Shown here piece after piece: positions 1 through 64,000 of a stretch of 64,000 nt of DNA. Position 1 is the stretch's first letter. Every line of letters begins with the position of its first letter. Under the pieces are notes generated by a model, which was not told where the DNA came from, ran no database searches, and saw only the letters and a program-made list of their open reading frames with translations. The stretch is from Raillietiella orientalis (lineage: Eukaryota). Where the stretch lies: NCBI GenBank assembly GCA_036172245.1, contig JAYWIR010000048.1:186001-250000 (forward strand), read 5' to 3'. A program made the translations under genes and the position numbers.

Positions 1-3000
1 TGTTCAACCAGCCTGTTATGAAATTCAACAGGGCTTGAGGATTCATTTTCTTGTCTATTCCCATTACCCAGAATTGTTTTATCTTGTTCTTCTGCACTAC
101 TATTCATTATTACTGAGAGATTCAACTTCTTATGATCCCTAGAAAATACATAATTCATTGACAAAATTGAAATTCTGGCTTGCCTAGAAAACCTCATTTC
201 TTTGGATTTCGTTTTTCCAAATTTCCTTTGAGGCTGTATGACTGAATCCAATTCAGAATATCTGAATGGAGTTCGTCCATTCAGAATTTTTATCCTTCTA
301 GAAAACATAACGAGTGCGAAAGAAAACACTGTTTACCCAAAAGGAGGATCCCATTGTGTACACTGAGTTTGATGGTTTACATAATAAATTCGACCATAAG
401 CTGTTTTGCGTTGCTCCCAGCCTTCAGGTAGATCACTTTTCAAAATGTTTGGAATGGCATCAGTAGTTGATAAGCTATTTACATTTGAGTCACGTGTAAG
501 AAGAGATAGAATTAATTGCCCTCTAACAGGTTCACAATCTTCATCAGTTTTTGAATTAGTCAATTCGAGTTTCTGATCTGAAACCAAATGTAGACCAAGG
601 AGCTACACTTTGCCAATAACATATAATACAACAAAAGACGAAAAAAATTACGTAACTAAACAAAAAAAGCATATATATGTATAAACAAAAGGTTCAACTT
701 TAAATATGAGACTTTTGTCGAAAGCATTTTCCAACATAACCTTTCATTAATCATATTATCAGTATACAATTACATGATATCCATGCATCATGTGCCCCTC
801 TCAACACTTTAACAATTGCACATCTAACATTTTTCTGAAAAGGCTTACAAATTTTAGAAATTTTATCTTTACCTAAGCAAAGCTACAGTACTGGTTCGTT
901 TACGAAAACAAACCTTGATTAGTTTTAAAAATAACACTCAGCAAATGCCCCAAATCTCAAACTTCAAAACTAGTTTTATTCTACTGGTTTGAAATAAGTG
1001 CTCAGACTTAGCAAAATACTGACAGAAAAAGACCAACATTGTAAACTACACTTGAAAGATTAAATTAATATCAAAACTTACAACCAGTATCCCGAAGATG
1101 ATTGATCGTTTTTGGTACCAAACAAACACTTCCGAGGAATCCATGCCCTTGTTTTTTATAAATTTTGCGACTATCCCAGATACTTATTGTAATACTGTCA
1201 GTGGTACTAACATATCTAGAATTAAAAGTCATAAGTTATCAGAATGTCTTCAGTCATCAATTTCAAATATTCTAGCTAGGATACATTTTACGCTGAATTT
1301 AATACAGAAACATGGGAATCATGCATGAGAGTCTGTACAAAGTATAGGCAAAGCATAAAACGTAAGAATTTCAAAAAAACCTGAAACAAAAAACACTAAA
1401 AACTGCAAAATTAATGTAGTTTTTGAAAAACTACACTGAGAAACAACTGCTTAAAGTTTACAATTGTAAATTCTAATTATTTTGAGGGAATATTAGGCAA
1501 ACCAACCCAGCTGCTGTAATTAATGCAAAGGTTCAAGATTACCTGGATGATAAAAAACAGGCATCATGAATAATATACGCAACTTTTTTATAAACAAAGC
1601 CATTGTATATGTATCTTTTAAGTTGATATGAAGGAGCCAAACAACAACCAAAATCTCATTAACCTTGCAAAGAAAATACTGCACCACTGAATAATGCATT
1701 AATAATAAATCAATTGTAGTTATTGGCCTCTTTTATTCTTACTACGCATTTCACGAATTATAGAGAATATGCAGATGCTGTACCCTTGAAGTGTAGCCTC
1801 AGCAATATTTAGAACCATGCATTTGATAGTAATTATTGATTCTCTGAGGGACCTGATGCCTAGCAATTTTGAAACTAGCAATATACAATAAAGCTGGTTT
1901 TATAGTCACATTCAAATGGTGTTCATTTACCGAACTTTGTAATCTACGTTCCAATGTAAGAAAAACTTGCTTTGTGCATACTTTAGATATGGGCAAAAAC
2001 ACTAGTTCAACCACAATGCTGCAAAGCTGTGCAAATGGATTTGCTGTTATGTAATAAATTACAAACTACTACTTAAAAATAACAAGAGTTCCCTAACCAA
2101 ACTACTTTTTTTGGAAACACTACACAGAAATAATGCTAAATGACTACTGCATGCCACATTCCTTTTCATTATCGAAATTTATTAATAACTTAGTTTATCT
2201 ACACTTACTTCAATCAAATTAAGGGTAATGAAAACTATGAACTTAATTGATTCTCACGAAATTATTTCAATTAAATAATTTCATGAGAATACATTATTTC
2301 AAATACAGCATTTGAACTGTTTGAACCATCACGGATTGAATTGTTGTACACTAATGAGTAAGGTAATCCAGTAACCTTATCTAGTGGCAAAAGACTTAAG
2401 ATATAAACAAAAATTCATTCTGGGAAATAAGTTTGTTTTTACAAACTTAAATAATGATACTTTCATGCAGAAAACTATAACTCATCTGCAATCTGAAAGC
2501 TACTAGTTAATATCCTGCTTATAAGACGTTTACCTATTTTCGGAAAAAAAAAAAAAACAGTAATGGGAAAACGAAGTTATATTTGCATATATATAACATA
2601 ACTTGAGATATGCTTATCACTAGATGTCACCATTTGAAACATAAAAGGAACATATTAATTCAGCTTAATAACAAAAACAATTCTAGCTCAGGCTAACAAA
2701 AAAGAAACAGTATCCCTAATCCATTACAGTAAATCTTATTACATAAATCTAATGATAGTTTTTTAAGTAAAAAAAACCATCATTAGATAGTTTTCAGTTT
2801 CAGACCTGTTTAGTTACTGTCTAATGATATCAATTTTTTCTCTACACAAATGTAATCAATGCTTAGTGCTTTCCAGAATTTCAAAAAGCATCAGGAAGAT
2901 TTCACAATGGCTACTCGAACTTTTCTCTTGAATTTATTTATCTTCAATTTTACTTGATTTTGCATTAATGCCACCTTGCAAGAATCATTTTGATTGCTCA

Positions 3001-4093
3001 TTTTTAACACTAAATAATGTATACACATGATTTGCTGAAATAAAATAATTTCTGCTGCATAGAATGAAAAAATTTTCTTTATCATTCACTGAATTCTTCG
3101 AGAAATTTTGTTTTTAAACTAAAATAAATATCCAGAAGGAAAACAAAATGAATAAGAAATTAATATAAACTCTGAATAATTGTCTTTTGGTGACTTTATT
3201 GGCCTAAAGATTTCCATCACCCAAAGCAAGAAAAACAGCAAACACAACACAAAAAAGCAGTCCGAAGCTAACAACATTAAAGTAGTTACTGATACATGTA
3301 CCCTGTTTATCTAAGCTTCAAAACACACCTGTGTATAATTATCAACTTAAACAATACAAAGAACATTTCAACTAAAACTTAGTTACTAAATCTTTGAAAT
3401 AATAATAATAATGCTGAAAATGGATAATTAAAAAAAAATTACAAATCGAAGTGCTGATTCCATTTAGGATCTAGAGTATTCTTGCAAGTATCAGTTACTT
3501 CACACTGTCCTGATCCATTGACATTAATTCTTGCAAATGGATCTGGAAGACCTGAAAAAAAAAAAAAATAATAATAATGCTTTCACTACACTCTAAAATT
3601 TCACAACTTCCTAGCGTCGATGAAAAACCAAACCAAACTCTTGGATTAAAATTCTCATTGATCCACCTTTTTTTTTTTTTTTTTCTACCAAAATGTTATT
3701 TCTTCAAATAATAAACTACAAAACCAACCAGATGTAAACTTTAAAGGTATCAAATTAACCATTCAAAATCCTTCTGATATTTCACTGGAAACAGCAATTC
3801 ATAAATGTACGATTACAAACCCTATGACCAAGTACCATTGAATAAACTTTTATTATTTAGAAACTCGCAGACATACATAAGAAAAATGTCACTTACGAAA
3901 AAAATCCTTTTTGGAAAGGCCCCTCGCACAGATTACTGGAAAATCAAAACAAAGTAATATGGACACTTAGCATCATGAACTTACATGTCAACCTGAGCTT
4001 TACAATGCTGCTGCTTTTTCTATTAAGGCTTGATTTAAGATCCGTAATATTCGTAGCATTACTTAATATGATGCATGTTGACATGACTGCCAT
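1..4093 (-). CDS. Smurf: SMURF-family HECT E3 ubiquitin ligase, 5' part (C2 and first WW domain); continues off the window start
   Basis: Manually spliced GT-AG exons 4093-3985, 3935-3897, 3551-3443, 1215-1082, 577-337, 297-<1 read MAVMST...VKLRLTLICARGLSKKDFFRLPDPFARINVNGSGQCEVTDTCKNTLDPKWNQHFDLYVSTTDSITISIWDSRKIYKKQGHGFLG...YQKLEL...LPEGWEQRKTAYGRIYYVNHQTQCTQWDPP. This matches the SMURF C2 and WW consensus, and the exon phases are consistent. Confidence 0.93.
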
Positions 4094-6028
4094 TTGATCA
4101 AATATAAAGAACTGAACGATAAAAATGTTTTTCTAATTAAGAAACCTTTATAAACTTGGCTTCATGATTCCTCCAAACAATACAATGTTTGGATGAACGG
4201 TGATGAAGTTACATGTGCTAAAGTGCAATTCAAACCACAGAACTGATTTAACTGATAGTTCATTACTTTCGAAATTCCTAGAGCATATGTTCTTGATGTT
4301 TTCAAAAAAGTGTATTTCTCGAAATTTGACATCTTTGCTTTCCTTTATCAACTTTCAGGGATACCAGATTCGATAGGATTCCCCACAACAGGAAAAAAAA
4401 AAGATTCGAAAAATAAACGAGATTCAGTAAGATTAGGTATGATGTGGTAAATTAGATTCATATGATAAAACAGGGTCTCTTGGAAAATAAGAGTAGTGTT
4501 GTCTTGAAATTTTGATACTTTTAAGAAATAATTTGGGAATAAATCCTTAAGAATGACTTTTATTTGAATATTTTTCGAAAAAAAAGTCTTCATTTCCTGA
4601 ATGTACTTTTTTAAATTTAATATATAAGAAAATTATTTAAATATGATCATGTACCCTTATTTGAGAACAGTACTAGTCAAATGAACATACAGCTCCACCT
4701 AAATAAGCATTATATAATAAACATAATCGGTAGTCTATGCATGATGATGGAACATGTCTATATGTCAGATGTTACATTCAGTATGCGTATGAGCAACACA
4801 TGATATGTAGTATTCTCGAGTTTCAAACAATATAAATTAAAATTAAATTTACGAAATCATTATAAGATTCATCATTGAAGTTATTATTATAATGACAATA
4901 GACTTAGTAACTGAAATAAATATTTTGTATTGACAACTTAAAACTCGAAAAATTTCAAATGATGTATTTACACACCAGAAAATTCTCCCAACATTTAATT
5001 TCTAACACTTGCTATAATATTTATTAGAGTCCCTAACTGATCTTCACAAAATGCTTTTTCAGGCACATGACTAGTTGTTCACTCAGAGCATTTCACTAAA
5101 ATTGTGTTGATTTCATTCATTCTTACTCATCGCAGTCATTCTTGACTGTTAGGTAAGAGATAATTTTTCAGAAATAATTGAATATTTAGAATATATAAGA
5201 AAATCAATTGTATTGAAATCGTTCTTGGGGTAAGAGGAATTTTACATGTATTGATGATTTATTTGATATTTCCTCCTACGTTCAATCAGCATTTATACAT
5301 AGGATTTATACATAGCGGATTAAATCTCCTGGGTGTGCACATTCCGCATCTATGATTATATTGTAACCATTGTCGTAGTATCCATAACTTGCTATTGTCT
5401 CTTTAAAGTTGTAAGAGTTTGTGGACACTTCTTCCTTGCAGCAAGTACTATGTTAGAAAAAATACTTATTTTCTTCTTTTAGGGAGCAGCGAAGACTTTT
5501 TTTTGCTTCAAAATTGTAAACTAGAGCTGGAAAGCTATTATATAGTGATGCTATTTGTATTATAATGAAGTGATTCGATTTCGTTTTTTATAGATGTCAG
5601 CTTCCACTTTTCTTTAATATAAATTTCGATTTATGGGCTAAATATGTCAGCAGCTCTGTACAGATGATAATCCATGTGGTCTCTAGGCGTGATATGGTTT
5701 CTGCATAAGAGGTTTCGGGAAAATAACATTCTGGTGTTTCTTCATGTCTATTCTTTCTGTGCATCCTATAAAATCCCTTTTAAGCCAGACTGTTTTGGAA
5801 GAATACGATTCGAGACAAGAAGTTTTTTGAAATTCTTAATGCATTAAACAGCACTTTTGAAAGATTGCTGTTTCCAATTGGAAAATGATTTTCTCTGCTG
5901 CTTCTTGAGAACTCTCATTTGGCTGCACTCTTAATTTTTTTTTGAATTTGAATTGAATCAGTCACAAAAATGTACTAGCGGGTACATAAAAGTAAGGGTA
6001 TCCTGATATAAAAATAAAAACAGGATAC

Positions 6029-6124
6029 AAATCACGCTAAACAGATTATGAACCAGAAATACAAACCAATCAGAAATCACTCTAAACAGATTATGAACTA
6101 GAAATACAAACCAATCAAAAATCA
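6029..6124. repeat. 45-bp tandem duplication (about 2.1 copies)
   Basis: Unit aaatcacgctaaacagattatgaaccagaaatacaaaccaatcag starts at 6029 and 6074, with a partial unit at 6119. Confidence 0.85.
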
Positions 6125-6852
6125 TGCTTCTTTGACTGAACCAGTATGAACGGAATACCAACTGAAAATCTGTAATACTAACAGTAGTTTGATAGTTTGA
6201 ACCACAGCTTATACTTATAACACAGAATGTCTCCTAATAACCGTAATGGTTATTGATTTGTTAACTGTGTGCTATTGCAAAATCAAAATAGTCGCGAGCA
6301 CTAATGCATATTTGAAAGGATTCTTTCTGATTTGATAAATATTGAAGGTGCAAATGCTTTGAGGATTGCCCAACAAATGTATAAAGCAGCTGAAAGTATA
6401 ATGAACAGAAAATCCATTAATAATAATAATGATAACGTGCTTATGAGCTACTAATAGTGAAATGTTCATAGTTTTTTAAATTAAAGTTAGTTCTTGCCCT
6501 TGCTTTTTTCACTTCCCTAATATCGTTACATATCTGTTGTGCTCATTCATGATCCTAAATGAGAAACCCTGTTCTTTAGGTTCATTAGAGCATATTGTAC
6601 ATGGTCTCCTAGCCATTCCGCAGATTCGATCCTCCTTTGCTTTTCAGTGAAAGAATGTTAGAGAACATAGTTAAGATCTTAAGTATGCAGCACACTGGTC
6701 TCTCATCGAGATGCAGAGTTATATAGCAGGGAGATGGAGTCATCGGCATTTGAGGCCATTGATGTGTTAATGTGAATGCTATCTGATACCTAAGAACTTC
6801 AAAACAGATACTATGGAGAATGCTTGTGTGCTTGGGGCGAGCTTGCAGCCTT

Positions 6853-6895
6853 GGGGGAAGGGGTGGGGTGACGGATGGGGGGGGGGAGGGGAGGG
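6853..6895 (+). other. G-tract cluster (potential G-quadruplex) next to the GC-richer segment between the divergent Smurf and LAMP genes
   Basis: gggggaaggggtggggtgacggatggggggggggaggggaggg has six G-runs of 3 or more. Confidence 0.4.
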
Positions 6896-7997
6896 AGTGT
6901 GAATGAATGAGTTTACCAGAAGAACAGTGGAAGTTCGTAATACTGATGGTTTTCTCGCTTTATCCTTGCTTCGAGAACTGTGCCTTGGCATGGATTTCAG
7001 GAACGTTTATGGGATACGTGTCCTGTGGCCACCTGCACTGTGTTCCCGAGCTTTGCGGACACAGCAGGAACTCGTCGTTTTGGGAGGGAAGGTCGCCTTT
7101 GACTTTGGAGCACCTTCCCGGCCTCACCTTCCTGTCAACTCACTGGGCGTGAGCGCCTTCTCGCAGTCGCCCAATTCTGGCTGCAGAGCAGACCTGCAAG
7201 CAAACGACAAGCCACCTTGATAAACAAACTCGTAATGGCATTCCACGGGATGACGGATCCTCCTTTCCGGAGAACCCGTTTGAAAAAAGGAAGAAAAAGA
7301 AATGCACTGCTTCCAAGAGAGCAGGGTGAATCGGTTCCCATGTGAAGGACGCGACACCCTCAGTACGGTCAACTCCCGGCTGCATAGGACGGAGCCAAAG
7401 AGCCGAAAGAAAAAAAAAAAAAAAATGGGAAACGGGACTCGATTCGTGCCATCAAGTTTCAGCAGGGTGGTGTGGAACGATTAGCAACCGGAGACCGATC
7501 ACTTAATTTGTGGGAAACTTACAAAGTGCCGTGGTTTGGTTTGCATGCCAAGTGTGCACATCTCGTTGTGTTTTTCTCTCGAGAACTTGTGGCAATTCAA
7601 GGGACTGTTTCGGTGTTGATGCCCAGGCTGCAAATCTTCGGCGTATAAGGTTTCAATACCAAAAGTGTTCACCATTTGTGCAGCTGCATTTGGGTGGAAC
7701 GTCGTCACAGTCGGAGATGGGATTTTTTCGTGTTTTTGTCAAACCTATGAGTGATCGTTCAAGCTTCGTAATTAGAAATTTTGTTTTCGCGATGTCGCCG
7801 TGAATAATGCATGGAGCGCTGTTGAGAGCAAAAACAAACTGGCAATTTAAGTTTCTTTTTCTTTGAATAGGTGGTGATAACAAGTTAGTCGTTGTTGCAT
7901 CTGCAATGTGGACTGAGATCTTAAAAAGAGTTTTACTGTTGTTTAGCTTGATATGTGTAATGCCTTCGAAAGGTTTGAAAGCCTTATTTGTGCCTGG

Positions 7998-10900
7998 ATG
8001 TTGTTATTCTTGATTGTCATAATGCTATTGATTTTAGGCAGCGACAGCATTCCGTCGTGGAATGTTACAGACGGGAATGGAACAATATGCATAATGTTGC
8101 AAATGGTGGCCAATCTAACAATAAGCTATAACAATACAGACAATAAGGTGAGGAAAGCAATGGCAGTGTTTTGTAGTGTGAATTATAAGTAAGCATACTC
8201 ATTTGTGTTTCGAATTCTTATCCATGGATGTTTCTCTTAATAGCAGTTAGTCGATGATACATAATTTGTGCTTGACAGTTTATAGGTGCCATGTATCAAG
8301 ATCCATCTGGTTTTTGCTTGTATTGCCCAAGTTGTTTGTTCAGGGTAAACAGCAATTCGGTTTATTTTGCGAAAAGTTCGGTCTGCAGTGTAACATATTT
8401 TGACTTCTTAAGTAAAAGATGTAATAACGACAGTTAATTAGTTTAAAATTAACTGGAATATTCTGTTTTTCCAGCTCGAAGGACTTTATAAATGCTGTTT
8501 ATTCATTTTATTTTTCACATAGGATTTCTTCAAGTTAGTTGTGGCCCCAGCGTAATAGTGATTAAGGAAGGTAAACTTCGTCTATATCAGGCAGTCATTT
8601 TGTTTGACCTGATTCTGTTTTTGAATATTTACAGATGTCTGAGTGATTAAATAAATGATGGTATTTTCTTTGGGCACGTATTTCATATTGTGGGTTCTTG
8701 CATGTAGCTAATGCATAGTGTGGATGGGCACTCAATCATATTCAATTGATAAGAAAATCATTCAGTTTTGAACTGAAGGTAAACAGGCTTTTCTTGGTAA
8801 TAATATTTTTTATGTAGCCGAATAATTTATGCATTTCATTACTTTGTCTTCAAAAGAATGGAGCTTATGTTATCAACATTAGTAGTAGAATTTTTAAGTG
8901 ATCTATTTTCTGGACTGGTTCATTGATAGTTATTTTTGAAAGTTCAACATTCATACCGAGTTCATTTCACAATCGTTTACATTGAATTATGAGCTTTCAC
9001 ACTTCAAAGAATGTTGCTTTGATTCTGTTTTATTAATAGTAGGTTTTTTTTTTTTTTTGGCAGCTTATGTTTAAAATTTTAAAAATAGAAATACGGAATC
9101 ATGTATCTGTCCGATGAATTTTTATTTTGAGTGTCCCATATTATTTGTTGCTCGTGAATCTGTATCTTTCCCAAGAGTTCCATACAGTCTCAGTAATTTC
9201 AACATCATCTTTTGATTCCAAATGCATATGTGATCAATAATATCAGATTGTGATGGTCACATTCATTGTTTTTTTCTTTGTTTCATGAATAAAGTTTTCC
9301 ATAGCCCACTTGAAAAAATTTCATTTTAAATGAAGGCATCTAACAGTTCTGGAATCCATACGAAAAAGACGATTTTAAAATCTCCTTATGCTTCACTAGT
9401 GGAAATTTGATTAATTTGTACATAAGATGGATGATTCGTAAGCACATAATCATCATGCATTGAGCTGTTATGCCTATTATTTTAATCAATTGGATATTTT
9501 CCTGACTTAATTGAATGCGAGAAAGCATTGATATATTCTCCCCTTCAACTTTTCTCATTTTTACCATATTATTATGGACTGATTTTTCATAAGCATTGAG
9601 CATTCAACATATTGTCCAAGTTTGAAAAGTAATTCATCTTACTTACTACCTGGTGTAATTTCTAATGCTTCTAATTCACAGAGCTTGCAAGTAGCTGGAA
9701 GATGTCTTAGTTGCCTATGATCACCCCATTCTTTTTATTCTTTGGAATCATTGTCCCTTGTTATTGAAGATCCACTTTTGATTTTGTATGTTATTCCTGT
9801 AGAAAGATTAGCATAACTTGATTTCTTTTATCTTTACTGTTTATATGATTTGTGTAATTTATTTCAACTCTCAAGAATCTTTACCTTACTACCCATCTTA
9901 TTTGGAATCACTGTATCTGGCCAATCATTTCAAAAGTTTGCTTAGGGTTTTCTTTGCATTTTTAGGTTATGTCTTAGCTTGTTGCTTTGGTTGCTGTGTC
10001 AGTAATCATTTTTCCTTACAGCAGTAATGTATATTGGATTTTGTTGGATTCTTTGTGTCATTACTTGCTGTATATTGACATTTATGTACTCTTTATAACT
10101 TTGTCTAGCTGTGGATTTTCACATTTCTTGTCATTTTCCAGTGTGCTTTTGTTGCCATGAATGCAGGTTTCCTTGGCCGTCATTATGAATCAGTTTCCAT
10201 TTTTTAGTACTGTCAGTTTGTTTCCCTGTTTTAACTGTAATCTGTTTTGAGTCCCAATTAACAAAGTTAAATGTTGGTGTTAGTGGCAGACTTGATTCAG
10301 TTGAAGGTTTTCTCTTGAACTTTTATGAACAGTAGAATTCTTCCATGCAAAACCAATATTGGTTTGGATCATTGTTCCCAAATGACAGTTTGATTGTTTA
10401 CACAAGTATGACGTTTCTTTAATGAGAAACTTAGTTTTTCGCAGGTTTTTCTGAAAGCTGTCAGCTCTTGTGCATAAAATTGGAGAATGCTTCAGTGAAT
10501 GAAGCGACTTTTTATTATTTGACCCAAAGGGTAATGCATGCAAACTCTAAGATGTTTTATATCCAGATCAGTGCTTTCCAAAATTCGTCTATTTTGCTTT
10601 TGACATCACAATGTAATAGTTGCACCATGTGGTGTTGTATTTATTGAACACTCTAAACACATGTCTGCTTTATGATTTTCCCTTGGCCAGAATAAATAAG
10701 AAATCCTGCCACAAGGTCAACTGCAACCTGATTAGAGCTTTCCACTCAACACTTCAAATCAATTGATCAAGAGCTAGTACAATCACACAATTCTGACGTG
10801 ACTTTTAATAGGCAAATTAGAACGGAGCTTTTTTTTGGTTTGGCACTGTATTTGTTGCATTTTCTTGGTATGATGAAGTATTTGTAAGATTGAGTACAGT

Positions 10901-13900
10901 CTGGAATTGGGTTTTGGGATCAGTTGTAGAGTTTGTAGCAGATTTTGTGTTTTGAAAGCGTCCTATTAGCTGTAAGTAATTATTAAATTGAATCATGCTA
11001 AACTCCGGTTTATTATCTATCATAGATAAGAATTTTTTATTATTGGTAAAAAAAGTATTGACTGCAGTTGAGTGTGTTGAGTGTAGTAGGGACTGTGGCT
11101 GCATTTTATCTGCTGTTTTCAAGCAATAAAAGAGATATGAGATATTTAATATGCTTTTATCAGTGTTTTCCAGTTCAAGAAGCTGTGGGTTAACGTTCTG
11201 CATATTCAAAACATGCTCCATAAATTGAAACAAAATGGTAACTTATTCATCCGAGATCTATAAGGTCATCAAATGCTTTCCTTGTTTTCTTATTTGGTTT
11301 TGCTACTTTGGGCATTGATTTCTTATTAAGGTTTTTCTCTTTTTATTGTTATCTTACCAAAAGTTTTTTTTTTTCTTTTTTCTGTGTATAACTTAGGTTG
11401 TGGTGTAGTGCATGCTTCTTAGAGTTTGAGAATTTGAATAGTCATTTTTGTGCCATCACAGTTATAAGTTAAATAAGCACAGAAGCATCCATCTTTCTTC
11501 AAGAACTTCATCTCCAAACCTCCGTTCTAATTTGTCTATGAAAAGCCACATCAGAATTGTGTGATCTTGTGATGTATTAGCTCTTGATCGGTTGATTTGG
11601 AGTGTTGAGTGGAAAGCTCTACAGTCAGGCTGCAGTTGACCTTGTGGTGTGATTTCGTATTTATTCTTACGTAGTGTGTTCTTGCTTATTTCATTAAGCT
11701 TTTCTAAGGCGATTTGAATGTAGAAACATAGTTGCAGGTAATATTATTAATCATGATTTTCTTTGCTTTTGAAATTATTATTGTTGCATTATTTTAAGAG
11801 AAAGTTCTTTTGTTCTAGTTTCTCAGTGTGCCTTAACAGAAGGACTTGCCTATCAGTAATTCTACTTGGTTTCAGAAGAGTGTTAGGCACTCATGAGTGT
11901 GGTGCTCATAGTTTTGCTAGTTCTGTTATGCTCATCTAATTGACATTTGGATGCTGTTGCAGTATAGCAGTTTATGGTATGTGGCACAACCCAATCAAGT
12001 TTGCCACATAGCATTTTTAGTTTTCCATGCATGGTTAATGTCTGTAGTGCTTGTAAGACATTTTTAAAGCTCCTTTGATAAACATGAAACTTGGTGGTGC
12101 ATGACTGATGCATTACTGCAATAGGTGAATTCAGAAGCTTAACTGTTTTAGGAGTCCAAAGAAGATAGTGAACAAATCTGGGGATTCCTTGGAATCTTGG
12201 TATAACATACTTTATCATACATTATTTCATCCTTTGACACTGTTACATATTGATGTCTTTCTTGTTTACAAACTTTGTATTATTCAAGTTGTATTATTTA
12301 AGTGTATCTTTTTAGCGATTTTCTTGTTTCTGTATTGTGACCTCTTGTTTGCTTATAGAGCTCCAGTAGTCTATTCTTTTGTGCACATAAACCCATATTT
12401 GATTTTCCAAGCTGTGCAATAGCATCACATCACAGTGACAGCTGGTTGTGATTTGATACTAAAATTGAACAGAATCCACAGTTTCATTGGCGATATGAAG
12501 TGTATCGGGAATGTATTTTCTGTTTAGACACTAGGACAATTTTGAAAGAGTTCATGCTATCTTTTTCTGAATGCTGTCCTCTCATCCAACTGTCGCGGCA
12601 TTATCTAATGAATGTATACTATATGCATAATTTTAGCAGATGTTTGGTCTTTTTCAATTTTTTAGTTCAAGGGTCTAGAACAATTGATTTTATTTTGGGA
12701 AAAAGGCATCAGGGACAGGAAAATCATGCAGCTTTCCAATCAAGACTGAAAAGTTTTTTAAGATTCTATTCCAAAATGCCTTTAATCATGAACTAAAAGC
12801 ACAAAAGTAAATAAAAGTACACAAAGAAAAAGCTTAAAGGTGCTGAAGTTGAATCAATCACAATGAAAAAGCAGATAATCAGATTGGTCATTTCAGCAAC
12901 CTCGCTCATAATTTTTCTAATCTAATTTCAAATCCAATTCAATTTGTAAAATGCAGTATCGTTTTAGCAAGGCTGTCCTTAGTCTTTTACATATTTAATG
13001 ATACTGAATATGTCAGGATAATTGTCATAAATCAGGGATCACATTTGATAGCTGAATGATAATATCCACATTTGACAACTTTTTTCACAACACTACAGCT
13101 ATGGTTGAAAAACAACAGATAAATCATTTTCCCAAGACAACTCTTTGTTTCCTAGGAAAACAAATAAAGGCAATTTTGAGAACGTGGTGCAATTAATTTT
13201 GAAGACAGCATCTTCCGCAAACGATCAAAAAACTTTCACACTTAGAATAGAAATGTTGGTCAGACCTCGAAAATTTTCGGATGAGTAAAATGTAAAAAAG
13301 GTACGTAATAAGGAATCATAGGAAATTATTCTTAAAGAGATGATTTCGAATGGCTTGAAGGAAGGAAATAAACGTAAAATGATTTTGTGATTCTTTTTAC
13401 GTGCACCCAAATTTTGAGCATAAGTGGTGTAAAACCAGCGTTGAAGATGAATAGAGAGAACGAATCACTCGTTTATTTTAGGTTTCATTAGAGCTATGAT
13501 TGTAGATATTTCAGCTCAAAAAAAGTTGTCAAGTGGATAATCAAAAATTGTTTTTATTGTGAATATTTGGGATCAAAAAACCCAATCATTAGAAGTTGAT
13601 TTCCAATAATTACCTTACTATGAACAATCACAAGAAATAATATACATTTCTATTATGAATTTATAAATATGAATAACCTGATTTGTATTGTACAAAGAAA
13701 ATGTTTTTGATAACAGGCTTAGCCCACATTAATTTTATTTTCCATTCTTTGTTGCACCTATTATTTTATAGCAAGTTTCAATTGAGAATTGAATAAAACA
13801 TCGTTGCTATTATGGCTGCTTTTCATTTTAAAATACACTAAAATTTAGGAATTGTTGATTACTCTATGATTGTGATTATTCAAAGCATCTGTATTATGAA

Positions 13901-14724
13901 GAAAGTCATAGAAAGCAGAAATTCTTACAAAATAAAAGTTTTTCATTTTAAAATCTCATCCAAATTTGGGATTTTATTTTTTGAGTGGTCAGTTAATGAA
14001 ATATGTGCATTTAAGGTTGTTAGTTCCTTTTAATTGAATATATACTTGTTTATAAGTGCTAATCTGGTTTATTCATGTTTTATGTGTGTCATTCATTTTA
14101 GATCGTTAATGGTACTTTTGGGATACCAGAGAATGCAGTGAGCAATGGAAGTTGTCCCTCAGGGACCATCATGCTATTTTGGGAGGATATTTCTACACAT
14201 AAGACGAACTTTTTAATCCTAGGGTTTGAAAAAAATAGCACCCACAAAAATTTTGCCTTATCATCTATCGAAATCATAATTCACTTGAATAATACAGATT
14301 TTCCCAATAGTACTGGTGAGCTCCCTATGATTACATGTGGATCCCAGTTTTTGTGACTATTTCAGAACCAATTTATTCTAAACATTTCCCGCATCTGAAT
14401 CTGTTTGAAACTCCTGTTGATCATTCTTATAAATGCCTATCCAAGCAAAGAATAGATTTGAACAGTTCTTGGCTTTTAGTACAAAAATTACATGTGCAGG
14501 CATTTAAAACAAGTTCTTCTCAAAACTTTGATCAAGGTAAAATACTATATGCTTCAATCTTCTCTGCATTATGATTTCTAGGTCTGGTGTGTGACATGGA
14601 TATACCATCTAACATACCTCCTGTGGCAATTGGAGTATCTCTGGCAGTTTTGGTATTGCTTGTGATAGGTGCATATATCTTCGGGAAACATCGCCCCAAG
14701 GCAAAAGGCTACCAAAGTGTGTAG
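7998..14724 (+). CDS. Lamp1: Lysosome-associated membrane glycoprotein (single LAMP domain)
   Basis: Exons 7998-8147, 14102-14315, 14366-14536, 14582-14724 with GT-AG sites and consistent phases. Signal peptide MLLFLIVIMLLILGSDS, LAMP motifs (TICIMLQMVANLTISY, NGSC, FETPVDHSYKC, LHVQAF), many NxS/T sites, TM PVAIGVSLAVLVLLVIGAYIF, and C-terminal GYQSV* lysosomal sorting signal. Confidence 0.95.
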
Positions 14725-16405
14725 ACAGACAAGATTGTAGTTATGTTCAAAAGGTGTTTTGTCAAATTCGCCCTATTTTGTAACAATATTACCCTCATGA
14801 AGGTGCTTCTGAAAGCAGATTTGTTACAGTTGTACAACGAATTTTTAGTTTGATATTAAATCAATATTACCTCAAGGTGAATTCATTTAAACTGCTGGAG
14901 TTGGATGGATGAAAATAATGATGGAGTGAATGGATGAATCAGGCTGAATGCTTTTAGAAAGAAAAGCACCACCACGAATTAAAACACGAAAACAAAACAG
15001 GTTCACCAAGAATAGACATTCTTACTCAAGTTATTAATTTCTGAAGTACTTTCATGTTCTCCCCATAGCTTACGCATTCTTCTCCAGCAGTTGCAAGCAA
15101 GTTGGATTCCCTGAAACTTAAATGGATTTCTTTGACTACATCATGTGATGTATACTCCTTTACAGTTTCCTTAATGTATTTCGTTGCACATAAAATCCGA
15201 GAACATGAAGTGCGGGAACTGTAAAGTGATTGGAGAAATTGGGATTGAAGCGACTTCATGTCAGGCTGTCAGCCTTCAACTCGTTTGTGCAGAAGGATTC
15301 AGGATCCAATTCTTTGCTTTCATCTGGCAGTGGTGTGCACTGAGGAAAGGAAGCTGTAAAAGATAAGGCTGGAGGAGAAGTGAAATCCAAGCACTTGAAG
15401 AAAGTACTTGGTTGGTGCCACTTTGCATGTGGGGATGCAAGTGGCCTGTGAAATTGCGTGCATCCGAAGACACTTTATCAAGGAGACACAATAGATTTGC
15501 ATTTCTTATTTTGCAACAGAGGAAACTTGTCCAGCTAATGGACACGATTCCCCTTCATCCTTTTTTTTTCGGGATACTGCATCAGCATCAGCATTGCCAA
15601 AGATAGCTATGCTCATTAACCGAAGTTTAATTTCAGAAATATGTTGTTCATTTGAAGTTGGTAAATTGCAATGGACTCTGTAGGTTGCTCTTTGAACCAG
15701 TTTTTCAGTAAACTTGACGTTTTGTTGGGTTTTTCCTGCTGAACCTTTAACTAGCTTGGGCTTCAATTCAAGTGCTTGCCTTTCTAGGTTGCATCCTTGT
15801 CAGTGATGGATGCTACTAGTGTGTGCATTTTTCATCACATTTGTATGAATGCATGATTTTTGTTGGTTTTGATCGTGTTTCTCATTTTCGAAATTGGAAT
15901 GGAAATTGTTGTTCTGGTGTGGTTTATTTGTGTGGACGTATCCACCCATGCGCGTTCGGCATACATAAATTCCGGAAAGTGGATTTCACCATCTTGTACT
16001 TCTGAAATGACCATCAAAACTGAAATTGTTCATTATTCACTCTCGCGGAACATAAATTTGGTTTCTTGGTGTGACTTTGACTCTTTTAATGGCTGACTGC
16101 ACCATTTTTTCTTCGCGCATCTCACTCATCTCCATTCCGCCGTTAGAGCAGTGATATGCAAATGGTTCCTTCTGTGATCACATCTTCCAAAAACTGTCGG
16201 TGTCGCTATGGTTTCGGACTTGATGGTTTCATCGTGAAGTCGTCGAAAATTCACTGATGGAAACGCATCAGGTGCCACGAAGCATCCGTACGTTTCCAGG
16301 CGGAAAGCAGCTTCCTGCCAAGCAGAATCCAACGATTGGACCTAGTCGTACGAAAGGAAACAGAAGGGCGTTTAACTGCGACATATCGTCGGAAGTGGAA
16401 ATATT

Positions 16406-17879
16406 TCTTGCTGCTGTGTGGAAAGACCTTAAATTTCACAGGCGGAATTATTCTCCAACGTACTTCACGGGGGCTTTCAGCTGATAGTTCGTCCAGGATT
16501 CGGCTAGAATTGCACCTTGCCAACTGGAAGCAACGCGAGAAGGCTTCTCCCGGAGCAACCGACTGAGATACCGACTAGCCCCTTGCAGCCTGTAATCCGA
16601 TTTGTCAGTGTCATTATCGAAGTGAGTGGTCGGCTCCAAGGAAGCATCGCCAAACGAAAACCGAACCGGTTCCGCTGACTCAAAGCAACAGGTGGTTGAA
16701 AGCCGACGTCACGAAGATTTCCAGGACCGCATGAATTGTTTTCTGCACCACAAATGCATTGAAGAACACTCACGGTTGGCATTCGAAGTTCCCACCTTGT
16801 TTCGAGGTTCCATTTTCCCACGTGGCCTCTGCCTGGCCTTGTTCGCCTGGAAACCGCGGCGCTTCCATCCCTCCTCTTGCAAAAGCGTTCCGAACTCCGT
16901 CGGCCTCGTTTTGCCACACGAGGATATTAACAGGCTGTCTAAGCTTACGTTCCTTGTTCGTTTGTCCTTTCGATTAAAATCCTAAAACCACATCAAAATC
17001 CTATGGAGCCCTCGTCAGTCAGTACAGCGTTTCTCGAGATTTGTGATCATTCCTTTTTCCAAAAGTCAAGCGAAATCATTCTTTTCATCCCGTAAAACAA
17101 AGTCATCTTCACGTACCCTTTCGCAAAACGCCTGATGCTCTTCGAGTGGCAAAAACGTCCGATTGCCTTCGGACCATACCAGGAATGTCCACAGAGGTTT
17201 TCGTGTGTTCTCAGCGATCATGTAATGTTAGCTCCGCTGCTGATACTCCATTTTCGACGATATGCCCTGCGCTCCAACTCCAGATAGCAAATGATCTCCC
17301 GCGTAAAATCCGAGAAGAATCTTCAAACCAAGTCGCCGCCCGCAACCACGAAAGCGATTGGACACCGCCGCCACGGCGAAGGACGAGGCGCGAAAGCGGG
17401 CGCCACGGGGGAGTTCCCACGTTGGCACACATGCGGAAGTGCCCGGTTTGCTCGCGCGTCCGAATGCCTGAGCCGACGTGCTCACGCGGCGCCACCGAGG
17501 CCTCCAGCAGATCCATCCAAGACTCGCAGAACCCCTGAAAACTTTCCTGAGGAGGCAGGCGCTGCTCCAGGACTCTCGTCGAATGGAGGGCGGGGAAACG
17601 AAAAATAAGATGCGCCGGTGGGTGGCAACGAAGGTGCTCCAGATGGTGGTCCGTCCCGGCAAGACCAACTTGCAATCGAGAAACGACACGAGAGCCAACC
17701 GAGGCATTTGAAGGCCTTCTTTGCCAACCGAGGAGAATCGCACGTGCTTCCCGTTCGTTCCACGCGAGCGTGTTTTCACGTGCTCACCCCGAGACGTTTC
17801 TTCTGAAAAAAATGTCGTGAAGGAAAACAGTCCTGTACAATGAGAAGATGTCTTTCCTCGTAGTGGTTTCACGCCACCA
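16406..17879. repeat. Left arm of 1474-bp inverted duplication (partner 24514-25987)
   Basis: Reverse-complement match at both ends (coordinate sum 42393). The ORF track gives identical peptides on opposite strands. Confidence 0.95.
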
Positions 17880-20800
17880 TGTCGCGCTCCACCGACCGAC
17901 CGGAAACGCGGCTCTCTCGTGATCGGCCTTGCGGCTCCTCTTCTTTCGAGGCCCGCTCGCACCCGTGGGCAGGTAAGCGCTCTCTTGGGGCCCTGAGGGA
18001 GAGCTTGTTCCACGGAAGAAAAATTTCGTGGACGATGGTTCCACCTCGGATCAGACAAGATGAAGCAGGCGAGGAAGGTTGACCTTTGTTCTGGGCTCCT
18101 ATAGTTGCAGTCCGAGGTCTCGGTGAAGGCGAACAGGTGGTTGCTCCATGCCCTCACTGGAAAATGCGTTCAGGCGAAGGTCAGCCCTTCCTAACCTGCT
18201 CCTTCATTCCATCAAGGTGGAAAGGGAGGCAGCGGGTCGCGAGAACGCGGAGGAACTGCAGTCGAGCTTGAGGTCTCTGCGCAGCCCGCTCGAACATAGA
18301 CCGTACAGCAGTCAGCAGCCTCCCTTCTCGAAAAGGAACGCATTTCGCGCCCTCAGGCTTCGAAGCCGACATCTTTGCAGACATGAAACCACCATCATCA
18401 GCGTGACTGTGTGGATTTGCGCAGATGGGACCTCGTGCTGCACGAAAGAGAGGCCGCACGGAAGCAACGCTGAGATGGACGGTCCTTGCGTTTCTCTCGC
18501 ACCTCTGCCGTGTTCGTAGGATAGCCGGAAGAGCGGGCACTGCTTCAGGGCAACACTCAGGCAGCTGAGAGGTCACTGCGGCCAACCGACGCGCACGTCC
18601 TGCACAACTCTCGGAGATTTCATTTCCACGCGCTGCGGACAATTCGAGACCCTCGTTTCCGGGAGATTTCGGTCGCTTTCGAGGGAAACCCGAGATGGCC
18701 TCATGGGCGGCTCAGGCAATGAGTCGACGCGCTGGCCTTCGGAGCAGCCCCACCCTATAAATGTCGACCTGGATACGCTTTTGATCAGCGAACTTGTACC
18801 GATAGGGAAGTGGTGGTGTGTGGGATTGTTGAGGGGACCACAAGCAGCTGATTTTCATCTGGAGCGAATTTTCTCCCTTCGAGTTGCTGGGGTAACGCGA
18901 CCGATCTCGCTGCCGAGTGCGGGACTTCTCGTCGCCTCTCGAATGTCCTCTCCCGTTTAGGTGGCCGAATTGCCATTGAAAGCATTCCAGCTCGCCGTTG
19001 CCGTTGAACGTCCTGCCGATATAGTAAGTCATGTTCGCTCCTTCCCGCACTTCTTGTTCCGGTTGGCAGAATTTGCTGCTCCTTTTTTTCCAGCCTCACT
19101 CAGCTCCGCTTCAAAGTGACGGATCGTCCGCCATGTTGAAAACGCGTGTGGGCTCGCTCCTTCTTGGACTGACTGTTCTAGAACTGCGTAAGTGCGGCGC
19201 GTAGCTGGCGTGGTTGCGAGGTTTCCAACTGAGGTGGTTCTCAAACTGAAGTATGGACCTCATAGCGTTGCAATGGCGTGAACAAGGGCACCCAGGAACG
19301 AATCTGGCGTACCCTTCACCAAAATGGAAACATCCGCGTTGCTTGGGCCGCCTTCCCTTCTGCTTTTTGCCCAGCAATCAAGCCGGTTCCCATTCTTGCG
19401 CCCGGTAGAAGCGGAAGCGGCTCGCTGGCATCCGTTGGGAGCGAACCACTTCCAGTGGACGTTCCCTGACTTGGTTGATTCATACTAACGATTGTGAATC
19501 TTCCAGTGATGTTCGCCAAGAAGACTCATTGTCAAGACGACTACTCTCTAGAAGATACAAGCTACAGAGTCGATAACATGGAATACAAAACCCATGGCTC
19601 TTATCACACTGGAGAGTAAGGAAGCGGGGAAGAAGCAACAATTCAAGGAGTCTTTCGCCCGGCGCTTCGGTGGACCCTCCAGGCGGTTCCGCGCGCGCTC
19701 TTTCAGCGCCTGCAGATGGGCGTTTCCGAACGCACGCAGAGGCACGAAGAGACCTCGTGCGAAGGCAAGCGAGTTGCATTGGAACTGCGCGCTTCGTTGC
19801 TGCGCTACACGAGTCTCTGAGCGAAGGCCACCATCGCGACGGTGCGCTGTAGTGGCCGCGCTGCGCCCAATCCGTGCCCGTACAATGAGGTTCTTCCGCG
19901 TTTGCTTTGCAGGGTCCCTGCCCTGGTGCCAGCGACCTGTCCGGCAGACTCAAGGATGAAAGCTGACGTTCTTCGCTTGCGGGGGAGGCGATCCATGACC
20001 TCTCATCCGGGCTGTGGTGGTTCGCCGCACCGGGTCGCTTGTGGGACATTTCTCGGATTGCTCGGTGGCGTTTCTGTCGCCTCGCCGTCGCAGCGCATGG
20101 TCGTGAAGACCGCGTTATTTTCCTGCGTGCTCAGCCAGCAGGTGGTGCTCCACTGACCTCGACTTCCTCCTCGAGCACCGAGACTCGTCTTCCGAGAAAC
20201 ACTTCCTCTGCATTCTCGTTCATCCCGATGCTGGGAATAGGAAGCGCACCGCGCGATCGAGCTGCTAACCTCGCAATACTCCGTGGTAGTCGTCAGCAGG
20301 AGTTCCCTTTGCGACCCTGCAATTTCCCTACTACCACGTTGGGCGTGCAACGCGATCAGCGCGGCGGAATGCCCCGCGCGGCGCTGATCTCCGAGTTGCA
20401 GCGAGGGATCAGCGCTGCGTAAGCCTTGGGTGGCTCCGACCCCGCGAGCAGGGACGGGATCCAGGCCGGGGAAAGCACCCGCCGCGCTGATCCCCTCCTG
20501 GAGGGATGAATCAGAGCGGCGGAGATCGCCCGTCGCGCTGATCCTTGCGCGGAGGGAGGGACTTCAATCTCTTTGACGTTTCGTTTTCAGGCAGGAACAA
20601 CCCATGAAAGTGGAGCGTGTTAAAAAGCGGGCGGTTCTATATCGGTGCAGATGGGACTCCGATTGTATTTGGCCCTTAAAGTGCAAAAGGGGAAGGTGCA
20701 AGCCGTCCCGATATGAAGTTGGACAACGCTGAAAAAGCATCGTTGCGCGCCCGGAAACGGTCCTAAATAAAATCAGAGAGTTCACAACTTTAGTGACTTT

Positions 20801-21699
20801 CGTTCGTTGGAGACCGCCGATGGGCGTTAAAAACAGGAACTCTGGAACCGAGAGCTTTGATAACCGGACGCCTTGCCGGGTTTGCAAGGCCCGCGTCGGA
20901 GGCCTTTTGGTTACGGTCTCCGCGTGTGGCACCTGGCGTTGCGGGTCCGAATACTGGGCACGAATCGACGCAAAGAGTTTGTGCGCGTCGTGGGTTCGAG
21001 TCGGAGACCCGCGAGATAACGCTGTTCGACCTCATTCCGGGGACGGCGCCCAGTGGTGGCTCAAACTGTACGTCCCCGACGAGGTCCCAAACAATGGAAG
21101 TCGATCTCCAGGTCCCTTCCAGGAATGAAGGAGTAGGAATTCCCCTCCGGTTGTGCATAGGAGCGGACCCTCCTTGAAGGGGAATCCTCCGTAGAGCAGG
21201 TGTGTCACCACCTCTCTAGAGTTCCAGAGAAGCGTGCCGCTTTCTTCGGGGAGAGCGCCCTTCTGAATTCCGGAGGCGTCACTTCGGGGTTCTCTTCAGA
21301 GGAGTAAACAGGAGCGGTTCCCTTGTGGGTTCTCTTCGGAGAAGAAAACATGGAGCGGACCCCTTCGGGGGTCCCCCCGAGAGAGTTAAGAAGGAGGATT
21401 CCCTTCGAAGGCAACCAGGGCTGGAAAGTTCCCTTCGGGGATCCCTCCCCAGGCGTGAGAAGCGGTCCCCTCCCGGTATCTTGAAGATTTAACACGTACC
21501 CTCGGGTGGGGTGGAAAACAGTCTCAAAGTCGCTGAGTAGTTCAAGAACCAGAGGCCCACGCTGGTTCTTGGAACTACTCAGCGAACCCCCCACAAACAA
21601 AAAGCTAAAAGGAATAACGGCGAAGAAGGATTTCCATCGTCCCCACCCGATATTCCCTGCAAGCGTAGCCAGCGTTGAGAAGCCCTCTATCGGCATCAC

Positions 21700-22290
21700 T
21701 TGAAACCTCTGCCGAACTTGACTGTGGTCGCCCAGGAAGCCGCGGTGCCATCACCAGTCGCACCGAAAACGCTTCGGGAGAAGACGACGCTCGGTCGCAG
21801 TGAGTCTGCCAAAGGCTTTCAGCTGTGTCGTTGCAGAGCTCCTGAAACTCAGCGGATTTCTGACAGCCTCCCTGACTTCCCTGCGCTCCAGCTAGCCCTA
21901 TTCACTTACGAACATTGGTTTCAGAGGTCAGAGGGTTTTCGAGGTGCCAGTGAGGCTAAGAGTTCGGAAGAGTGGCATGCTGAGCCCGCTGCTGTTCAGC
22001 CCCTTCCCCGAGTTGGTGCGGAGAACACACAGAAGGACTCTGGAAACCTTTCTGAGCTCGTGTGGACCAACGCCGATGATCTTTTGCTCTTGTTACCCAC
22101 GTCAGCCACGGCAGCATCGCTCGAGCTGATCCGTCGCGGTGCTTGCATAATGGTCAACGGGATGGAATCGTTCGTGTGTGCACTCGGCTTGTCGGAGTCG
22201 AAACAGGTGGTCTGGTTTCGCTTGGAGGTCCCCACAGTCCAGTATTTTGAGTTCCTCATTGTACCGTCAGTAATTTCTCCCCGGTAGAGA
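21700..22290 (+). mobile_element. Frameshifted non-LTR (Tx1/L1-like) reverse transcriptase fragment
   Basis: Across frames: SLPKAFSCV (DxxKAFD-like), RVRKSGMLSPLLF (QG.PLSPLLF-like) and WTNADDLLLLL (YADD-like), in the correct order. Confidence 0.6.
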
Positions 22291-22397
22291 CGTGGTCCGT
22301 CTGTCTTCGACAGAAGGTAAAGTCAGCGCTTGACCCGTTCCAGGATGCTAGGTTTCCTCTGCCTAAACGGACTATCCTTCCCATGGGTGTGAGCGGA

Positions 22398-22731
22398 CCT
22401 CGAAAGAAGAGGAGCCGCAAGGCCGACCACGAGAGAGCCGCGTTTCCGGTCAGACGGTGGCAAGCGACATGGGTCGACGCTCTCGTCGCCATCCCACAGC
22501 CACGAGGAGCATTCGAAACACGCCGAGGCGAATGCGTCAGCTTCCTCATTCCCGTAGGAGAACAATCTTCGCAGCGCCGCCGCTTTCCCGATCGGCCGGC
22601 AAGCGAGCGACCGCGGAAGTTCCCCGCTGGATTCGCGGACCCTGCAGAGCGCTCCGGCGGACGGGGCGTGGCACCGGGAAGGGACCACCGTACCTTGTCG
22701 TTTCCTACTTCACAATGTCTCTCGCTGTCGG
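22398..22731 (+). repeat. 334-bp direct repeat identical to 38711-39044; diverged partial inverted copy at about 17877-18020
   Basis: Direct comparison, offset 16313. Identical peptides in the ORF track. Confidence 0.9.
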
Positions 22732-22973
22732 CGTTCCAATCATCAAGGAGGATATCTCTGACGACGACGGACTCGCCCCGCCGGATCGTCCGCTCTTCCG
22801 CAAGGGAGGAAAGTGGTGAGCAGAAGCTGCCACAGGACACCGGCGTCTTCCACTGCTCCAATGGACCCATGGCAGAGGAAAAACTCTCAAAGTCCGGATT
22901 GGAATGCTGCGAGTTTCCCAGAAATCAGCCCGCCTGTCCGAGTTACTGGCAGAGAGTGGGGACTGGCGCCAGC

Positions 22974-23226
22974 GTCTGCAGCGCCCCGAGGAACGCGACA
23001 TCACTTGAAAAGGAGGAATAACTGGAATGCAATGATCCCGAGTGTTAGGGGACGCTCGAGCTGCGCGCTCGAGACGGTGCGGCCCATCACGTGAGTCAGT
23101 GACGTGGCCGTTTTTTTCTAACGGTTTGCTCTTTTCCGGAAGGCGATGGGCGTACCGCGATAGCCGCAGACAGGGGGCCGCCTAAGGCATCAAGGGGTTG
23201 GCGCCTCAAAGAAAGCTTTGAATAAA
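22974..23226 (+). pseudogene. Degenerate paralog of the 78-aa microprotein family (exon 2, remnant of exon 3/3'UTR)
   Basis: VCSAPRNATSLEKEE*...RPIT, CAC|GTGAGT donor at about 23090, then a 3'UTR-like segment resembling copies A/B with AATAAA at 23221. Confidence 0.55.
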
Positions 23227-23569
23227 ACCTTGTTCTGGAAATCGTTGATTTGGACCGCTCGCGGGGACGAGCTTGCTCGTGCCAGAAGGCGAGCTGGGAC
23301 TCGGCGTTCAGACGCTGCAGACGATGGAGTGCCGGCTTCAGCGTATCGGATTCGCCCTAGGGGCAAAGCTCTTCCGACCCCGCATCGGTGCATCCCAGCC
23401 AGACACTTGAGCCCAGGGACTCGGGGCATTCCTTGCGCGTGGCGACCGACAGTTGCCCCGATGCAGGTACCAACTCCGGCAAACGGTTGCGTTGGTCCAG
23501 GAGAGCAGATGGATTTCCTGGTGCTCCGCCAACTGGATCGCCTGGAAAGAGGCCACAGCTGAGGCGTGG

Positions 23570-24270
23570 GCAAAAGAAAACGGCACGAGCTTGGAGCAAT
23601 CGTGCTGCATGCGATTTCCGAAATGCGCTGGCAGCTCGTTGCAGGAAATCATGGTCTGCCCGCGGGAGACCGCGGGGACGCGGAACGCAGTCTACTTGCA
23701 GCCGTGCTAAACACAACGCTACAGACTGGAAATGGGGATGTCCTTGCGAGATGGAAAGTATTTTGCGAGATCTTGCGTGGAAATAGGCAGCTGCTGGAAT
23801 GCTGGATGGCGAGTCAACTTTCCGACTCGTGCACCCTTTCTTCCCTCCCCGAAGGAATGCTTTGCCATGGGGAGCTGCTGGACATTCCCACAGAAAAGGT
23901 TCCTCCGGTGTTTGCGGACAGCCGAGTCCACGCTTGCCATCAAGCGGTAGGGCTCGGCATCCAAGTTCTTGCTCTGGGCGATCCCAGGCAACGCACGAGT
24001 CCGCCACTGGACGAGAGCAAGTGTGGCGGCAGACCATGCTACGTGTGGAAAGGGACAGGGACATCTTCCCGCACCTGTTGTTGGATCGTGCTTTGTTTTG
24101 TGCTGAGCCCCGCCACGCTCCCAATAGGAAACGACAGAGAGGTCTTGCGGTGCCTCTTCGCGCGCAACACGATGTCTCCTACAGCGTGCCTCGCGGTTCC
24201 GGGCCGCCTTCGTGGGATCGTAGAGGCGAGGAGAAGCCGCGCCGAGAAAGGCCCAGTCCCACGATGAGCC
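23570..24270 (+). mobile_element. Degenerate C-terminal ORF2 fragment of a Tx1-like LINE
   Basis: GMLCHGELLDIPTEK and PHLLLD motifs parallel KGLLRWSELLRVPTEE and PHLLFEC in the 39045-40372 copy. Confidence 0.55.
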
Positions 24271-24513
24271 CGTCTCAGTCTTCTGCTACTTCGCGAGGGA
24301 GGCGCCTTTTACATTTCAAGCAAAAAAACTAGAAAGCTTGCAACAGCATCTAGAGGAAGCCGAGGACGTCAGGGAGGAATCTGTCCAACTCACTTCTCAG
24401 GAGACCTTTTGTGTGTTTTCGCATTTCGTTCACCCCTCATTCCAAGTCTTCTGGGTGCTCCTCGGTGCAGCGGCTCACGAGAAGCAGCGCCATCCCTTCT
24501 TTTGCCCTCGTAG

Positions 24514-25987
24514 TGGTGGCGTGAAACCACTACGAGGAAAGACATCTTCTCATTGTACAGGACTGTTTTCCTTCACGACATTTTTTTCAGAAGAAACGTC
24601 TCGGGGTGAGCACGTGAAAACACGCTCGCGTGGAACGAACGGGAAGCACGTGCGATTCTCCTCGGTTGGCAAAGAAGGCCTTCAAATGCCTCGGTTGGCT
24701 CTCGTGTCGTTTCTCGATTGCAAGTTGGTCTTGCCGGGACGGACCACCATCTGGAGCACCTTCGTTGCCACCCACCGGCGCATCTTATTTTTCGTTTCCC
24801 CGCCCTCCATTCGACGAGAGTCCTGGAGCAGCGCCTGCCTCCTCAGGAAAGTTTTCAGGGGTTCTGCGAGTCTTGGATGGATCTGCTGGAGGCCTCGGTG
24901 GCGCCGCGTGAGCACGTCGGCTCAGGCATTCGGACGCGCGAGCAAACCGGGCACTTCCGCATGTGTGCCAACGTGGGAACTCCCCCGTGGCGCCCGCTTT
25001 CGCGCCTCGTCCTTCGCCGTGGCGGCGGTGTCCAATCGCTTTCGTGGTTGCGGGCGGCGACTTGGTTTGAAGATTCTTCTCGGATTTTACGCGGGAGATC
25101 ATTTGCTATCTGGAGTTGGAGCGCAGGGCATATCGTCGAAAATGGAGTATCAGCAGCGGAGCTAACATTACATGATCGCTGAGAACACACGAAAACCTCT
25201 GTGGACATTCCTGGTATGGTCCGAAGGCAATCGGACGTTTTTGCCACTCGAAGAGCATCAGGCGTTTTGCGAAAGGGTACGTGAAGATGACTTTGTTTTA
25301 CGGGATGAAAAGAATGATTTCGCTTGACTTTTGGAAAAAGGAATGATCACAAATCTCGAGAAACGCTGTACTGACTGACGAGGGCTCCATAGGATTTTGA
25401 TGTGGTTTTAGGATTTTAATCGAAAGGACAAACGAACAAGGAACGTAAGCTTAGACAGCCTGTTAATATCCTCGTGTGGCAAAACGAGGCCGACGGAGTT
25501 CGGAACGCTTTTGCAAGAGGAGGGATGGAAGCGCCGCGGTTTCCAGGCGAACAAGGCCAGGCAGAGGCCACGTGGGAAAATGGAACCTCGAAACAAGGTG
25601 GGAACTTCGAATGCCAACCGTGAGTGTTCTTCAATGCATTTGTGGTGCAGAAAACAATTCATGCGGTCCTGGAAATCTTCGTGACGTCGGCTTTCAACCA
25701 CCTGTTGCTTTGAGTCAGCGGAACCGGTTCGGTTTTCGTTTGGCGATGCTTCCTTGGAGCCGACCACTCACTTCGATAATGACACTGACAAATCGGATTA
25801 CAGGCTGCAAGGGGCTAGTCGGTATCTCAGTCGGTTGCTCCGGGAGAAGCCTTCTCGCGTTGCTTCCAGTTGGCAAGGTGCAATTCTAGCCGAATCCTGG
25901 ACGAACTATCAGCTGAAAGCCCCCGTGAAGTACGTTGGAGAATAATTCCGCCTGTGAAATTTAAGGTCTTTCCACACAGCAGCAAGA
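24514..25987. repeat. Right arm of 1474-bp inverted duplication (partner 16406-17879)
   Basis: Reverse complement of 16406-17879. Its inner boundary lies inside a 12-bp-stem hairpin (24506-24537). Confidence 0.95.
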
Positions 25988-26009
25988 CAGCACAAGGCGT
26001 TCGATTTTC

Positions 26010-26824
26010 ACCCGGATTTCTACGGGTTTAAAAATAAACTTTGTGAATAAGATGTTAATGGCTGTAGCAATGCTCCAGCCACGAGCGAAGAACCACGGAT
26101 CCTGCCAGGTCACCGGTTCGCAGACCGGTACGGTCCACCAAGGCAGCAGGGGAAGGGGGAAAACAAAAAAATTAAACAAAAAGAAAAAAAAAAAGAGTGA
26201 TTTCTTCCCGTAGGGTACGGGAAGGGATCACTGATGCTGCTGGGGCCGCATCATCCTTCTCAGGATGCCGGCTAGTTCTTGTTGTATTTGAGGATCCAGG
26301 TGGGGCCATCGTGACGCCCTCCTCAGGAATTGGGAGGCGCACTGGATGGCATCCTGATCGCTTGGTCCTCCCGTAGCTGTGCTCCATGCGGCGACGATCC
26401 CGCGAAGGCAGCACAAAGCTGCTATCGAGGCCGCTGGCCGAAGGGCGTCGGCAACAAAGAGGGCTTTTAAGGCGTCCCTGGGGTTGCCGCAGGGGATTCC
26501 GATGGACGCAAAGCGGAACCAAAGGGGCTGAAGGGCATCACAATCCACTAGGAGGTGGGGGAGGGACTCCCGTTCCCCACACCTAACACAATTGGGATCC
26601 ACCGCTCCCCAGGTCCAGTGGTGTCGGCGGGCGTTGCAGGGGAGTCCCCAGTGCTGCAACAGGAGTGCCGACTCCTGACATTTTGAGGGGAGGGTGGAAG
26701 TGTTCATGAGCACCGAGGGCCACTTCAGATGTTCAATCGGAACATGGAGCAGCGCTCCTAGCGCAGAAGTCCATTGGGAAGCGTACTCGGGGTCGCAGCG
26801 TCTGTTAACTGGCCCGTCTTCCAC
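26010..26824 (-). mobile_element. 3' end of Tx1-like LINE (zf-RVT-like CxxC...HLLxDC region and 3'UTR)
   Basis: ORF 26228-26824: HWGLPCNARRHHWTWGAVDPNCVRCGERESLPHLLVDC...RWPHL. T-rich 3'UTR ending in a CCCG...CCGGGT hairpin. Confidence 0.8.
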
Positions 26825-26859
26825 TCTCCCTGCTTCTTCTCCTTTCCGGAGATTATCAT

Positions 26860-27210
26860 GTTAACTTCCCATCCCGTATGCAGTTCGCTTCATGCAGAGA
26901 GCTACCGGATGGCCCCACCTGGTTAGAATGAAGGAGGACCTCGAGGGCATCCTGCAAAGGATGGGCCCTCCCCGTAGTGAAATGTGATCCCTTCCCGGCC
27001 CTCGAAACTCTTTTTGTTTTTTTTTCTCAATTTTATTTTTCTTTTTGTTTTCTCCCCCATCCCCTTCCACTGCCGAGGAGAGTCACACCGGGCTGCCTCC
27101 CGGCGTCCCGGCAGGTCCAGTGTTGCGTGGCCGTTAGTGGGGCCTTGTACCACGTTTTTTTGTATTGACCATGCAAGAGGTTTTTAATAAACGTCCCGGA
27201 GTATCCGGGT
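26860..27210 (+). mobile_element. Short 3'-terminal fragment of the same LINE family, opposite orientation
   Basis: FMQRATGWPHLVRMKEDLEGILQRM parallels FLRRASRWPHLDPQIQQELAGILRRM. Ends AATAAA(27186)cgtCCCGGAgtaTCCGGG. Confidence 0.7.
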
Positions 27211-27288
27211 GGCATCTCCAAACCCGGAGGGAAGGAGCCCCAGGGGAAACTCCTCACAGAACTCGCGGACCGAACGCTTGAAGAAGTC

Positions 27289-28065
27289 TCAATCCTCGAG
27301 ATTCCGGAGGGTGACGCCTCTCAGGAATTGGCGGAGATGATCCGCCGCACCTGGGAGCCTCGTCCAATCCCCCGGCAGACGCCACGCCCTGAATGGGGGT
27401 CCCTTATCGCATGGCCAAACATCGAATATCAGACGGAAATGGTCGGACAGCGTCGACGTGAGCCTTCCTCGTTTACCGACTCGTGTACACAGGTCGTGGT
27501 CGAGGAAAACGTGGTCGATGCTGTCCTGCATTTCCGGGTGTCCCTCCATCAAGTTGTGCGCACGCATGGCGGAGCACAACTCGATCGGCGCGTTATTCTG
27601 CGTGCAGCACGCACCTGAGAGCAGGCGGAGGTTAAAGTCTCCGGCTATCAGGTGGGCCTTGCGCACTCCTGCATCAGTCAGCCAGTCGCGCTTTAGGTAC
27701 TGGAAGAACTGAGTTCTTTCCGCGTACCCTTTGCTGCCGCTCGGAGCGTACACGTTGGTAACGATGAGATCGATCGTGTCGGACCAGCTGAGAATCATCT
27801 GTCCAACACGACCGTTGTCATCGAAGCGCACGTTCCTCACGGGGGCGTCGACGGCTGGCTTTAAAAAGAACGCGACACCGCAGGTGTTGCGGTAGCTGCA
27901 TCGCCAATACAACCGACCTCCTGCGATCCTCTCGATCTCCTCGACGTCCCTCGCAGTGATCACGTGGATCTCCTGCAGAAGCGCCAGGTCGAATTCTCGC
28001 AGGGTGTCGGCTGTATCTCGCCTGTTGCCGTCGTCGCGCAGCCCGTTGACATTCCAACAGGCCAC
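27289..28065 (-). mobile_element. APE (L1-EN) endonuclease domain of a Tx1/L1-like ORF2, truncated before the RT
   Basis: WNVNGLR, LLQEIH, GVAF, NVYAPS, IAGDFN, IDHVF and LSDHF motifs. Confidence 0.93.
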
Positions 28066-28097
28066 GCGGATCCGTCGGCGACAGGCGAGCCCAGGGG

Positions 28098-29901
28098 TTA
28101 TTCCTGGGAACGTGGCAGTGCGTCTCCCGCCACCTTATCGGGCGGAACGGATGGAGGAGAGGGTGCATCGCGCACCGCTTCTCCCTCCTCCATAGAGGCC
28201 GATTCGGCTGCAGGCATCTTCGGGGGGAGTAGGCGGGTATCCTCTACCTGCACTTCCTCCTCCATGAGGTCCAATTCGTCGGCTGGGCCGGTCGGTGGAA
28301 GGGGGAGGTTGTCACCTACCTGCTCCCCCTCCTCCATGGGGGTTGACAGCTGCCCGGTCACGGGAAGTGGGAAATTCCCTTCCTCCATTCCCACGCTGCT
28401 GGTTTCCCCCCCGGTTGCCGGTGCGTTCTCCTCCTTCTTGGTCGGGATGCGCCTCCTTGGATTCTTGGGCTTCCGTCCCGTCTTCTTTGGAGGCGCCTCC
28501 GCGGAGGAGGATGCACCACCGGCATCCGGATCAGCATCACCTTCTTCAGGTGCCTTCACCGCGGCCAGCCTTCAAAAGGTTTTCGTGGCTGGATCTCTCG
28601 GCCGACGAGTTCGGCCTCGAGCTCTTCCGCTGCCTGTTCGAAGGCGGCGTCCTCGATTACGGAGAGCGCGTCGCACGGCTCCTCCTCTGTTTTCAGAGAG
28701 GGTTCGCCTTCGGGGATCGCGGCTTCGACGCAAACGAGGAGGGGGATATCTTCCCCGGTGGCGACCTCTAAGGTCCCCACTCGCTCCAAAGTGACCGAGC
28801 ATTCGCGAAGTAATGCGCAGCGCTGTCTCCTATTCAAAGGTTTCGCGGATGGCTCCGCTTTCGGGCCTTCGGTTTTCTTTGGTTTCTTTGGCTTCACCGT
28901 CTTCCAGCCCTCGTTCTCACCAGCGTCGTCGGGAGTTTTCTCGACCGGCGTTTGCTCAGAGGGTTCGGGGTCTGGCTTCTGGGCATGCCTTGCTGTAGCC
29001 TCTTTGGGCTTCGACGTTTTTTCCGCGCGTGTCCCTTGAGCTTTTTTCAAAGCGGGGAGAGCCAGAGTTTCGCGCTTTGGGCACACTTTCCGGAGGTGGC
29101 CCTTTTCTTCGCATGAGAAACACTGGATGTGAGGGCACCGTTTTCTCAGGTGCCCTGTGGCATTGCAGTGTCCACAGTACTTGGGTTTCCCCACGTACCA
29201 GACATCAACCTTCTCGTTGGCGACGTCCAGCTTGTGGAGTGGTAACCCGTGGTTTTGATGCACGGTTACACGCGCTGCGGCCATGACACTAAACAGCCTT
29301 CCATAGGTTTGGAAGACGTTGGGCTTGGTCCAGAGAGCGTGCACCGTGCCGTACTTGCTGAGTTCCTCCTGCACGCCCTTTGTCGACATGCGGAGGGTAA
29401 CTCCCGTGAGGTGCGCCACTACGGAGCGGTCCTCAGTCACTGGGAAGAGCTTTCTGCCCTCCAGTGTAATGGGGGTGTTCAGCAGGCGCTGAACCAGCCT
29501 TGCATCCTTGCAAGTCAACTCCACCCGTTGACCTCCACTAAGAACGGAAAGACCTTCCAGCTCTTCCTCCTTCCCGTTAAGCCGCTGCAACTCCCTTTCG
29601 AAGTTGCGAGCGGTATTGCCAACAAAGATATTGTGTACCTAATAGATTAGGGACGGCTTATATCCTTGCTCCTTGTATGCGGCTTGTTCGGCCATGGCAG
29701 CAGCGGATGGTGCTGCAGCCACGGCGCTCCAGGTCCTCGTTGTGGGCGAAGACGGCTCCGAGGGCACGGTTGCACCCTTTTTCAAGGGGACGGATGCCTT
29801 CGCCTCCGTGGGGCGATCGCCCCCACCATCGTGGGCTGGGGAGAGGAACTAGCCTCTCCCACTCCGATCTCCATCGCGGTGCCCGCAGGCATTTCTGCCA
29901 T
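28098..29901 (-). mobile_element. Gag-like ORF1 of the Tx1/L1-like element with two CCHC zinc knuckles (disrupted)
   Basis: CGHCNATGHLRKRC and CFSCEEKGHLRKVC, with TWSAVAA upstream. In-frame TAG at 29639-29641 and frameshifts near 29800 and 28560. Lies directly upstream of the APE ORF. Confidence 0.88.
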
Positions 29902-30870
29902 GGGACACCGACGATGTGTCATACACTCTCACAAACGAAACGGAAAAAAAAAACTTCCCAAACTGGAGCGGTCGGAGTGTAGGAAAAACACGTCCACCAC
30001 GCTTCGACGAGGAAGGCCCTTGGTCACCGCATTCGTGTGTTCGGAAACGACGCGCTTGGCCGACTGCCAAGTACCGGTCTCCCGAATCAAGTGTTTGATG
30101 AGGAACCGATGTTATCAGGAATGGAGTACGAGATTTTTTCATGAGACGTGCACGGGGAAATCCGTTTGAGAAACATCGATGGCGGTCGAGCGTCCCTGGT
30201 CCTCATCGTCCAACAGACCAGCTGCTGCAGACTGCCAGACCGAACGCTCGGCCCTCGCCTCATACTCCGTGAGGTGCCAGTCATCCGGGAATGTGGAAAA
30301 AGGGGTGCGAGTCTGCAGAAGCGCTCTGCGGTTGGCCACACCTTCTTGGAAGCCGCGGCAGCAGGTGCAAGAAGAACGGGCAGCAAACTCGCAGACAGCT
30401 CTTTTCGGATGGTCTCAGTTCGCAAGCTCATGAAGGACGAAGCCCCGGAGGTGCTGGCGAAGGCGTTTTGCGGCCACCCGAGGGCTTGATCTGTCGGCCT
30501 GCATCCTTCGGACTTGCAATGGAGATTCCTTGCCTTACGGAAGAAGTTCCCATTCCAGCCCTGGTTGGTCGGTGAACATGGACGGCACGCCATCCTTTTC
30601 ACCCATTCGGGAAAGCCGCCGTTCGTCGAGGAACGCGTGGTCCATCTGTTTGTTTTGATTTTGTGTTGTACACGTGGCTTCCCACCCCCCTGCAAGTTAC
30701 CTGCTCATTGTTCATCTCAGGGTGGGCAGCAACGGACCAAGCGCGTCGTTTCCGAACACACGAATGCGGTGACTAAGTGCACGAGCTCAAAATAAACACC
30801 GTGCAATGGCGGCCGCCCCTTCAAATTGCCCGGAGAAAAACAAAAACCAGCCTTTTGGCAAGAGAAAGAT

Positions 30871-31487
30871 TTTATTCAGACATTCCCCTGAGGCACGTCC
30901 TCCTTGATGTTCCAGGAGGTCCCCAGACAGCGGCTATAGCAGCACGCCTATCGCCTCACCGGGCCTCGTCTCCTGGAAAAGAACAGACTTTGTGAAAAAA
31001 GCGGTGGCGTCGGAGACTCACGTGACCGGTCGAGAGGCATGCGCTCCCGACTCCAGCCGTCCTCTGCCCCCCGACAGAGCACGGCGGGCAGCCTCTTCCT
31101 TCCTGCTGCCCTCGTTCTTATCAGTCGGTGCTGCGCAGGCTCTCTTGACTGCGCTCCAGATCTGAAAATAAAACGGCATCATTACAGGGAAGGGGGAGCA
31201 AGAAAAGCCGCCAAGGGGGGTGCGAAAGAGCACACCCGAAGGTGGGCTGCTGCCCTGCGCTAGGCAGTCGGAAGGCGCCCGCAACCAACTGCCAGGGCGA
31301 AGGCGGCCGCGCACCGGCTCCACTCACCTATTCCCGTCAGTGATTCACGTGGCCGGTCTCAGCCTCTGAAACCCGGATCTTAAGCGTCCTCTGCCTTCCG
31401 TCAGCGAACACTTGGAATCATTGCATTCCATGCCTCCTGCTCCTCAAGGGTTGATGTTGCCCAAGCATTCCTGAGGGCGCTGCAGAT
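30871..31487 (-). pseudogene. Inverted chimeric copy (C) of the microprotein gene: type-2 exon fused to type-1 intron 1, exon 2 (31161-31022) and exon 3 (30972-30948)
   Basis: About 410 bp near-identical inverted match to 32747-33158. Exon 1 is reduced to CGG GAA TAG before the donor. AATAAA at 30876-30871. Confidence 0.7.
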
Positions 31488-32231
31488 CTGAAAGTACAAG
31501 GAGATTGGAGAGGTCTGAAAGAAAAGCATGAAAGAAAAGCAGCGACGGGGGAAGCGAAAGAGCACGCCCAAAGGTGGGCTGCTGCGCTGCGCGATGCTGG
31601 CGGAAGGCAAGCTAAGGAGGTGAGCGCGTGAGGATCCTCACCATGCGAAACCTGCGAATGCGAAACCTGAGCACAGTCAAGGAAGCATTTACCATCGCCA
31701 TTTACCATCGGAGACATGGTCCAGGAAATCACGCGCACGAAAGGCTTCCGCGGGAACCAAATGTCTTGGCAACCGTGCGGAGAATTCCGAATCTTGCTGC
31801 TCAATTCAACCACAAGCGATGGATTTTGTTTTGCCCGGAGAAGACGCAGGCAGCTGCAGGGAGGGGAGAAGCGTTCTCCGATCATCGTTCACGGCATACA
31901 GGAGGCGCCCATTCGCATGCCCGCCTCCTTGGAGACGCCTCCTTTTCCCCTCAAACACGCGGACTCGCCCGCGGGAGTGACTGCAGCGGGCCATCCATCC
32001 GCTTTGCAACCTGCAACGCGCAGACAGGGAGGTGAGGCACTCCGCCGGATCGTTCGCCTTTCGGAACGAGGACAACGTGATCACGAGAAGCCACCAGTGG
32101 CACCAACCTCTACCTCTGAAGGACCGATGCCGCTGGAGAAACTCAGAAATTCAGGATTGGGACGCTCCGCGTTTCCCTCTAATCAGCCCGCTTGTCCGAG
32201 TTACTGGCAGAGAGTGGAGAGCGACGCCAGC

Positions 32232-32480
32232 ATCTGCGGCGCACTCAGAAACCCCGGCGCAGGATCGACACCTCAAGAGGGAGACAGGTCGCAATGGAAG
32301 GATGCCGACCGTTCTCTGTCGGGGGGCAGAGGACGGTTGGGGTCGGGATCCCCTCGCCCTCGACCAGTCACGTGAGTGAGAGAAACGACCGCGTTTCCAG
32401 CTACTGGCAGGGAGTGGGGACAGGTGGCGGTCGTTGCTGACTCTTTTCGCAGCGATCCGAAGTGCTCCATGACCTACTAA
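32232..32480 (+). pseudogene. Type-2 paralog of the microprotein gene, exons 2-3 only (32232-32371, 32453-32480)
   Basis: 140-nt exon ICGALRNPGAG...SLSGGRGRLGSGSPRPRPVT with CAC|GTGAGT donor, ctgac-tcttttcgcag acceptor, then DPKCSMTY*. The 5' side is replaced by unrelated sequence. Confidence 0.55.
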
Positions 32481-32676
32481 TTGTTCTGTAAGGGAGAAGA
32501 AGTTGTTTTTCGATGCGGCACTGAAGGCACAGCAGAACTTCTTCATTCATGGTCTCCTTGGTTACACTGCAGAATTTCTTCATGGATAGTTTCCTCAGTT
32601 ACCATATTCAAAGGAGAAAGAAAACACAGTCCGGACTGCAGGCGCGTCTTTCGCCAATTAGGAAGAACCGGACACA

Positions 32677-33128
32677 ATGAACCAACGCAGGATATTGATG
32701 TGGGGGTTGGGCGCAGCGGCGGCTGCAGCCTGGATTTACCGGGAAGAGGTGAGTGGAGCCGGTGCGCGGCCGCCTTCGCACTAGCAGTTGGTTGCGGGCG
32801 CCTTCCGACTGCCTAGCGCAGGGCAGCAGCCCACCTTCGGGTGTGCTCTTTCGCACCCCCCTTGGCGGCTTTTCTTGCTCACCCTTCCCTGTAATGATGC
32901 CGTTTTATTTTCAGATCTGGAGCGCAGTCAAGAGAGCCTGCGCAGCACCGACTGCTAAGAACGAGGGCAGCAGAAAGGAAGAGGCTGCCCGCCGTGCTCT
33001 GTCGGGGGGCAGAGGACGGCTGGAGTCGGGAGCGCATGCCTCTCGACCGGTCACGTGAGTCTCCGACGCCACCGCTTTTTTCACAAAGTCTGTTCTTTTC
33101 CAGGAGACGAGGCCCGGTGAGGCGATAG
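32677..33128 (+). CDS. Putative 78-aa membrane-anchored microprotein, copy A (3 exons)
   Basis: Exons 32677-32748, 32915-33054, 33104-33128 with GTGAGT donors and polypyrimidine-CAG acceptors. Product MNQRRILMWGLGAAAAAAWIYREEIWSAVKRACAAPTAKNEGSRKEEAARRALSGGRGRLESGAHASRPVTRRGPVRR*. AATAAA at 33200. Confidence 0.65.
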
Positions 33129-33429
33129 GCGTGCTGCTATAGCCGCTGTCTGGGGACCCCCTGGGGCACCAAGGGGGAGGTTTCCCAGGGGAAGCTGTAA
33201 ATAAAATCTTTTTCTTGCGAAAAGGTTGGTTTTGCGAGTTTCTTCCGTAGAATTATTTCCTGATAGGGGATCCTTTCCAAGTCCCCCTCAAAGAAGGAAA
33301 TGGGAGCGTTCCCTTCCGCGAGTTCCTGCGGAAAGAGTAGGAAAGGAGATTCATTTTGGGCTTTTGCTTCGGAGACAACCAGGCTGGGCGGGATCTCCAT
33401 TCCCGGGATCCCTCTCCAGAAAAGAGTAC

Positions 33430-35520
33430 ACCATTCAATCTCTGAATAAAGCAATTTAAGGCGATGAACTAATCACAGAACACATGCTGGAAGAAGGGGC
33501 ATACAAAAATCGAATCTCCAAATCGAAAACATCCTGAAAAAGAAAGAACGGAATCTTTTCAAGAAAAAACTTGGCATGACCCTTCTGAATAAGAATAGCA
33601 TTCGAAAATTCTAGAATAGGAGAAGAAGGAGAGCAATGAGCACGATACTAGGATACAGAAATTGAACTTGCGCTCACGGGACCTCCAAAAGGTAGAGGAA
33701 TGCTTTTCTCCGAGACTGCAATTCCCCAAAGCACCGAATGAAAAATGAAAGGAAAACATAGTACTCGGAGGAAACCGAGAGATATCTCCTATGAACACGA
33801 CGCCCTTCTCTACTGACGAAGCTGCAAGTCACCTAAGAAAAGCAGAAAAATTGAGCCCAGGAATGGATGGGATCACTTACGCAGGATGGAGGAAAGTGCA
33901 TCCGAACTGCGAAGTGATGACCCCTGCATTCAAAATTCTATCAGGAACGAAGAGAACACTATCCTCCTGGAAGTGTTCGAAGACCATTATGCTCCAGAAC
34001 TCTTCACGAAATGGCAGATTGGAGACCGGTCTCCAGATCCATCATCATCGGTAGATTGTATGCGGATTGCGTTTCCACAAAAGTCAAAGAAAGGATTATA
34101 AGCAGTGAGATCAGAAGGCTTTTGCAGAAAGGTTTGATGCCATTGGATGGAGTACGTGATGAGTACTTCAACTTGCAGACGGGTTTTCATCATGCTGGAA
34201 GATGTTGCAAAGACCCAGGACTAGACTTCGTTGACCTCACAAACGCTTTTCGAAACCTGTCGCACGAGTTTCTGGTAGGAACTCTTCAGGAAACAGAAGT
34301 AGGCGAGAAGTCGCGCTCATGAAAGAAGAATATGAGCACAGCACGGCGTTCATCCAAGTGGAGTTCGGAGTCGCAAGAGTACTGACATTACAACGAGCAG
34401 CAAACCAAGGATGCCTTCTGAGTTCCTTGCTCTTGATATGTTCTTCAGCGTCGGTAATCAAGGCATTCCAGGAACCGTATGTGGAAGACAGTTTATTAAC
34501 TCACCCCAATGACCGGGTGATTCATGTGGTTACCGAAGAAGAACTATAAAAGGGTATATGTCACGCAGAGTAATTACTACAAAGAATCGGACTCACTATC
34601 AATCCTCCAAAGCGCGCAACAGTATTCTACGAAAGAAAAATGCCAAAAGGCTTTAAACACATAGAGATCCTTCTCAGGAATGTCCACATTCCGAACACTG
34701 AATTTTCAGAAATCCACAAGCATTTTAGACAGCCATTCGGAGTCGAGGTCTTCAACAAACAACCTACAAAAGTAGAAATCTCTATTAAAGCGGAAAAATT
34801 TCCATCAGACCGTCACTGTGGGAAAAGTCTGATGCTCTCAAGGTATTTCTGTTTTCTGACCTCATTCACCCCGAGAGGCTAGGGACGCTTCCAAAATCTG
34901 ATTGGAATTTTTTAGACATCAAGAAACGAAGGCTAGCGAAGGAAATAATACACCTTCCTCCGAGTACATATACGATGACAGGAAAGAAGGTTGCCTTGGG
35001 GAAATGAGGCTATCCGATGAAGCTAATGAGGCCTTTTAAGTAGTGGGGGCTAAGCTGGTTCTACAGGGGAAGATCTTCGAATAGATTTAATTGTTTTGCA
35101 AGCTTGCTCGATGCCTATGCCAAATTTCTTGGGCTCCTGATCTGACGGATTATTTGGCAGCCAATGCACTAAAAGGGACTGCTAAACTACAGGTGACAAC
35201 GAAATATGCCCAAAAGGTTGCTTCTGGAAAACTACCAGTCGCTCTCTCCTGCGGTGAAGACGCCGAACCTGCTTTCGGGAGGGAAGGAGCACTCTGCAAA
35301 AGACACGGAAGGTAACACTGCAGCTTGTCTCGCATTTTTGGAGAGGCGAGGATTCCGACGGTGCTCTCTGCTGCATCCGCCATGTGCTTTTGGCCTCCGA
35401 GGTGCACGCCGTGCTATCGGGGTGCGGGTGCCCAGTGCGACCACCTGTTTCCCTGTCCAACCGGCCAAAGAAGGAAGTTTCGTGGGACGCCAGGAAATTT
35501 CCTGCAGCCGTAGCGCGTGA
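33430..35520 (+). mobile_element. Degenerate NeSL/Utopia-like (RLE-type) non-LTR retrotransposon RT region
   Basis: Frameshifted ORFs give TPFSTDEAASHLRKAEKLSPGMDGITY, WRPVS, QKGLMPLDGV, FVDLTNAF, NQGCLLSSLL and GLTINPPK in RT order. Boundaries are approximate. Confidence 0.82.
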
Positions 35521-37198
35521 TACGAGAAGGGACGTTGATGTCAGGATAAGAGGGTGACGATGGGAAAGGGAGACTCTGTGATGTGGAGAGGGAGCAGAAA
35601 TGCAGATCCGGAGTCTCGAGAAGAAGATTCCTCTCAATTCGTTGTGTATCAAGCGTTAGGTGGGGAGGGGCGATGTTGACCAAAACGAAAGTATGCTTTG
35701 CTCAGGATGCAGTTAGGGGATTTCGAGCCGAAATTTGTCCTCAGGCATTTAGACTGTGGGAAAGACGTTGGCGGGAAGGAGAGAAAACTTGTGACCGGTA
35801 AACGGCTCGTCGGACCACTGATGATGGACAATCGCCATATGGGTAACCGTTCGATCTCTTTTGGTTTCCATAGGGTTCGTGCAACGGTTTTCTTGGAGCA
35901 AGCGAAGGTAGAACAAACTGATTGCAGCCACCAGAATGGGTAGGATGACGTGAGGGGAGAGAGAGGAATAAGGCAAAGGTGGGGCTGAAAAAAAAAAAAG
36001 CTTTTTTTCGAATGGAAATGAAGTCTCGGAGCACTGGAAAGAATGGGAGAAAACAGCCGAGTGATGCGCGCGGCCTCTCAGAAGGATGTTCTTTCTTCAG
36101 GAAGGAAGGATTGTAATGATGACAACCTCACCTGCAAAATAAGAAGCAGAAGTCTCGCTGTTGGGAATGCTGTGCTTTTGAAGACAAAGGAAATGTAATG
36201 AGAGAAAAATGCGATGGTAACGTTCTAGGGAAATTGGGGGAGCAGTGCTGCAACGGACATGGTGTAGGAGTCAAGTGTTCCTACTTTTGTGCACGATACG
36301 CTTGCTTGATGAAATGACGCTTCCGTGACGTGTGCTACAGACTGTAGAGATCACAGTGGATGCGATTGGTTAATGCGAAATCAGGGCACGAGACGATTCG
36401 TGCTGCGCATGTGCAAGGCGGTGAACGCGCGCACACTGGCTGCTGGACATGAAGCCAGCAGAACACACGACGTTGGAAGATTGGCGGCAGTTGCGCCGTG
36501 TTGCAGGAGAGCTGCTCATGACTTTGGGTTTGTGCTGGCAGAGGCAGCTGCAGATGAGGGCTGCTGTGAACACCTCCGCCTTCGTCTATTGGCAATGATC
36601 AGCACGAAGAGATGAAGCAAGTGCGCGGCTGCCAAAGAGGTCGGAAACGCCACGTGCGAAAACCAGGAAAAGAGGGGCAGCAACGGAAAGGAGGAAGAAG
36701 ACGACTTCGCACCCGGGAGAGCCGGGGTATAAAGGAGAAGGCGGTGGTATGCTCTCACTAGCGCAGCTTCCACTCAGAACAAACGAAGAGACTGCTAATG
36801 CAGTGGTGGCGATGGCGCTGCCAGAGACGGCATGACGGAACTTCGACGGCTCTCGTGCCGGCGCACTGCGACAGACAACCACCCCTCGTGCTGCCGACGG
36901 CGACCACAGCAGACACGGACCCCATGGCTCTTGCTGAAAAGTAGACGAATCGAGCTGGCATACAAGCAGCTGCGGTGAGAAAAAAAGCAAAAACCATCAA
37001 CGCAGCGAATGCTGTCCGAACTGTAGTCTTCTTCGCTGCAGCAAAATCCACCTGTGTTCCAAGACTGAGGCAACCTTTCAGAAGAGTATCCATCCGCACC
37101 TGGGAAACTGTCGGTATCCATGGAAAAGGAACTCCCCGAGAAATAGAGATGTCCCGACTGCTTACGTCCCTATCGCAAGGGAAGAAGACCTTGCTGGC

Positions 37199-37704
37199 AT
37201 GAACGGGCAAGAAAAGAATACTGCTGTGGGTGCTGGGCGCAGCAGCGGCTTTATCCTCACTATACAAATGGGTTAAGCGCAAGCTCCACCGCCACCGCTG
37301 CCTTTTGTCGCCCAAGTATTTTTTCATGTAGCCGCTTTTGCTAGCTTTCCGCCAGCATCGCGCAGCAGAGCTGCCGACGCTCGGGAGCGCGGCGAGCTTT
37401 TTTGCTTCCTCCTTCGCTGCTTTCTTTGCCTGCCTTTCGAATCTTGTGTTTTCAGATCTATAGCACCCTCAGGAACGTTTGGGCACCATCAACCCTCGAG
37501 GAGCTGGAGGAATCGCAAAGCAATGATGCCGACCGTTCTCTATCGGGGGGCAGAGGACGGTTGGGGTCGGGATCCCGTCGCCCTCGACCAGTCACGTGAG
37601 TGAGAGAAACGACCGCGTTTCCAGCTACTGGCAGGGAGTGGGGACAGGTGGCGGTCGTTGCTGACTCTTTTCGCAACGATCCGAAGTGCTCCATGACCTA
37701 CTAA
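37199..37704 (+). pseudogene. Type-2 paralog of the microprotein gene (disrupted)
   Basis: ATG AAC GGG, +1 frameshift, then KKRILLWVLGAAAALSSLYKW|GT. 140-nt exon 37456-37595 (IYSTLRNVWAP...SGGRGRLGSGSRRPRPVT). The exon-3 acceptor reads CAA instead of the CAG of the 32.4-kb copy. Confidence 0.55.
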
Positions 37705-38430
37705 TTGTTCTGTAAGGGAGAAGAAGTTGCTCTTCGACGCGGCACTGAAGGCACAGCAGAACTTCTTCATTCATGGTCTCCTTGGTTACACTGCAGAATT
37801 TCTTCATCAATGGTTTCCTCAGTTACTATATTCAAAGGAGAAAGCAAACACAGTCCGGAGAGCAGGCGCGTCTTTCGCCAATTAGGAAGAAACGGGCGCA
37901 ATGAACGGACGAAGGCTTTTGATGTGGGGTCTGGGCGCAGCGGCGGCTGCAGCCTGGATTTACCGGGAAGAGGTGAGTGGAGCCGGTGCGCGGCCGCCTT
38001 CGCCCTGGCAGTTGGTTGCGGGCGCCTTCCGACTGCCTAGCGCAGGGCAGCAGCCCACCTTCGGGTGTGCTCTTTCGCACCCCCCTTGGCGGCTTTTCTT
38101 GCTCACCCTTCCCTGTAATGATGCCGTTTTATTTTCAGATCTGGAGCGCAGTCAAGCGAGCCTGCGCAGCACCGACTGCTAAGAACGAGGGCAGCAGAAA
38201 GGAAAAGGCTGCCCGCCGTGCTCTGTCGGGGGGCACAGGACGGCTGGAGTCGGGAGCGCATGCCTCTAGACCAGTCACGTGAGTCTCTGACGCGACCGCT
38301 TTTTTCAAACATTGTTCTTTTCTAGGAGACGAGGCCCGGTAAGGCGATAGGCGTACCGCCAAAGCCGCGGTCAGGAGACCTCCTGGAACATCAAGGAGGA
38401 CGTGCCTCTGGGGAATGTCTGAATAAAATC
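37525..38430 (+). repeat. About 0.9-kb direct repeat of 32301-33210 (type-2 tail plus type-1 microgene)
   Basis: Offset 5224. Near-identical ORF-track peptides in both copies. Confidence 0.9.
37901..38350 (+). CDS. Putative 78-aa membrane-anchored microprotein, copy B (3 exons)
   Basis: Exons 37901-37972, 38139-38278, 38326-38350 with the same splice sites and phases as copy A. MNGRRLLMWGLGAAAAAAWIYREE...RPVTRRGPVRR*. AATAAA at 38422. Confidence 0.65.
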
Positions 38431-39044
38431 TTTCTCTACAAATCGCTGATCTGGACCACTGAAGGAAAGTCGGTGTCCAGTGAGGGTGGGCCAAGGACGG
38501 GGAGAGACATCCTCTTTAGGTGGCAAGGTTTTGTTAGTGTGCAGCAGACGTACGCTGTTTCGCACGAAGATTGGAAAGGAACCTGTTCCTGGTCATCTCA
38601 TGGCATGAGTCACAACAAAGGGTTGCTCCACCCGGCAAAACAAATGCCGTGGAACAAACTCTCCCTCAGGGCTTCAAGAGAACGCTGACCTGCCCACGGA
38701 TGCGAGCGGGCCTCGAAAGAAGAGGAGCCGCAAGGCCGACCACGAGAGAGCCGCGTTTCCGGTCAGACGGTGGCAAGCGACATGGGTCGACGCTCTCGTC
38801 GCCATCCCACAGCCACGAGGAGCATTCGAAACACGCCGAGGCGAATGCGTCAGCTTCCTCATTCCCGTAGGAGAACAATCTTCGCAGCGCCGCCGCTTTC
38901 CCGATCGGCCGGCAAGCGAGCGACCGCGGAAGTTCCCCGCTGGATTCGCGGACCCTGCAGAGCGCTCCGGCGGACGGGGCGTGGCACCGGGAAGGGACCA
39001 CCGTACCTTGTCGTTTCCTACTTCACAATGTCTCTCGCTGTCGG

Positions 39045-40571
39045 ACTGCCTTCACAAAGCCGAGACTGCTCTGGGCCCGTTCCAAGGCGGCAGGTTTCTC
39101 CTGTCGGAACGGGCCTTCGTGTGTAACATTTTCGTTGCCCCCCTCCTCCGTCCCCTCTTTTTTGTTTGTCCCCCTCTCTACTCGGCTACGCGCCGGGCGC
39201 AACGCCTGTTGCGTAACGCCCTGTGGGGACCAGCGAGGTCCAGGATACGCCTGAAGGACTTGGCGGCTCCTCGGCGGGATGCAGGATTGGGCATCCTGAC
39301 GCTGGAGCGGATCGGACTGCTAGTGCAGTTCCGCATGCTGGCACTTTGCGCCCAGCTATGGACTACTCCCTGGTGTGCTCCAGCGCGGCTGCTGCTGCGG
39401 CGCTGCACGGGTGGCGACGGACTGCGTTCGTTGCACCTGCGCACGGAGCGCGTCCAAAGAGGATTCGGCTTCCCTCTGAAGCAGCTCGCCTCGCTTCTGG
39501 AAAAGCATGCGTGGATCTCCTGCCGGCCGACGAGCATCAATGCCTGGAGGCAGGAAGCCTTATCGTCCTGGGCAGAGCAACAGGATGTGTCCCGTTTGGA
39601 ACTCCGTTGCGTTAACATTTCCCCATACTGTCCAGTGGGGGAGGTGCTCAAGGACCAGGACCAGTGGACATGCCTAGCCGCTAAGCATCTTGCAGTAGCA
39701 CAGTCTGCACTGATGGTGCGAGACGACAGTGACCTACCGGCGAGGTGGGAGGTCGCCTTCGAAATCGCAGGCGAAAACCGACTGCTGGGAGGCTGGAGGA
39801 CTTGCGAGCTGGCAGACGCTGCCACGCCTCGCATTCGTGCCAAGGGACTTCTCCGGTGGAGCGAGCTCCTCAGGGTGCCCACCGAAGAACTTGTGGTCCC
39901 TTCTGCGTGTTTGGACGCGACTGTCTCCCCCCTGAGGTGGAAACAGGGAGCTTTTCTGCTGGTGCATTGGGGTCTGTACTGCAACCAGCGCGCGCACCTG
40001 GTTTCCGGGGGAGTTGCGTCCCCGAACTGTGCCAAAAGCGGAGCGGTGAAATCGCGTCCGCATTTGCTGTTTGAATGCGGTGCCCTCCAGGAGCTGTGGC
40101 GGCGGCTGTCTTCAGCGCTCCTGCACCCCGGACACATCGTAATGGATTCTGTGCGCCGCTTCTTCACGCGTGGCTGTCTATCTCTGGGAGCGGTCGTCGC
40201 AATCATCTGCTGCGTCCTTGCCACTGTCAGGGCCCGCCACGTATTGCAGGTGCGAGCGGTCCCAACATCGGTCCCCGACACTGCAGCCTGCAACCTGCAA
40301 ATGGCTGCCGGGTGGCCACACCTTGGAGCAGAAGTGAGGACGGAGATTGCCGGCATTCACCGCCGGTTCTGAGAATAGGAACGGCTGGACAGCATACCTT
40401 TATCCCCACCCTCCCACCCTATTTATTTATTTATTATCCCCTCCCTCCCGTTCCGAACTCTCAGTGTGCCCGGCCTGCGAGCTGGGAACCCTCTTCCCCA
40501 TCTTCTGTTCCCCTTGCCTGGGAACACAGTTCCCAGATGATATTATTAATAAACGTCCCGGCGCAACCGGG
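39045..40571 (+). mobile_element. Tx1-like LINE, post-RT half of ORF2 (open to 40372) plus 3'UTR
   Basis: LSERAFVCNIF, LAAPRRDAGLGI (P...GGLG-like), HWGLYCN...PNC...PHLLFEC and GWPHL. 3' end AATAAA(40548)cgtCCCGGcgcaaCCGGG. The start of ORF 38981 is chimeric with the 334-bp repeat. Confidence 0.82.
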
Positions 40572-40649
40572 TAATAATCGATAAGGGCCATCACGCCAAG
40601 GCAGCCATCTCTTGTTTTTCCATAGAGATATTCCTTCGATGATCATTTT

Positions 40650-41420
40650 TTGAGGGGGAGGATAGACTGCTTCAGGACATCCTTAATGATTTTGTCGAGC
40701 CTAACCCAAGAGCTCAATGGGTTTTGTAGGAAGTGGAGGATCATGAACAAGGGAAGAGAGAAAGGAAGATTTAATGGCATCCAGTTGTTGCCATGGTAAA
40801 CAAGAGGGAAGTCCGTAAATTAATAGCATTCTTAAATAACAGAGAGCACCATATGGTGATTATAGGTCTCTCACTTTTGTTGATTGGAAAAGATGTTACA
40901 CCACAAAATTATGAAGAATGGACAAAAAGACGTGTTCGTGCATTGTGTGGAGCTGTAGGTATAACTGAGGACAACAACATCTGGACTAGAGCTTTATATC
41001 CATCACAAGCTATTATGAGGAAATCACATTTAATCTTATCTGCAAGTTTTACCTTTAGAAGAGAAATATTTAAGATTTGTATGTCATTGTCTAGAACCAC
41101 CATAAGAACTGGTACTGTATTTCGTGAGGTTATACAATTACTAGAATGGACAGATATGAATCATATCGTCATGATTGATGAATTCCCTATGTGCAGAATT
41201 CCAGAAATAGTAAGAATAAGGGAGTTGAAAGATAATTTGGCCCCATTAGAGGTTTTTTTACAGATTCCTAGATAGTATAGAAGAGCAAGAAAGACCGTAT
41301 ATTAGATTATTATACGATAAAGATTTCTGTGCACCATGCAACAGAAATAATTTTGGACCATTATGTGCAGCTGCTGTATGTGTTTCTAGATCAGAATTAA
41401 ACTATGAGGAATGGACGTGA
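40650..41420 (+). pseudogene. Endogenous viral element: disrupted nucleoprotein of a negative-strand RNA virus (Monjiviricetes; Xinmoviridae/Lispiviridae-like, chuvirus-like as alternative)
   Basis: ORF 40793-41275 IIGLSLLLIGKDVTPQNYEEWTKRRVRALCGAVG...LSASFTFRREIFKIC...VFREVIQLLEWTDMNHIVMID...PEIVRIRELKDN. After a frameshift in the T7 run (about 41253-41259) it continues YRFLDSIEEQERPYIRLLYDKDFCAPCNRNNFGPLCAAAV to TGA at 41418-41420. Intronless and AT-rich compared with the left flank. Family recalled from motifs, not searched. Confidence 0.72.
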
Positions 41421-41519
41421 ACGCATCTTTTATGTCAATCCATGCAATTGCCAAATCTTTATCATGAACTCGTGAGTGCTCGATGGAGCGAGCTCGCTTC
41501 GACGAAGCGAGGACAAATT

Positions 41520-43000
41520 TTTGTTCGAGCACACCATCGAATGGGAGAAAACCTTTTTAGTGTGGACCTACTATGCCATTTCTGATGATCCACGATCGCA
41601 ATCGACGAGCCAGGGTTTTTGAAAACAGCTTACCTATCGTATTGGTAATGGAAACGGGTCGGAATTGGGAGATGTTTAGAGGGCCGGATGATCCTGATTT
41701 TGAGATAAGCACTGTTCTTGAGGATTTCTAATCATCTGGAATTCTGTGATGGTGTAAACAAGCAGAGAACAAAGAAGCAAGACAGGAACCGTCTGGATCT
41801 GCAAGATGAAGTACAGAGTATACAATTTCCTCACTCCCAGGGGTGCTATCAGTACATGAATTCAGCGCGAAGTTGACTTCTTGGGAAAATAGAGAGGAGC
41901 AGTCTACTTCATCATGAGCATCTTTAACATAATCAACTATTTCATTTGCCGTAAACTCCTCAGAAAATTTGTCACGAAACGCTTCTTCCAGAAGTGCTCT
42001 GGAGCCTTCAAATGTCAGTGGATTTGGATTCAGTATAGCTTGGACTGCCCGTTTCCTACTACGTTTATACAGGAATTGCAACCAATGTTTGGATAACGCA
42101 GGCCGGAAAGCTTTTTGGTTTTCTGAACGAGTAGAAGTAGAAGAAAGAGAGCAACGAATCTTCAATCTTTCTTTTATGGCTGCCATCATTGAATGAAGTG
42201 AATTCAGTACACATTGCCACGAGTCGCAGTTTGGGAAGATGCTGCGCAGTTTGAAAGAATAAGTGAAGTTGGATAACAGGCTTGGAGAGGTAGCAAATCT
42301 TGAAACTTGGACTGTTACAGGATTTTCAGAGGGCAACGAGGTATTCTGATCAACAGACAAGCTGTGATTTGCTTTGGATGCTTCCCTAACCGCGGACCAA
42401 AATGTGCGTGGGTCACCACTCTTGCGATTCAGGAGTTCCAGACAACACCCATTCAGAAACTGGGTAATGAGGGTAAGGTTTGATTTTGTTATCACTAGTA
42501 GATGGTTGTTTCGATCTCATATTGGGGGTTTGATGGTTACGGGGCGGTATGCTTTCTCGAAAAGGGACTTTCGTTTGACATCGCATAGTGGTATCTTCAG
42601 TTTCCGTTCCAAGATAAGATAATCCCTCGAAGCGATTTGGATAAGTCCTTACAGATTTGAACTGCGAGATGCTCCCAATTTGTTGTTGTTATGAATCCTG
42701 TCATGCCACCTTGAATGGCTATTCAGACTGATTTCAGAGAAGAAAGAAGCAGATCAATTTGTAAGAGTACATTTGTATTGTAGCGGAACCAGTTTAGATG
42801 CTCGGATATTTGGCAATCTGAGACATGGATGGTGTTGAAGGGGAAGTTGAATGATTTCATTGCACCGTCGGCATACTAAAGAGTGTTTGTATAAAGGGTA
42901 TGAGCAGTTCTGAAAAGTCTCTTCAAGGACGCAAGGATACATTTCGCAACCAACGTTTGAGTATACCATGAACACGTAGGAATGATATGATTTAATATAG
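41520..43000 (-). mobile_element. 5' part of a second NeSL/Utopia-like RLE element (zinc-finger region and RT N-terminus), truncated at about 41520
   Basis: CRRC and LNSHSRWH zinc-finger remnants. ORF 41728-42495 has LQFLYKRSRKRAVQAIL, STPGSEEIVY, DPDGSCLASLFSACL..RIP, continuing *KSSRTVLISK...FRPVSITNTIGKLF...*KGFLPFDGVLEQ. Confidence 0.82.
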
Positions 43001-45599
43001 ACAAGTGACAAGTGGGTATCAGACAAGTGATTATTCGAGGTTAAGGTTACCTCATTATTATCGATGGGTGGTAGACAAAGTGAATTTAGTAGTGGAGTCA
43101 TAAGTCGACTTGCTTGAACTGTTGAGTGTCCACGAACGGAACTATAATTCCCTTCTGTCGGCCACAGTGTGGACTGCCTAATGTTTAGCTGAGCGGGAGG
43201 ACTGACTATTGTAACCTTCTTTTTGAACGTAGCACGGATGAGGGGAATTTGACTACCAATATTTTCCTTGGACCTAATATCAGAGACTTGAGTAAACGTT
43301 GTTCCTCGGGAGCTCCAAGATTTAGGCATATGTACGGGAGCAGGACACGGAATATGTTATTGAATAACGTTATTCTCAGAGGCTGTTGATATTTGTGCAG
43401 GGGAAAGGGGTAAAGAAGGCAAAGGTTCGTCACTACAAGAAGCGTGAGAATTTTGAAATTGGATGATTTTAGGTGAATGAACTAAAGGGGGACTAAGAAT
43501 TTCGCTGGAGGACACTCCCTTTGGACAAGAAAGAGATGTGTGGTACTTTTTGGACAAGGACCGATGAGGAAGTACTATGAAGCGAAGTTTTTTGAGACTT
43601 TTCGAAGGTAAAAGTGCTGATCGATCTAAAAGTTCGGAATGATCGGCATCAGCATAGGGGTTCACAGAAACTAGATTCTACTTGAGGGTTCACTTCCACC
43701 CTCTGGTAGTCCATTGGACTACCAGAGGGTGGAAGTGTGCTAAGAGTAACCACTCTTGGCGACAAAGGATGAAAAATGGACGGTGCTTTCATAATGGGAA
43801 TCTGTACACGAGTTAGAAAGAAAATTATGGGATCCAATTTCCTCCGTAACACCCTTGGAGAGGTTTCTTCAGCAATGAGAAAAGAGAGTTCTTGTGGAAA
43901 TGGTTGAATGGTCTCTTTATGGGTTTGAAAATCCTTATTGCTTCGATGAGTTCACGGGAAGGTTTTATTTTACAGTCACTACTTACTCACCGTGAAGCTT
44001 GATCAAAAGAGGAAGATTGAAAGGCCAGTTCAGGAGAGCGATCACCACCTGCCATCAATCCTTGATGATTAGCATCGCTAGGTTCCGTGATGGATGCTTC
44101 AAATAGCTCGAAACAATTGATCTTCTTGAATTTTTACTGTGCATGATCAATCTATGATTTTTGCGGAGAGGTCTGTGATCGAAGGCAGAATTGCTCTGGT
44201 CGCATTTATAACTGAGGTGTGGTAGTGGGACAGGCAGGGCCGTGGATCTTTTTATTCCTGTGCAAGAGTGAGCAGGCGTAGGAACAAAAGACACTTTGAC
44301 AGTGAAACCGCATGTTGGACGAAAATAAAAGCATTGTGATGGAAACACTCCATGTATTCTGCTCAAATGTTTTACGTTTCTCTACCTATTATGCTTAAGT
44401 TCTCTTTTGGAGGCAAATTTACATCCTACTACGAGACAGGAACAGGACGAGGGAACAAAGGGAAAATACAGATCCTTATTTTCATCCAAAAAAAAACAAG
44501 ATATACCTCTTACGCTACTGGCAGTCATTTTCAAAAGTGTGAATCGCATAGCACGTGCCTATATTCTTGAAAAACAAATTGGGTATGAGCGGAGAGAGTC
44601 ATCAGGCCACAGATCGACCTTAAATTTGAAACTTCATGAGATGACAGAACCACCACCAGATGACCAAGCGAGAAAAACAAAGAAAGACTTTCCATGTCGG
44701 TCAGCTATCGGTCGATGACGTCACAGGCAGCTGGGGTTGACATCGGATCGATAATCAATACTTACAGCAACAGCGAGTAGCTGATGCGACAATAAATTAA
44801 TTAATTATATTTTATTTTATTTTGTGTTTTTCAATAAAAAGGCATCCGTTAATCACGGGTTTTCCAGGAATTCTGGATTGCAAGATCAAATTAAGCGAAT
44901 ATATTGCAACAACTCGCGTTGCTTGGCAGCGCCATTTCGAACGTGAAAATTACAAACGTTTTAACAAGTCTTTAGACAAATTTTGGAGGAAAAAGGGGAA
45001 TTAACTTTCGAAACGTCGAAATCAACTAAATGGGGAACTCTTGATCACAAAGTGAATTCGCAAAGTGTTCTTGCAGACGAAAATTTTACTTGGAACGAAC
45101 TTACCTTGCGCCATGACGATGGTGCGATAACACAAAGACTTTTTATGATTTTATTTTTTGAACACGAATTCAAAAACACCAAAAACGGTACGAAATGCAC
45201 CTTAGGCTTGCAGTTCCTTGGCGCGGGCGAGCAACGATTGACGACGGTTGCCCTGCAGGGAAAACGTTCGCGGGCGGAACGTTCCGCAGACGCATCCGAC
45301 GCGCGCAGGCGCGACGATGACGTCACTTTCGGGCGAGCGGCCGAGCAGCTCGCCGCCTCGCTGCAGCGACCTCCCAAGGCCGCGCAACAGGCATCCCTTC
45401 AAGGCGCCCCCCTTCCTCCTCCATGAAGGGGTCGAAGATCTCGGACTCTGAATAGGAAGCCGGAAAGGCACCATCCGTCGACGAGGCACCCCGCCGGAAA
45501 GCTGGACTCAAGTCCAAGAATCCGAGGAGGATCATCTCCCCGTCGAATGCCCTCCGGAAGCGAGGGTGCAATGAGCGTGGGAGAACGGGGCTCCTCGTC

Positions 45600-46313
45600 C
45601 GAGAATCTCCCACGTTCCGACGCGGAGGGGATGTAGGAGGTGGGGGCCGTCCAGGTGCTCGAGCTAACTCAGGTGCCTCAGGTGGCCGTCGCCTACGAAA
45701 GCGTCCCACCCGCTGAGGAGAACGCCGCAACGCCACCTTCCCGGTCTTAATGCAGGGAATCGGCTCTTTCCAGATGCATGCCTTGCTGAAGAAGAGTACG
45801 TGGATCTCCTGCCACCCCTCGAACCGCACTTCGTTGCTTCAGTAGTCAGTTTCCTCATGCGGAAAGATGAACGGCTCGAGGGAGGAAGAGTACGCCTGCC
45901 TTCGACGAGGCCCTTACGCTCGACAGCCCTGCAGGAGATCGTAAACAACCCACGCAAGTTGCTGTGGGATTCCCTTACCCCTCTTGCTCCTGTGCTGTCC
46001 TCCCTCAGGAGCGCTAGGGACAGCAACGAGCGAGCACCGTGGGAAGTGTCCTACCTCATCAGAGGCGTGAAAAAATTGTTAAGGGCGTGGACATCTCGGG
46101 AGGTAGCGGACGCTGCAACCCCGAGTGTCCCATCTAAAGGACTTGTGCGCTGGGACGAGCTGCTCGGCATACCTCTGGAGGAGGTGAAGTGGCCCCCAGC
46201 GCGATGGGACAATGTCACCCTTTCCTTGGAGTGGCAGGAGACGGCGTTGCTATTCTTGCATTGGGGAATCCTATGCAGAGCACGTCTCTCGCACTGGACT
46301 CATGGGAGTTCTC
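45600..46313 (+). mobile_element. Tx1-like LINE ORF2 C-terminal fragment
   Basis: ORF 45800-46366: WEVSY...AATPSVPSKGLVRWDELLGIPLEEVKWP...LHWGILCRARLSHWTHG, homologous to the 39045 and 26228 copies. Confidence 0.75.
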
Positions 46314-46880
46314 ACCCGGTCACGCCGGGGCGTTTATTGATAAACACTTTACATTTGCGGTACTAGGCCCCGCTACGGCCAATAGTTCATGGGACCTGCC
46401 AGGAAGCCGGTTCACAGGCCGGCTTGACTGTCCTCGGCAGCGGAGGGAATAGGGGGTAAAACAAAAAGAAAAATAAATGAAACAAACAGAAAGAAACTAT
46501 TTGGAGGGCCGGAAAGGGATCACAACCTGCTGGAGGAAGGGACCATCCTTTCCAGGATGCCCTCGAGGTGCCTCCTCCCAGATGGGACCAGCCGATCGCG
46601 ATTCGCAGGTCGCTACCTGCGAATCGCGATCGGCTGGACCAGCGTGTACGATGGGGTCCCTATCGCTGCTTCCTCTGTTGGCTGCGCTCCACGCAGCCAC
46701 AATCCCTCGGAGGCAGCAGAGCGCTGCCAGGGTTGAGGCTGGTTGCAGGGCGTCCCGCACGAAGAGGAGTCTCACAACGTCTCTGGGGGTACTGCCGACC
46801 GGCATCCGGAGGGTCGTAGCAAAACGTTCCCACAAGGGCCGGAGGGCAGCACAATCCACTAACAGGTGGGGGAGAAGATA
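46314..46880 (-). mobile_element. Tx1-like LINE 3' end, inverted relative to the adjacent fragment
   Basis: LPHLLVDCAALRPLW...ALCCLRGIVAAWS. 3' end AATAAAcgcCCCGGcgtgaCCGGGT on the minus strand (46338-46314). Confidence 0.78.
46588..46637. repeat. Perfect 23-bp-arm palindrome, 4-nt loop
   Basis: ccagccgatcgcgattcgcaggt-cgct-acctgcgaatcgcgatcggctgg. Confidence 0.95.
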
Positions 46881-48890
46881 AAATGAAGAGGACCCCCTTT
46901 CCCCTCCCGGTAGGTGTCCCTCTGGAGAGAATGAGGAAGAGGGTTCTCTTTGGAGACAACCAAGGTAGGAAGTCCGATCCCTCCAGGAGGGAAGATCCCT
47001 CCCTGAGCGTGAGAGGAACGGACTCCAAGCTCTCACTGGACTCAAAGAGCAGACCCCATCCCGGGTGCCCCCTATCCTGAAGAATTACACGCACACTCTG
47101 CGGGTGGCCGCAGGTGGAGTGGCGAGGAAACAAACAGTGTGCAAAGAAACAGTTTAAAGAGCCACGTGTGCTGCGAGGCATGCGACCGGCTCTTGAAGTT
47201 CTTGGCTAACCAAAAAAAAAAGAAACCCTCCCTAAAAAAAGGTGGAAGGAAAAAACAGCGAAAACAGAAGAAAAAAAGGACCCAAGGATTTCCATTATTT
47301 TCATTACAAACTCTTTGCGCCTTCAAAAGTAAGGCTTTCATTTCGGCCGAACAGTGGTCTATCTACGACTGGAGCCATTCACAAAAAGATTTCAAAGAAT
47401 TCTTACTAAAGTGAAAGGCTGCACTTAAAGAAGCTTGCACTTGTGAGATTGACAAAGTCAAAAGTTATAAATATGGACAAAGGAGAGAATGCCGTTGGTT
47501 GCAAACTTACCCTTATTTCAATGGAAGCGAAAAGAATATTCCACAAGAACATGAAGTTTCTAATTCGTATTTTACGTAGACAGTGGAATGATACCGAAAA
47601 GCACGAGCACAAGGTGTTCAAAGTCTGCAGTTCCAGTTTTGACTCTTTAGGTATGACTGTGTCCAGAAATAATCACTTCTTCACACGAAAGAAAGCCTGA
47701 AAGGCATTTTTGCATGCGCCTCAGAAAAAAAACACATATGGAAAGAGAAGTCATCCAGTCTGATAAACATTAGTGTTATAAGTGCTCTTTCAGAAATGCG
47801 GAATCAAGAAAAGATTTCATTTATGGAAATATGTGCAAATGCCTCATCTGCACGCTCCATTATGGAGACCGCTTACCTCGAGTACTCTATGTATGCATGT
47901 GTACCTATAAAGAGATGTACATAATGTAGGACTTTGAAAGGGTGCCTGTTCTTCTTGTGGTGCTCTTGTTACGGTTACTAATGCTATTGCTGCTGCTGTA
48001 GCTGTTACCATTATTATTATTACTTTTTATTCCAGATCCACAAGAATTCACTGTATCCACCGGGGATTGGAGAGCACTCCAGAGAATGGCAACTGTTTCT
48101 CTACAGTGCCAAGGTGAGTACCTGCCGTGGGCAAAAACAGGAAGTCAGCTGTCTGGCAATGAAAATCTTAAAGCATCAGTTCCAGCTGTAGGATGCAAAT
48201 GCAGATACAAAAATTTTCGCACTCACATTTACGGTTCTCCCAATCTCACCTTTCTACGAATACCATTCTGCAGGCGATTCCGAAGTTGCGGCCGCATCTT
48301 TCGTATTATGTAAAAAAAAGCGTCTCCACAAAGATGCAGATGAAGATTCAAGCGTTTGCACGGCACGTGATCTCACAAAGGTGTTCGAATAAAATGATAG
48401 CAACAACAGTTTGGTTACTTCCTGCAGTGAGCCACTCCAGGAGAGTGCACTATTCGAACGCCATCTTGTGCAGGTTCTCCGCCGCCCAGGTCTTGCGTGT
48501 GTCCGGGCCCCACGCATAGTGCAACGGATTCGTTCCTGCCCAGGCCGGTCCTAGTCACACGATCGGCTTTCGAAAAGATGTAAAATCTATCTTTGTCAGT
48601 TGGAAGCCAAAAGAAAACAAGTGTTTATTTACACTTGGAATGAGAATTCTTGTTGGATCAAACAATTCTATCGTTTCAGCTCTGCCATCCTGGGCGTGGA
48701 AAAATGCATCAGTAGGTCACCAGAACGCCATGTCTAGTCCAATCTTGTTCTGGCGTCCCTTTGGAGAACGGAAGAAGCCGCCCTACACCTCAACATCAAA
48801 ACGCCTCCTCGGTGGTTAACGGGACCGATTGACCTCTTAGGGGAGGACTGCCGCCATTTCTCCGTCGCCACATGCGAATGCGCTAGACAG

Positions 48891-49712
48891 AAATGTGCTT
48901 CTCTTTGGTTCACCTGGCACAGGGAAAAACCTGTTGGTTAGAGCAGTTGCTTCTCAGTGCTCGACGACCTTTTTCAACATTTCCGCCAGTTCCTTGGTTA
49001 GCAAGTGGAAAGGGGAATCGGAGAAATCGGTTCGACTCCTATTTGAGTTGGCACGTTCACGCGCTCCATCCGTAATTTTTATCGATGAAATTGACAGCCT
49101 AATAAACCACAGAGATAGCAGCGTTGAGCAGGAAGGAACGAGGCGCCTAAAAACGGAAATGTTGATCCAGTTAGATGGATTGGTTCAAAATTCCTCCCAA
49201 GTGTTGTTACTTTGTACCACAAACATGCCATGGTATGTGTCATTCGGAATCGCTCATTTCTGTGCTCGTAGGGAATTAGACATTTCGTTCACTCGAAGGA
49301 TGGAAGAACGCATTTACGTCGGTTTGCCGGATGCCAAGTCCAGATCTTTGTTATTCCAGAAATTTCTCCCTAGAAACTTGGGCTCCGATGAAGCAAAGTT
49401 CGAAGTTTGTGTTGATTACGAAGAGTGTGCGCTGCACAGCGAAGGATTCTCCGGCAGCGATATACAAACGATTTGCAGGAAAGTTGCAAAGATGCACCTC
49501 CGAAACGTGTTGAGGCGTTACGAAGGTATTTATGACCTCAGACAGTCATCCCGTCACGTCACACAGGTGCTCCTGGAGGGAAAAGAGACAGTTTGTTTCA
49601 CGAGACCATCCTCACCTCTGACTTGCTAGATCTGTTGTCCAAGTTAGAGCCGCTGTCGGAACCTTTGAGATCGAAGTATTCGCTATGGAAACAGCGAATT
49701 CATCTGGGCTGA
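48891..49712 (+). CDS. KATNAL2: Katanin p60-like 2 AAA ATPase, 3' exons only (5' exons not found)
   Basis: LLFGSPGTGKN, TTFFNISASSLVSKWKGESEK, IFIDEID, RRLKTEMLIQLDG, TNMPW|ELD, RRMEERIYVGLP, EGFSGSDI. Introns 49233-49271 (39 nt) and 49526-49566 (41 nt). Last exon ...TSDLLDLLSKLEP...KYSLWKQRIHLG*. Confidence 0.8.
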
Positions 49713-52629
49713 ACGGCTCACGTTGCCGCCCCTCTTCCTACGGTAGGTATCGAATTGTGCTCCCCTCAGCTGGAGGGGTAAAGGACGAAGATGCTCAGGG
49801 AAGTTTCATTGCGTGTGCAAAGCGAAAGAGATTCCTTCACACTCACATCTGACGAAGAGTCGAAATTCCAGTGGTGACGCTTCTCGTGGTGTCCTGCAAT
49901 GATGCTCGCACAAACGAGGAATTGCGATTCGATGTTTGCGATATTCGGCAGGAATTTGCAAAAATAAAACGAGAGATTCGTTAGTCCTGCTAATGGAAAA
50001 AAAAGTCTTTCCAAACAAATCCGTTCTCGAATCGAATTCTCTCCGGATCTCAAGGAACGAAACGACATCCTCCCTTGGCTATTGGTTTCCTCGCAGGCTT
50101 TTCAGTTTCTCGGTCCATACGCCTACTCTGCAGTTGGCAAGCGCGTTCCATCGATTTCTGGAGCAGACTTTCCTAAAGAGGTCTTGTTAGACCGACCGGG
50201 TCGCGATCCGAGTTGTCCATGGATACGTGGAACCGTTTCGCAGGCAGACTTTGCTGATTTTCACTTTGATTTCTCCCGTGGGACTTTGGGAGCGAAAATC
50301 CATCTTTTCCTCCCTCCGAATTCGAGATGCGAGCTTCCTTTCTTGTGCGCATCTCCCGATGGTGCAAAATCCGTGGTACAGCAATGAGATGCACCAAGTG
50401 CCTGAATCGCTCGTTGCTATGCTGCGTTCAGGGACCACGCAGCGCGAAGACACGCACCAAGAGATTCTATTCATCTGTGAATGCTGATCACGGAGTGCCG
50501 ATCTATCTTTCCTCACCCTGATTCTTCTCCTCAGTTTTCCGTTGCTACCTGGTCCTAACCGTCCGAGTCCTTTTTTCAAACATGGACTCCGTTGGGGACG
50601 AAAATCCGAATTCCGTCCAAGCGAATGCTCCCTTTCTTCATTTCCTTCTTCCTCCAATCACGTGAACCTGACTGAGAACCTGATTGCCTTCCATCGACCT
50701 GTGCCCTGATGTGGATCCATTGATTCTCCAACATTCTTCAGACCACCATCTTTCCCCGTGCAGTTCATTTTCTGCTTCCTTTCACCGCGTGCGGATTCCA
50801 TCTCTCGTTGTTCATACTGTACGGCACTCGTCCTGTACGCTTTCCTCAAATAGACAGTCGACGGTCTTTCTTGGTAACGACATCCACTTGTTTCCTTTTG
50901 CATGTCTCCAGCTTTTCGCTGCACCACCATGCAGCAGAATCTTAGTTAACGAACAAGCAGTGCAGTCACAACAGCAAAAATAACCGCAAAAACAACACTT
51001 ACGCTTCGTCTTCCCAATAATCTGCAGCTTGCCCGTCTGATTAAATTTATTCCTGTCAACAAGCTGGAAGTGCATAGATGTGCAGCAAGCCGTGTTTTTT
51101 ATTTCTTCTCTCTCGCGTCACGTGGTTCTCACAGGACACAGTCTCCCCAGCATGCTCGCGTCTCCCATTCGGCTCTTACACTCACGTGCATTTCTCCCAG
51201 CGGAGCTTCCGAAAGAGAACATCTCTTCAAGATGAGGAATTCAGTCCTCGACGAATCTCTGGTCTCTGAATTCATTGTCCGGTCGCTCTTGAGGAAACAT
51301 CCGTTGTCGGTACTCTTTCGTAATCTCAACAACCCTCAAGTGGATCTCGTAATCTCTGGACGGATCCCGACTTCTAGTCGCAAGGCGTTTCTCCCAACTG
51401 TGAGCTCTGAAGGAAACGAATGCTTCCCGGTCCGTCCCCTCCATCGCAGGAAGGCTTCCTAGAGAGCGTCTCCGCACCTCACCTCCGTATCTCCCGGGGA
51501 AGGGTGCGCAGCGTTCAGGCATCTCCAAGAGACAGCATTAGTTTGAATACGAATGAAACCAACACAGGACCACCGAACTGGCCCAGGTCTTGTTGTCTCG
51601 GACACAGTCAGTGTCGCTCTGAAACTTCACGTCCGCTGCTCCAATTTCAAACGTGCGCTCAGTCCATTGCCAGTCGTGGGAATTCGAGCTCAAGGTGTTT
51701 CGGAAAAAAGCAAATGAGACGCACGAAGAGCGGAGCATTGCCTTCCAGTTTTGGAAGGTGTTGCCTCCGCACTGGCCCACAGCCAGCCAGGGTCCAAGTT
51801 TTCAGCGAAGGTGCGAAGGCCAACACAGCAACGGTGTTGCTCCTGCTCGGAATCCTTGTGTTGCGACAGGCAAACAGGAATCGGCGAAGTCCCCATGAAG
51901 GGCAACTCTCTTCTCCAGAATTGGAGAATCGTGTCGAGTGGAATGTGGAAAGAGACTGCTGCAATCCAGCATCCGGCACCCATGTCGGACAGCATGTCGC
52001 CCAACTGGCCATGGACGCCAGATAAACACACAGTTCCCTTCGCAGCGGTAAGTTTTTTGCCGTGTGCGTTGACGGATAGGAGGCATACCCCGCAGATCCA
52101 TCGACGCTTCAGCAGCTCAGGGCTGCGTTTGGTTACAAATAGGGAAATTTCCCATTCGTTGCTGAATGTCTCGATGACAGAAAATGAAGCCTTGAAAATG
52201 TGCTTTTGGAAGCAGAGCAATGGAGCGAACAGTTGGGGGATATTTTTCTTTGTCAAGTATATGGAGGAGACTGTTTAATAAAATATGAAAGAATAAAAAG
52301 TGCCAACTCGTTTTTCTGTCGTTGATCGCGACATGAATCCTCGAAATCAGTTCGGGAGGGTTGCTTGCGACTTCTCGTCAGCTTCCGTGAGTTTCTACAG
52401 CCTTCTTGCCAAGGGCTCCTTTTGCTTTTAGTTTCCCGAGGTTTCTTTTATCAAATTATACCTTTGTGTAGGATCTGCACGATTGTGGGACAGCTTTCGA
52501 TGCCCTCAACCAAATGGCAAATTCCCCGCCACAAAAACAAGGATGCTCATTTCCGGATGCAACTCTGCCATTTGTCCCACGATCAAAAAATCCTGAGTAA
52601 ACAGCAAGCAGCGACGCACTCTACACCAA

Positions 52630-53960
52630 CTTGCCTTTCGTGGAGCGCCAGCTGCCTCCAGAAGGAAGAATTGGCGATGGGTCCGTTCCATGATGACAAG
52701 TTACTATTGCGAGAACGGGCTGAGGTGTGCAACACGTGCGTGGCACCTGTTCTGTCCCCGGCTTTTTGTTTTCCCCTCAACGAGAAGTGAAAACAGGCGG
52801 ACGAAGGCACCTTCTGAGAATCGCCCTGTGGTGCTAAGGGAGGCTCAGTGTCCGCCTGAAGGACTTGTGCGTTCCGCGTCGCCAAGGGGACCTCGGCCTC
52901 CCGACGCTGGAGCGCCTGCAGCGGTCATTTTCCCTAGTGACGAAGCTGTGGAGCACGAACTGGTGCGAGCCGCACCATACCTTGCCAAGCGAGCCACAGT
53001 CACCGTTCCACTTGTCCACGCATTGACGTCGCTCCTGGCACAGCGGCGCTGAAGAAACGTGTCCTGACTCGAGCTCCGGCGAGTGACCACGCTGACCAGG
53101 ATCAGCATCTGGATTTAGTGGTGGCTAACGAACGGTAGTGACTGGTTGCAGGAGACCTTTCGAACATGGGCAAAGTACAACAAAGCGAGCCTTGGGATGT
53201 GGCATTCACTGCTGTACTCCTCCCACAACAACCATTCGCTGCAGCATATGCGGCCTACCACGGGTTCGTGGGCTCAAATAACCTTCCTAAACACGAAGCT
53301 ACCATTCCCCCGGGAGTTCCTTGGCAGTGACCAGCTGGGCAAATGGGAGGTCAGTTGCGAAATCGGTCTTCGGACGATGGAATTAGGTGTTTGGACCACG
53401 GGCCAGCTCACGGACGCTGCGACCATAAGTGCTTCACAGAAAGGATTATTGCTCTGGGATAAAGTGCTGGGAATCCCACAGGAAGACCTCTAGTGGCCCT
53501 CAGCGTTAAAGAACAACCGGACGATCCCTTTGAAGTAGAAGGAGTCGGCAGTTCTGCTGTTGCACTACGGTCTCCCAAGCAACGCCCACCGCTCCCACCA
53601 AACCCGAAACGCTGTGGATCCCAACTGTTGCAGGTGCGGGGAATGGGAATCCCTCCAGCACCTGCTGGTAGACTGTGCTGCCCTCCGACCCCTGCGGTTG
53701 ATTTGCTCAAAGACCCTTTCTGCACCAACGGACAATCCCAGGGATGAAGAGGACGTCCTCAAGAGGACAGTGATCCTTTGCCTAATCCTCTCAAGTTGTA
53801 TACAGCTTTCTGTTTTTAATTTTGTCTGCCACTTTTTCCTCCGCTGCCGAGGCGAAACTCGCCCATCTGCGTACCGGTTACTCTGCAGGTTTCAAACTTT
53901 TTCGGATGTTGTAGGGCCGATGGCTCTACATCTCTATTGCTATAATAAACCCTACCGGGT
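52630..53960 (+). mobile_element. Degenerate Tx1-like LINE, post-RT ORF2 and 3' end
   Basis: LLLRERAEVCNTCVAP, WEVSCEI, KGLLLWDKVLGIP, VDPNCCRCGEWESLQHLLVDC. AATAAAccctaccgggt at about 53944. Confidence 0.75.
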
Positions 53961-54944
53961 GTTAGCCCACGAACACTTCAGTGTCAGAGCCTCATGATCT
54001 TGAATGCAAATAGGTGTGCTGCTGACAGTTGTGCTCTCGGAGAATTTTTGTACCGTCACTGTTTGAAGATGTGTTCAGATGTGCGCTAAACATAGGAAAC
54101 TTTCCCACACAGTAACCACCGGAATAACGTCGATTTCATTGGAGTTGTTTTGCTGAAAATACGAAATTCTCTCTCCGATCATGCAGTTGGGAGACTGAAG
54201 TAACAAAATCGCTCTCCATTATTTACATTACTGCATCCACTGTTTCAGTTGATGGTGTGCTGTGGCTTCCGCAATTGACGCTTTCCGCAATCCATGCGCT
54301 GTTTGCGTATCCTTCAGTCTCGGTGGAACGGACGGTGGTCGCAACTTTTTCATCCTCCTTCCTCCATTTGTATTTTTTCCGTTTTTGTGTTCTTTGAAAA
54401 TTCTTCCGAGACCGAAATCACTTGGGTGGCGTCGTGTGTCAATGCATGTCAGACAACCAGTCGACGTGGTTTCGCCACCTGCCTGGTTGTACCTTGCCCT
54501 TCTGGCGCGGCTCCGTCAACCCTCCAATGTTCCATTTCCCCTCGATTCTGTGGAGGGTGCATCCCCTACGGCCGTCAACGCCGGTCAAAGCAACCAACAA
54601 GGACGCGAATTCCCTACGAATGGCCCAATTTTCGCCCTTTGAGTAGAATGTCTCGTGCCTCTCCTTGCGATGTTTGTGTGCGTGGGTCCCTTCTGATTTT
54701 CCCGATCAGAATTCGGGCGGATGACAGTTCCAACTGTCCGTCGGGCAGAGTTTCTGCATCCACGAATTCATCGCAGATTTCGGCGGAGACGATAAGAGTT
54801 CCGATTTTAGGAATCTTATCATAGCTGAAAACCAGTCTGATGAATAACGTTTTTCCCTAAATTTCAAAACTCTTGTTGCTTTAATTTTCATCCACTTTTT
54901 TTGCTTGTCACGAATTTACAGGTACTTTTGATAGTGGGAACAAA

Positions 54945-55131
54945 ATGGTGAACCTTCAGGCAATTTATCCTCTTCTGATTGTGTTTGTTTCTATCGTTTC
55001 GGAATCTTCATGCTATCACAGAGGTAACCGTCGCACTTTCATCGGTGATCCAAAGACAGCTTCGGAGGATGACCGATCTAACGAAATCAGAGAACATGAA
55101 GCACAGTACAATCGTAAACTACTATTTCCAG
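54945..55131 (+). CDS. Isolated first coding exon of a secreted protein (unidentified)
   Basis: Upstream tttacag acceptor, signal peptide MVNLQAIYPLLIVFVSIVSESSC, ends LLFP-G|GTAACT donor. No downstream exon recognised. Confidence 0.4.
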
Positions 55132-55255
55132 GTAACTGTTAAGCTCCTTCCCTCGTTAAATCTTGCCAAGATGAAATAAAATTGCGAATTAACAACCACT
55201 ATGCCATGCAAGCGAGACCCCGATAAAGTTGTGTAACTTTCAGGTGTAACTTTCT

Positions 55256-55303
55256 GGAGATACTATCAGGATGCAGAGGTCTCTGCATCCTGATAGTATC
55301 TCC
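55256..55303. repeat. Perfect 23-bp-arm palindrome, 2-nt spacer
   Basis: ggagatactatcaggatgcagag-gt-ctctgcatcctgatagtatctcc. Confidence 0.95.
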
Positions 55304-57164
55304 TCCCTTCTTTAGACGCTCTGTCAGAATAGTTTCTATCTACCTCACGTTTGAGAAGAGCTGATGCCGCTGTGCCCATGGAAACCACTGCGAGGGGAGC
55401 TGGTAGCGTACTCGCCTCAGCGGCATTTCAGCATAGAAACAGTTTCGCTTCCGGTCTTCCCTGTCTTCCCGCAACACGGGCAGGGAGATCTGCGCTCGGT
55501 TGGTTTGCGTTGCTGCTTCAAGTCCAACGGGTTTCGCTCCTGTCATTTCCACCACTTCCTGATTGTGCGCCACAAGTCTTCTACTCGTATTCACGTATTC
55601 AGTGTTGGAAAGCGCGATGACCAAAGCCTGGAGGGAGTACGAAGAACCGGCTGATCTTTCGTTTGCTGTTCCTGAAACCGGTGCGAATCGGATTCTTCCA
55701 TCTCGGCGTGCTTCTTGTGCGATCAGTTTTCTGCCGCCGTTCACGCATCCTCCGGACCCCTTTTCTGCCGGACGGAACAGTCCGTCAAACATCACGAAAT
55801 GATGCTGCGAATGTTTTGCTCTTTTGCTCTTGTTGCAAGCGAGTCCATCAAGATGCATTCGGACTGGCTTTCTTTCGAGCGTGCCGCGTGGCTCTGGTCC
55901 TCGTGCGTAACCAGACATCAGGTCAATAACCATCCACGCACCACGGTTGCCATCTCGAAGCGTGCATCTCACACACACAGATTCGGGAGTTTTGTATTCA
56001 ATCCAGTCACACAGGGTCACGCATTTTTGTTGCTTCTCCTGTTTTTTCCTTCGGCGGCGAGCGCTGGACGGACTGGTGCGGATATCAGCAGTTGAGAATC
56101 GGCAAAGTTCCACGGTGAGGTTGTCTTCGGTATCGTTCCCTCCGACGGCGAAATCCGTTTTTCAAAACAGAATTCAGTAGGCGGAGAAAGGTCCACTCCC
56201 TCTTCGAACCCGACTTTACCCAGTGTCCGAAGAAGTTCTTCGCCGCACCCAAGCACAGGGAGTTGTTTCCAGGATACCCCTAGCTCTCTGTAGCAATGCC
56301 TTCCTTACGGCTGCGCTTTGGGTGGCTCGGGGGCATCGGATGCTCCAAATCCCAACGCAGCCCTTTCCGATCGAGTGCACGATCACAGAGCGTGACGCCA
56401 CGTCCCCCCGTGGGGAAAGAGGGAGAGCGCAAGGCATCCCGCGCGTCCGCGGGTTGTACCGTGGCTGCTGGAAACCGGACGAGCGGGTCGCTTCTCATCC
56501 CGAGTGCATCCGTCCATGCGGCGTCACGAACGTGGATCCTGGCCTTGTGGGCAGCTCTGCTCGGCCCCACGGAGAGACAGCCGGTGCGTCCCTGGAAAGA
56601 GCAGATATACCCCGGAAGACTTCCCCAGACAGCACAACAGCGGTCTGGGTCGGAGGGCGTGGCAGTCTTCGAGACTGGGGCAGACCGAAGCGGTCATCGC
56701 TTTTTCAGGGAGTCGCTCGCGGAGAAGGGGAAAATCAAGATCTCTTGAACGCGTGCGCAAGGCCAGGAACCTGCCAAGGGGATGGAGGAGAAGCAGCCTC
56801 ACCTTCCTCCAATGCACACACAAGCAAGCGGAAAAAGTTGCCTAGAAACGGTGCGGGGCTGACTTTCCGTCCCGGAGAGGGTGCTCGTCGTCTCGCCCGC
56901 AAACGTTCGCCGTCTGTGGCATCTCCGTAGGAGAGTCAAGAGAAAAGAATGAAAGGGGTGATGCACTGAAGCTGTCCACGGAAGAACCCGGAGTGTGGGC
57001 AACGTGCGAGAAGCCTCTCTGCTTTCCCGTTCACGAACGCATCACGTAAGAACAAGCAATCCTGGAACACAGGATTCTCATCGACGCGTTGGCCCGTGGT
57101 TCCAACTGCTCCTGCTAACGGCTTTTCTCCTCGGCATATCCCAGCCCCTTTTCTCTCTTTCCAG

Positions 57165-57478
57165 AGTGCGCCGTCACCGCCTGGAGCATTTTCAGTCCGT
57201 GCAACGTGCCGTGCGGCAAAGGGCAGCGCACGAGGCAGAGGAACTACGTGCTGCCCTTCATGGCGAAGATGAAGGGTTGCTACCTGCAGCTGGTGGAGGA
57301 GAAGATTTGCGAGAATCCCGTTTCTTGCGAGCAGGAAGACGCGGAAAAGTTAGGGGAGAGCAGAGTGCTGCCTCCCGCGAGCGTGCAGCCGATCGGTCCG
57401 CGTGACGTCTCCCGTCCCAAGGCATCGGGAGGAGATGAATCCCCTCTTTTCGTCACCGGGAGATCCGCACCGATGTAA
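57165..57478 (+). CDS. Orphan terminal exon encoding a spondin-type thrombospondin type-1 (TSP1) domain
   Basis: Strong acceptor ttttctctctttccag, then CAVTAWSIFSPCNVPCGKGQRTRQRNYVLPFMAKMKGCYLQLVEEKIC (C..W..FS.C...CG.G.R.R.R...C.......C), stop at 57476-57478. Confidence 0.72.
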
Positions 57479-59399
57479 CGGGAGGGCAGGAGCTTCCGAG
57501 GGACCGCCAACACCCCTCGAAGCCTGCAGTCTTCTTGATCTCGTTCCGCGGTCAGATGGACCAGAGAATGGAAGGAAGGGCAAGGGAAAGCGAAGCCACG
57601 CGCTCGCGCCTTCTCCCGTTCCGACTACCCTCCTCAGAAGAAGCCGCAGTGCCTCGTCCTGGGGTATGCGGGACCGAGCTCCGTACTCCTCGAGGGGATG
57701 CGCATGAGCTTCAGCAGGGCGCTCCCTCACTACCCGAATCGGCATGAGTTCCTGGAAAGGGCCCACATGAGGCAGGGAAGGACAACAGTCGGAGGCTCTT
57801 CGGTGGCAGCGGGGTCTGGTGCGCCCGAAACTAATGAAGGAAGCGCGAGAACAGACCCGTTATCCGTTACCATGGGAACGCGCCCTCGCAAGCCGCTCGG
57901 AATCCACGATCCCTTGTTCCGGAAACGGATGTCGCGGATGGGAATACGCAAGGAAAAGCGCTCTGTCGAGTCCTCCCGACGATGTCCTCAACGTGCGTCG
58001 CGAGAGGGAAGTTGTCCGGAATTTGCTAGTCCACGTTCTCCCCAGCATCCCAAACAAAAAAAAGGAAAGAAAATCCCTCCTCTCGCTCGGCAGATCCCAG
58101 CCTGTTGCTCTCCGAACGCCGCTCCGCCGAGCTCCCCTAATGGATTCTCTCCAGCTGGAAGAACCACATTGGAGAAGGCAAACAGGGAAGTACAGGTGCT
58201 GTTGCTGCTGCTTCTGCAGACTCGCGCGCGCCCAAGTTCCGTGCATCTGTCTCCCGCCCACACTGCCGCGTCGGAGCGCAACGATCAGGAAGCGATCGCG
58301 GAACACGTGACATCACCCCGAGCCTCTACCGCACCAGCGGTTGGGCCATGGGACGGAAGCTGCCGACACCCATCCGTAGGAGACGTTTGCCGCGAGCGTC
58401 TGCCGGCCACCAGCAACCTGCAAATCACAAGCGCGAGAGCATCCGGATGCGGTCTCGAGGAGTGACGCGTCTTCTGGTCCTTACCTTACCTCCCCCTACC
58501 CAAGGAAAGCAGCAAGCGTGAGGCAAGCTCTCACCTGAAGTCCTTCCCCGTTCCAGCCCATCCTTTGCACCCAGGAGGGATGCAGACAATGATGGTGTGG
58601 TTGCGCCATTGCGATCACCTGCTTCGGCTCCACCTGCTAGCAGCGGTTTCGCCGACCCCCAAGCGAACGAGGCTCAGAACGGGGCTCTTAAGGAACGGCC
58701 ATCGCTAACCGAGCTCGCCACTTCCGGGAATCGGGACGCGGCTGTCATCTGGAAGATGGGTCCGGGGAGAGGAAGAGCGTGTTCTTCGCTGCCCAGACGG
58801 GGCATGTGTGCTCCATTTCTTCGCAAACCCACTGCCCCGCAAACTTCTCCTCAACGGCGCTTACAGGCGATGCGGGGTCTCTGCGTCCGGGCTGACACCC
58901 GCCGTTTCTTGGGCTCGCGCTGCAAGGCACCCTCGCGAGAGTAGCCCGAGCGGAAACGACGCTTCGATCTTCGCAGCTGCACCTCCGCGCGAAGGGTTCG
59001 GAAAAAAGGCGGACAAAAAGTCGGCGCCGGGGACCCACTCGCAGCCCTTTTAAGGGAACTGCCCTCCCGCTCCTGACTCACTCGCTCTCTCTTCACCTCT
59101 CCTCCCTCCAGGAAGTCAGCGTACCCAAGAATTGTCAGATCACTCCGTGGAGCGAGTGGAGTCCCTGCTCCGCGACCTGCGGGAATGGCTTCCAAGTCCG
59201 CACAAGGATGTACTACGACAAGGAAGCGGCTGCAGATCACGGCTGTAACCTGGAGCTCACGCAGAAGAAGATGTGCGCGGGCGAAAGACCCACGTGCCGA
59301 CTGTCCGAGGAAGAGTCTCTAGGTAGGTTCCCTTGGCACACAAAGAAGCGAGGATGGCGGCGCCAGCGACGATTTTGAGAGGTTTTCCGCTGTCACGAG

Positions 59400-60150
59400 T
59401 GCGAGGATGGGAGCTGGTGACAGCGGAAAGTGGTCGAAAACAATGAGGACACGCATGCCCTCACCTCTCTTCGGCTCCATTTTGGAGCGACTGTCGCACG
59501 ATGGGTGGCGCGGACGACCCTTCGGCTTTCAAAGACGAGGGAGCTGCTGGCGGGCGAGCATACCCTCAGCTCCTATCGGGCGGGCAACTTCCCGTGCCGG
59601 CAATTCTCACGCCTGTGCCCCTGGAAGCGCCCTCGAGGGCACGTGGAGCAAAACACCAAAGATACAGGCTACCCCGCAGAGAGAGAACGAGGTGCCTCCC
59701 TTTCCCCTTTCCTCCGCATCGTCGTCTCCTCTCGCTACTTCCCTCGAAGTGTTTCCCAGGCGGCTCTTCCCTTAAGACGTGCGGAGTCAGGGATGCCACA
59801 AGTGCCGCCCTCCACCCGCCCATTTTAAGGGAAGTGCACCATCCCCAAACTGGTGGAAGGTGCCTTCTTCCAGAGCCACCGGGGTCTCCTCCAAATATGA
59901 AAGCACCGAGGCGACATGGTGGCCTGAACTATCTCTACGACCTCACCCTCCTCCCTTCTTGTGGTCTCTACCTTCTTGGAGGGAAGACGCGACTTCCCTC
60001 CAAGAGAGGAAGGGCAGACCGACCGGCCCTGGAGGAGTCTGCGGCTACTCTGATTCGCCTCCTTTGCTGGTCCTCAGGGCCTATCCTCTTCTTTCCACGC
60101 CACGACCGCGGCCTCTGCCTGCTCGAATCCCAAGGAAAGCAGCTTCCCAA
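59400..60150 (+). mobile_element. Highly degenerate LINE RT/post-RT fragment
   Basis: Across frames: PSPLFGSILERL, GADD and KAPRRHGGLNYLYDL, in RT order. Confidence 0.4.
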
Positions 60151-62548
60151 CGTGGGATCGGATCGAGGAGTGGAGATGGGGCAAGGGGATAGGAGAAATG
60201 GGATGGGGAAGAACCGGGCTACGCGCGTGTTGGCGAGGCGCCCGGTGCTGCTGCTGCTGCTGCTGCTCTCACCTCAGCCACTTATGCCTCTTTGCAGCCG
60301 TGGGAAGAACACGCCACGCACCGCCCCTGAACCACCGAGCCCTCCCGACGCGAGGAGACCCGAAAATCCCGCTGCTCGAGGCCGAGCTGGTGAGACAATT
60401 CTGCCCCGCTCACCTCCGGTACCCGGGCAGCAGCCACCACCTGCTGGTCCTCAGGGAGGGGCGCGAGGAAAACTTCATGCAGTTCTCCTTTTCCTCCCCT
60501 TCCTCCTCCCCTTCCTCCTCTCCGCTCTTCTCCGCCGCCGAGACTCCAGCCCAGCACGAAGGGGAGCACCTGGAGGATGAAGGTGTGCTTGGGGGTCACC
60601 ACTACCCGCTAATCCGCATCGCCACCTCACAAGGCAATCCGCGTCTTTCTTCATCTCCCATCCCCGCTTCTTTCCTCCTCCTCCTCCCTCATCCCGGTCA
60701 GGGATTGGGGAGGCAGGCGGGGAGGAAAATCCGTTCACCCCTAGACCACGCGCTCCCCCTCCTCCTCGGGAGACGACCCTTCCGAGTTGCTGGCGTTGCC
60801 ACCTCCGAGCTTCGTCGGTTCGCTTGCAAGTGATGGCAGTCAGTCTTCCTCCTCACACACTTGCTTCCTTGTCTAGGGAGTGGCTGGGGGCAGTGGAAAA
60901 CAACAGGATGGAGTAGGAAGAGTAGCACAGAGAAGATCTATCATCTTCCCACTTGTTCTTCCTTCCTACAACCGCCTTTATCCACCACCTTTCCTCTCAG
61001 CACTATGGCATGGCAGAGCTGACTGGGCAAACTACACCTTAGCTTTTGCCTCATCTGTTCCGTTCCAGACCCGTGCAGTGAGCCACTGCAGGTGGGACCC
61101 TGCAACCAAAAAATTCCAAGGTGGTACTTGAACCCCTACAGTCAACAGTGTGAGTGGCTCCTCTATAGTGGATGTGGTGGAAATGGCAACAACTTCCGTA
61201 GCTACTACGAATGCTGATTGTACTGTTTGGAGGTGAAATGACCTTTAGACTCAGCCCTTTATTTTCTTTTGAAAGAATAATATATTATCGGTGCCGGGCA
61301 ATTAACAGTTATCAACAGCTTTTCCTTTTTCTTCTGCACCCAATATGTCACAAAATACATGCCAAAAATTTCCAGCCAACATCTTCCCAAACCAATACGA
61401 GTGCGGAAAAACACGTTTCTTAACCAAAGAACTTACCATTCATTCTCTTCTTCAAGAGGATTTTCCAAGGACATTTTATTCCTAGAGACTGATATTTCGG
61501 CACTTGACCAAGAACCTTCTTATCAAAACACAATAATTTCTTATTACAATTCATGTGCATTGCCTTTAGTGCATTAAACAGGCAAGTATCATTTTTTGAG
61601 GGAAGATTAGCACTAGTAGCAGACACTTTTGTCACACTAGTGATGACAAGGAACAAATGCTTTTATCAATACATTCAAAACATTTCCGATCAACTCGCTT
61701 GCAAGCAATCCCAATATCATTAAGTTGTTGCCTCGCGTCGACTAAACCTCTTCATTTCCTTTCATCAGCATCAAAACCCATTTGCGATTACCTACAGGTA
61801 AATTGAATTGGAATAAGTTGGCTTGAATTACACCCGCAATAGCAGTTATGGGCGATATTTTGCATGCATCGCAGGTTTTCGACAGCAACCAAAAGCAACG
61901 AAAAGTTGGTTTGCTGCTCAGAAGATAATTTGAAATTTGGAAGTTGTTTTCCATTCTTATACCATACTGAATACCAAGTCCAACAAAAATCATACTACAC
62001 GTGAAACAAGGAATAGTATTTGTTATGACCTGAGGTCAAAGTAACAAACTGTCAGAGTCTCAAACTGCTGTGTCTTAATGGCAGGTGTTACTTTGGTGAA
62101 ACAGCAACGCAAAACACAACAAAAATTCAAAAACACTCTCGACTTCCGCTTGTCGGAAACCTCTCGACTGGACCCTGATAACAAAGTATCAATCAATTCG
62201 TTGGAAACAGATATCGGAGGAGCTAAGCTCTTTTGGCAAGAATTTGCCAGCTACTCAGTATGAGTACTCTCAAGACTAAAAGATCTTTTTTTAAAATTAA
62301 ATTTCATCATGTGATTTTTGTCTTTAGCTTTCCAGGAAAACTTCTTCAGATTCTTCAACATTCCTTTATGAGCACTGATTTCTTCCTTCGAAGATGAACC
62401 AGCATCTTCAGTAGGAACTTCCGCATTTTCGTTAAAGTCAATCTGTTTGGTTTGTCAATCTGTAAGATGAATCTTCTGCTCACGGTTTGGACTGTCCCCT
62501 TACTAAACCAGCATCGCAAGTACCCATGTACCTTCAGTCATTACATTT

Positions 62549-62966
62549 CTAATCCATATCTGTGAAATAGGCTTGCAATGGGTGCAGGTAATTCATTACA
62601 GCTAATTTATCAGGTTTGGCAAGCAGAACCATGTCCGAAGGTTCGATCACCTTGGGAATTCCTGTCGATTCAGTAGCTTCAAACGCCTTTTTACAAGTTC
62701 TCTTTTATATCATGAGGATCCAAGTTTGCAAAATCACTAAAGCAAATTCACATGAAATCATGCTGTGAATTATTCAGGCACAACCATGATTTACTGAAGC
62801 ATTCGTAATATCAAAAAAATACTCCAACTCATATCGGATATGGTCGAAAGTGATGGAGAATGGCACAAAAAGCCAAAGCCATATTTGTCACTTTAATCCC
62901 AGAATATTCGTTTGTTATTTCTTGGCACCAGCTCATCAAATCTTCACTTGATGTGTTACGTTGCTT
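62549..62966 (-). pseudogene. EHBP1: Unprocessed pseudogene of an EHBP1-like calponin-homology (type-2 CH) domain
   Basis: Exon 62966-62833: SEDLMSWCQEITNEYSGIKVTNM-ALAFCAILHHFRP (TTSWRNG missing), and the donor reads ATGAGT. Exon from 62736: DFANLDPHDIKEN(+1 T)CKKAFEATESTGIPKVIEPSDMVLLAKPDKLAVMNYL...YFT, then a stop. Confidence 0.8.
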
Positions 62967-64000
62967 CTAAACAAATACAACTTTACACAGTTTTCAGATG
63001 AAACAATCATTCGTTATCTATGTACGCTACAAGAAACGCAGCTGCCGACTTCCAGCTTTCAACTTCATTTTAGATGGGCACTGCCTGCGCCCTGGCATAG
63101 GAAAGCAAGCCCTCACTCCAAACAACACCCAGGCATACCACCCTAGAGAGGCCATGAACAAAATGCATGCAGTCTACAACGAAAAGAAAAAGTCACAGCT
63201 ATGCTATCTGTACTGATGCACTTGAAACGCATCAGCAGGTGCTTGCGCTAGATTCAGCAATCAAACACGGAACCACAGAACAACATGGTAAAAACAAAAA
63301 GAAAAAAAAAGGAAGTGCACATGATAAAACAATTCCAGGAACAGAAGCAGTCTTCCTTTAAACATTCGAAAATCCAGCGATTGTGCTGGCAATTGAGCTG
63401 TTTACCCTCTTTTCTTTTCTTTCTTTTCAAATTTAAACACTCATACTCCCAATTTCAAGTAGCTATGAGTATATATAGCTATTGAGCAGGCAATATCAAA
63501 TTCAATAAGAGGAAGCTTCCCATAGTTTCAGCTACTGATAAGGAAACTTAAGCAAGCGCATCTCAACATGTGAGCGATTTAATCCGTGATCTCAAACAAT
63601 CATGCCTTGTCAACAACTGTCTGATGTAAGAAAATCACTTCCTATGTTCGGAAAATGACCAAAAGTATGGTATGAATTCCATGTTGATCCAAAGAGACTC
63701 ATGATTGACATTCACTTTTAAAGTGTAAAATATAACGCCTGATAATGAAACATTCAGAACAACTTTGCACAGTTAAGTACAAAACTGTACTGTTAAGTGC
63801 AGTTTATTACACAAAGTTCAAACCATTCTGTTTAACAAGATGGAATGCAAGTGAGTTTAATGTATACAAGAAACGAAATAAAAACTAAGATACACTCAAA
63901 AGTTGCCTGGCATCGTTTCAATTACATGAATTATCACACAGATAAATGGAAAACCATGTCAACTTTTAAGTCAGAGTTCAGACCAACTTCGGCCAAAAGG

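Follow-up and report, generated by a model that had tools for sequence, protein, structure and literature searches.

A candidate young family of orphan genes and pseudogenes, copied locally within a LINE-rich block of Raillietiella orientalis DNA

Background

Lineage-specific families of orphan small proteins are known from repeat-rich genome compartments, the secreted protein and effector families of filamentous microbes being one example. Ampliconic or palindrome-borne multicopy genes are homogenised by gene conversion. Gene fragments are also carried by transposons, as in capture by Pack-MULEs and Helitrons or in LINE transduction.

Here we describe a unit, copied several times within a 64,000-nucleotide stretch of R. 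orientalis DNA (the window, by which we mean the whole stretch analysed), that bears some likeness to all three. With orphan small-protein families it shares a short open reading frame (ORF), an N-terminal hydrophobic segment, a lack of homologues, transposon surroundings, local duplication, many pseudogenised copies and fast divergence of paralogues (dN/dS ~1.3 here); it differs in having only one Cys and only two intact copies, and it is known here from sequence alone. As in ampliconic genes, there are copies in direct orientation (A and B), two copies facing each other as a 494-nt inverted repeat of 96% identity (A and C) and alternating tracts of exchange, but the unit measures ~1 kb against tens to hundreds of kb. 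The arms of the inverted repeat also take in non-coding sequence, and one of them has lost exon 1. Transposon-carried fragments resemble the unit in their partial copies, different 5' ends and adjoining LINE pieces, as well as in the common 3' limit of its copies just past AATAAA; the unit differs from them in that neither element termini nor target-site duplications, poly(A) tails or any transposase/RT similarity were found in it, and in retaining its introns.

Our tentative reading, to which we assign a probability of roughly 0.42, is that the unit is a small lineage-restricted gene of the pol-II type that was copied locally, two type-1 copies likely encoding a 78-aa peptide. Taken together, the copies plausibly form a young family of putatively coding orphan genes, pseudogenes among them. 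Transcription, splicing, translation, targeting and any function of the unit are predicted from the DNA, and the proposed course of events is as follows. A gene made up of three exons and two GT-AG introns, with an AATAAA signal and a promoter region that includes a 37-nt tandem duplication, would have been copied inside a GC-rich block rich in L1-like LINEs, first as tandem type-2/type-1 pairs and then as a direct pair and an inverted pair. The copies would exchange sequence through gene conversion and most would have decayed, while the two type-1 copies that are intact have most likely kept their coding capacity for a very basic peptide, in which an RR-flanked N-terminal hydrophobic segment of 16 residues may serve either as signal peptide or as a weak signal anchor of type II and the remainder would form a Gly/Arg-rich tail, probably disordered.

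Results and discussion

Anatomy of the intact copies

The frame of copy A runs through three exons from 32677 to 33128 on the plus strand and, with splicing as predicted, is open over 78 aa (Table 1). The sequence-only reading had proposed this three-exon model, and its sizes and open frame were reproduced in both A and B; the AATAAA that it placed about 70 nt downstream measures ~72 nt past the stop, at 33200 and 38422. In favour of coding, neither copy has lost its ATG, its open frame, its stop or any of the four consensus splice sites. The donors are GTGAGT, and the acceptors are CAG or TAG preceded by pyrimidines.

Table 1. Coordinates of the unit, its copies and associated features in the window (a caret marks an exon border)
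Feature	Position	Strand	Details
37-nt direct tandem duplication (x2)	32528-32602	+	75-150 nt 5' of copy A ATG
Copy A exon 1	32677-32748	+	72 nt; MNQRRILMWGLGAAAAAAWIYREE; ATG at 32677, then donor GTGAGTGG
Copy A intron 1	32749-32914	+	166 nt; least diverged part of the unit
Copy A exon 2	32915-33054	+	140 nt; acceptor TTATTTTCAG, donor GTGAGTCT
Copy A intron 2	33055-33103	+	49 nt; acceptor TCTTTTCCAG
Copy A exon 3	33104-33128	+	25 nt; ..RRGPVRR, stop TAG
Copy A AATAAA	33200-33205	+	~72 nt past stop; signal also at the corresponding alignment position in B, C and D
37-nt tandem duplication 5' of copy B	37752-37826	+	same duplication as upstream of copy A
Copy B (type 1)	37901-38350	+	exons 37901-37972, 38139-38278, 38326-38350; introns 166 and 47 nt; 78 aa, open
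Copy B AATAAA	38422-38427	+	~72 nt past stop
Copy C (type 1, inverted)	30871-31336	-	exon 2 31161-31022; intron 2 49 nt; exon 3 30972-30948; TTTATT at 30871
Type-2 copy A, exon-2-like	32232-32371	+	140 nt, open; gccagc^ATC, no AG acceptor at type-1 position
Type-2 copy B	37199-37595	+	exon-1-like 37199-37271; intron-1-like 37272-37455; exon-2-like 37456-37595 (140 nt, open)
Type-2 copy C	31349-31615	-	intron-1-like core 31532-31608 (84% to type-1 intron); exon-2-like 31487-31349
Old degenerate copy D	22778-23251	+	exon-2-like 22974-23090 (117 nt, 2 stops); AATAAA at 23221

Substitutions between copies A and B

Copies A and B form a single 927-nt duplication, 93% identical, whose non-coding parts are conserved about equally to the exons. 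Divergence between them amounts to 1.2% in intron 1 (2 differences, against 3 between A and C), 4.9% over the 388 nt upstream, 5.5% in the exons, 12-16% in intron 2 and 27% in the 3' part, the exons being less conserved than intron 1 in a comparison that is confounded by gene conversion. An intron better conserved than the exons, and an upstream non-coding part equal to them, favour a different account: a gene-like repeat that is dead or does not code, all copies of which, A and B included, are neutral or constrained at the RNA or DNA level only. What was duplicated in this recombination-prone, LINE-rich block would then have been either a small gene of the ancestor or a transcription unit that was spliced but non-coding, and the 78-codon frame would owe its survival to the youth of the A-B pair and the GC-richness of the DNA. 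We take this to be a serious possibility, if short of an even chance. That the 78-codon frame and eight splice-site bases should outlast 13 changes is probably not an improbable outcome, and chance ORFs of 100-300 aa overlap one another in all frames throughout the GC-rich block.

The position of the A-B changes speaks against a dead repeat. The coding sequences differ at 13 nucleotides in 11 codons, divided into seven synonymous codons, the very ones that the sequence-only reading had listed (CGC/CGA, GGG/GGT, TTG/CTG, AGA/CGA, CGA/AGA, CCG/CCA, GTG/GTA), and four replaced ones, the number it had given (Q3G, I6L, E47K and R57T). Nei-Gojobori counting assigns 8 changes to 61.5 synonymous sites and 5 to 172.5 non-synonymous sites (pN/pS 0.22; p 0.006 by Fisher's test), and 20,000 random placements of the changes gave a mean of 3.6 synonymous and a probability of 0.008 for at least 8, a significance that depends on 13 substitutions in one sequence pair. 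The excess is specific to the proposed frame, which has the lowest A-B pN/pS of the six; the other five range from 0.40 to 3.88, none with p < 0.1. Moreover, the sole A-B indel within the gene, of 2 nt, is confined to intron 2 and the exons are free of indels.

Older comparisons give a different picture. Type-1 and type-2 exon 2 differ at ~31-37% of ungapped positions (43-53 of 138), with a dN/dS of 1.32-1.40, so that purifying selection is not indicated at this depth and a decaying repeat is favoured. The sequence-only reading had called for a genome-wide check of dN/dS; among the copies of the window the result is divided: it supports coding between A and B and speaks against it between the types. 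Type-2 copies A and B give 0.57 (p 0.17), a value matched by an antisense frame. One antisense frame of the spliced coding sequence is stop-free too, which again suits a non-coding repeat. An antisense gene was itself considered, in the form of ORFs at 32914-33252, 38138-38515 and 30940-31260 that run from exon 2 to the 3' part, and was rejected: these ORFs cross the 2-nt A-B indel of intron 2 and therefore are not co-linear proteins, and the A-B pN/pS of antisense frames, 0.68-2.2, also counts against it.

Truncated, decayed and converted copies

Seven exon-2-like copies lie in the window, none of them outside 22.9-38.4 kb: two are intact, copy C is without exon 1, and four are decayed or incomplete. 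The multicopy family first proposed for the locus is real as a set of local copies but overstated, since just two of the seven are complete and open, and the copy list given at that time did not have the third type-1 copy, C, on the minus strand. A majority of broken or incomplete copies (5/7) is also what a dead repeat would leave. Copy C extends on its intron-1 side to 31336, its homology to A and B ending at the exon 1/intron 1 border, so that exon 1 is absent.

The type-2 copies are in several stages of decay. Type-2 copy A has neither exon 1 nor intron 1 on its upstream side. Type-2 copy B, described earlier as a paralogue starting at 37199, does have an exon-1-like part, but this is 73 nt long, a net change of +1 that shifts its ATG out of the frame in which the homologous hydrophobic peptide is read. 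Since the ~50 nt before this ATG are still homologous to type 1, and the homologous frame retains the hydrophobic peptide KRILLWVLGAAAALSSLYKW, the ancestor would have been a complete gene of this layout. The sequences at 31487 and 22974 had been called remnants, and both are broken: the exon-2-like part of type-2 copy C has 139 nt and three stops, and copy D has the two stops given in Table 1. The upstream part of copy D is ~75% identical to 32042-32242, and its intron-2/exon-3/3' part 68% to 33051-33232.

Across this range of divergence the exon borders have persisted. The best conserved block is the exon-2 donor, CAC^GTGA(G/A)T, present in 7/7 copies, including the type-2 copies for which CAC^GTGA had been claimed. 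Exon 2 is exactly 140 nt long in five of the seven; in the open type-2 copies at 32232-32371 and 37456-37595 this length goes together, as had been stated, with retention of LSGGRGRL..G....RPV. The intron-1 acceptor TTTCAG^ATCT is retained in 5/7 copies; the ttcag^ATC ascribed to the type-2 paralogues and remnants is there at 37456 and 31487, but 32232 and 22974 have gccagc^ATC or gccagc^GTC instead. AATAAA is retained in all four copies that have the 3' part.

The copies are gene-conversion mosaics. At informative sites copy C sides with B, then with A and then with B again, in alternating tracts of B and C against A and of A and C against B, and the site counts are consequently not independent. 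A 23-nt core coding for LSGGRGR is nearly identical between the types at the nucleotide level, a pattern that conversion, or constraint on the DNA or RNA, would explain no less well than constraint on the protein.

Chance exons and structured RNA

The model was chosen by visual inspection, in GC-rich sequence where open frames abound, and the exon/intron reading could in principle be a chance pattern laid over an anonymous repeat. We scanned 16001-40500, a 24.5-kb GC-rich block, on both strands for three-exon models with an ATG, GTRAGT donors, YAG acceptors with at least 8 of 10 pyrimidines, introns of 35-300 nt and a coding sequence of at least 180 nt. The scan returned eight models, all at loci A and B. 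Among 300 order-2 Markov simulations of such a block only 3.7% contained one locus or more and 0% contained two or more, a result made optimistic by criteria that were chosen after the model had been seen. This rarity, the splice signals kept across paralogues that are ~70-75% identical, and the synonymous excess between A and B leave chance as a very improbable explanation. The rarity of the anatomy in simulated sequence weighs against a dead repeat as well.

A structured RNA, hosted by the intron or standing alone (snoRNA, miRNA), was rejected. An Rfam search of 16000-41000 at E values up to 1 returned nothing in the unit and two chance-level matches, both outside it. The fold of intron 1 has a z-score of -1.9 or -1.88 depending on the strand, only slightly better than shuffles, and its hairpin, as read by eye, is not kept in the type-2 intron copy. 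Function at the RNA level, which the non-coding account would allow, is accordingly not indicated either.

The predicted peptide

The predicted 78-aa product of copies A and B is very basic, with a pI of about 11.8 and a single Cys. Its N-terminal Ala-rich segment of 16 residues, ILMWGLGAAAAAAWIY, is flanked by RR and REE and is weakly hydrophobic (maximum Kyte-Doolittle mean 1.39 over 15 residues); it could fit a weak anchor or a signal peptide.

The sequence-only reading had recognised no homologue, and none was found in any library searched. The spliced protein, compared with proteins of 42-137 aa, gave 13 candidates, none at E <= 1; exon 2 (46 aa) had no match among 1.84 billion representatives; Pfam placed no family on the exon-2 ORFs, the 219-aa ORF at 31716-32372 or the 93-aa unspliced frame of copy B. 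The best Atlas score was 0.77 (recognition 1131), which is no homologue, a metagenome scan with a 35-nt degenerate core motif gave no loci, and a literature search with motif strings found no paper. The lack of homologues suits a dead repeat, but it is weakened as evidence on the peptide by poor sampling of the lineage, to which other genes of the window point: the matches of an AAA exon, mostly from plants, reach 49% identity at best, and a LINE ORF has none.

A more specific version of the gene reading, which we consider doubtful, would make the unit a very young orphan family, possibly born in repeat DNA, that encodes a signal-anchored or secreted 78-aa peptide, RR-flanked, extremely basic and rich in Gly and Arg, and survives, in a palindromic block rich in LINEs, as two or three copies that convert one another, older ones meanwhile decaying. 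If true, it would provide a live example of the birth and death of a spliced microprotein gene. More generally, if the 78-aa product is made, the locus would hold an unannotated, taxonomically restricted microprotein gene missed by standard gene finders and homology searches, and the series from intact through 5'-truncated and frameshifted to stop-riddled copies would document birth-and-death and gene conversion at one locus. If the product is not made, the locus would be an ordinary one, a decaying gene-like repeat in a transposon graveyard, and a warning that GC-rich repeats may bear convincing exon models.

The LINE neighbourhood

All copies lie within a 16-kb stretch dense in L1-like LINE pieces, and copy C adjoins the upstream side of a minus-strand LINE. 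This setting would be explained, along with the multiplication of the unit, if the unit belonged to the interior of a composite mobile element not yet characterised, or were a gene fragment captured by one, and the homology among A, B, C and D does stop ~15-30 nt past AATAAA. We nonetheless hold such an element to be improbable. The flanks differ from copy to copy, with three different sequences after A, B and C; the unit has no RT, EN or transposase similarity; and no terminal inverted repeats surround a single unit, the inverted repeat being simply A facing C. Introns are kept and a poly(A) tail is absent, so the unit is not a LINE-mediated retrocopy; a processed retrocopy was rejected on the same grounds, with introns present in A, B and C and no A-run after AATAAA. 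Derivation from within an L1-like LINE was likewise rejected, given the differing flanks of A, B, C and D and the lack of Pfam matches in the ORFs of the unit. Nor does the unit adjoin the L1-like LINE ORFs beside it without interruption. A locally copied small gene remains our preferred reading.

Reading the LINE termini at 26.1-26.3 kb and 40.3-40.7 kb gave no clean junctions, and a tRNA scan gave no hits. A LINE-rich coccidian was considered as the source of the sequence, but the LINEs described in PMC4337577 are old and inactive, whereas the LINE ORFs of the window are long and open. Pfam identifies in the L1-like pieces an ORF1 with zf-CCHC, Exo_endo_phos (E 1.7e-16) and zf-RVT. Their EN is closest to that of human L1, and the ORF at 38609-40369 resembles zf-RVT/RVT_1 clusters.

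Anatomy and copy number of the unit

We tentatively interpret the unit, a gene-like repeat of about 1 kb with three exons, two introns and a 78-codon frame, as a small gene, young and lineage-restricted, of which two copies are live and five are dead or incomplete (probability roughly 0.4). In such a family, copies would duplicate locally, invert, undergo conversion and decay. The sequence-only reading had described a multicopy small-protein family; its anatomy is real and an nhmmer profile of the exon-2 region found seven copies in the 64-kb window, all within 22,926-38,348, but just two of them (type-1 copies A and B, hereafter A and B) are intact.

Its exon model was reproduced exactly when region 30800-38500 was read and then spliced by script, yielding an open 78-aa frame in each of A and B. 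Both carry GTGAGT donors, and their acceptors are TTATTTTCAG and TCTTTTC(C/T)AG. The coding sequences differ at 13 nt in 11 codons, in agreement with the seven synonymous and four replaced codons counted previously. A 37-nt tandem duplication preceding both intact copies may serve as a promoter element. Intron 1 contains a long imperfect hairpin (32761-32838), better paired in the B/C variant (GCCCTG..CAGGGC) than in the A variant and absent as a conserved feature from the type-2 intron copies.

Features of the unit and of the neighbouring LINE sequences
Feature	Coordinates	Strand	Remarks
Type-1 copy A, exons	32677-32748, 32915-33054, 33104-33128		Introns 166 and 49 nt; sequence read and scripted splicing
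Type-1 copy B, exons	37901-37972, 38139-38278, 38326-38350		Introns 166 and 47 nt; sequence read and scripted splicing
AATAAA	33200 (A), 38422 (B)
37-nt tandem duplication	32528-32602 (A), 37752-37826 (B)		75-150 nt upstream of ATG
Type-1 copy C	Exon 2 31161-31022, exon 3 30972-30948, TTTATT 30871	minus
Type-2 copy A, exon-2-like	32232-32371		140 nt, open, LSGGRGRL..RPV kept
Type-2 copy B, exon-2-like	37456-37595		140 nt, open, LSGGRGRL..RPV kept
Type-2 copy C	31487-31349		3 stops
Copy D (old, degenerate)	22974-23090		2 stops
L1-like LINE ORF1, zinc knuckle (zf-CCHC)	29638-28559	minus
L1-like endonuclease	28134-27292	minus	Exo_endo_phos, E 1.7e-16
zf-RVT	26860-26231	minus
LINE-like ORF	38609-40369	plus	Atlas neighbours with zf-RVT/RVT_1, score 0.96

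A and B belong to a single 927-nt duplication (32289-33215 versus 37513-38437, 93.1% identity) that begins in the middle of a type-2 exon. Type-1 copy C and A are the two arms of a 494-nt inverted repeat (96% identity), and copy C, whose homology ends precisely where exon 1 meets intron 1, has no exon 1. The exon length and LSGGRGRL motif ascribed to the diverged type-2 paralogs are indeed kept in type-2 A and B. Their reported splice context held for the donor block, CAC/GTGA(G/A)T, which is the best conserved block and occurs in 7/7 copies, and for the acceptor in some copies only: type-2 B and C keep it, whereas type-2 A has none at the type-1 position. Type-2 A also has no exon 1. The exon-1-like segment of type-2 B measures 73 nt, and its ATG does not share the frame of the homologous hydrophobic peptide.

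Support for the exon model

A generic three-exon scan of 16001-40500 on both strands required an initial ATG, GTRAGT donors, acceptors combining YAG with 8 or more pyrimidines in 10, introns between 35 and 300 nt and a minimum CDS length of 180 nt. It returned eight models, each of them a variant at locus A or locus B. Among 300 order-2 Markov simulations, two loci never arose and at least one did in 3.7%, a figure that the true chance probability somewhat exceeds because the thresholds were picked after the model had been seen. Splice and poly(A) signals are kept across paralogues only ~70-75% identical, the acceptor TTTCAG/ATCT in 5/7 copies and AATAAA in all four that have a 3' part. TCACGTGA is an 8-nt palindrome, so a DNA-level reason for its conservation is possible; we take it to resemble an E-box/G-box core. 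The observation is real, and the exon model exceeds what chance would give.

Tests of coding potential

By Nei-Gojobori counting, A and B differ by 8 synonymous changes over 61.5 sites and 5 non-synonymous changes over 172.5 sites (pN/pS = 0.22, Fisher p 0.006). When the same 13 changes were placed at random 20,000 times, the synonymous ones averaged 3.6, with P(at least 8) = 0.008. Ratios in the remaining five frames were 0.40, 3.88, 0.68, 1.33 and 2.16, and in none of them did p fall below 0.1. The sole A-B indel within the gene (2 nt) is in intron 2. The sequence-only reading had proposed dN/dS across copies as a check; the low A-B value favours coding, but type-1 versus type-2 exon 2 gave 1.32-1.40. 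The type-2 A versus B value (0.57, p 0.17) is equalled by an antisense frame.

That all copies are now neutral or non-coding is nearly as likely as the small-gene reading. The exons do not stand out when A and B are compared segment by segment: differences affect 19 of 388 positions upstream (4.9%), 7 of 72 in exon 1 (9.7%), 2 of 166 in intron 1 (1.2%), 5 of 140 in exon 2 (3.6%), 6 of 47 plus 2 gap positions in intron 2 (12-16%), 1 of 25 in exon 3 (4.0%) and 21 of 78 in the 3' part (27%). Across A, B and C, informative sites pass from BC/A to AC/B (32933-33154) and back to BC/A (33159-33212), a gene-conversion mosaic. Conversion accounts for how little intron 1 has diverged, and it leaves the counted substitutions less independent of one another than the tests suppose. 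The argument for coding rests on 13 substitutions.

Predicted product

Under the small-gene reading, the predicted 78-aa product has a pI of 11.75, with 17 Arg+Lys against 6 Asp+Glu, 16 Ala and 8 Gly, and begins with MN(Q/G)RR, which leads into a hydrophobic, Ala-rich stretch of 16 residues followed by REE. The N-terminal anchor of the sequence-only reading would be this stretch, whose maximum Kyte-Doolittle mean (1.39 over 15 residues) is below usual transmembrane strength; it would be compatible with a signal peptide or weak type II anchor. Di-arginine ER signals occur in type II proteins; the Arg pair among the first five residues is reminiscent of one. The homologous frame in exon 1 of type-2 B still reads KRILLWVLGAAAALSSLYKW; the hydrophobic character therefore predates the A/B split.

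Relation to mobile elements

The unit sits in a GC-rich block at 16-40 kb, and the compositional break is sharp, from 29-38% GC (42% in 6001-8000) in 1-16000, which is almost without long ORFs, to 52-60% in 16001-40000. LINE sequences share this block, and the unit may have been carried within an uncharacterised composite element, although this is unlikely. The flanks of A, B, C and D all differ beyond ~15-30 nt past AATAAA, and no two copies have the same LINE sequence contiguous with the unit. The unit also resembles neither reverse transcriptase (RT) nor endonuclease (EN), has kept its introns and lacks a poly(A) tail; it is therefore neither an internal piece of a LINE nor a retrocopy.

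The nearest solved relatives of the endonuclease are L1 endonucleases (E 1.6e-6 to 9e-6). The minus-strand LINE (26231-29638) has long open segments; just ~430 nt separate its EN and zf-RVT ORFs, so it seems to have lost the RT core. At 33921-34319 an RVT_1 match is weak and below the cut-off (E 0.066). A 356-nt element occurs at 22376-22731, upstream of copy D, and at 38689-39044 (98.6% identical), where, within the ORF at 38609-40369, it is joined in frame to the C-terminal portion of a protein resembling LINE ORF2; a third copy (17877-18015) is partial, inverted and ~90% identical. The arms of a 1474-nt inverted repeat (16406-17879 and 24514-25987), are 6.6 kb apart and 100% identical, which an inverted duplication of very recent date or an artefact of assembly would explain.

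Searches for relatives

The spliced protein, searched against proteins of 42-137 aa, gave 13 candidates with none at E ≤1, and exon 2 had no match among 1.84 billion representatives. The best Atlas score was 0.77 (recognition 1131), none of the ORFs overlapping the unit matched a Pfam family, the unit had no Rfam match, and its motif strings were absent from the literature searched. The fold z of intron 1 is -1.9 and -1.88 on the two strands. These negatives carry little weight, the lineage being poorly represented: the katanin-like AAA exon in the window reaches 49% identity at best, and a 587-aa LINE ORF has no match. If coding, the unit would belong with the orphan small-ORF families of repeat-rich DNA.

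The katanin-p60-like AAA ATPase exon (48841-49626, plus strand; Pfam AAA E 2.3e-32) contains a 39-nt in-frame intron (GTATGT...TAG, 49233-49271) splitting the conserved PW/ELD motif, so very short introns occur in this genome. Two thrombospondin type-1 (TSP1) domains, ~1.6 kb apart on the plus strand (57119-57475 and 58896-59375; E 1e-10 and 2e-13), probably belong to a single multi-TSP1 gene, as exons on either side of a long GC-rich intron.

Follow-up and report, generated by a model that had tools for sequence, protein, structure and literature searches.

The DNA analysed here is a 64,000-nucleotide stretch of a Raillietiella orientalis contig, called the window throughout. The question it raises is how a short AT-rich reading frame that looks like a viral nucleoprotein (N) came to lie among non-LTR retrotransposons. 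From the letters alone it had been proposed (the original prediction) that the frame is a fossil of a negative-strand RNA virus, wedged between two different retrotransposons and captured from viral mRNA through template switching. The analysis establishes that the peptide comes from a mononegavirus N and is a genuine piece of it. The locus is in all probability a non-retroviral EVE with an N piece of ~0.6 kb that lacks both ends of the gene and carries one frame break. Its surroundings are not quite those first described, and the route by which the viral sequence arrived has to be weighed among several explanations.

The reading frame runs without stops from 40775 to 41275 on the plus strand (166 codons), with an in-frame TAA at 40772-40774 just 5' of it, and a second plus-strand frame of 56 codons spans 41250-41420. 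The two meet at a run of seven T residues (Table 1), the single frame break of the N fragment, beyond which the homology carries on in the other frame; this change of frame may be a true lesion or may stem from the assembly. The GC content over 40800-41400 is 0.34-0.35, compared with 0.59-0.62 in the LINE on the left. At the local base composition the stop probability per codon is 0.080, or one stop per 12-13 codons, and 166 codons without a stop have a probability of ~1e-6. One of 2000 shuffles of 40775-41420 gave a 166-codon frame in any of the six frames. Both figures indicate that the 166-codon frame is more than a product of chance. The original prediction was thus accurate about the stop-free AT-rich frame with its upstream in-frame stop and about the one homopolymer frame change, and all six peptide patterns that it quoted are found in the translation.

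A phmmer search with the window peptide, run against a database of 1.84 billion representatives (1.84e9, one per 50% cluster of ~15 billion proteins), returned 113 matches at E ≤ 1e-3, of which 41 reached E ≤ 1e-10; the top match had an E of 4.5e-30 and 43% identity. Most of the full-length matches are 410-450 aa long, and the aligned region corresponds to their residues ~150-300. A profile built from 25 full-length matches retrieved 21 proteins of the named collection, of which three carry a name. These three are N proteins of termite lispiviruses, including the Macrotermes bellicosus lispivirus 1 nucleocapsid protein and the Jimsystermes virus nucleoprotein, and in tblastn the named relatives are 40-44% identical to the fossil over ~190 residues. 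The closest of them, P0002, belongs to Cat Tien virus and is encoded on a 12323-nt sequence, the same as the published Cat Tien virus genome. In the part of PMC9143207 that covers it, this genome is described as 12323 nt long with five ORFs including the RdRp, and its polymerase as closest to that of Jimsystermes virus. In alignment A1 (19 rows), eight columns are invariant, and all eight are invariant with the fossil among the rows.

The predicted structures lead to the same identification. The AF2 model of P0002 (pLDDT 84.3) matches the N proteins of Sendai, Nipah, Marburg, Ebola, measles and mumps viruses with a probability of 1.00 and TMq of 0.42-0.55. The model of the window peptide, read across the break with an X (pLDDT 89.5), matches N of Nipah, measles, Borna, Ebola and parainfluenza viruses with TMq of 0.49-0.63. 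Both models have the helical, two-lobed N fold, and among the matches listed for them there is solely mononegavirus N, at probabilities of 0.99-1.00 and TMq of 0.42-0.63. At the sequence level, the 25-sequence profile matched Borna disease virus N in the PDB with E of 0.005-0.02. The best matches might have been cellular proteins or transposable element proteins, or none of them viral; in both sequence and structure they were mononegavirus N. The original assignment to this class of protein therefore holds, with lispiviruses as the nearest named relatives on the phmmer score, the named N matches and the predicted N fold.

Several simpler searches gave little. Pfam on both frames returned DUF6070 alone (E 0.024, taken as noise), a single-sequence PDB search with the peptide gave noise (best E 0.11), and tblastn against phage records gave a match of 26% identity at E 0.6, also noise. 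A search for homologues of near length found none at E ≤ 0.01; its range of 117-375 aa excludes most N proteins of 410-450 aa. A scan of viral contigs with alignment A3 yielded 38 pattern matches, none of which was confirmed. A Pfam family was found in none of 20 full-length relatives, though their fold is clearly that of mononegavirus N, which explains the blank Pfam result for the fossil. With an N family that has no Pfam profile, routine annotation will miss such fossils.

The N coverage corresponds to residues ~140-341 of ~430, so that ~140 N-terminal and ~85 C-terminal residues are missing; with profile positions ~138-350 present and one frame break, this is a fragment and not a gene. In hmmsearch of profiles A3 and A2 against the six-frame translation, the first-frame part scored i-E values of 4.9e-50 and 7.8e-57, with a start at 40784 or 40814, and the second-frame part 7.4e-11 and 2.2e-13, with an end at 41393-41396. 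The second-frame part is aligned with all relatives in alignment A1. No second N-like stretch was found in the 64-kb window by tblastn with 18 N proteins, and tblastn with N proteins found no further viral gene or other part of N in it. The features are collected in Table 1.

Table 1. Features at and around the viral fragment, with positions in the window.
Feature	Position	Strand	Remarks
GC-rich LINE ("LINE-A")	38609..40576	+	ORF2 C-terminal part 38609-40372, then 3' untranslated tail
Putative R2-type RT thumb remnant	40577..40799	-	Three collinear motifs, one frame change, at least one stop
N fragment, first frame	40784..41251	+	Profile positions 138/158-303 of ~430; inside stop-free 40775-41275
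T7 homopolymer	41253..41259	+	Meeting point of both N frames; homology carries on in the other frame
N fragment, second frame	41259..41396	+	Profile positions 296/306-341/350; carries the NRNNF motif
Putative R2-type RT, fingers to motif A (..AWIDIKDAFTSIPHSLIL)	41392..41727	-	Ends against the N fragment; one stop inside
Putative upstream part of the same R2-type ORF	41728..42516	-	262 stop-free codons in the RT frame; a stop divides it from the RT
Putative second degenerate R2-type RT copy	33921..35018	+	Several frame changes; comparison standard

The identity of the fossil to any relative is 31-46%, with none above ~46%. In a tree of N proteins (40 rows, three of them named), the terminal branch of the fossil measures 1.92, and the fossil falls in an unresolved group of 32 rows (SH-aLRT 93); the same group contains a termite lispi-like clade (10 rows, SH-aLRT 99), and the fossil lies outside that clade. 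The proposal of an undescribed virus lineage is in line with these data, given a best identity of 41-46% and a long, unplaced branch. ICTV family placement uses the L polymerase. Since the window has no L gene and only three of the rows are named, "lispivirus-like" serves here as a label and not as a placement in the Lispiviridae. So labelled, the donor appears from these comparisons to be an unsampled lispivirus-like mononegavirus. The N proteins of termite lispiviruses share with the fossil the motifs seen in alignment A1 and the predicted N fold; they differ from it in that the window has residues ~140-341 with a frame break, no L gene and a long branch.

Lispi-like N was also seen at 11 metagenome loci (L001-L011). 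Two of these, L001 and L002, have whole open frames of 440 and 437 codons. In 6 of the 11 the N is frame-broken (L003, L004, L006, L007, L010, L011), and L008 and L009 hold N residues 67-241 alone, in the middle of 3.3-kb contigs. A scan of 19 neighbouring ORFs found an RVT_1 ORF in L004, 1.9 kb downstream, and a DDE_Tnp_IS1595 transposase ORF in L006. The frame-broken loci are probably EVEs of other hosts. They resemble the fossil in being N relatives with frame changes; unlike it, they are 31-44% identical to the window peptide and beyond N have nothing in common with the window.

To the right of the N fragment, the minus strand encodes part of a reverse transcriptase. The piece between 41727 and 41392 matches R2 proteins of the PDB with E from 9.6e-10 to 2.6e-8 (best: chain residues 375-519) versus 2.5e-3 for LINE-1 ORF2p. 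It also matches RVT_1 positions 6-86 of 205 (E 1.2e-5), at 25.6 bits, below the Pfam gathering cut-off of 29.6. By these comparisons the flank seems to be of the R2-superfamily type, the restriction-like-endonuclease type of non-LTR element, being closest to R2 enzymes. One minus-strand frame with two stops extends from 42516 down to 41389, and its last 150 residues are the part with the PDB R2 match; the match begins at residue 222 of P0132. There is no gap to the viral fragment, and the RT overlaps the last ~29 nt of the plus-strand frame. With the RT reaching down to ~41392 and the N homology ending at 41393-41396, the right junction is sharp within a few bases. The truncation of the RT that had been placed at ~41520 is in consequence too far out, as the RT continues to ~41392, through motif A.

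On the left, the minus-strand translation contains, in order, the motifs LPWQQLDAIK.., LDKIIKDVLKQSILPL and EYLYGKTRDGCLGVMAL, which we take to be thumb motifs of R2-type enzymes. The assignment of 40784-40799 is ambiguous between N and thumb. Two collinear tblastx matches of 25 and 21 residues (E 4.5e-5) link 40793-40577 on the minus strand with 34819-34893 and 34956-35018 on the plus strand, and these are the sole non-self matches of 40400-45300 within the window. PDB searches with two short thumb pieces gave no R2 protein.

The region matched by tblastx is a second, degenerate copy of what appears to be the same kind of RT. Its RVT_1 matches are both weak, covering positions 7-97 (E 0.066) and then 111-192 (E 0.16); its part 33921-34319 aligns in BLASTP with 41389-41727 of the minus strand at E 6e-13. 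The two copies thus offer equivalent points on either side of the viral sequence, 41392 corresponding to 34277 and 40793 to 34819. Between these points the fossil-bearing copy has 598 nt of antisense N where the second copy has 541 nt of palm. The part replaced is the RT palm, RVT_1 positions ~87-205, and the minus-strand translations of 40800-41390 contain no antisense RT motifs beneath N. The second copy is convergent with the fossil-bearing one, from which it is separated by 5.5 kb of GC-rich, LINE-like sequence.

These comparisons point to an N fragment enclosed in antisense within one R2-type copy, where it would replace the RT palm with the same element in register on both sides; the scores for the thumb and for the palm of the second copy are weak. 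In the assembly as given, the fragment is bounded by R2-type RT on the right and by RT thumb and then LINE on the left. The order along the plus strand is LINE-A 3' end (~40576), R2-type thumb (-), N (+), and the N-terminal half of the RT with the upstream ORF (-). The original picture of a fragment wedged between two different retrotransposons does not survive: the left neighbour appears to be the same R2-type element, and the LINE truncates it ~220 bp further left. The hairpin cccgg-cgcaa-ccggg that had been reported to end at 40571 is present, but N does not start ~100 bp from it, as its homology begins at 40784-40814, i.e., 213-243 bp away.

That hairpin, at 40557-40571, belongs to the tail of LINE-A and is followed by ..gtaataa. 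The similarity of the two R2-type copies ends at 40577, where the antisense of the LINE-A tail starts. A coding part of LINE-A (39689-40129) is kin at the protein level to a LINE of the window that has Exo_endo_phos, zf-RVT and zf-CCHC, and its Atlas neighbours carry zf-RVT/RVT_1. LINE-A inserted separately and at a later time, and the R2-type element lost its 3' part in the process. A site-specific LINE cutting both R2-type copies at the same codon was considered and rejected: the similarity merely stops at the truncation of the first copy, and the second copy is bordered by sequence unrelated to LINE-A.

How the viral sequence entered the element is a matter of probabilities. We put at about an even chance that the chimera arose at the RNA/cDNA level, via template switching by an RT. 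The R2-type RT would have left the element template during copying, copied ~0.6 kb of viral RNA and then gone back to the element template further on. A switch during first-strand synthesis would have been onto the viral genome strand, one during second-strand synthesis onto N mRNA. The antisense orientation fits either template, so that the mRNA named in the original prediction is one of two candidates. The encapsidation of mononegavirus genomes speaks against the genome strand. LINE-A would later have been inserted at ~40576 with loss of the 3' part of the element, and the N piece would now be neutral, decaying DNA. Template switching suits the layout found here better than the original prediction had grounds to expect, and it is favoured because it would by itself place parts of one element, in register, to the left and right of the viral piece. 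That it was specifically an R2-type (target-primed, non-LTR) RT which switched templates twice in mid-copy, returning to its own template in near register, is a tentative proposal and on the unlikely side. Against a template-switch origin, double switching at internal positions is less common than the end-to-end jumping known of non-LTR enzymes. A further reason for favouring template switching is that retrotransposon-virus chimeras are, in part of PMC5497376, the proposed route for insect viral DNA.

Capture at the DNA level is a substantial possibility, if somewhat short of even. Free viral cDNA, made by any cellular RT, would have been ligated into a double-strand break in an integrated R2-type copy with the loss of ~0.54 kb, and its orientation and near-equal length would be coincidental. 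The same layout is expected, since an insertion with a deletion explains it equally well; the antisense orientation requires no special template, and both junctions are sharp within ~5-15 nt. The window is, moreover, so dense in retrotransposon-like sequence, which makes up most of it, that a random break would often fall inside an element and a chance landing in one is not unlikely. Against it, a single site must have undergone two events of similar size, a deletion and an insertion. In insects, the route that has been documented is that of vDNA chimeras with retrotransposon RNA (sections of PMC5497376). The state of decay also bears on the choice. N has 1 lesion in ~199 codons and the flanking RT has 4 in ~449, similar densities that give no sign of a later arrival of N; that the density in N is not below that of the flanks speaks against capture at the DNA level, with the reservation that the counts are small.

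The same counts bear on whether the fragment has been kept for a function, be it interference with related viruses by a shortened N-like protein or the templating of antiviral piRNAs. Such roles have been described for N-derived EVEs in parts of PMC11978097 and PMC6580184. Here, ~200 codons without a stop in AT-rich DNA, the retention of all eight invariant columns of the 19-row alignment and a neighbourhood rich in transposon fragments, like piRNA clusters, would suit them. Both ends of the gene are missing, however, there is a frame break, and the lesion density equals that of the surrounding dead RT; we give a function a low probability. Still less probable is an assembly artefact or contamination, in which reads of an infecting virus were misjoined to transposon sequence. 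The sole frame break does lie in a homopolymer, a typical site of sequencing errors. Yet the N piece is cut at both ends within the gene, the flanks within ~15 nt are two parts of what appears to be one element, in register, and the window is without any other viral gene or part of N; the double truncation and the in-register flanks make such an artefact very improbable.

Negative-strand RNA viruses have commonly left N-gene fossils in the genomes of invertebrates, and the fossil itself is in that respect ordinary; the EBLN of vertebrates are further N-derived EVEs. Passages of PMC5497376 and PMC6580184 describe EVEs beside or inside retrotransposons and propose template switching as the cause. 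The rhabdo-like insertions of Aedes, which derive from N, G and L, occur in association with Ty3/gypsy and Pao-Bel elements (PMC5497376, in part), and in Ixodes, where mononega-like N insertions occur, the flanks are two-fold enriched for non-LTR fragments of the R1, I and L1 types (PMC6580184, in part). As far as these passages go, the arthropod NIRVS resemble the present locus in consisting of mononegavirus N fragments that are truncated, frame-broken and set in retrotransposon-rich regions (PMC5497376; PMC6580184). They differ in that the partners are LTR elements in Aedes and R1, I and L1 are nearby in Ixodes, whereas a lispi-like donor here appears to lie inside an R2-type RT gene. The closest parallel in layout is AeBunya1 of Aedes aegypti, described in a section of PMC5497376 as a viral integration within a full-length Pao-Bel element: there too, virus sequence is enclosed by one retroelement and does not merely adjoin it. 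The difference is an LTR element and a bunyavirus in that case, and in the present one a non-LTR element whose catalytic palm would have been replaced.

For the proposed mechanism, related observations have been made on other enzymes. Work by Geuking in 2009 and by Goic in 2013 reportedly described LCMV-IAP recombinant cDNAs and Drosophila/mosquito vDNA chimeras, and Bibillo and Eickbush in 2002 are said to have observed in-vitro template jumping by the R2 reverse transcriptase. All are like the fossil in the mechanism proposed, a retroelement RT switching between its own RNA and viral RNA. These cases concern LTR-type enzymes or end-to-end jumps in vitro, whereas an internal double switch in the germline by an R2-type enzyme would be called for here. 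If that reading is true, R2-type elements would be a source of germline virus-derived DNA besides LTR elements and L1. Since the viral piece seems to replace the R2-type catalytic core almost length for length, the locus offers a clean test case for the passage of viral RNA to DNA.

In passages of a literature that includes PMC9143207 and PMC11978097, lispiviruses figure as exogenous viruses whose hosts are termites, aphids, other insects and Trichinella. Those passages describe no lispivirus-derived N fossil, which is said of the passages and is no claim of absence from print. The fossil stands for a lispivirus-like lineage to which nothing among 1.84 billion representative proteins is more than ~46% identical, and it stands to widen the range of hosts or of time over which the lispivirus-like group is known. 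If the account given here is true, part of a virus lineage without a sampled close relative has been preserved, possibly in a host group without known lispiviruses.

The wider sequence around the fossil is a sharp GC mosaic between 36000 and 46000, with values of 0.55-0.67 over ~36300-40500 and from 45150 onward versus 0.34-0.45 over 40600-45100; this AT-rich block is the putative R2-type element with the viral fragment. In the GC-rich part, 37513-38437 matches 32289-33215 at 93%, its part 37964-38437 matches 31336-30861 in inverted orientation at 94.5%, and 38689-39044 matches 22376-22731 at 98.6%. These matches mark the LINE block left of the fossil as a mosaic of young repeats. Scans for structured RNAs gave 0 Rfam matches and 0 tRNAs, tandem repeats yielded no informative signal, and two Atlas look-ups pointed weakly to a mixture of taxa that included Mucoromycota, Basidiomycota, Oomycota and Cnidaria. 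An APE-type LINE at 26231-29638 on the minus strand has Exo_endo_phos (1.7e-16), zf-RVT (2.1e-5) and a zinc knuckle in its upstream ORF, and its C-terminal part is kin at the protein level to LINE-A and to the copies at 45983-46318 and 53326-53727.

Two frames of other kinds were noted further along the plus strand. The 262-codon frame at 48841-49626 codes for the domain of an AAA+ ATPase together with its lid (Pfam AAA 2.3e-32, AAA_lid_3 5.7e-7). In the PDB it scores best against the D2 domain of p97/VCP (3.4e-57), its identity to the database proteins listed is only 31-46%, and it is possibly a gene or an exon of the host. The other, at 58896-59375, is a thrombospondin type-1 repeat frame (TSP_1 2e-13, TSP1_spondin 3e-12).
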